Of a stretch of DNA of 24,105 bases, positions 1-24,105 are shown piece by piece. Every line of letters starts with the position of its first letter. Positions within the stretch are counted from its first letter, which is position 1. A program made the position numbers and the translations under genes. Source of the stretch: an uncultured Chloroflexia bacterium (lineage in GTDB: Bacteria; Chloroflexota; Limnocylindria; Limnocylindrales; CSP1-4). The stretch is from positions 1-24,105 of the forward strand of contig CAWHDR010000006.1 in assembly GCA_963828165.1 (NCBI GenBank). The letters run 5' to 3'. Under the pieces are notes generated by a model, which saw only the letters and a list, made by a program, of their open reading frames with translations, ran no database searches and was not told where the DNA came from.

Positions 1-83
1 GTCGCAAAGCGTCCTGTCTCGCGACGAGCTTGCCGGGCGGCTGGGACGCGGCTGTTCCGGTGCGGGATTGGTAGGCTCGCACG

Positions 84-1007
84 ATGCCCGGCGCTGTACC
101 GCACCGACCTCGACGCCGCCATGACCCGCGAGCGCTCGATGGCGCAGTGGTGCCGGAGGGGCCATCGACGGTCGACCTCCACTCCCATTCGACGCGGTCG
201 GATGGAGTGCTTGCGCCTGCGGCGCTCGTTGAGGCCGTCGCAGCCGCCGGTGTGCGGACGTTCTCGCTCACGGACCACGACACGTTGGCGGGCTATCGGG
301 AGCTGGCCGCCGCGGAGCTACCCGCCGGGCTCCAGCTCATTCCCGGGGTCGAGATCAATGCTCTCGTCACTCGGGATCTGGGGTTGTGGGAAGGGGAGCT
401 GCACATCCTGGGGTTCGGGATGGACCCCGGGAATGAGGCCTTTGAGGCGGCGCTCTCGGCGCAGCGGGACGCGCGGCGCAAGCGATTCGATCGGACCGTG
501 GCGCTCTTGCGGGAGCTCGGGCTGCCCATCGATGCCCAGGTGGCGGCCCTCGATGTCGGTGCCGACGACGCCCTGGGCCGGCCGACCATTGCGAGGGCGC
601 TCATCGCGGCGGGGTTCGCGACGACGGTCGAGGACGCGTTCGGCCGGATCATCGGGCACGGGGCGCCCGGATACGTCCGGCGTGAGGGTCTGGGCCCTGA
701 GGAGGCGATCGCCACGATCGCGGCTGCCGGTGGGATCCCGGTGCTGGCGCATTTCCGTGAGGCGCCGACCCGGCTGGACGTGATGCGCGAACTGGCCGAA
801 GCGGGATTACGCGGCTTGGAGGTGTACTACCGAACCTTCGACGCGGCTACCGTCGAGGCCGTCAGGGCGGTCGCACGCGACCTCGGGCTCATCTCGACCG
901 GCGGCAGTGACTACCACGGCGACCTCGGCACCTACGCCGAGGCGCATACGTCCCTGTGGGTGCCGCCCGAGGTCGGCGAGGAGCTCCTTCAGGCGATCCC
1001 GGGGTAG
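84..1007 (+). CDS. PHP-domain metal-dependent phosphoesterase (TrpH/YciV-like)
   Basis: PHP motifs DLHSHSTRSDG, TDHDT, GVEI, ELHILG, LAH, GGSDYHG. TAGGCT at 72-77 lies 6 nt before ATG 84, supporting this start. Confidence 0.92.
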   Translation: MPGAVPHRPRRRHDPRALDGAVVPEGPSTVDLHSHSTRSDGVLAPAALVEAVAAAGVRTFSLTDHDTLAGYRELAAAELPAGLQLIPGVEINALVTRDLGLWEGELHILGFGMDPGNEAFEAALSAQRDARRKRFDRTVALLRELGLPIDAQVAALDVGADDALGRPTIARALIAAGFATTVEDAFGRIIGHGAPGYVRREGLGPEEAIATIAAAGGIPVLAHFREAPTRLDVMRELAEAGLRGLEVYYRTFDAATVEAVRAVARDLGLISTGGSDYHGDLGTYAEAHTSLWVPPEVGEELLQAIPG

Positions 1008-1008
1008 C

Positions 1009-1784
1009 TCAGCTCGCCGCCGGGTCTGCGTCGTCCTTGACGCGGTAGGTCGGGCGAAGCTCGATCGCCTTGCCCTTGCTCCGGCGCCGCAGGTTCAGCG
1101 CCTCGACGAAGACGCTGAAGGCCATGGCCGCGTAGATGTAGGCCTTGTCGATGTGGAAGCCGAAGCCGTCCGCGATGAGCGTGACGCCGATGAGCAGCAG
1201 GAACGAGAGGGCGAGGATCTTGACCGATGGATGGTCGTGGACGAACCTCGAGAGTGGCCCGGACGCGACCAACATCACGCCGACGGCGACGACGATGGCG
1301 ACGATCATGATCGCCACCTCATCGACCAGGCCGACCGCGGTCAGGACCGAATCGAGCGAGAACACGATATCGAGCAGGACGATCTGCACGAGCACGCTGC
1401 CCAGAGCGGCCGTGCCTGCGCCCGTTGCCGCATGCGCCTCATCGCCCTCGAGCGTCTCGTGGATCTCGGTGGTGGCCTTCCAGAGCAGGAAGACGCCGCC
1501 ACCGATGAGGATGACGTCGCGCCACGAGAAGTCACGATCGAACAGCGTGACGAGCGGCTGCGTCAGGCCGATGATCCACGAGATCGTCAGCAGCAACAGG
1601 ATCCGCATTCCCATGGCCAACCCCAGGCCGATGTATCGGGCCTGATCGCGCTGGTGCGCCGGAAGCCGCTGCACGAGGATCGAGATGAAGATGACGTTGT
1701 CGATGCCGAGGACGATCTCGAGCACCGTCAGCGTCAGCAGGGCGACCCAGGTCTCGGGGATGTGAACAGGGCGATGAGGTCCAT
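1009..1784 (-). CDS. TerC-family integral membrane protein (apparent 1-nt frameshift near codon 10)
   Basis: LEIVLGIDNVIFISIL and DIVFSLDSVLTAVG TerC motifs with multiple TM helices. ATG at 1784 gives MDLIALFTSP in another frame, which joins ETWVALLTL if one G is added to the GGGG run at 1756-1759. The 501-aa ORF start at 2514 is a spurious extension antisense to miaB. Confidence 0.88.
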
Positions 1785-1837
1785 GTCTTGCCGAGCATAG
1801 CGGGGATGCCGGCGCTCGGAGGTACCATGGCGCCGCT

Positions 1838-3559
1838 GTGAGTGACACCCGCCTATCGCCGCGTTCGCTGCCGGTGCTCGAAGTCCTGCCGGCGAGCGCG
1901 CCGACAACGAGGGCGGCTCCGCGGAGCCCCGAGGCGCCAGCCGATGCCCGCCTCGCCGAATACGTCCCGGATCTCGCATCGTTGCCGCGCTTCCACGTCT
2001 GGACGCTTGGCTGCCAGATGAACCGCAGCGACTCGGAGGAGATGGCCGGTCGACTACTCGCGGCGGGCTGCGCGGAGGCGCCGTCGATGGACACGGCCGA
2101 CCTGGTCGTGATCAACACCTGTGCGATCCGCGAAGGGGCGGAGCAGAAGGTGATCGGCCGGCAGGGACACCTGACCAAGCTGAAGGCCGCGAACCCGGGT
2201 CTGCGAGTGGTACTGACAGGCTGTTCCGTCCGTGAACCGGATCGGGGCGGGCTCCGCCGGCGCTTTCCGGCCGTCGACCTGTTCCTGCGACCGGACGAGG
2301 AACCGGAGCTCGTTGACCGCCTCGGGTTGGCCTCGGCCCAGGGCGCGATCGGCTCGTTCGACTCGATGGGGGCGGTCGGGCCGGTCGGGGCCACGACCAC
2401 GGTCGGGCGTACGGTCGTCGGCGTTGCCGACGGGCTCTCGGCGACCCGTGCCCGGGCCATCGGGGAGGGGACCGTTGCCCGCGGCTCCGCGATCAGTGCC
2501 TGGCTCCCGATCATCTACGGCTGCGACAAGACCTGCACCTACTGCATCGTGCCGTTCAGCCGCGGGCCGGAACGCAGCCGCCCGTTCGACGACATCGTCG
2601 ACGAGGCGCGCGCCCTGGCCGCGGCCGGGTATCGCGAGGTCACGCTGCTCGGCCAGAACGTGAACTCGTACGGGCACGATTTGGAACCCGATCCCCGCTT
2701 CGCCCACGTGGACCCCGAGCGTTGGGCCGGCCGGCGCCTGGACCTCCACGGCCGGCCGGACCTCGCCGAGCTCATCCGCACCATCGACGGACTGCGCACC
2801 TCCGACGGGCATCCGGCGATCCCGCGGCTGCGTTTCGTGACGTCCCACCCCTGGGACCTGTCGGACCGGCTGATCGCCGCCCTGGCCGACTGTCCGAGCG
2901 TCTGCGAGCACCTCCATCTGCCCGTCCAGTCCGGCGACGACGAGGTCCTCCGCAGGATGGGCCGTCAGTACACGATCGAGCACTACCGCGAGCGGCTGGC
3001 CCGGATCCGCGAGGCCGTACCCGGGATCACGATCTCGACCGACATCATCGTCGGCTTCTGTGGCGAGACCGAGGAGCAGTTCCATCGAACGCTCGAGCTG
3101 CTGGAGACCGTGCGCTACGACCAGGTGTTCGCCGCGGCGTACTCCCCGCGGCCGGGCACGCCCGCGACGCGCCTCGCCGACGACGTCCCGCCCGATACCA
3201 AGCGACGCCGGCTCAACGAGCTGCTCGCCGTCCAGGAGGCGATCGGCCTGGAACGGAACGAGGCGTGGATCGGCAGGGACGTCGAGGTCCTCGTGGATTC
3301 GGTGGCACCGGCACGCGCCCACGCGCACGGCGACGAGCCCACCGACCTGCCACGGGTCGCCGGCCGTACTCGCGGCAACAAGCTCGTTCACCTGGTGGGC
3401 GGCCCCGACCTGGTCGGTGGGGAGGTCACGGTGCGGGTCGGGTACGCCGGGCCGTACGCCCTTCGTGGACAGCATCGTCCCCATCTCGGATGCGCCGATG
3501 CGTTGACAGCCGGAAGAGGGGACCAGTACCGTGGCCACCTCCGGCGGGGATCGCGCTGA
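1838..3559 (+). CDS. miaB: tRNA-2-methylthio-N6-dimethylallyladenosine synthase MiaB (radical SAM methylthiotransferase)
   Basis: UPF0004 motifs TLGCQMN, NTCAIRE, TGC; radical SAM CDKTCTYC; LLGQNVNSYG; RLRFVTSHP; HLPVQSG; C-terminal TRAM domain. The true stop may be 3506 (LRG-SIVPISDAPMR*) if there is an indel near 3469. Confidence 0.95.
   Translation: MSDTRLSPRSLPVLEVLPASAPTTRAAPRSPEAPADARLAEYVPDLASLPRFHVWTLGCQMNRSDSEEMAGRLLAAGCAEAPSMDTADLVVINTCAIREGAEQKVIGRQGHLTKLKAANPGLRVVLTGCSVREPDRGGLRRRFPAVDLFLRPDEEPELVDRLGLASAQGAIGSFDSMGAVGPVGATTTVGRTVVGVADGLSATRARAIGEGTVARGSAISAWLPIIYGCDKTCTYCIVPFSRGPERSRPFDDIVDEARALAAAGYREVTLLGQNVNSYGHDLEPDPRFAHVDPERWAGRRLDLHGRPDLAELIRTIDGLRTSDGHPAIPRLRFVTSHPWDLSDRLIAALADCPSVCEHLHLPVQSGDDEVLRRMGRQYTIEHYRERLARIREAVPGITISTDIIVGFCGETEEQFHRTLELLETVRYDQVFAAAYSPRPGTPATRLADDVPPDTKRRRLNELLAVQEAIGLERNEAWIGRDVEVLVDSVAPARAHAHGDEPTDLPRVAGRTRGNKLVHLVGGPDLVGGEVTVRVGYAGPYALRGQHRPHLGCADALTAGRGDQYRGHLRRGSR
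3503..3532 (+). promoter_or_regulatory. Housekeeping-sigma promoter of the ABC operon
   Basis: TTGACA (3503-3508), 18-nt spacer, TACCGT (3527-3532), about 100 nt upstream of ATG 3631, which has a GAGGAGG SD at 3612-3618. Confidence 0.65.
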
Positions 3560-3630
3560 CCGAGCCACCGGATGAGGGTGCACTGCACGCCGACGGATCT
3601 GTCGCGTGGTCGAGGAGGAGAAACACCGCC

Positions 3631-5341
3631 ATGGACTACACCCGCTACGATCGGGTCCGCCGGTCGACCACACCGCCACAGCTGGACGTCGTCGAGGCCT
3701 TCGCCCGAGGGCGCCTGTCGCGACGCGAGTTCATCAAGCGAGGCACGGTCGTCGGTCTCAGCATGGCCTCGATCTCGGCGATCCTGATCGCCTGCGACAC
3801 CCCACCGGCCGGTTCGGCGGCGCACAACCCCCGCAGGAAGCCCCGGGGCATCCGCCAGCGCCGGCGCCGCCTCGCCGGGCCAGACAGGCGGCACGATCCG
3901 GGTCGCCGTCCAGCGCCCCGCCGCGACGCTCGACCCGATCGCGATGCAGGACCTCTCGGCGTATGGCCTCCTCGCCCAGTCGTTCGAGTTCCTGGTCGCC
4001 CTCGACCCCGCAACCAGTGACATCGGACCCGGTCTCGCGACCGAGTGGACGCCCAATGACGACAACACCGCCTGGACGTTCAAGCTCCGCACTGGCGTGA
4101 AGTGGCAGAACGGCGGCGACTTCACGGCCGACGACGTCGTCGCGACGATGGACCGCCTCGCTGAGGCTGGTAACGCCGGCCTGGGTGGCGTGATCGAGAA
4201 GGGCTCGACCAAGGCGGTCGACCCCACCACGGTGGAGTTCACGCTGCTCGGTGCGAACGGCAACTTCCCGTACCTCGTGTCGGTATTCAACGCCCAGTCG
4301 CTCATCACACCGGTGGCCTACGCCGCCGGCACGACGCAAGACGGTATGCCCGACGGCACCGGCCCGTGGAAGCTCGACAGCTACGACCAGGCCACCGGGG
4401 CCAAGTACTCCCGGAATGAGACCTGGTGGGGCGGCAGCACGCCGCTCGACACCGTCGAATTCACCTTCTTCGATGAGCCGGGGCCGATGGTCACGGCCTA
4501 CCAGGGCGACCAGATCGACGCCATCAACCAGTTCGACGTCAACTCGGGCGCAGTCCTCTTCGACGACGCCAACTTCAACGCCCTCAGTGCGCAAACGACG
4601 AACCATCGGCAGATCTGGATGCGCTGCGATACCGGCCAGTTCACGGACAAGCGGGTCCGCCAGGCGCTGGCGCTCACCCTCGATCGGGAAGCGATGGTGC
4701 AGCAGCTCTTCAAGGGCCAGGGCCAGGTGGCCAACGACCATGTGATCTTCTCCCTGTACCCGTACTTCGATCCGTCTGTCCCGCAGCGGACGCGCGACGT
4801 CGAAAAGGCCAAGCAGCTGCTGGCCGACGCCGGCGCCACCGGCCTGACGGCGACGCTCCACGCGGCCGTCCTCCAGGAGGTCCCGGACCTCGCGGTGCTC
4901 ATCCAGAGCAACGCCAAGGAGGCGGGGATCGAGCTCACCCCGGCGGTCGAGGAACTCGGCACGTTCTACGGGGCCCAGTGGTGCCCCGCCGAGCCCGCAG
5001 ATCCGCCCTGCTCCGGTGCGGCCGAACTCGGCATCGTCGACTACGGGCACCGCGGTTCGCCCGACGTCTTCCTCAACTCGGCCTTCAGGACGAAGGGCGC
5101 CTGGAACTCGTCGCAGTACTCGTCCCCGGAATTCGACGCCGCGTTCGTCGACTTCCAGACCGCCGTCGGCGTCGACGCGCAGAAGGCCGCCGCCAACCGC
5201 ATCGAGACGATCATGCTCGAGGACACCCCCGCCGGGATCGCGTACACCTACGACTTCCTGTCCGGGTTCTCGAAGAAGTTCCAGGGCGTCTACTCGAGCG
5301 CGCTCGGGCAGATGTTCTTCCAGACCGCGTCAAGGGTCTGA
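3631..5341 (+). CDS. ABC transporter substrate-binding lipoprotein, family 5 (Dpp/Opp-like), Tat signal; apparent frameshift at ~3823
   Basis: SD plus ATG 3631 gives MDYTRYD...SRREFIK (twin-arginine)...ILIAC (lipobox). The frame changes at ~3823 into TTPAGSPGASASAGAASPGQTGGTIRV..., continuous with the 3944..5341 ORF (PGLATEW, WTFKLRTGVKWQNG, GTGPWKL, DKRVRQALA). Confidence 0.9.
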
Positions 5342-5354
5342 CCGAGGGCCATAA

Positions 5355-5381
5355 GCGGGGACGGCTCGCCGCTGTCCCCGC
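5355..5381 (+). terminator. GC-rich intergenic stem-loop after the SBP gene (mRNA stabiliser or partial terminator)
   Basis: GCGGGGACGGC-tcgcc-GCTGTCCCCGC, 11-bp stem with one G-U pair and no U-tract. This is a typical position for differential stabilisation of SBP mRNA. Confidence 0.6.
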
Positions 5382-5418
5382 GCCCCCATCCACGCGCTAG
5401 GGAGGGGCGACGTCGTCG

Positions 5419-6372
5419 ATGGCCCGGTTCTTCGTCCGCCGACTCGCCCTGTCGCTCGTCACGCTGTGGCTCCTCGCCACGATCGTGTTCGTGATCGCCA
5501 ACGTCCTGCCGACCGACATCGGGAGAACGATCCTGGGCCCGTTCGCGTCGCAGCAGACGGTCGACGCCCTCAACGAACGGCTCGGGACCAACGACCCCAT
5601 CCTCGTGCAGTACGCGCGGTCGATGCGCAACCTGGTCACCCTGGACTTCGGTAAATCCTTCCAGTCAGGGGCGCCGGTCATGCCCACGCTCCTCGCGGCG
5701 ATGGGTCGTTCCGCCCAGCTGGCGGCGCTGGCCCTGCTGCTGACGATCCCGATCAGCATCGTCGCCGGTGTGTACGCCGCGCGCCGGCGGGATCGCCTGA
5801 GCGACCGGGCCATCGTCCTGTTCGGCGTGACATCGTCCTCGATCCCCGAATTCGTCACCGCGACGTTCCTGGTGGTCGTCGTGGGCGTCGGCCTCGGCTT
5901 GCTGCCGGTGCTCGCCAACCCACCCCCGGGCGCCGGCCTCATCACCACGGTGAAATACCTGCTGATGCCCGCCACGGCCATGGCGATCGTGTACTTCGGG
6001 TACATCGCGCGCATGGCACGGGCGGGCACGATCGAGGTTCTCCAGTCCGACTATGTGCGGACCGCGACGATGAAGGGGCTTTCGACCAATCAGGTCATCC
6101 GGCGCCACGTCCTGCGCAATTCGCTGGTCCCGACCGTCGCCGTCATCGGCGTCCAGATCGGCTACCTGTTCGGCGGCATCATCGGGGTCGAGAAGATCTT
6201 CAACTACAACGGCATGGGACAGCTGATGCTGTTCGCTGCCCAACGCAAGGACATCCCCATGCTCACGGCTGGGGCCGTAGTGATCGGCATCGTCTACATG
6301 GTGGCGACGCTCATCGCCGATCTCATCATCGCGTGGATGAACCCGCGCGTGCGCCTGGATGAGGGACGCTGA
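5419..6372 (+). CDS. ABC transporter permease (DppB/OppB-like)
   Basis: LDFGKSF, SSIPEFV, EAA-loop region SDYVRTATMKGL, VEKIFNYNGMG; GGAGG SD upstream. Confidence 0.95.
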   Translation: MARFFVRRLALSLVTLWLLATIVFVIANVLPTDIGRTILGPFASQQTVDALNERLGTNDPILVQYARSMRNLVTLDFGKSFQSGAPVMPTLLAAMGRSAQLAALALLLTIPISIVAGVYAARRRDRLSDRAIVLFGVTSSSIPEFVTATFLVVVVGVGLGLLPVLANPPPGAGLITTVKYLLMPATAMAIVYFGYIARMARAGTIEVLQSDYVRTATMKGLSTNQVIRRHVLRNSLVPTVAVIGVQIGYLFGGIIGVEKIFNYNGMGQLMLFAAQRKDIPMLTAGAVVIGIVYMVATLIADLIIAWMNPRVRLDEGR

Positions 6373-7283
6373 TGGCGGTATCGGTGACCAACGCTCCCGG
6401 ACCGGCACCCGCCGCGGCGGCGCCCGCGTCGGAACGCGCCCAGGCACGGCGTGAAACGCTCAAACTCCTGCTCCACCGGCCGGGATTCGTGGTCGGGATC
6501 GTGATCCTCACGTTCTGGGTCATCTGCGCCGTCCTCGCGATGTTCGAGGTGCCGTACACGCCGTGGGATCCATTCGATGGTTACGACCTCTCGATCGACA
6601 ATCCGGCCCCGCCGTCACCTGAACACCTCATGGGCACGGACCGGCTGGGACGCGACGTCTTTTCGCGGGTCCTCTACGGCGCTCGCGACGTCTTCACCGT
6701 CGCCCCGCCCGCAGCACTCATCGGAGTGGTCCTCGGGGCTCTCCTCGGCCTCGTCATGGGCTTCTACCGGGGGATCATCGACGACGTCCTCAGCCGGATC
6801 GTGGAGGCGTTCCTCGCGCTGCCGGTCATCATGGTCGCGCTGCTGACGCTCGTGGTCCTCGGGTCGTCGTCGGTCGTCGTCATCGGCGTCGTCGGGATCC
6901 TGTTCACCCCGATCGTCGCGCGGACGGTCCGGTCCGCGGTGCTCGCCGAGCGCCAGCTGGATTACGTGACCGCGGCCCGGCTGCGTGGTGAGTCCGGCCC
7001 GTTCATCATGGTCCGCGAGATCCTTCCCAATATCGCCGGACCGATCGTCGTCGAGCTGACGGTTCGGTTCGGGTACGCGATCTTCACCGTCGCGACGCTC
7101 TCGTTCCTGGGTGTCGGTCTCCAGCCCCCGTCGCCGGACTGGGGCCTGTCGGTCAGTCAGGAGTACTCGAACATGATCAGTGGCGTCTGGTGGCCGACCG
7201 TGTTCCCCGCGCTGGCCATCGCCACGACCGTCGTGGCGGTCAACTTGATCGCCGACGGCCTGCAATCGGTCCTGTCCGAATGA
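6372..7283 (+). CDS. ABC transporter permease (DppC/OppC-like)
   Basis: PPSPEHLMGTDRLGRDVFSRVLYGAR, DYVTAARLRG, LSFLGVGLQPPSPDWG; TGATG coupling with the upstream gene. Confidence 0.95.
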   Translation: MAVSVTNAPGPAPAAAAPASERAQARRETLKLLLHRPGFVVGIVILTFWVICAVLAMFEVPYTPWDPFDGYDLSIDNPAPPSPEHLMGTDRLGRDVFSRVLYGARDVFTVAPPAALIGVVLGALLGLVMGFYRGIIDDVLSRIVEAFLALPVIMVALLTLVVLGSSSVVVIGVVGILFTPIVARTVRSAVLAERQLDYVTAARLRGESGPFIMVREILPNIAGPIVVELTVRFGYAIFTVATLSFLGVGLQPPSPDWGLSVSQEYSNMISGVWWPTVFPALAIATTVVAVNLIADGLQSVLSE

Positions 7284-9406
7284 CCGCCACGGTACCGGCC
7301 CCCCCGGTCCCCGAACCCGGCACGACGGCCGCCCTGAAGGTCGAGGACCTGTCGCTCGCCTACATGGTCCGCGGCATCTTGCGGCCGGTGTTGCGTGGCG
7401 TCTCGTTCGAGATCGCCCCGGGCGAGGCGTACGGCCTCGTCGGCGAGTCCGGCTGCGGCAAGTCGACGACCGCCTACGCGGCCGTCCGCTATCTCCCGCG
7501 CAACGGCCGGATCACCGGCGGGCGGATCCTCATCGACGGCGCCGACATCACGAAGATGGGCAGCGACGAGGTCCGCCAGTTCCGGGCGAAGCACGCTTCG
7601 ATGGTGTACCAGGATCCGGGCGGGGCGCTGAACCCCAGCACCCGGATCGGGACCCAGGTGATCGAGGCGTTCACGGTCCTTGGCCAGAGTCAGGACGAGG
7701 CCCAGAAGAACGCGCTGGCGGCCCTCGACCGGGTCAATATCGCCGACCCGATCCGCGTCTTCAATCGCTACCCGCATCAGCTCTCGGGCGGGATGCAGCA
7801 GCGGGTCGTGATCGCGATGGCGCTGGCCTCCGAACCCCAGCTGCTCGTGCTCGACGAGCCCACGACCGGTCTGGATGCCACGGTCGAGGCAAGCGTCCTC
7901 GACCTGGTCCGCACGCTGCGCAACGAGACGAATGCCGCGGTCCTGCTCATCGCCCACAACCTCGGCGTGATCCGCTCCCTGTGCGATCGCGTCGGCGTGA
8001 TGTACGCGGGCAAGATCGTAGAAGAGGGCAACGCCGTCGAGGTGTTCGAGCGCCCGCAGTTCCCCTACACGGTGGGTCTCCTGCGGTCTCTGCCGCGCCA
8101 CGGGGTGCGCAAGAGCCAGCGTGCGCTGGCCACGATCCCGGGCACGCTGCCGCAGATCGGGACCGACCTGCCGACCTGCGTCTACGTCGATCGGTGTCCG
8201 CTCGCCGACGAGCTCTGCCGCACGGTCGTCCCGCCGGTCGTCGACGTTGGCGTAGGCCACTGGACGCGCTGCCACCACTACGACCGGATCGGGGACATCC
8301 CGGAGCCCGACTCGGGCGTCGGCCAGGTCGCGACCGAGGGTGCCGAGGTCCTTGCCCTGTCGAACGTGTCAAAGACGTTCCATCAGAGCGGGCACAGCGT
8401 TCCGGCACTCGTCAAGGTCGACCTCACGCTCAATGACGGCGAGACGCTAGGCCTCGTCGGCGAGTCCGGGTCGGGCAAGTCCACGCTGGCGAAGACCATC
8501 CTCGGCATCGAGGGGCCTGACACCGGGAGTTCGATCCAGCTCGACCATGACGAGCTCGACGCGAGCGCCTCCGGCCGGCCGGTCAAGGCCAAGCGCTCGA
8601 TCCAGATCATCTTCCAGAACCCGGATTCGGCGCTCAACCGAGGCTGGAGCGTGCGCCAGATCCTGGGCCGGTCCGTGCGCAAGCTGACTGGGCTCAAGGG
8701 CAAGGCCGCGGACGACCGCGTCGACAAGCTGGCCACCGACCTGCGTCTCACCCAGCGCCACCTGGACCTCAAGCCGGGCCAGCTGTCGGGTGGCCTCAAG
8801 CAGCGCGTGGCGATCGCTCGCGCGTTCGCCGGGGACCCCCGCATCGTGGTCGCCGACGAGCCCACAAGCGCGCTCGACGTGTCCGTCCAGGCCGCGATCC
8901 TGAACGTCCTGTCCGAGCTGCAGGCCGAAAGCAAGACCGGCTACCTGCTGATCTCGCACGACCTGGGCGTGGTGCGCTACCTCGCCGACCGGATCGCGGT
9001 GATGTACCTCGGGCGGATCATGGAGGTCGGCGATTCGGAGACGGTCTTCCGCGGGCCCAACCATCCGTACACCGAGGCGCTTCTGTCGGCCGTGCCCAGC
9101 GTGGACGGAGAGCCCGCGGCGCGCATCCGGCTCGAAGGGGAGATCCCGAGTCCCGCCAACCCACCCAGCGGCTGCGTCTTCCATACGCGCTGCCATCGGT
9201 TCATGCAGGGCATCTGCGACGTGACCGAGCCGCCGCTCATCGAAGTCGAGCCCGGGCACCAGATGAAGTGCCATATCCCGCTCGAGGAACTGCGCGTGCT
9301 CCAGACGAAGGCGAGGGTCGAGGACATCGTCCTGACGACGCCGCCCGAGGCCATCGAGGCCGCTGTCGCGCTCGAGGTGGAAGGCCCGCCGGCAGATCCC
9401 GCCTAG
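7280..9406 (+). CDS. Fused double ABC ATPase (DppD-DppF type)
   Basis: Two Walker A motifs (GESGCGKST, GESGSGKST), two signatures (LSGGMQQR, LSGGLKQR), two DEPT Walker B motifs and two Cys-rich C-terminal extensions. Start placed at the ATGA overlap 7280-7283 rather than 7190. Confidence 0.95.
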   Translation: MTATVPAPPVPEPGTTAALKVEDLSLAYMVRGILRPVLRGVSFEIAPGEAYGLVGESGCGKSTTAYAAVRYLPRNGRITGGRILIDGADITKMGSDEVRQFRAKHASMVYQDPGGALNPSTRIGTQVIEAFTVLGQSQDEAQKNALAALDRVNIADPIRVFNRYPHQLSGGMQQRVVIAMALASEPQLLVLDEPTTGLDATVEASVLDLVRTLRNETNAAVLLIAHNLGVIRSLCDRVGVMYAGKIVEEGNAVEVFERPQFPYTVGLLRSLPRHGVRKSQRALATIPGTLPQIGTDLPTCVYVDRCPLADELCRTVVPPVVDVGVGHWTRCHHYDRIGDIPEPDSGVGQVATEGAEVLALSNVSKTFHQSGHSVPALVKVDLTLNDGETLGLVGESGSGKSTLAKTILGIEGPDTGSSIQLDHDELDASASGRPVKAKRSIQIIFQNPDSALNRGWSVRQILGRSVRKLTGLKGKAADDRVDKLATDLRLTQRHLDLKPGQLSGGLKQRVAIARAFAGDPRIVVADEPTSALDVSVQAAILNVLSELQAESKTGYLLISHDLGVVRYLADRIAVMYLGRIMEVGDSETVFRGPNHPYTEALLSAVPSVDGEPAARIRLEGEIPSPANPPSGCVFHTRCHRFMQGICDVTEPPLIEVEPGHQMKCHIPLEELRVLQTKARVEDIVLTTPPEAIEAAVALEVEGPPADPA

Positions 9407-10953
9407 ACGTCCGAGTCGGGGAAGCTCGCCTTGCGCTGATCCATCCAGGCCACGAGCTCTTCGTGGACAGCCTCGTCGAGGAGCGGCTCCTCGTACTCTG
9501 CGAGGCGGCGCTTCCAGGCGGCGTTGGCACGCTGCGCAGCATCGTGGCCGCCGTTCAGCTCCCACTGCTCGAAGCTGTTGTTGTCCGACAGCTCCGAACG
9601 CCAGAACGCGTTCTCGAAGTTGGCGAGGGTATGCGGCGAGCCCAGGAAATGCTGGCCCGGGCCGCCGTCGAGCATCGCCTGCAGCGCAAGGCCGTTCTCG
9701 GACAGGTCGACGCCGGCGAGATAGGCCCCCGCCATCGAGGCCTGGTCCTCGTCGAGCATGAACTTCTCGTAGCCGATGGCAAGGCCGCCTTCGAGCCAGC
9801 CCGCGGTGTGCAGGTTGAAGTTCACGCCGGCCTGCATCGTGGCCATGAAGCTGATCGCGCTCTCGTAGGCCGCCTGGTAGTCGGGCAGCTTGGAGGCCGT
9901 GAAGTTGCCGCCGCTGCGGAACGGCACGCCCAGCCGGCGAGCGAGGGCGGCCAGCACGAACAGCACGAGCTGGGGCTCCGGGGTCCCGAAGGTGGGCGCG
10001 CCCGTCTGCATCGACATCGACGAGGCGAACGAGCCGAAGATGACCGGCGCCCCGGGTCGCACGATCTGGCAGAACGCCATCCCGGCGAGCGCCTCGGCGA
10101 GGGTCTGGGTCGCGGACGCGGCGACCGTGACCGGGGCCATCGCGCCGCCCAGGATGAACGGGGTGATCAGCATGATCTGGTTGTTCTCGGCATAGACCTT
10201 GGCCGAGCCCAGCATGTTGAAGTCCCACGACATCGGCGAGTTCGCGTTCGCGAGACCCATGATCACGTGCTCGGTCTCGAGGGTCTCCGGTCCGAACGCG
10301 ATCTTGGCCATGTCGACCGAGTCCTGGGCGCGGCTCGGATGCGTGACCGAGCCCATGAACGCCTTGTCCGTGTAGCGGATATGGCTGTAGACCATCTCGA
10401 AGTGGCGCTTGTTGACCGGCAGGTCCGTAGGCTCACAGAGGGTGCCGCCGCCGTGGTGGAGGGTCGTGCTCGTGTAGGCCAGCTTCACGAAGTTGCGGAA
10501 GTCCTCGATCGTCGCGTAGCGCCGCCCGTCGTCGAGGTTGTGGATGAACGGCGAACCGTAGGTCGGCACGAGGACCACGTGCGGGTCGCCGATCACGACG
10601 CTGCGATCGGGGTTCCGGGCACGCTGCGTGAAGGTCCGTGGCGCCGTGGCCTGGACCAGCGAGCGGCACATCCCGCGCTCGAAGCGGACGCGCGAGCCCT
10701 GGACGTCGGCCCCGGCCGTGCGGAAGATCTCGACCGCCTCGGGGTAGTTGACCACCTCGATCCCGACTTCCTGGAGGAGGGTGTCGGCGTTGTGCTCGAT
10801 CGCCTCGAGGCCCTCGGCGGAGACCACCTCGACCGGTGGCAGCCTGCGGGTCAGGTAGGGCAGGTGCTCCATCGACCGCGCGAGGCGCTCGGCTTGTCGG
10901 GCCGTCCGGCCCCGGCGGCCGGTGCGCGGTTCGGGCGCCTCCGTGGTGGTCAT
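9403..10953 (-). CDS. Trimethylamine methyltransferase (MttB) superfamily protein, non-pyrrolysine (MtgB-like clade)
   Basis: Family-typical segments LQEVGIEV, APRTFTQRARNP, RRYATIEDF, CEPTDLP, NANSPMSWD, GAMAPVT, MQTGAPTFGTPE, ASKLPDYQAAYES, HTAGWLEGGL, GPGQHFLG; no in-frame UAG. Confidence 0.92.
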   Translation of the reverse strand: MTTTEAPEPRTGRRGRTARQAERLARSMEHLPYLTRRLPPVEVVSAEGLEAIEHNADTLLQEVGIEVVNYPEAVEIFRTAGADVQGSRVRFERGMCRSLVQATAPRTFTQRARNPDRSVVIGDPHVVLVPTYGSPFIHNLDDGRRYATIEDFRNFVKLAYTSTTLHHGGGTLCEPTDLPVNKRHFEMVYSHIRYTDKAFMGSVTHPSRAQDSVDMAKIAFGPETLETEHVIMGLANANSPMSWDFNMLGSAKVYAENNQIMLITPFILGGAMAPVTVAASATQTLAEALAGMAFCQIVRPGAPVIFGSFASSMSMQTGAPTFGTPEPQLVLFVLAALARRLGVPFRSGGNFTASKLPDYQAAYESAISFMATMQAGVNFNLHTAGWLEGGLAIGYEKFMLDEDQASMAGAYLAGVDLSENGLALQAMLDGGPGQHFLGSPHTLANFENAFWRSELSDNNSFEQWELNGGHDAAQRANAAWKRRLAEYEEPLLDEAVHEELVAWMDQRKASFPDSDV

Positions 10954-10996
10954 CTCGCGTCACCATACATCGCGTCCGCGCCCGTAGTCGCGTCCC

Positions 10997-12983
10997 TTAC
11001 AGCCGCCGCGCGAGCTCGCGGCCCTCGTAGAACGCCAGGCTCGCGCGACGGGGCGCCACGCAGTCGCCGATCTCGTGGAAGGCGATGCCCGCAGCGGTCA
11101 GGTCATTCGCCAGCGAAGTCTCCGCGACCGGGGTCTCGGCGATGACCAGCGTGTCCGCGGCGAGGCGTTCGGTGGTGCCGGTGAGCGTCGAGCGGAGCGT
11201 CGCCCCGTCCTCGTCCCAGGCGAGGACCACGGTCTGGGGTCGCATCGTGCCGCCAGCGGCCGAGAACCGGCCCCGGAGCGGGACGTCCGCCGCGCTATGG
11301 AACAGACCGCCACCGACCACCCCGGCCGGGGTGACGACCGTGACCTCATGGCCGGCCTCGGCGAGGTGCAAGGCCGTTCCCAGCCCGCGCCAGTCCCCGA
11401 GGTCGTCGAGGAGGAGCACCCGGGCGCCCAGATCCGCCCCGCCAACGAGCACGTCGTGGATCGACACCGCGTCGGGGCGTTCCGCGCCGGGCAGACGATC
11501 GACGGTGGGGAGCGCCCGCTGGAACCCGGTCTGCGGCGGCCGCGCTCCGGTGGCGAGCACGACCTCGTCCGCACGCACGGCGGCGACCTCCGCGAGGGTC
11601 GCGACGGTCCCGAGGGCCACCTCCACGCCCAACTCCTCGAGCCGTCGCCCGTACCACGCCAGCAGGTCGGTGATCTGGCCGCGCGACGGTTGTCGGCCGG
11701 CGAGCCGGAACTGGCCGCCGAGTTCCTCGTCACGCTCGAGCAGCGTGACGCGATGACCTCGCTCCGCGGCGACCCGTGCCGCCTCGAGGCCCGCCGGCCC
11801 GCCGCCGACGACGAGCACGCGGGACGGCGTCACCGCCGGCGTGAATCGATCGCCGCCCCACTCGAACTCGCGACCCGCAGACGGATTCACCAGGCACGAG
11901 ATCCAGTAGTCGCGTGAGCGGCGGCCCCAGCACATCTGGTTGCACGAGATGCACGGACGCACGTCGGCGGCACGGTCGGCGCGGGCCTTGGCGACCAGGT
12001 GCGGGTCGGCGATCTGGCCGCGCACGATGCTGACCAGGTCGGCATGTCCGGCCGCCAGGACCGCCTCGGCTGCCTCGGGGGTGCGGATGTGGCTCTCGGC
12101 CTGCACGAGGGCGTGGATGACGACGCGCTTGAGCTCGGCCGCGAAGGGAACACCGAGCTGCTGCTCGTACAGCGAGACCGGGATGATCGGGTAGAAGTCG
12201 AAGTAGGAGCCCGTGCCGCACGTCACGTAGTCCATCGCGCGTCGCTGGTCGTGCCAGGCGACGATCTCGGCCAGCTCCGCCATGGACAGGGCAGCGGGAC
12301 GACTCCTCGTCCATGCTCACGGCGAGGCCGATGATGAAGTCGTCGCCGCACGCCGCGCGGATGCGGTCGAGGACGGTCGCCGAGAAGCGCATGCGCCCCT
12401 CGAACGAGCCACCCCACGCATCGGTCCGGCGGTTCGACCACGGCGTCCAGAACTGGTCGACCAGAGCGTGGTAGGCGGCGAAGATCTCGACCCCGTCGAA
12501 GCCCGCGTCCTGAGCGCGAAGCGCGCTCGCGACGAAACCCTCGATGACCTCGTGGATCTCGGCCTCGGACATCGCGTGGCTGCCGTCGGCGTCGTGGTAG
12601 GACGGGAGCCCTGACGGTGACCAGTTCGGGGCGAACGAGTTGTCCGCGTCGCCGTGCTGCCCGACGTGGTACAGCTGCTGGATCATCACGACGTCCGGAT
12701 TCGCGTCGCGACAGGCGTCGGTCAGGCGGCGGAAGTGGGGGACGACCGCATCGTCGTCGTGGAGGAAATTGCCGCGGGTCAGGACGGCCGTCCGGTGGAC
12801 CGGGACCGGCTCGACCACGATCATCCCGGCGCCGCCCAGCGCCCGCTCGCGGTAGTAGCCGATATGCCGATCGCCGGGCAGCCCGGCCTCGGCCATGTTC
12901 GCCGTGTGCGCCCCGAACGTGATGCGGCTGGTCAGGGTCTTGTGGCGCAGCGCGACGGGCTCGAACACGTGCGGGAAGGGCAT
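10997..12983 (-). CDS. NADH:flavin oxidoreductase (OYE barrel + 4Fe-4S + FAD/NAD domain; TMADH/DgcA/2,4-dienoyl-CoA reductase architecture); apparent frameshift at ~12299
   Basis: N-half from ATG 12983 (MPFPHVFEP, ERALGGAGMIV, QQLYHVG, AGFDGVEI, NRRTDAWGGS) joins the C-half (PAALSMAELAEI, CISCNQMC-x11-C, GGGPAGLEAA, IGDCVAPR) across a frame change after MDEES. Confidence 0.9.
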
Positions 12984-13003
12984 CGCTCGTGCAGTATGGC
13001 CAG

Positions 13004-13933
13004 ATGGCCGACGCCCCACCGCTCGTCGTGGTCGCGGGTGCGACGGCGACCGGCAAGACCGAGCTCGGGATCCGGCTGGCGGAGGCGTTCATCGCGGAAG
13101 GCCGGCCAGCGACGGTCATCTCGGCCGATTCCCGGCAGGTCTACCGCGGCCTGGACATCGGCACGGCCAAGGTGCGTGCCGCGGACCGGGCGCGCGTTCC
13201 GCACGAGGGACTGGATCTCGTCGATCCGCCGGAGCGGTTCGCGCTGGCCGACTTCGTCGCGCACGCCCGAGCGGTGCTGACCGGGGTGGCCGAGCGCGAC
13301 GGCGTCGCACTGCTCGTCGGCGGCACGGGGCTCTACCTGCGGGCCGTCGCGCGCGGCCTGGACCTCGAAGCGCTGCCGGACGACCCCGCGCTGCGGCAGC
13401 GACTCGAAGGGGAGCTCGCCGCCGACGGGCTGCCTGCGCTCGTGGACCGGCTGACGGTCCTCGCACCCACCCTGGCCGCGCAGACCGACACGGCCAATCC
13501 GCGCCGTGTCCTCCGGGCGTTGGAGATCGCCGAGCTACGCGGTGACGGACCGCGGCCCGCCCCGCTCGGCTACGACGGGCCCGTCGCCTGGATCGGGCTG
13601 ACGGTTGACCGCGCCGAGCACGAGCGCCGGATCGCGGCCCGTGCCCGGGCGCAGTTCGACGACGGGCTCATCGATGAGGCCGTGGCCCTTCGCGAGCGCT
13701 ACGACCCGGACCTGCCGGCCTTCTCGGCGATCGGGTACCACGAGGCCTGGGACGTCGCCGACGGCCGCCGCACCCTCGACGAGGCCGTGACGACCGACGC
13801 CCAGCGCAATGTCGCGTTCGCGAAGCGCCAACGGACGTGGTTCCGGAGCGAGCCCGACGTCCAGTGGCTGGAGGCGACGCTGACGGACCCGTTCGACCGG
13901 GCGCTCGCCGTTGCCCGGACGGCGACCGGCTAG
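13004..13933 (+). CDS. miaA: tRNA dimethylallyltransferase MiaA
   Basis: GATATGKT P-loop, ISADSRQVYRGLDIGTAK, VGGTGLY, AIGY, FAKRQRTWF; start placed at ATG 13004. Confidence 0.96.
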   Translation: MADAPPLVVVAGATATGKTELGIRLAEAFIAEGRPATVISADSRQVYRGLDIGTAKVRAADRARVPHEGLDLVDPPERFALADFVAHARAVLTGVAERDGVALLVGGTGLYLRAVARGLDLEALPDDPALRQRLEGELAADGLPALVDRLTVLAPTLAAQTDTANPRRVLRALEIAELRGDGPRPAPLGYDGPVAWIGLTVDRAEHERRIAARARAQFDDGLIDEAVALRERYDPDLPAFSAIGYHEAWDVADGRRTLDEAVTTDAQRNVAFAKRQRTWFRSEPDVQWLEATLTDPFDRALAVARTATG

Positions 13934-13948
13934 GTCCGCCGCCGATGG

Positions 13949-14548
13949 TCAGCCGTCGGCGAGCGTCGTCTCGTCGATGACTTCGTCCACGCCATCCACG
14001 GCCTCGATGACCGAGGCGATCGTGTCGCTGTCGTCAACGTCGTCGACGATCCCACGTACGACGGCCGTTGAGCCGCGTGTCCCGATGACGAGTCGGTCCG
14101 CATAGCCGCTCGTCGCGGCGTCGGCCTCGAGGGCGTCGCGGATGCGCGCGGTCAGATCCAGCTCACCCGAGTCGTCGATCGCGCCGGCCACCTCGATGCC
14201 TTCGGGGTCCTCGGCGTCGACCCGGAAGGGCGGGTCAGAAGGCGCGACGTAGGCGAGTCCTTCCTCCGTCGCAACGTCCGGGTCATCGGTCTCGCCCTCG
14301 CGCAAGTCGTCGAGCGCCAGCCCGTCGAGGCTCTCGGCATCTCCGTCCTCTACCTCTGGGTCCGGCGAAGGCTCACCCCGGTCGAGCTCGGTCCGGGTCG
14401 GTGTCCGCCGGCTCTCGATCTCATCGGGCTCCAGCACCGCGTCCTGGTCGACGGGCATCTCCTCGCCCTGAAGGCTCTGGATCTCTTCGATGAGGGCGAC
14501 GTCGTCGGGATCGAGCGGCCCTCGCGTTTCACCACGGTCTTCGGACAT
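13949..14548 (-). CDS. Highly acidic protein with C-terminal BON-like domain
   Basis: AGGAGG SD 7 nt before the ATG. The C-terminal ~70 aa ([12 protein letters not shown]...AVVRGIVDD...[13 protein letters not shown]) fits the BON pattern. The N-terminus is D/E-rich with no signal peptide. Confidence 0.75.
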
Positions 14549-14631
14549 GCGGGCACCTCCTGGGGAGCCCGAGCGTGACCGCCAGGGCGTTGCACGGGCG
14601 TCATCACGCGACCGCGCTATCCTGCACGCGC

Positions 14632-15969
14632 ATGACCTCCCGCCTCATCGATCTCGAAGTGCCGGTCGAAAAGGCCTTCCTCGTGGCCGTCGACACGGGC
14701 TCCGAGGACGGCTGGACGGCCCAGGAATCCCTGTCGGAGCTCGCGAACCTCGCGACCACCGCCGGGGCCGAGGTCGTGGGCGCGGAATGGCAGAACCGCC
14801 GCCACGTCGATCCCAACTGGTATATCGGCAAGGGCAAGGCGGAGGAGCTCGCGGCGGCCAAGCGCGAGACCGGGTTCGATCTCCTGATCACGGACGACGA
14901 GCTGTCGCCGGCCCAACAGCGAGCCCTCGAAGACCTGTTGCGGGTGAAGGTCATCGATCGAAGCCGGCTGATCCTCGACATCTTCGCCCTGCACGCGCAG
15001 ACCCACGAGGGCCGCCTCCAGGTCGAGCTCGCCCAGCTCGAATACCAGCTCCCGCGGCTGACGAAGCTGTGGACCCACCTCTCGCGCACCCAGGGCGGGA
15101 TCGGCTCGCGAGGGCCCGGCGAGAGCCAGCTCGAGACCGACCGGCGGATCATCCGGACCCGGATCTCGAAGATGAAGGAGCGCGTCGAGCAGGTCCGCCA
15201 GCAGCGCTCGACGGCGGCGCGCGGCCGTGACCGGCGCCTGTGGCCGACCGTCGGCATCGTCGGCTACACGAACGCCGGCAAGTCGACGCTGCTGAACACG
15301 CTCGTGGGTTCCGAGGTGGCCAGGGCCGAGGACAAGCTCTTCGCCACGCTCGACCCGACGAGCCGCCAGGTGAAGCTCGGCGAGGGCCAGACCGCGATCG
15401 TCACCGACACCGTGGGGTTCATCCACAAGCTGCCGCACCAGCTGGTCGACGCGTTCCGGGCGACGCTCGAGGAGGTCAACCGGGCGGATGTCCTGGTCGA
15501 GGTCGTTGACGCGTCCGACCCACACGTCAAGGAGCACCGGGCGACGGTCCAGACCGTCCTCGACGAGCTCGGGGCAGGGGAGAAGCCGCGGCTCCTGGCC
15601 TTCAACAAGGCGGACCTCGTGGAACGAGCCGCGCTGGACGGCGGCGCGGTCGCGCCGGCGGTCGCAGGATCGGTGCTGGTATCCGCACTGACTGGCTTCG
15701 GGATGGACACCCTCCGGGCCGAGATCGCAGCGCTGCTCGGAACGTTGTGGGTCGATATCGATGCCGCGTTGCCCTACACGGCCGGGGAGCTGCTCGCCCG
15801 GGTTCGCGAGCGCGGGACCGTGGAGCTCGAGTACGGCGAGCGGGACGTGCGGATCGTCGGTCGGGTGGCGCCGGCACTCGCCAGCGAGCTGGAGGCGGAG
15901 TCGGATCGCTGGGCGCTGGCCGCGACCGAGGCGACGAACGGGACGGGACCGACCGCCGCAGCAGGCTAG
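14632..15969 (+). CDS. hflX: Ribosome-splitting GTPase HflX
   Basis: [33 protein letters not shown]1 [26 protein letters not shown]. Start placed at ATG 14632 (TATCCT 8 nt upstream). Confidence 0.97.
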
Positions 15970-16034
15970 GCCGGGCACGCCCGGGCTCGGCGTCTGACCG
16001 CCACACGAATGGCGCCCGGTACCATCCCGAGGTC

Positions 16035-18197
16035 ATGTCCATCCCAAGCTCGGAACGGCGGCTGTCGCTGGCCCTCGTCGCGGCGTCGGCCATCGTCTTC
16101 GCCGTCGTGCTGGTGCTCGCGCCCCCGTTCGCGGTGACCTTCGACGAGGCCCGCTACGTTGGCGTCGGCTACGGCATGGTCGAGGGGCAGGGGCCGCAGA
16201 CCGTGTTCGGTGGCTACTTCCTGCCGCACGCGCCCGTGTGGTCGACCCTCGTCGTGGCTCCGGCGGTCGCGCTCGGGATCGACCCGCTCGTCGTGGGGCG
16301 GTTCCTCAACGCGCTGAGCGGCGTAGGCCTGCTCCTCGTGAGCGCCGCACTGGGATGGCGGATCCGGCCGGCTGCCGGCGGGCTTGCGGCCATCGCACTC
16401 CTGGCGACGACCTACGTGCACGAGCTGACCCGGACCTCGCGCCTGGACATCCCGTCGGCCATGCTTGCCGTCGCCTTCCTGGCGATGGGCCTCGTTGCCG
16501 TCCGGCGGGGCTCCACCTCGTATGCCATCGCAGCCGGGCTGCTGTTCGGGGTGGCGTTCCTCGTCAAGGAGATCGCCCTGCCGCTCGCACCCGTGCCGAT
16601 CCTTGCGGCCGTGCTGCATCGGCAGCCGTGGCGGCCGATCCTCCGTGCTGCAGGCTGGCTGATCCTGGGTGCGACGGCCGTGGTGGCACCGTGGTTCATC
16701 TTCGTGGCACAGGTGACCGACGAGGTCTACCGCCTGGGGACGCCGGGGTGGACGCTGGCACCCATCGGCGTCGCGTTGCTGGTGTTCGGGCTGGCCGCGG
16801 TGCTCGGGAGCCGGCTCGACCTGCCGAGGGCGGGGGAGCGGCTCGGCGGCCGGCTCGAGGGTCGCCGTCGCACCTGGCTGGTGATCGGCCTCACGATCGC
16901 GTGGGTGACCGGCCTGACGCTGGTCTTCACGGGCACGCTGGCGGGGCGCGGCACCGCGCTGATCGATCTGCCCCAGATCGCCCGGTACGTCCGCGAGTGG
17001 TATCCGATCCTCGTGACGAGCGGGATCGGCGCGGTCGGCCTGCTGCTGTCGATCGTGGCGCGCCGGGACGCGGCGTTGGGCCGGCGCGAAGCCCTGGAAG
17101 ACCTGTGGCTGGCCACGGTCTGTGGCCTGCCGCTCGTGATCCTGGTCATCGGCGTCGGGGAGGCGCCGCGCAACTACCTGGCCCAGCTCGCGATCGGAGC
17201 GGGTATCGCCGCGGCCGGGTGGCTGTGGCTGTTCGAGACGGCCCTCCGCCGCTGGCCCTCGCCGACGATCCTGGCGGTCGGTGCGGTCTTCGGCCCGATC
17301 CTCGGGGCCGCCGTCGCCGACGTCTTCGGGGTACGGATCCGGATCGGCCTGATCGGTGGGCTGGCCGTCGGCGTGATCGCGGCTGGTGCGGTCGCCGCTG
17401 CGCTCCGCGCCGGTCGCCTGGGTCCGCGGACGGACCCGGCCATGCGCGAACGCGCGGTCGCGGCCCTGCTGACCGTCGGCCTGGTGAGCGCCAGCGCCGT
17501 TCTCGTGACCTCGATCGACTTCCGCCGGACCGTCGCCACCAGGGAGGAGGCCGTCGACACCGTCGTGGCGTGGGTGCGGGACAACGCCGAGCAGGGGTCC
17601 ACGATCGCCTTCGGGTCCTACCTCGGCTTCGAGATGGGCCTGCCGCTACGGGACGACTTCAGGCTGCGTCAGGTCCGCCACGTGACCGTCGTGGTCGATG
17701 CCGAAGCGCCGGATGGCGTCACGGTGTTCGATCAGCCGGCGAGCGACGATTGGGTATCGATCGACATCGCGCCGAAGAACGTCAACGAATTCCAGGCGTT
17801 CTCGGCGGGCAAGCTCATCGGGCAATTGCGTGAGAGCGACGCGAGCTACTGGGTCTACACGACGGGTACGTCGACCGCGGCCCCCACGATCATCCCGGCG
17901 ATCGAGGGCGCGCCGGGTTTCGAGGAGGTCGCGCACTGGACCTTCGAACGACCGCGCGGCGCTCCGATCGAGTCATACGTCTTCCGACTGGACCTCGAGG
18001 AGCTCGCCCTCGACGACGCCCGGATCCACGTCGCGCCCGAAGCACTCGAGCGCATCGTGGCCTTCGTCGAACGCGAACAGGCCACAGAGCTGGCCGGCCG
18101 CCTCGTCCCGCAGGTCCAGGCCGAACCCACGACCGCAGCGACCGAAGCCCTCATGGATCGACTGCGCTCGATCGCGGGGGTGGCAGCCGATCCGTGA
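16035..18197 (+). CDS. Polytopic membrane glycosyltransferase, GT-C fold (PMT/ArnT-like) with C-terminal soluble domain
   Basis: First-loop FDEARY acidic motif, HAP, RFLNALSG, SRLD, AFLVKE, followed by many TM helices. Start MSIPSSERR at ATG 16035 has TACCAT 9 nt upstream. Confidence 0.8.
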   Translation: MSIPSSERRLSLALVAASAIVFAVVLVLAPPFAVTFDEARYVGVGYGMVEGQGPQTVFGGYFLPHAPVWSTLVVAPAVALGIDPLVVGRFLNALSGVGLLLVSAALGWRIRPAAGGLAAIALLATTYVHELTRTSRLDIPSAMLAVAFLAMGLVAVRRGSTSYAIAAGLLFGVAFLVKEIALPLAPVPILAAVLHRQPWRPILRAAGWLILGATAVVAPWFIFVAQVTDEVYRLGTPGWTLAPIGVALLVFGLAAVLGSRLDLPRAGERLGGRLEGRRRTWLVIGLTIAWVTGLTLVFTGTLAGRGTALIDLPQIARYVREWYPILVTSGIGAVGLLLSIVARRDAALGRREALEDLWLATVCGLPLVILVIGVGEAPRNYLAQLAIGAGIAAAGWLWLFETALRRWPSPTILAVGAVFGPILGAAVADVFGVRIRIGLIGGLAVGVIAAGAVAAALRAGRLGPRTDPAMRERAVAALLTVGLVSASAVLVTSIDFRRTVATREEAVDTVVAWVRDNAEQGSTIAFGSYLGFEMGLPLRDDFRLRQVRHVTVVVDAEAPDGVTVFDQPASDDWVSIDIAPKNVNEFQAFSAGKLIGQLRESDASYWVYTTGTSTAAPTIIPAIEGAPGFEEVAHWTFERPRGAPIESYVFRLDLEELALDDARIHVAPEALERIVAFVEREQATELAGRLVPQVQAEPTTAATEALMDRLRSIAGVAADP

Positions 18198-19773
18198 TCT
18201 CCGTCATGTCGTACGGCCGCAGCTTGCCGGCCGACGTGAACGAGCGATCGGGGAGCAACGGCAGGTCGGCGTCGAAATAGCGGTCGAACAGCAGGCGGAA
18301 GGTATTGACCGAGCTGAGGGTCGTCGACGGCGTCAGCGCGCCATCGCCGGGCAGGTACATCGCGTTCAGGATCCCGAACTTGATCTCCAGCTCGTCCGTC
18401 GAGGCGGTCGCCCAGTCGTACCCGATCGTGTTGCGGGCGTACTCGCGGGGGTAGGGGCCTTCGTCCGCCTGGAGGATGATGATCGGCCGCTCCGCCTCGG
18501 GACGGGCCAGCAGCCGGTCCACGAGGGCCTCGATCCGCGTCTGCAGGTAGGTCAGCTGTTCGCCGTACGCCAGTGCCTGCCGGCGACCGCGGTCCGCTTC
18601 GTCGGTCACGAACGACCCGTCGCTCGCGAACGTGTACGGGGGGTGCGGGATCATCACGTGCGCAAAGACGAATGCCGGACCTGGGTCGTCCGCGACGTCG
18701 TCGAGGGTATCGAGCTGGAACCGCCCGACCTCGTAATGTCGTTCGCGGGCCGGTGCCGCCAGGCTGATGCCGAGGCGGTGCGCCGCCGCTGGCAGCGCCG
18801 AGGTGTCGTACAGCGAGGCGACGAAATCGGACGGTCCGCCGGGCGGCAGGTTGCGGTCGGCGATCACGCTCGTCTTGGTCGGGCCGTAGAACGATCCAAC
18901 GTGGACGTACTGGTAGCCCCGCTCGCGCAGGAACCGGCCGACGGCGTGGTCCGACAGCCGTTCGAACACGGGACCGTGGTCGTCGGACGCGGGGTCCTGT
19001 GCGGCCACGAGGTCGTCGAGGTAGTCCAGATTCAGCGTCGCCGCCAGCGACAGCGACGTCTTGACGTAGTTCGCGTGGCTGTCGGTCACGATCTGGAACC
19101 CGCGAGCGCGAAGCCGATCGAGGAAGGGGCGATCGTCGATCTCGTACTGCAGCTGGAGGGAGCTCGCCGAGCCGTATCGATCGAACACGAGGTACCAGAT
19201 GTCACGGCCCGGGCCGGCGCTCCCGCCGATCGCTGCCTGCGCGGTCGTGCCGCGCCCGAAGCGGGCGATCTCGGCAGGGACGATCGTGACGAGGGCGAAC
19301 ACGACCAGGAGCGCCGTCACGATGTTGAGCGCGCGCGTCATGCCCGCCAGACGCGCATCGCGCAAACGGACCGCGGCGATGGCGACGACGACCAGGAATA
19401 CCGCCCAGCCGATCTGCTGGAAGCCCGCTTTGACGCCGAGCGGAGCCAGCACCCCGGCGAGGTGGCCGTACAGGAGCAACGCGGCCGCCAGAGCGGAGAC
19501 GCCGAGAGCCGCCCGACGCGCGTCGCCCAGGATGGGTGCCCCGATCAGCAGCAGCGCGAGCGCGGCCGCGACGATGACGACGAGCGGTGCGACCAGGTCT
19601 GACGGCTCGAGCTCGCCCAGGTTCTGCCCGTACAGGAACAGGACCGGGTACGCCGCCAGCAGCAAGGGATGCAGGGGCAAAGGTCGGCCACGCCACGCCG
19701 AGCGGATCCGCCCCGGGAGCCGAGCCGTCGCGCCATCGGCGGTGCCCGGCAGGGTCGGTGCTTCGGTCGTCAC
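18151..19773 (-). CDS. Membrane-anchored alkaline-phosphatase-superfamily (LtaS/sulfatase-like) protein, copy A
   Basis: About 5 N-terminal TM helices, then DIWYLVFDRY (metal Asp), ANYVKTSLS (putative Thr nucleophile), FAHVMIPHPPY, IIILQADEG. Confidence 0.8.
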   Translation of the reverse strand: MTTEAPTLPGTADGATARLPGRIRSAWRGRPLPLHPLLLAAYPVLFLYGQNLGELEPSDLVAPLVVIVAAALALLLIGAPILGDARRAALGVSALAAALLLYGHLAGVLAPLGVKAGFQQIGWAVFLVVVAIAAVRLRDARLAGMTRALNIVTALLVVFALVTIVPAEIARFGRGTTAQAAIGGSAGPGRDIWYLVFDRYGSASSLQLQYEIDDRPFLDRLRARGFQIVTDSHANYVKTSLSLAATLNLDYLDDLVAAQDPASDDHGPVFERLSDHAVGRFLRERGYQYVHVGSFYGPTKTSVIADRNLPPGGPSDFVASLYDTSALPAAAHRLGISLAAPARERHYEVGRFQLDTLDDVADDPGPAFVFAHVMIPHPPYTFASDGSFVTDEADRGRRQALAYGEQLTYLQTRIEALVDRLLARPEAERPIIILQADEGPYPREYARNTIGYDWATASTDELEIKFGILNAMYLPGDGALTPSTTLSSVNTFRLLFDRYFDADLPLLPDRSFTSAGKLRPYDMTEITDRLPPPRSSAVDP

Positions 19774-19814
19774 GAGGGGATTATCGGGCCGTCAACCATC
19801 ACGCGCGGTCCGCT

Positions 19815-19859
19815 CGCGAACCGGCCGCCCGCGGACCGGCGACCCGCGGACCGGCCGCC
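19815..19859. repeat. Three tandem 15-bp imperfect repeats
   Basis: cgcgaaccggccgcc / cgcggaccggcgacc / cgcggaccggccgcc, plus a partial copy cgcgaccggc at 19866-19875. Confidence 0.8.
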
Positions 19860-19874
19860 GGCCATCGCGACCGG

Positions 19875-21467
19875 CTAGGATCCGGCGCTCGGCAGGCGAT
19901 CCGTGATCTCGGTGAGGTCGTACGGCCGGTATTTGCCCGCGGAGGTGAACGTCCGGTCGGGGAGCAGCGGCAGGTCGGCGTCGAAGTACGCGTTGAAGAT
20001 CAACCGGAAGGTGTTCACGGAGCTGAGGGTGGTGGGCACCGCGGGCGCCTCGCCCCCGGGCAGGTACATGGCGTTGAAGATCCCGAACTTGATCTCGAGG
20101 TCCTCGGTCGCCGCCGTGGCCCAGTCGTAGCCGACGGTATCCCGTGCGTAGTCGACCGGGTAGGGACCCTCATCCGCCTGGAGGACGATGATCGGCCGCT
20201 CGGCGTCCGGCAGCGCGAGGAGACGGTCGACCAGGGCCTCGAGTCTCGCCTGCAGATAGACCAGCTGCTGGGCGTACCCCTCCGCGTTGGTCAGCGCCGC
20301 GTCCTCCTCGTCGGTCAGGAACCTGCCGTCGCTCGCGAAGGTGTAGGGGGGATGCGGCAGCAGGACATGCGCGAAGACGAGCTTCGGGCCGGGTTCGGTC
20401 ACGAGGTCGTCCAGCGTGTCCAGCTGGAAGCGGCCGACCTGGTGGTGCCGCTCTCGTGCGGGCGTGTTCGTGCGGATCCGCAGCCGTCGCGCGATGGCCG
20501 GCAGTGCCGACACGTCGAACAGCGCGTCGACGAAGTCGGACGGGCCATCGATCCGTGGGTTGACATCCGCCAGCGGACTCGTCTCGGTCGGGTCGTAGGT
20601 CGAGCCGACGTGGACATAGCGGTAGCCTCGATCGTGCAGGAAGTGGCCGACCGCGTGGTCGGCAAGGTGCCGGTAGATGGCCCCGTGATCCTCCGAGGCG
20701 GGGTCCTGCGCGGCGACGATGTCGTCGAGATAGTCGAGATTGAGCGTCGCCGCCAGCGACAGCGCGGTCTTGACGTAGTTCGCATGGCTGTCGGTCACGA
20801 CATCGAAGCCTCGGGCGCTCAGCCGATCGAGAAAGGGCCGGTCGTCGATCCCGTAGAGCAGGTCGAGCGATCGGGCGGACCCGTAGCGGTCGAACACCAG
20901 GTACCAGATGTCGCGCCCTGGGCCCGCGGTGCCTCCGATGGGCGTCGCCGACGCCGCGCTCCGGTTCGCGCGAGCGAATTCGGCGGGCACGATCGACACG
21001 AGGGTGACGATCACCAGGAGCGCGGTCACGAGGTTCATCCCGCGGGTCACCAGGGCCAGTCGATCCGAGCCAGCCTTGATCGCGAACACCGCCGTGAGCC
21101 CGATGAGGGCCATCCAGCCAACCTGGAGAACGACGGCTCGGACTCCAAGGGGACCCAGGAGGCCCGCGACGTGGCCGTACAGGAGGAGCGCGGCAGCCAA
21201 GGCGGAAACGACCAGGGCCGCCCGCCGGCCGTCACGGACGACGTACGCACCGACGATCAACGCCGCCAGCGCGGCGAGGACGATCGCGGCGAGGGGTCCG
21301 ACGAGATCGCTCGGGGCCAGTTCGCCCAGGTTCTGCCCGTACAGGAACAGGACCGGGTAGGCAGCCAGCAGCAGGGGATGCACGGGGAGCGGCCGGCCGC
21401 GCCAGGGCGTGCGAAGCCGGCCTCCCGCCTGAGCCGTGGCTCGGGAGGCCGTGCTATCGTTGGTCAT
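19875..21467 (-). CDS. Membrane-anchored alkaline-phosphatase-superfamily (LtaS/sulfatase-like) protein, copy B (tandem paralog of 18151..19773)
   Basis: Collinear with copy A over the full length, with long identical blocks (HPLLLAAYPVLFLYGQNLGEL, AGPGRDIWYLVFDRYGSA, LSLAATLNLDYLDD, LQADEGPYP). Confidence 0.8.
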   Translation of the reverse strand: MTNDSTASRATAQAGGRLRTPWRGRPLPVHPLLLAAYPVLFLYGQNLGELAPSDLVGPLAAIVLAALAALIVGAYVVRDGRRAALVVSALAAALLLYGHVAGLLGPLGVRAVVLQVGWMALIGLTAVFAIKAGSDRLALVTRGMNLVTALLVIVTLVSIVPAEFARANRSAASATPIGGTAGPGRDIWYLVFDRYGSARSLDLLYGIDDRPFLDRLSARGFDVVTDSHANYVKTALSLAATLNLDYLDDIVAAQDPASEDHGAIYRHLADHAVGHFLHDRGYRYVHVGSTYDPTETSPLADVNPRIDGPSDFVDALFDVSALPAIARRLRIRTNTPARERHHQVGRFQLDTLDDLVTEPGPKLVFAHVLLPHPPYTFASDGRFLTDEEDAALTNAEGYAQQLVYLQARLEALVDRLLALPDAERPIIVLQADEGPYPVDYARDTVGYDWATAATEDLEIKFGIFNAMYLPGGEAPAVPTTLSSVNTFRLIFNAYFDADLPLLPDRTFTSAGKYRPYDLTEITDRLPSAGS

Positions 21468-21513
21468 CAGGGGATTATCGGGCGGTTAACCAAGATCGGA
21501 GCGACCCGCGAAC

Positions 21514-21699
21514 ATGCTTGAACTCGCGTACATCGATCCGGGCACCGGCAGCCTCATCATCCAGACCGCGATCGCGGCCGCAGTCGCGATACCACTGTTC
21601 TTCCGGCACCAGATCGGCCGGTTCCTGAACGTGGTGCGCCGTCGCGGCGGCGAGGAAAAGCCCGCTGCGCCTGTGCATGACGGCACCCGGGGTCGCTGA
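21514..21699 (+). CDS. Small single-TM peptide with AYIDPGTGS motif
   Basis: MLELAYIDPGTGSLIIQTAIAAAVAIPLFFRHQIGRFLNVVRRR: motif, hydrophobic helix, basic tail. GC3-biased codons; overlaps the start of the downstream gene. The motif is one I recall from conserved hypothetical small proteins. Confidence 0.8.
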   Translation: MLELAYIDPGTGSLIIQTAIAAAVAIPLFFRHQIGRFLNVVRRRGGEEKPAAPVHDGTRGR

Positions 21700-23131
21700 C
21701 CCGGCCAACGCGGTGCCAGGCACCGACACGGCCACCCCGGCCGGCGCCGTCGAGCGGGACGGCGGCTCGTTCCGCGATCCGAGCGGTTTCATCTTCTGGC
21801 AGGACGGCCAGCCCTACCGCCAGATCCAGCGCAGTTTCGCGGCGGAGTGGGACGCGTTCGAGGCGAGCCCGCTCAAGCAGCGGCTCATCGAGGGTGACCG
21901 GCTCATCCCGTACGAGCCCATCTCGATCGAACGCGCGCAGGGCTCCGACGCCCACGCGGTCATCCGCCCCGAGAAGATCGAGTTCATCAGCTATCCGTTC
22001 GAGTGGACCTTCGGTGAGCTGCGCGATGCCGCGCTCCTGACGCTCGACGCGCAGCTCGACGCCATGGCCGAAGGCTGGCAGCTCAAGGATGCCTCGGCGT
22101 ACAACGTCCAGTTCCGTGATGCCCGGCCCATCCTGATCAATTCACTCTCGTTCGAGCCGCTCGAAGAGGGCGCGCCGTGGGTGGCGTACCGCCAGTTCTG
22201 TGAGCACTTCCTGGCGCCGCTGGCATTGATCGCCCGACGCGACGTCCGACTCGCGAGCTTGCTCCGCGCCGACCCCGACGGCGTGCCGCTGGATCTCGCC
22301 AGCAACCTTCTTCCGTGGCGGACGCGCCTAAGTTTCGGCTTGCTGTCGCATGTTCACCTCCATGCCCGAGCCCAACGGCGATATGCCGGCAGCGAGGATG
22401 AGGGCGACGTCGACGCGGCGCGGGGGGCGCGGATCAGCCGGCAGCGGCTCGAGGGCCTCATCCGGAACCTGCGTGGCACCGTCGAGCGGCTGCGCTGGGA
22501 GCCGGCCGGCACCGAGTGGTCCGACTACGCCGACCACACGAGCTACGGCGATGCCGCGACCGCGGACAAGGCGCGACTCGTGGAGGCGTTCGTCGGCGAG
22601 GCCACGGGCACGCGGCTCTGGGATCTTGGCGCCAACACCGGCCGGTACAGCCGGATCGCGGCCGACGCCGGCAAGCGCGTCCTGGCATTCGACATCGACC
22701 CGGCGGCGGCGGAGCGGAACTATCGCCAGCTACGCGCCGAGGGCAGGACCGACATCCTGCCGCTCATCCTCGATGTCGCGAACCCGAGCCCGGGTATCGG
22801 CTGGGCGGGTCGTGAGCGCCGCTCGCTCCTCGACCGCGCGGATCCGGACATCGCGCTGGCTCTGGCCCTCGTCCACCACCTGGCGATCTCGCGCAACGTG
22901 CCGCTGCCGATGGTGCTCGGGTTCTTCGCGGATCTCGCTCCGTGGGCGATCGTCGAGTTCGTCCCCAAGGAGGACCGCATGGTCCGGCGGCTGCTGGCCA
23001 CGCGTCGCGACGTGTTCCCCGACTACACCCTCGACGGCTTCCGGGCGGCCGCATCGGAACGTTTCGAGGTCGTGCGGGAGGCGCCGATCGAGGACAGCCT
23101 CCGGGTCCTGTTCCTGTTGCGCCGCCGCTGA
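21677..23131 (+). CDS. NoeA-like protein: N-terminal kinase-like domain plus C-terminal class I SAM-dependent methyltransferase
   Basis: GSFRDPSGFIF, ISYPFEW, LKDASAYNVQF, WVAYRQFCEHFLAPL (recalled as NoeA-family blocks); methyltransferase motifs WDLGANTG, AFDID, LALVHHLAI, VEFVPKED. Confidence 0.82.
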   Translation: MTAPGVADPANAVPGTDTATPAGAVERDGGSFRDPSGFIFWQDGQPYRQIQRSFAAEWDAFEASPLKQRLIEGDRLIPYEPISIERAQGSDAHAVIRPEKIEFISYPFEWTFGELRDAALLTLDAQLDAMAEGWQLKDASAYNVQFRDARPILINSLSFEPLEEGAPWVAYRQFCEHFLAPLALIARRDVRLASLLRADPDGVPLDLASNLLPWRTRLSFGLLSHVHLHARAQRRYAGSEDEGDVDAARGARISRQRLEGLIRNLRGTVERLRWEPAGTEWSDYADHTSYGDAATADKARLVEAFVGEATGTRLWDLGANTGRYSRIAADAGKRVLAFDIDPAAAERNYRQLRAEGRTDILPLILDVANPSPGIGWAGRERRSLLDRADPDIALALALVHHLAISRNVPLPMVLGFFADLAPWAIVEFVPKEDRMVRRLLATRRDVFPDYTLDGFRAAASERFEVVREAPIEDSLRVLFLLRRR

Positions 23132-23147
23132 GGTCTGCGTCCCCGGC

Positions 23148-23209
23148 TGTGGACAGCCTGTGGAGAGGCCCTCGAAATGCAAGCCTCCGGCAAGGAAACT
23201 CGTGGATAA
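23148..23209 (-). promoter_or_regulatory. Cluster of three DnaA-box-like 9-mers (unit 1)
   Basis: TGTGGACAG (23148), TGTGGAGAG (23159) and CGTGGATAA (23201) versus consensus TGTGGATAA, with 2, 2 and 1 mismatches. All are in the same orientation and the first two are 2 nt apart. Confidence 0.6.
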
Positions 23210-23250
23210 CACGATTGTCCCAGGGGTCCCGTGCGGAGAAGGTAGAGTCT

Positions 23251-23340
23251 CGCCGAAGGGGCACGAACATCTAGTGATCTGATCTGTGTTTACATGGATC
23301 GGGGCATCTAGTGATCGAGTTCCTTCGGGCGTTTCTTTTT
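23251..23340 (+). ncRNA. Candidate long-hairpin small RNA, unit 1
   Basis: 11 consecutive pairs 23278-23288/23293-23303 around a TTTA loop; basal GAAGGGGC/GTTCCTTC stem. Six G-U and no A-C pairs in these stems on the + strand. Followed by TTTCTTTTT; TAGAGT at 23243-23248 upstream. Confidence 0.5.
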
Positions 23341-23404
23341 GTCCGCCGGAGGACATGGTGCGGCAGGCGCGTGGCACGAGTGCCGGGGCGACCAGGTGCG
23401 GTTC

Positions 23405-23464
23405 TGTGGATGGGCTGTGGACGGGCGAGCCCGCACCGCACCCAATTCGCAAAGTCGTGCATAA
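23405..23464 (-). promoter_or_regulatory. Cluster of three DnaA-box-like 9-mers (unit 2)
   Basis: TGTGGATGG (23405), TGTGGACGG (23416) and CGTGCATAA (23456); nearly the same spacing as unit 1. Confidence 0.5.
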
Positions 23465-23507
23465 ACCCCTTTCCCAGGCCCCGGCCTCGCCGGATACAGT
23501 TCGTCTT

Positions 23508-23595
23508 GCTCAAAGGGGCGCCAGACCGCAAGTAGCGAGAGCGGCGTTTACATCGGTATTGACAACTACGGACCGGCCGTTCCTTCGGGCGTTTT
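23508..23595 (+). ncRNA. Candidate long-hairpin small RNA, unit 2 (more mismatched)
   Basis: GCTCAAAGGGGCG...CGTTCCTTCGGGC basal stem with imperfect arms centred on the same G-TTTA-C loop (23546-23551), followed by TTTT; TACAGT at 23495-23500 upstream. Confidence 0.38.
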
Positions 23596-23596
23596 G

Positions 23597-24105
23597 ATGT
23601 CCCGGGCAGCTCGCGCCGCGATCGCACACCCGGACCTGGAGCCGGCGGCCATCCGCGCCGCCCACGATCGGATCGATCCCGTCTTCACCGGCACGCCCCA
23701 GTACCTCCACGAGGGCCTGTCCGGCGCCTGGGCGTCCCGGTCGTGGTCAAGGTCGAGAAGTCAACCGGATCCGCGCTTCAAGGGCCGCGGCACGTGGGTC
23801 GCGACGGCGGCGCTGGCGGGGAGGGGGAACATCGGCGAGACCGTGCCATCGTGCGCGTGTCCGCGTAATCTTCGGCCAGGGCGTCGCCTACGCCGCACGC
23901 GCCCTGGGCGGGCCCCTGCGGCGCGCTTCTGCTCCACCCGGGCGAATTGCGCCAAGCACTTGACCGCACGCGGGCGCCGGCGCCACGGTGATCGAGGCTG
24001 GCGAAGATTTCGACGACGCCCGCGTCGTCTCAGAGACCTATGCGGCCGAGCACGATGCCACGCTCCTCGTCGATGGGGACGATGCCCGCATCGCGACGGG
24101 CGCCG
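23597..24105 (+). CDS. PLP-dependent enzyme, threonine/serine dehydratase family (fold type II); multiply frameshifted, runs off window end
   Basis: Fragments across frames: MSRAAR...IRAAHDRIDPVFTGTPQY, RLGVPVVVKVE, FKGRG (PLP lysine), FGQGVAYAARALG, GATVIEAGEDFDDAR...LVDGDDARIATGA. Confidence 0.78.
   Translation, partial: MSRAARAAIAHPDLEPAAIRAAHDRIDPVFTGTPQYLHEGLSGAWASRSWSRSRSQPDPRFKGRGTWVATAALAGRGNIGETVPSCACPRNLRPGRRLRRTRPGRAPAARFCSTRANCAKHLTARGRRRHGDRGWRRFRRRPRRLRDLCGRARCHAPRRWGRCPHRDGR

What the first reader, a model, noticed from the sequence alone, without database searches (positions are those of the whole stretch)
21514..21699. 61-aa peptide built like a stand-alone sorting signal or modification substrate
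Seen: motif (AYIDPGTGS), then a hydrophobic helix, then a basic cluster (RHQIGR...RRR), with only four residues before the motif. The ORF overlaps the NoeA-like start by 23 nt. Established: motif-TM-basic is the tripartite layout of LPXTG, PEP-CTERM and GlyGly-CTERM signals, and positive-inside topology would put the motif outside. Inference: the hydroxyl-rich motif (Y, T, S) may be the glycosylation or phospho-transfer site, making it a minimal membrane anchor for a glycan. Gene callers easily miss ORFs this small.
Basis: partly seen in the sequence, partly recalled or inferred. Interest (0 to 1): 0.7.

Follow-up and report, generated by a model that had tools for sequence, protein, structure and literature searches.

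The report
Small membrane partner of NoeA-type kinase
The 61-codon reading frame is a real, strongly conserved gene for a tiny membrane protein that almost always sits directly in front of a NoeA-type kinase-methyltransferase gene, including in the classic Sinorhizobium nodulation operon, and what it does there is still unknown.

Summary
The ORF at 21514-21699 (+) encodes 61 aa with AYIDPGTGS, a hydrophobic helix and a basic patch, and overlaps the next gene by 23 nt. It is a real gene: dN/dS is 0.11-0.15 against close relatives, Y6, D8, G10, G12 and Q17 are invariant, and a profile search finds 4,560 clusters of relatives. No Pfam, NCBIfam or PDB match exists.

It is not a sorting signal. Its constant feature is the gene behind it, a homologue of S. 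meliloti NoeA (atypical kinase plus methyltransferase, WbdD-like architecture). That gene follows directly in 68 of 80, 26 of 31 and 23 of 29 loci, with no in-frame fusion seen in the two sets tested for one (68 and 63 loci). S. meliloti pSymA carries an unnamed 71-aa homologue between nodL and noeA with the same 23-nt overlap. A 2022 paper recorded a small hypothetical neighbour (Lani_1193) in 65% of 816 such neighbourhoods but did not characterise it.

A complex prediction supports binding to the kinase (0.76; best control 0.00). However, it docks the motif at the catalytic cleft, whereas relatives with a signal peptide (A-x-A just before the Tyr) place the motif outside the cell. That conflict is unresolved.

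Best reading: a dedicated membrane subunit of the kinase-methyltransferase. The substrate and trans-acting lid readings remain open.

The parts
21514..21699 (+). 61-aa small protein gene (family of the unnamed S. meliloti ORF between nodL and noeA; probably the Lani_1193 family)
   Evidence: ORF; coding GC pattern; homologues; dN/dS 0.11-0.15
21526..21552 (+). Codons 5-13, the AYIDPGTGS motif (Y6, D8, G10, G12 invariant; A5 and S13 at 90% or more)
   Evidence: Alignments. In relatives with a signal peptide the predicted cleavage site lies directly before the Tyr
21553..21603 (+). Codons 14-30, hydrophobic helix LIIQTAIAAAVAIPLFF with invariant Q17. Probably a transmembrane segment; conserved positions 17, 20, 21, 25 and 31 lie on one face
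   Evidence: Column entropies. Residues 5-25 are the modelled contact surface
21604..21645 (+). Codons 31-44, basic juxtamembrane patch RHQIGRFLNVVRRR (R31 at 90% or more)
   Evidence: A cytoplasmic location is inferred from the positive-inside rule (established knowledge, not tested here)
21677..21699 (+). 23-nt overlap between the end of the small gene and the ATG of the NoeA-like gene, suggesting translational coupling
   Evidence: An ATG at -23 is listed for 23 of the 68 related loci. S. meliloti shows the same 23-nt overlap
21677..23131 (+). NoeA-like bifunctional protein, 484 aa: atypical kinase domain (about 31-290) plus class I methyltransferase (about 290-484)
   Evidence: 37% identity to S. 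meliloti NoeA over 94%, E 1e-68. AF2 model with pLDDT 85. Methyltransferase and WbdD fold matches. Kinase assignment from PMC9758233
19875..21467 (-). NoeB-like membrane protein with a sulfatase / alkaline-phosphatase-fold domain, transcribed divergently; its start lies 46 nt from the peptide start
   Evidence: Pfam Sulfatase E 1.3e-3. 22% identity to S. meliloti NoeB, E 8e-7. A divergent homologue lies within 600 nt in 24 of 80 loci
18151..19773 (-). Second NoeB-like paralogue
   Evidence: Pfam Sulfatase E 1.8e-8. 74% nucleotide identity to the first copy
15747..18197 (+). GT-C glycosyltransferase (PMT_2). Its true start is probably downstream of 15969. Its link to the peptide is weak
   Evidence: Pfam PMT_2 E 1.4e-7. 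Present near the peptide in only 5 of 80 loci

Best explanation
The ORF encodes a dedicated small membrane subunit of the NoeA-type kinase-methyltransferase encoded directly behind it. The two genes overlap by 23 nt, so they are probably made together. The small protein has a single hydrophobic helix. Its short invariant N-terminal cap (Y-I-D-P-G-x-G-S) is on the outer face of the membrane and its basic tail is in the cytoplasm. I propose that it binds the soluble kinase-methyltransferase and holds it at the membrane. That is the job done in the related enzyme WbdD by the enzyme's own C-terminal membrane-binding region (recalled). The invariant outer cap and the invariant Gln in the helix may serve contacts with another membrane component such as the NoeB-type phosphotransferase.

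Shown: the gene is real, it is conserved, and it is linked to the NoeA-like gene. Supported only in silico: binding. Inferred: topology, the tethering role and any link to NoeB.
For: Real gene:
- (ORF, coding pattern, homologues, invariant residues, dN/dS 0.11-0.15).

Linkage to a NoeA homologue directly downstream on the same strand:
- 68 of 80 best genome loci.
- 26 of 31 loci from relatives and other families of the phylum.
- 23 of 29 loci with a recognisable motif in a second phylum sample.
- Starting from the kinase instead, 63 of 80 metagenome loci (GC 0.27-0.69) have the small ORF directly upstream.

Coupling:
- The frame offset between the two genes is 1 in 52, 2 in 15 and 0 in 1 of 68 loci, meaning the genes overlap or abut.
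- The ATG at -23 recurs.
- S. meliloti pSymA has an annotated 71-aa hypothetical protein carrying the motif that overlaps noeA by 23 nt.
- Gemmatirosa has one as well.

Print:
- PMC9758233 (passages and two supplement tables read) reports a roughly 65-aa hypothetical neighbour, Lani_1193, in 65% of 816 neighbourhoods.

Binding:
- Complex prediction gave 0.76 against a best control of 0.00. The mark was reached by 116 of 157 solved complexes and 2 of 215 mismatched pairs. The runs agree in at least 73% of contacts and the partner pLDDT is at least 58.
- Contacts join conserved peptide residues 5-25 to invariant or near-invariant kinase residues (R33, D34, P35, D138, P167, W168, Y171, Q173, H225, H229).

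Topology:
- Sec-type signal peptides end A-x-A directly before the Tyr.
Against: - The modelled interface puts the motif against the kinase's catalytic loop (K137-D138) and R33-S36. That is impossible if the motif is outside the membrane and the kinase is cytoplasmic. Either the topology or the modelled interface is wrong.
- No in-frame fusion to the NoeA-like gene was seen in the 68 loci or the 63 loci. The other sets were not tested for fusion. A simple anchor would be expected to fuse at least sometimes.
- My mutual-information test on 136 peptide-kinase pairs (Neff 92) found no enrichment of the modelled interface. Interface residues made up 0 of the top 20, 1 of 50, 3 of 100 and 13 of 200 pairs, against 2.4, 6, 11.9 and 23.9 expected. 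The interface columns hardly vary, so the test had little power.
- An invariant 8-residue outer cap is more than a tether needs.
- About one in six peptides has a different downstream gene: sulfatase-like, phosphodiesterase, PPDK_N or UppS.
- 11 of 80 kinase loci show no small ORF.
- There is no direct evidence of expression.
Confidence: 0.5

Rival explanations
1. The peptide is the substrate, or one substrate, of its neighbours. Its conserved Tyr6 or Ser13 would be phosphorylated and methyl-capped by the kinase-methyltransferase. Alternatively it would be decorated on the outer face by the NoeB-type alkaline-phosphatase-fold transferase, in the way Neisseria PptA decorates pilin (recalled).
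For: - The model places residues 5-13 beside the catalytic loop K137-D138.
- Y6 and S13 are invariant or nearly so.
- No in-frame fusion to the enzyme was seen in either set tested for one.
- NoeB-like genes are frequent neighbours: divergent within 600 nt in 24 of 80 loci and directly downstream in 5 of 80. The 2022 paper reports 38% of 816 neighbourhoods.
Against: - The equally invariant D8, G10, G12 and Q17 are not acceptor residues.
- T11 varies.
- One-to-one coupling of an enzyme with a single-turnover substrate is unusual.
- A kinase in the cytoplasm cannot reach a motif on the outside, and NoeB is missing from most neighbourhoods.
- No modification data exist.
Confidence: 0.2
2. The helix does not cross the membrane. 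The peptide is a cytoplasmic subunit that completes the atypical kinase. Its Gly-rich Y-I-D-P-G-T-G-S loop would act as a lid over the nucleotide site, and its helix would pack into the helical subdomain. The basic amphipathic tail may rest on the membrane surface.
For: - The confident modelled interface is exactly this: 0.76 against 0.00, peptide residues 5-25 contacting kinase residues 33-36, 137-138, 167-175 and 220-264.
- The paper could not find the ion-pair glutamate and saw only a remote Gly-rich-loop-like region in this kinase family.
- G-T-G-S resembles the Gly-rich loop of protein kinase A (recalled motif, not tested).
- Q17 and P27 make the helix only marginally hydrophobic (my hand estimate from a recalled scale, not a tool result).
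Against: - In relatives with an N-terminal extension, that extension has every mark of a cleaved Sec signal peptide ending directly at the Tyr: A at -3 in 45 of 61 and A at -1 in 49 of 61. This exports the motif.
- All faces of the helix are hydrophobic.
- An aromatic and basic belt follows it (for example K-V-Y-W-N-R-I-R), as at a membrane interface.
- The AF2 model of the kinase alone is already confident (pLDDT 85).
Confidence: 0.17
3. The small ORF matters only for expression of the NoeA-like gene, as an upstream coupling ORF. Its peptide product would have no function of its own.
For: - The stop and start overlap.
- Some related loci have no ATG, GTG or TTG for the NoeA-like frame near the junction. 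After reading the junctions, this holds for L075, L081, L085 and L095.
Against: - dN/dS is 0.11-0.15.
- Residues are invariant across 92 diverse members.
- There are 4,560 clusters of relatives.
- The same protein is kept in front of other genes.
- In low-GC relatives the kinase gene has its own ATG a few codons after the stop.
Confidence: 0.03
4. It is a stand-alone sorting signal recognised by a sortase, exosortase or rhombosortase type of enzyme.
For: - The layout is a motif, then a helix, then a basic patch.
- Three sortase-family matches above the curated cut-off exist elsewhere in the genome.
Against: - The motif is N-terminal and there is no cargo.
- No sorting enzyme lies in the window. 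The sortases lie at 0.10, 1.21 and 1.25 Mb on contig C1, while the duplicate locus is at 2.89 Mb.
- No exosortase match was found (the genome is 87.7% complete).
- The conserved neighbour is a kinase-methyltransferase.
Confidence: 0.02

Closest known systems
Unnamed small ORF upstream of noeA in the S. meliloti n5 operon (nodL, noeA, noeB), and Lani_1193, the hypothetical neighbour of the Legionella kinase family Lani_1194 (PMC9758233)
   Same: - It is a small protein directly upstream of a NoeA homologue on the same strand.
- The S. meliloti ORF (71 aa) carries Y-L-D-P-G-T-G-S, a helix with Gln and a basic tail, and overlaps noeA by 23 nt, as in the window.
- Lani_1193 is described as about 65 aa, with no conserved domain, a weak signal-peptide call with cleavage at 18-19, and presence in 65% of 816 neighbourhoods.
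   Different: - The window's version has no signal-peptide-like extension; only four residues precede the motif.
- I could not see the Lani_1193 sequence, so its homology is inferred from size, position and the signal-peptide call.
- Neither protein has been characterised.
WbdD of E. coli O9a, a bifunctional kinase-methyltransferase that caps a polymannose O-antigen (function recalled; structures 4azs, 4azt, 4uw0)
   Same: - The partner enzyme has the same two activities in one chain.
- WbdD chains are among the best fold matches (rank 5, E 3.6e-7).
- The paper draws the same parallel.
- WbdD must sit at the membrane to work (recalled).
   Different: - The domain order is reversed.
- WbdD carries its own coiled coil and membrane-binding C-terminus (recalled), whereas the NoeA-type enzyme has neither and has a separate small protein instead.
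- The fold match rests mainly on the methyltransferase domain.
C-terminal sorting signals (LPXTG/sortase, PEP-CTERM/exosortase, GlyGly-CTERM/rhombosortase)
   Same: The order is the same: a short motif, a hydrophobic helix, then a basic cluster.
   Different: - The position is N-terminal, not C-terminal.
- There is no cargo domain.
- A polar tail follows the basic patch.
- There is no cognate enzyme nearby.
- The helix carries an invariant Gln.
Small single-pass membrane proteins that bind and modulate larger enzymes or sensors, such as MgrB, PmrR, AcrZ and KdpF (all recalled)
   Same: It is under 100 aa, has one hydrophobic helix and acts through a larger partner.
   Different: - It shows no sequence relation to any of them.
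- It is far more widespread and has a strictly conserved extra-membrane motif.
- Its gene is fixed directly upstream of the partner gene.
TagF-like CDP-glycerol glycerophosphotransferases that begin with L-Y-I-D-P-G-T-G-S-L-I-I (P0062-P0067)
   Same: An 11-residue stretch identical to the window peptide sits at the very N-terminus, followed by a hydrophobic helix and a Lys-rich stretch. The rest of the protein matches Pfam PF04464.
   Different: - The module is fused to an enzyme here.
- Gln17 is replaced by Thr or Ser.
- E-values are only 0.03-0.09.
- I could not obtain the genomic context.

Membership tests
Small-ORF partner of NoeA / Lani_1194-type kinase-methyltransferases | Lies directly upstream of a NoeA homologue on the same strand, overlapping or abutting it | tested here: met
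   Window overlap of 23 nt. The downstream protein is 37% identical to S. meliloti NoeA over 94% of its length. The same arrangement occurs in 68 of 80 loci
Small-ORF partner of NoeA / Lani_1194-type kinase-methyltransferases | Sequence homology to the S. meliloti ORF between nodL and noeA | tested here: met
   One search shows A-Y-L-D-P-G-T-G-S-M-L-V-Q, a helix and a basic tail. The same invariant positions Y, D, G, G and Q appear in alignment A2
Small-ORF partner of NoeA / Lani_1194-type kinase-methyltransferases | Sequence homology to Lani_1193 itself | not testable with these tools
Only its length range, lack of a domain and SignalP output were read
C-terminal sorting signals (LPXTG, PEP-CTERM, GlyGly-CTERM) | The signal sits at the extreme C-terminus of a secreted cargo protein | tested here: not met
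   The motif starts at residue 5 of 61 and there is no cargo. In relatives a signal peptide precedes the motif directly
C-terminal sorting signals (LPXTG, PEP-CTERM, GlyGly-CTERM) | A cognate sorting enzyme is encoded in the genome, usually nearby | tested here: not met
   None among the 18 window ORFs scanned. Sortase matches are far away on C1. No exosortase match was found in the 87.7%-complete genome. Rhombosortase was not searched
RiPP precursor peptide | A conserved leader plus a variable core, next to modifying enzymes, usually with a protease or exporter | tested here: inconclusive
   The N-terminal part is conserved and the tail is variable, and a kinase-methyltransferase lies adjacent. 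In low-GC relatives, however, the tail shrinks to a few basic residues, and no protease or exporter was seen in the window
NoeA / Lani_1194 kinase-methyltransferase (the downstream gene) | Catalytic-loop Asp and Asn and the metal-binding Asp (equivalents of PKA D166, N171 and D184, per PMC9758233), plus a class I methyltransferase domain | tested here: inconclusive
   D138 and N143 are invariant in alignment A3. The methyltransferase fold is confirmed. At position 155 the window has N where 90% or more of sequences have D; the near-identical copy on contig C1 has D. Mapping these residues onto PKA is my inference

The most novel reading that the evidence does not exclude
The peptide and the NoeA-type enzyme form a split enzyme-peptide system. 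Either the Gly-rich Y-I-D-P-G-x-G-S loop acts as a trans-acting lid that switches the atypical kinase on, or the peptide's invariant Tyr or Ser is itself phosphorylated and methyl-capped before or during export. In the second case thousands of bacteria, including S. meliloti in its nodulation operon, would make a modified ribosomal membrane peptide that nobody has looked for.
Probability: 0.2. Interest if true: 0.8.

Novelty: new member of a known kind. Interest (0 to 1): 0.6.

Why it matters
- noeA and noeB have been known as host-range nodulation genes since 1995 (cited in PMC9758233; original paper not read), yet they have no biochemical function. The kinase-methyltransferase family they belong to is reported from more than 1,200 species.
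- This work shows that a third, almost always overlooked component travels with the kinase. It is a roughly 60-85-aa protein with an invariant motif, no family model, and at least 4,560 sequence clusters.
- Genetic results assigned to noeA may partly belong to this ORF, because its end overlaps the noeA start.
- The pair offers a simple two-protein system for asking how this enzyme family is placed or activated at the membrane.
- It also shows that gene callers and family libraries still miss a very common small protein.

Tried and rejected
1. Fusion evidence did not hold up.
- P0055 looked like a peptide-NoeA fusion. Its own DNA (L163, L164) has two separate ORFs, so it is a merged gene model.
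- P0046, P0050 and P0214 read as frame-shifted junk.
- P0116 equals the stand-alone P0101 up to a frame change.
- P0047 and P0192 turn into Arg/Ser-rich wrong-frame text.
- I therefore no longer count any fusion to NoeA-like or NoeB-like proteins. Only the TagF-like proteins (P0062-P0067) and the GT-like protein (P0057) remain.

2. Programmed frameshifting between the peptide and the kinase is rejected.
- It was prompted by 15 of 68 loci with no ATG, GTG or TTG found by my first script.
- Reading the junctions showed that the script missed starts lying after the BLAST start.
- Low-GC relatives have an ordinary ATG a few codons after the stop, sometimes in the same frame.
- Four loci (L075, L081, L085, L095) remain without a canonical start.

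3. The covariation test gave no support.

4. No Pfam, NCBIfam, PDB-sequence or Atlas name was found for the peptide.

5. Literature: searching for the motif strings found nothing relevant; 8 papers hold one of the strings and the 4 listed are unrelated. The S. meliloti ribosome-profiling paper PMC10117765 does not mention noeA or nodL in its main text; its supplements were not read.

6. The look-up of sequencing runs listed no RNA holder.

7. tblastn of the peptide against plasmids at E <= 0.1 found nothing, although the S. meliloti homologue exists. The short query and the low-complexity filter explain the miss.

8. One search was meant to sample another phylum but re-drew the window's own phylum. 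The MAG labelled Steroidobacteraceae therefore sits in the window's phylum, and I do not use that label as evidence of breadth.

9. Earlier findings of this scan returned only an unrelated pilus locus.

Full report
**1. The observation**

One search lists an ATG-started ORF at 21514..21699 (+) of 61 aa: MLELAYIDPGTGSLIIQTAIAAAVAIPLFFRHQIGRFLNVVRRRGGEEKPAAPVHDGTRGR. Four residues come first, then AYIDPGTGS, then a hydrophobic stretch (L14-F30), then a basic patch (R31, H32, R36, R42-R44). The next ORF, 21677..23131 (+), starts 23 nt before the small ORF ends.

The window is about 70% G+C, so open frames alone mean little. Three results show the gene is real:
- The ORF has the codon-position G+C pattern of the window's real genes (0.71/0.50/0.79). 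The two antisense ORFs over it do not.
- A possible GGAG lies at 21498-21501, 12 nt before the ATG (read; weak evidence).
- The consensus scan found no sigma-70-like promoter in 21300-23400.

**2. Conservation**

- The word-indexed protein search found 45 relatives at E <= 0.1 among 58 candidates. Of the 41 best, 39 are exactly 61 aa.
- Their alignment has A5, Y6, I7, D8, P9, G10, G12, S13, L14, I15, Q17 and R31 invariant.
- A profile search of 1.84 billion representatives gave 4,560 clusters at E <= 1e-3 and 150 at <= 1e-10. Of the best 150, 147 are 45-142 aa.
- In 92 diverse members, Y6, D8, G10, G12 and Q17 stay invariant, and A5, S13 and R31 are kept in 90% or more. T11 varies (T/S/A).
- Against the five closest loci, dN/dS over codons 5-43 is 0.11-0.15.
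- No Pfam, NCBIfam, PDB-sequence or Atlas name fits.
- The motif strings are not in the paper library in any relevant paper.

**3. Organism and assembly**

The best related loci come from Chloroflexota MAGs labelled Limnocylindria or "uncultured Chloroflexia". The window is the whole of contig C6. Its bases 12997-24105 are 96.6% identical to the end of contig C1. The genome's "second copy" is therefore a strain variant or assembly duplicate, not a paralogous locus.

**4. Neighbours in the window**

Pfam scans identify the following:
- miaB, an oligopeptide ABC transporter, an MttB-family gene, miaA and hflX.
- A GT-C glycosyltransferase (PMT_2).
- Two sulfatase-like membrane proteins on the minus strand (18151-19773 and 19875-21467).
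- The small ORF.
- The 484-aa protein with a weak methyltransferase match.

**5. What the downstream gene is**

- It matches S. meliloti NoeA at 37% identity over 94% of its length, E 1e-68. 65 plasmid records hold a match, 57 of them from Sinorhizobium.
- PMC9758233 (passages and two supplement tables read) describes this family (Lani_1194/NoeA) as an atypical kinase domain followed by a class I methyltransferase, and compares the architecture with WbdD.
- My AF2 model is confident (pLDDT 85, pTM 0.86). The first 31 residues are disordered.
- Foldseek finds methyltransferases, with WbdD chains among them (rank 5, E 3.6e-7).
- The sulfatase-like proteins are distant NoeB homologues (22% identity, E 8e-7).

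**6. The link between peptide and kinase**

| Sample | Loci | NoeA-like gene directly downstream | Other outcomes |
|---|---|---|---|
| Best genome loci | 80 | 68 | 5 sulfatase-like; 3 end within 600 nt; 4 neither |
| Relatives and other families of the phylum | 31 | 26 | 3 membrane or sulfatase-like (L008, L013, L130); 1 phosphodiesterase (L125); 1 PPDK_N protein (L099) |
| Second phylum sample (57 of 251 genomes with a match) | 32 examined; my pattern found the motif in 29 | 23 | 2 sulfatase-like; 1 UppS; 1 PPDK_N (again L099); 1 unknown; 1 none |

- Starting from the kinase instead, 63 of 80 metagenome loci (G+C 0.27-0.69) have the small ORF directly upstream. Eleven have none, 4 had no kinase ORF by my pattern, and 2 were cut by the contig end.
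- No in-frame fusion of the two genes was seen in the 68 loci or the 63 loci.
- The frame offset is 1 in 52, 2 in 15 and 0 in 1 of 68 loci. This is what overlapping or abutting genes give.
- In S. meliloti pSymA the order is nodL, an annotated 71-aa hypothetical protein, noeA and noeB. The small gene overlaps noeA by 23 nt and encodes MPIIMSVVGFLILSIVPAHAYLDPGTGSMLVQ....
- Gemmatirosa kalamazoonensis has one too. The Deltaproteobacterium Smac51 plasmid does not.
- The 2022 paper counted a hypothetical neighbour, Lani_1193, in 65% of 816 neighbourhoods and the NoeB homologue in 38%. Its supplement gives Lani_1193 no domain, alignment ranges up to residue 65, and a weak signal-peptide call with cleavage at 18-19.
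- I infer that Lani_1193 belongs to this family, but I did not see its sequence.

**7. Distribution**

The family is patchy:
- 9 of 24 genomes of the same genus and 0 of 16 in a sister family with 1-Mb genomes.
- 28 of 251 genomes across the phylum.
- 57 of 251 genomes in the second phylum sample.

**8. Two subtypes and topology**

- The window's type has 4-10 residues before the motif.
- The other type has an N-terminal extension.
- In 61 distinct sequences from the metagenome loci, S. meliloti and Gemmatirosa, most of these extensions have a basic start, a 12-15-residue hydrophobic core and a helix breaker.
- A occupies position -3 in 45 of 61 and position -1 in 49 of 61, directly before the Tyr.
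- This is the pattern of a Sec signal peptide cut by signal peptidase I (established rule; cleavage not shown). It would leave the Tyr as the new N-terminus on the outer face.
- Together with the basic C-terminal flank, this argues for an N-out, C-in single-pass protein with an 8-residue invariant outer cap.
- Along the helix the least variable positions are 17, 20, 21, 25 and 31, which lie on one face. The other positions vary among hydrophobic residues.

**9. Predicted complex**

- Input was the NoeA-like alignment (44 rows) and the peptide alignment (92 rows).
- The score was 0.76 (runs 0.75, 0.76, 0.76) and the best of 3 controls scored 0.00.
- The mark was reached by 116 of 157 solved complexes and 2 of 215 mismatched pairs.
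- The runs agree in at least 73% of contacts and the partner pLDDT is at least 58.
- My own alignments were used, so the calibration holds only roughly.
- The confident contacts are peptide residues 5-25 with kinase residues 33-36, 137-138, 167-175 and 220-264.
- Many of these kinase positions are invariant or nearly so in alignment A3 (R33, D34, P35, D138, P167, W168, Y171, Q173, H225, H229).
- This supports binding. However, the interface puts the motif at the catalytic cleft of a cytoplasmic enzyme, which contradicts the topology in section 8. I could not resolve the conflict.
- A mutual-information test on 136 pairs (Neff 92) found no enrichment of the modelled interface. Interface residues made up 0 of the top 20, 1 of 50, 3 of 100 and 13 of 200 pairs, against 2.4, 6, 11.9 and 23.9 expected. 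The interface columns barely vary and shared ancestry dominates, so the test says little.

**10. Fusions: a correction**

- I first read P0055 as a natural peptide-kinase fusion. Its own DNA has two ORFs, so it is a merged gene model.
- The "fusions" to NoeB-like proteins (P0047, P0116, P0192) and P0046, P0050 and P0214 show wrong-frame stretches and are best read as indel artefacts.
- What remains is a set of about 400-aa TagF-like proteins (P0062-P0067) and one GT-like protein (P0057). They begin with the same Y-I-D-P-G-T-G-S-L-I-I plus a helix, but they lack Gln17, and I could not obtain their contexts.

**11. Reading**

- The firm conclusion is that this is a real small protein functionally tied to the NoeA-type kinase-methyltransferase.
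- The most likely role is a dedicated membrane subunit that binds the enzyme and places it at the membrane. The invariant outer cap would serve a further contact, possibly with the NoeB-type outer-face phosphotransferase.
- Two bolder readings stay open: the peptide as a substrate, and the peptide as a trans-acting Gly-rich lid of the kinase.
- The sorting-signal reading fails its defining tests.

**12. Novelty**

- The neighbourhood has been noted in print, but the small protein has not been described. Its motif, signal-peptide subtype, conservation and predicted binding are new here.
- The claim that the motif is not in print rests alone.
- Supplement Table S6 of PMC9758233 was not read row by row and may hold more on Lani_1193 homologues.

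Noticed in passing
window 12997-24105 versus G000:C1:2892396-2903510: The window (contig C6) is 96.6% identical, in reverse orientation, to the end of contig C1. The assembly therefore holds two strain variants of this locus.
   Followed up: partly
window 22137-22142 (codons 154-155 of the NoeA-like gene): The window's NoeA-like protein reads I-L-I-N-S-L-S-F. The C1 copy (P0218), and 90% or more of 44 homologues, have D at this position. I infer that this is the metal-binding Asp of the kinase. P0221 shares the N.
   Followed up: partly
window 18151-19773 and 19875-21467 (-): There are two tandem NoeB-like sulfatase-fold membrane genes, 74% identical at the DNA level. Related loci carry one to three copies in varying orientation.
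   Followed up: partly
window 10997-13019 (-): An NADH:flavin oxidoreductase (Oxidored_FMN) and a pyridine-nucleotide-disulphide oxidoreductase part lie in two overlapping ORFs (10997-12283 and 11730-13019). This looks like one gene split by a frame change or an assembly error. It sits beside an uninterrupted MttB-family gene at 9403-10953.
   Followed up: no
L075, L081, L085, L095 (junction of peptide and NoeA-like genes): In these four related loci the NoeA-like frame has no ATG, GTG or TTG between its preceding stop and the conserved F-R-D-P-S-G. An ATT or ATC codon lies 7-16 nt before the peptide's stop in three of the four (L075, L081, L095) and in sister loci; L085 was not worked through. 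Three of the loci are from records not labelled as long-read MAGs.
   Followed up: partly
P0062-P0067 and P0057: TagF-like glycerophosphotransferases and one GT-like protein from low-GC metagenomes start with L-Y-I-D-P-G-T-G-S-L-I-I plus a hydrophobic helix. This is the same 11 residues as the window peptide, but with Thr or Ser in place of Gln17.
   Followed up: partly
L080 / G041: A MAG whose record title says Steroidobacteraceae was treated by the genome tool as belonging to the window's phylum. The 'phylum of G041' draw returned the same genomes and hits as the window's own phylum draw.
   Followed up: no
L125:1660-3159 and L267:686-1477: Some family members sit in front of other genes. 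One is a type I phosphodiesterase (alkaline-phosphatase superfamily); its peptide is a divergent M-Y-I-D-P-N-T-G-G form. Another is an undecaprenyl diphosphate synthase.
   Followed up: partly
P0055 versus L163, L164: A database protein that joins the small ORF to the kinase ORF does not correspond to a continuous reading frame in its own DNA. It is a merged or spliced gene model.
   Followed up: yes

Follow-up and report, generated by a model that had tools for sequence, protein, structure and literature searches.

CsrB/CsrC and RsmY/RsmZ are activator-dependent RNAs present in multiple copies, in which repeated hairpin modules sequester a protein, and the bacterial Y RNAs, of which a genome has several, use a conserved stem formed by the 5′ and 3′ ends as a protein handle for a variable effector interior. 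DnaA, in turn, is a transcription factor for protein genes, and datA/DARS and oriC are clusters of DnaA boxes, such as may also be found away from dnaA.

Sibling small RNAs under a single regulator include the streptococcal csRNA1-5 (CiaR) and the Vibrio Qrr1-5 (LuxO) (PMC4211561), with CsrB/CsrC and RsmY/RsmZ listed there as siblings, and PMC2864571 lists the Chloroflexi-1 orphan RNA motif (RF01698) for Chloroflexus aggregans. No family of DnaA-box-driven RNA genes was found in the literature, nor was any description of the RNA family presented here, which could be contained in motif lists held in supplements or closed journals.

The locus considered here is found in an uncultured Chloroflexia bacterium, in a window of 24,105 nucleotides (the whole stretch of DNA that was analyzed), and belongs, as judged from its sequence, to a family of genes for structured RNAs that is real and absent from the catalogues.

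Comparison with described RNA families

The locus has the organization looked for in sibling small RNAs, i.e., paralogous RNA genes, each with its own promoter and with shared upstream sites, at the level of sequence. It resembles the csRNA and Qrr systems in its 2-6 paralogous RNA genes per genome, both in tandem and dispersed, with regulator sites upstream of the promoter. However, csRNA and Qrr base-pair with mRNAs, whereas the present RNAs are almost fully paired, apparently have DnaA as their regulator and, unlike csRNA and Qrr, vary approximately four-fold in size through the addition of arms. By analogy, the Csr/Rsm decoys are probably the best model of how these RNAs might work, although the ends of the present RNAs are locked in a conserved closing stem; membership of the CsrB/Rsm RNAs was rejected, given that GGA occurs in 2 of 249 hairpin loops and that CsrA was not found.

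The constant stem and variable interior also recall the Y RNAs, but the present 12-bp stem is unbulged, and thus without the bulged Ro60 helix, the RNAs have no Rfam match, and the Ro60 gene was not found, so a Y RNA was rejected. The boxes of datA/DARS and oriC differ from those described here, which are phased with a promoter and precede a conserved RNA. Chloroflexi-1 is similar in being a structured RNA from the same phylum with no assigned function, but the present element has no Rfam match at gathering or E-value thresholds. The element stands outside every named family compared, with an organization like that of the csRNA/Qrr siblings.

The search of the window against Rfam 15 returned no match at the gathering threshold, and at the E-value threshold the best was a eukaryotic miRNA (E 0.13, 21.6 of 56 bits); no credible match was obtained at either threshold for 38 other source loci. 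The sequence-only reading of this DNA had been unable to place the element in a known family, and it missed the class-wide family with modular interiors. Hfq, CsrA (PF02599) and Ro60 (PF05731) were sought in the source genome (87.7% complete) and were not found, and therefore no known sRNA-binding protein explains the RNAs.

Other candidates were also set aside, i.e., the SRP 4.5S RNA (RF00169), as the SRP RNA of the genome is located at C1:2331945, and tRNA-likeness, given that no ARAGORN gene falls on the elements. As to a possible rRNA-helix mimicry, the loops are similar to stable tetraloops of a common kind, the 16S h6 loop among them, but the repeated module of the family was found nowhere else in the genome, both of its two matches being family members.

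Source contig and the duplicated locus

The window is the entire contig C6 of a 3.3-Mb assembly with 70% GC, and is redundant with the end of contig C1 and the start of contig C5, with a likeness of 84-97% per BLAST block and of 86% to 100% in 500-bp slices, including indel-rich patches. C6 is probably a low-coverage redundant contig. By inspection, 23140..23605 is the sole large non-coding gap of the window, flanked by an unannotated 484-aa gene that ends at 23131 and by a threonine-dehydratase-like gene after 23597, which is frameshifted in the window in comparison with C1. The upstream landmark of the locus, which is not part of the RNA genes, is formed by miaA and hflX (12989..15969, + strand). 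Tandem genes and other envelope-type genes are inserted between hflX and the RNA pair; the tandem genes, at 18151-19773 and 19875-21467, are 74% identical at the DNA level, and the first has a sulfatase-domain match.

The gap had been read as a degenerate tandem duplication of two units, and this is borne out by the alignment of unit 1 with unit 2, in which the local score was 33 (16.8±2.1 in 1000 dinucleotide shuffles, maximum 28) and the global score 26 (-42.6±6.8 in 1000 dinucleotide shuffles, maximum -17). Mis-assembly, which had been named as a possible source of the duplication, does not explain it, as both units are found in tandem on C1 of the same assembly and also in relatives. The duplication is real and old.

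All the islands of conservation reported by the sequence-only reading are present, i.e., the TGTGGA pair (23148/23159 and 23405/23416, offset 257), TCGTG(G/C)ATAA (23200/23455, offset 255), TCCCAGG (23218/23472), AAGGGGC (23256/23513, offset 257), GTTTACAT (23288/23546, offset 258) and an exact 16-mer (23319/23579, offset 260), although the offset of TCCCAGG is 254, one below the claimed range of 255-260. TCCCAGG, which overlaps the variable -35, was rejected as a family motif.

Anatomy of the two units

In unit 1, on the + strand, a distal pair of DnaA-type boxes (23148..23167) with 11-bp spacing, in which the minus strand reads CTGTCCACA-type, is followed by a proximal DnaA-type box (23201..23209), which is TTATCCACG on the minus strand and lies directly upstream of the -35. 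The predicted sigma70-type promoter (23215..23243, + strand) is made up of the -35 TTGTCC (23215-23220), a 17-nt spacer and the -10 at 23238-23243, which is GAAGGT in the window. It precedes RNA 1 (23252..23330, + strand), of class 1, a rod of approximately 79 nt with a 12-bp closing stem and a UUUA apical loop, which has a folding z of -5.2 as well as covariation. Next come a T-tract and a short stretch that could pair again with the closing stem on its 3′ strand (23332..23346, + strand).

Unit 2 repeats this arrangement on the + strand, with a distal pair of DnaA-type boxes (23405..23424), a proximal DnaA-type box (23456..23464) that reads GTGCATAA in the window, and a predicted promoter (23471..23500) with a weak -35, TTCCCA, an 18-nt spacer and the -10 TACAGT (23495-23500). 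RNA 2 (23508..23590), of class 2, is an 83-nt rod that has the closing stem and apical stem-loop of RNA 1 with a different middle, and is followed by its own T-tract and downstream re-pairing segment (23592..23606). A strict sigma70 consensus scan returned 0 sites, because it is too strict for a weak -35.

The layout of boxes, TAnnnT hexamer, hairpin and T-tract that had been proposed for each unit is recovered in its parts, but the TAnnnT assignment was wrong in unit 1, where the hexamer TAGAGT had been taken as the -10 and the actual -10 is the one at 23238-23243, 17 nt after TTGTCC. Similarly, the first of the two proposed hairpins is upheld by its z of -5.2, whereas hairpin 2 as it stands in the window folds no better than shuffles (z +0.10); the C1 copies fold at z -6.3 (unit 1) and -4.9 (unit 2). 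At the positions where the window deviates from the family consensus, the C1 copy matches it, with TAAGGT for GAAGGT in the unit 1 -10, GTGGATAA for GTGCATAA in the unit 2 proximal box, and a paired mid-stem in unit 2, and these departures of the window are probably consensus errors.

The middle of RNA 1 has a two-fold symmetry, CA(U/A)CUAGUGAUC, and within 23265-23317 one 12-mer is present on both strands of this middle and pairs with itself, a dyad as expected for a homodimeric ligand. The dyad of class 2 is shorter and is centred on an A•A mismatch. Mimicry of an NrdR operator by the class 1 CATCTAGTG was rejected, given that class 1 fits one half-site only and class 2 none.

Conservation of the structure and of the promoter

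The two hairpins represent two classes that have the outer stem and the apical stem-loop in common. In an alignment of 29 rows, pairing was present in 96.4% of the cells and 15 of 34 pairs had two-sided changes, a level of covariation reached by 0 of 500 shuffles, with slid controls at 37-42%. Compensations were also found inside each class, in 9 of 34 and 6 of 33 pairs, although these counts ignore relatedness, and the covariation counts as a whole take no account of phylogeny, part of the signal being the split between class 1 and class 2.

The remaining statistics refer to 226 distinct elements, chosen by the stem, an end-paired fold and a box inside a 24-nt window. Tandem G•U is found at stem positions 10-11 in 211 of these elements although G-C would be allowed, and this retention therefore points to an RNA of the + strand. 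TAnnnT lies at exactly -13..-8 from the stem in 196 of the 226, a geometry of promoter and stem by which transcription would begin on the stem's first G, and 211 of the 226 have at least 4 T within the 9 nt that follow the stem. The status of these units as RNA genes is well supported.

In 215 of the 226 elements, all of them preselected for a box in the 24-nt window, the proximal box is located 49-51 nt upstream of the stem; among the stem-only matches, where the box was not a selection criterion, it is found in 131 of 146. This box is TTATCCACG in 154 elements and TTGTCCACG in 29 (together 183/226). The distal boxes played no part in the selection; their distances from the stem have maxima at -82/83, -92/93 and -103/104, i.e., about one helical turn apart, and those of unit 1 in the window occupy the family positions -92/93 and -103/104.

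Distribution and diversity of the family

The element is conserved in relatives, as a BLAST search, one of the checks that the sequence-only reading had proposed, gave partial matches to the gap in 34 of 36 genomes of the same genus; exact-pattern copies number 1-5 per genome in 22 of 23 relatives. A count of a class-1 pattern across the genus came close to its control level and, being poorly designed, was disregarded. The hairpin model (E<=0.1) matched 98 of 108 genomes of the same family and 1 of 42 of a reduced sister family, whose genomes of approximately 1.1 Mb agree with the account of CSP1-4 and Limnocylindraceae in PMC13212565, so that this sister family is probably the Limnocylindraceae. 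The model of promoter plus RNA (E<=0.05) matched 49/49 f1 genomes and 55/55 genomes of f3, a less closely related family of the Limnocylindria (53/53 without the unpublished G645 and G623), with 1-7 matches each, as well as 25/38 f4 genomes, weakly, 2/7 of f2 and 0/1 of f82. In a draw from the phylum at E<=0.01, all 15 positives were f1 or f3, with 0 of 136 other Chloroflexota. The f3 matches that were inspected retain the architecture, with the stem in a variant form, and related RNAs are present among the f4 matches.

Most of the named records with the stem are labelled Limnocylindrales/Limnocylindria or Chloroflexota MAGs. Pattern matches in 12 genomes outside the Limnocylindria were not confirmed by the model search, and matches labelled Victivallales, Corynebacterium and one viral contig were rejected, being without the promoter. 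The contig L152, labelled Gaiellaceae, carries a unit whose neighbours resemble those of the C1:873811 locus; it is probably a mislabelled or mis-binned contig, and offers no evidence for the Actinomycetota.

The source genome has five loci with promoter and closing stem, i.e., the two studied here and three elsewhere, which are C1:873811 (73 nt), C1:2017251 (77 nt) and C1:1734554 (185 nt, three arms, z -5.8). Across the family, the interiors range from 73 to 277 nt, with 1-5 hairpin arms, some of them repeated inside one RNA, and the class-2 arm is also found in two-arm versions. A module formed by a stem, a 2x2 loop and GAU-triloop-AUC occurs 3-4 times in single RNAs (L284, L285, L287), and is present in three families of the class.

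The member of 269-277 nt is represented by 54 distinct metagenomic copies, with the box in every one, and a metagenome scan with a 274-nt member, aimed at contigs of transcript size, gave 73 loci, all on contigs of more than 1.6 kb. In one genus, this multi-arm member (L266, L267, L269, L270, L346-L418) is located approximately 1.4 kb upstream of an 82-nt member, and it has strong conservation and covariation. In f4 (L324, L325, L326, L329), two box-driven RNA units are found beside pcrA and an ECF sigma/anti-sigma pair, and one of the two has the repeated GAU-triloop-AUC module.

DnaA boxes and the replication context

The box type TTATCCACG/TTGTCCACG is also found elsewhere in the source genome, with six such boxes in the dnaA-dnaN gap, five upstream of nrdJ and two upstream of a parA-like gene, regions that are typical DnaA targets, and the DnaA of this genome is canonical by profile. 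At the threshold of the scan, C1 has six clusters of at least three near-consensus boxes, and three of these, as well as several of the strict intergenic boxes, belong to the five RNA loci. A DnaA-box consensus is found at fixed promoter positions, as expected of a DnaA regulon at the level of sequence. The suggestion that the locus holds a pair of DnaA-controlled small RNA genes gains support from the promoter geometry, the covariation, the phased boxes and the conservation, although such control is here read from sequence.

The other suggestion, that of a bipartite replication-control locus, is unsupported because the oriC-type boxes are located between dnaA and dnaN, approximately 1.65 Mb away on C1, the two units may be 1 kb or 100 kb apart in relatives, and there are three further units. 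An origin was likewise rejected, given that the origin-type box cluster is at dnaA-dnaN, at C1 ~1.237 Mb, and that the element has five loci.

Some class-1 RNAs have no DnaA boxes (L023, L024, L029, L103, L106, L108, L110, L336; one of them in f3), and therefore the RNA can persist without the putative DnaA control, which suggests that class 1 is an ancient RNA with rewired control.

Outside the family, the nrdJ promoter (C1:2144130-2144310, L249) contains two NrdR-like boxes in addition to five DnaA-type boxes, of which four are spaced at 21-22 bp. Box-abutting promoters at C1:77745 (L247), C1:1134173 (L316) and in G187 (L342) lead into non-coding sequence of 130-200 nt that looks structured but has neither the closing stem of the family nor an Rfam match, and these are possibly further RNAs of the same putative regulon. 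A tRNA gene (L331; Lys, by eye) has a promoter with the same box directly upstream of its -35.

Proposed mechanism and alternative explanations

The two units may be paralogous genes, each with a promoter of its own, for structured small RNAs that act in trans; transcribed under the control of DnaA, these RNAs would work through their shape as protein decoys or scaffolds, a chain that we regard, taken whole, as somewhat probable. In the first step, sigma70 RNA polymerase would begin transcription on the closing stem's first G and end it at the T-tract, producing a nearly fully paired rod of approximately 80 nt, for which the case is strong. In the second step, which we consider likely, DnaA bound at three phased boxes, one of them abutting a -35 that is usually weak, would set transcription, most likely as an activator, so that the level of the RNA would follow free DnaA and the replication status.

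In the third step, the RNAs would act by shape and without base-pairing to mRNAs, given that 77% of their bases are paired and 23% unpaired, that the longest unpaired run has a median of 4 nt, and that the apical loops (CUUG, UUUA, CUCG, GNRA and triloops) interchange. The closing stem with its tandem G•U would be a common handle for one protein (stabilizer, nuclease or effector), and the variable arms would be the sites at which a protein partner is titrated or scaffolded, as the multiplication of arms within RNAs suggests, with the 2-5-arm members as multivalent versions. Chances for and against this step are about even.

The promoter boxes suggest an RNA output of a replication-control circuit, and if this reading is true, the RNAs would be a dedicated output of the replication status. 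It is conceivable, albeit rather doubtful, that DnaA switches on a class-wide “handle plus cargo” set of RNAs (one protein-docking stem with interchangeable, multipliable arms, 73-277 nt) that sequester or assemble proteins according to the replication state, as an RNA-based checkpoint or initiation feedback. The series of 1 to 5 arms on a constant stem makes the partner and the effect of valency directly testable, and RNA catalogues gain a new family from an abundant uncultured class of soil and sediment.

In an alternative that we hold to be unlikely, the units are cis-acting attenuator leaders, in which the closing stem is a long-range terminator and a ligand of the arms gates read-through to the downstream gene. 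This would fit the short T-tracts, the 5′ 12-mer, which by its sequence is able to fold on itself, and a conserved segment 9-18 nt past the stem that could re-pair with the 3′ strand of the stem, enclosing the T-tract, with at least 5 contiguous pairs in 124 of the 226 elements (45 and 35 of 226 in two control windows). This segment sits after the T-tract, however, and is thus too late for a classical antiterminator; one possibility is a refolding of the precursor after 3′ trimming.

The neighbouring genes bear on the same question. The next feature of 227 distinct units, with orientations that rest on our own gene caller, is a co-oriented gene in 121, as attenuation would predict, another RNA unit in 47 and a convergent gene in 37. 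On the other hand, a neighbour is visible for 205 units, of which 84 thus face a convergent gene or another, promoter-bearing RNA unit, which favours units that are independent of their neighbours and would act in trans, and the co-oriented downstream neighbours are unrelated, with no common pathway.

RNA-library data are also relevant to attenuation. A few words of the gap recur in six RNA-library runs, of which three were compared together with one DNA run, and contigs from three studies cover 23258-23757 at 80-99% likeness, spanning both units. These contigs continue into the downstream gene, as an attenuator would allow, one of them includes promoter sequence, the coding flanks are partly covered, and they give no ends or strand; they therefore fit read-through or DNA as well as transcription.

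It is improbable that the RNAs are a functional stand-in for the 6S RNA, i.e., long imperfect duplexes that bind the RNA polymerase holoenzyme, although RF00013 was not found in any of 41 class genomes and the present RNAs are, like 6S RNA, end-paired, largely double-stranded, possibly shape-acting and possibly siblings, being multi-copy, with some of approximately 180 nt. The two window RNAs have no central bubble, and the short unpaired runs of the family also argue against one; at 80 nt they are less than half of the 187-position 6S model, the members of ~180 nt are branched, and no Rfam 6S score was obtained even at permissive E-values. Identity with 6S RNA itself was rejected for want of the central bubble and of an RF00013 match.

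We give little credence to an explanation in which the DNA itself matters, with datA/DARS-like sites of DnaA titration or reactivation at which hairpin transcription would only be modulating, even though each genome has several dispersed clusters of 3-4 phased boxes and the boxes of other members are in both orientations. The covariation, the retention of G•U and the multiplication of the arms instead show selection on the RNA itself, the boxes are at a fixed distance from the -35/-10, and class-1 RNAs without boxes exist.

Still less credence is due to base-pairing sRNAs, or to precursors from which a double-strand RNase would release short guides. In favour of a precursor, RNase III could plausibly act on an imperfect hairpin of 80 nt, but there is no conserved single-stranded seed, the apical loops interchange, and Hfq was not found in the source genome, as noted above. 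In favour of base-pairing, sibling sRNAs under one regulator (csRNA, Qrr) usually act in this way (PMC4211561).

Finally, a mobile repeat of the REP/MITE type, or an artefact of assembly, suggested by the 12-bp terminal inverted repeat, the several copies per genome and the redundant, error-prone contig, is largely refuted and retains next to no probability, as there is only a handful of copies per genome, in syntenic placement (hflX in the studied slot at 43 of 55 rod-type loci, counted where the flank was 4.5 kb or longer; moaA for another member, which it adjoins even in a reduced genome of the Limnocylindraceae type), each with its own promoter, with no match in plasmid or phage collections and with viral-contig matches of 1 and 0, the one being without a promoter.

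Neighbouring genes

A constant partner gene was sought among the neighbours of the units and none was found, and the neighbours other than hflX vary among the loci. Several members (L245, L280, L281, L282, L332, L333) adjoin genes of nucleotide metabolism (purine nucleoside phosphorylase, thyX, thymidine kinase or upp).
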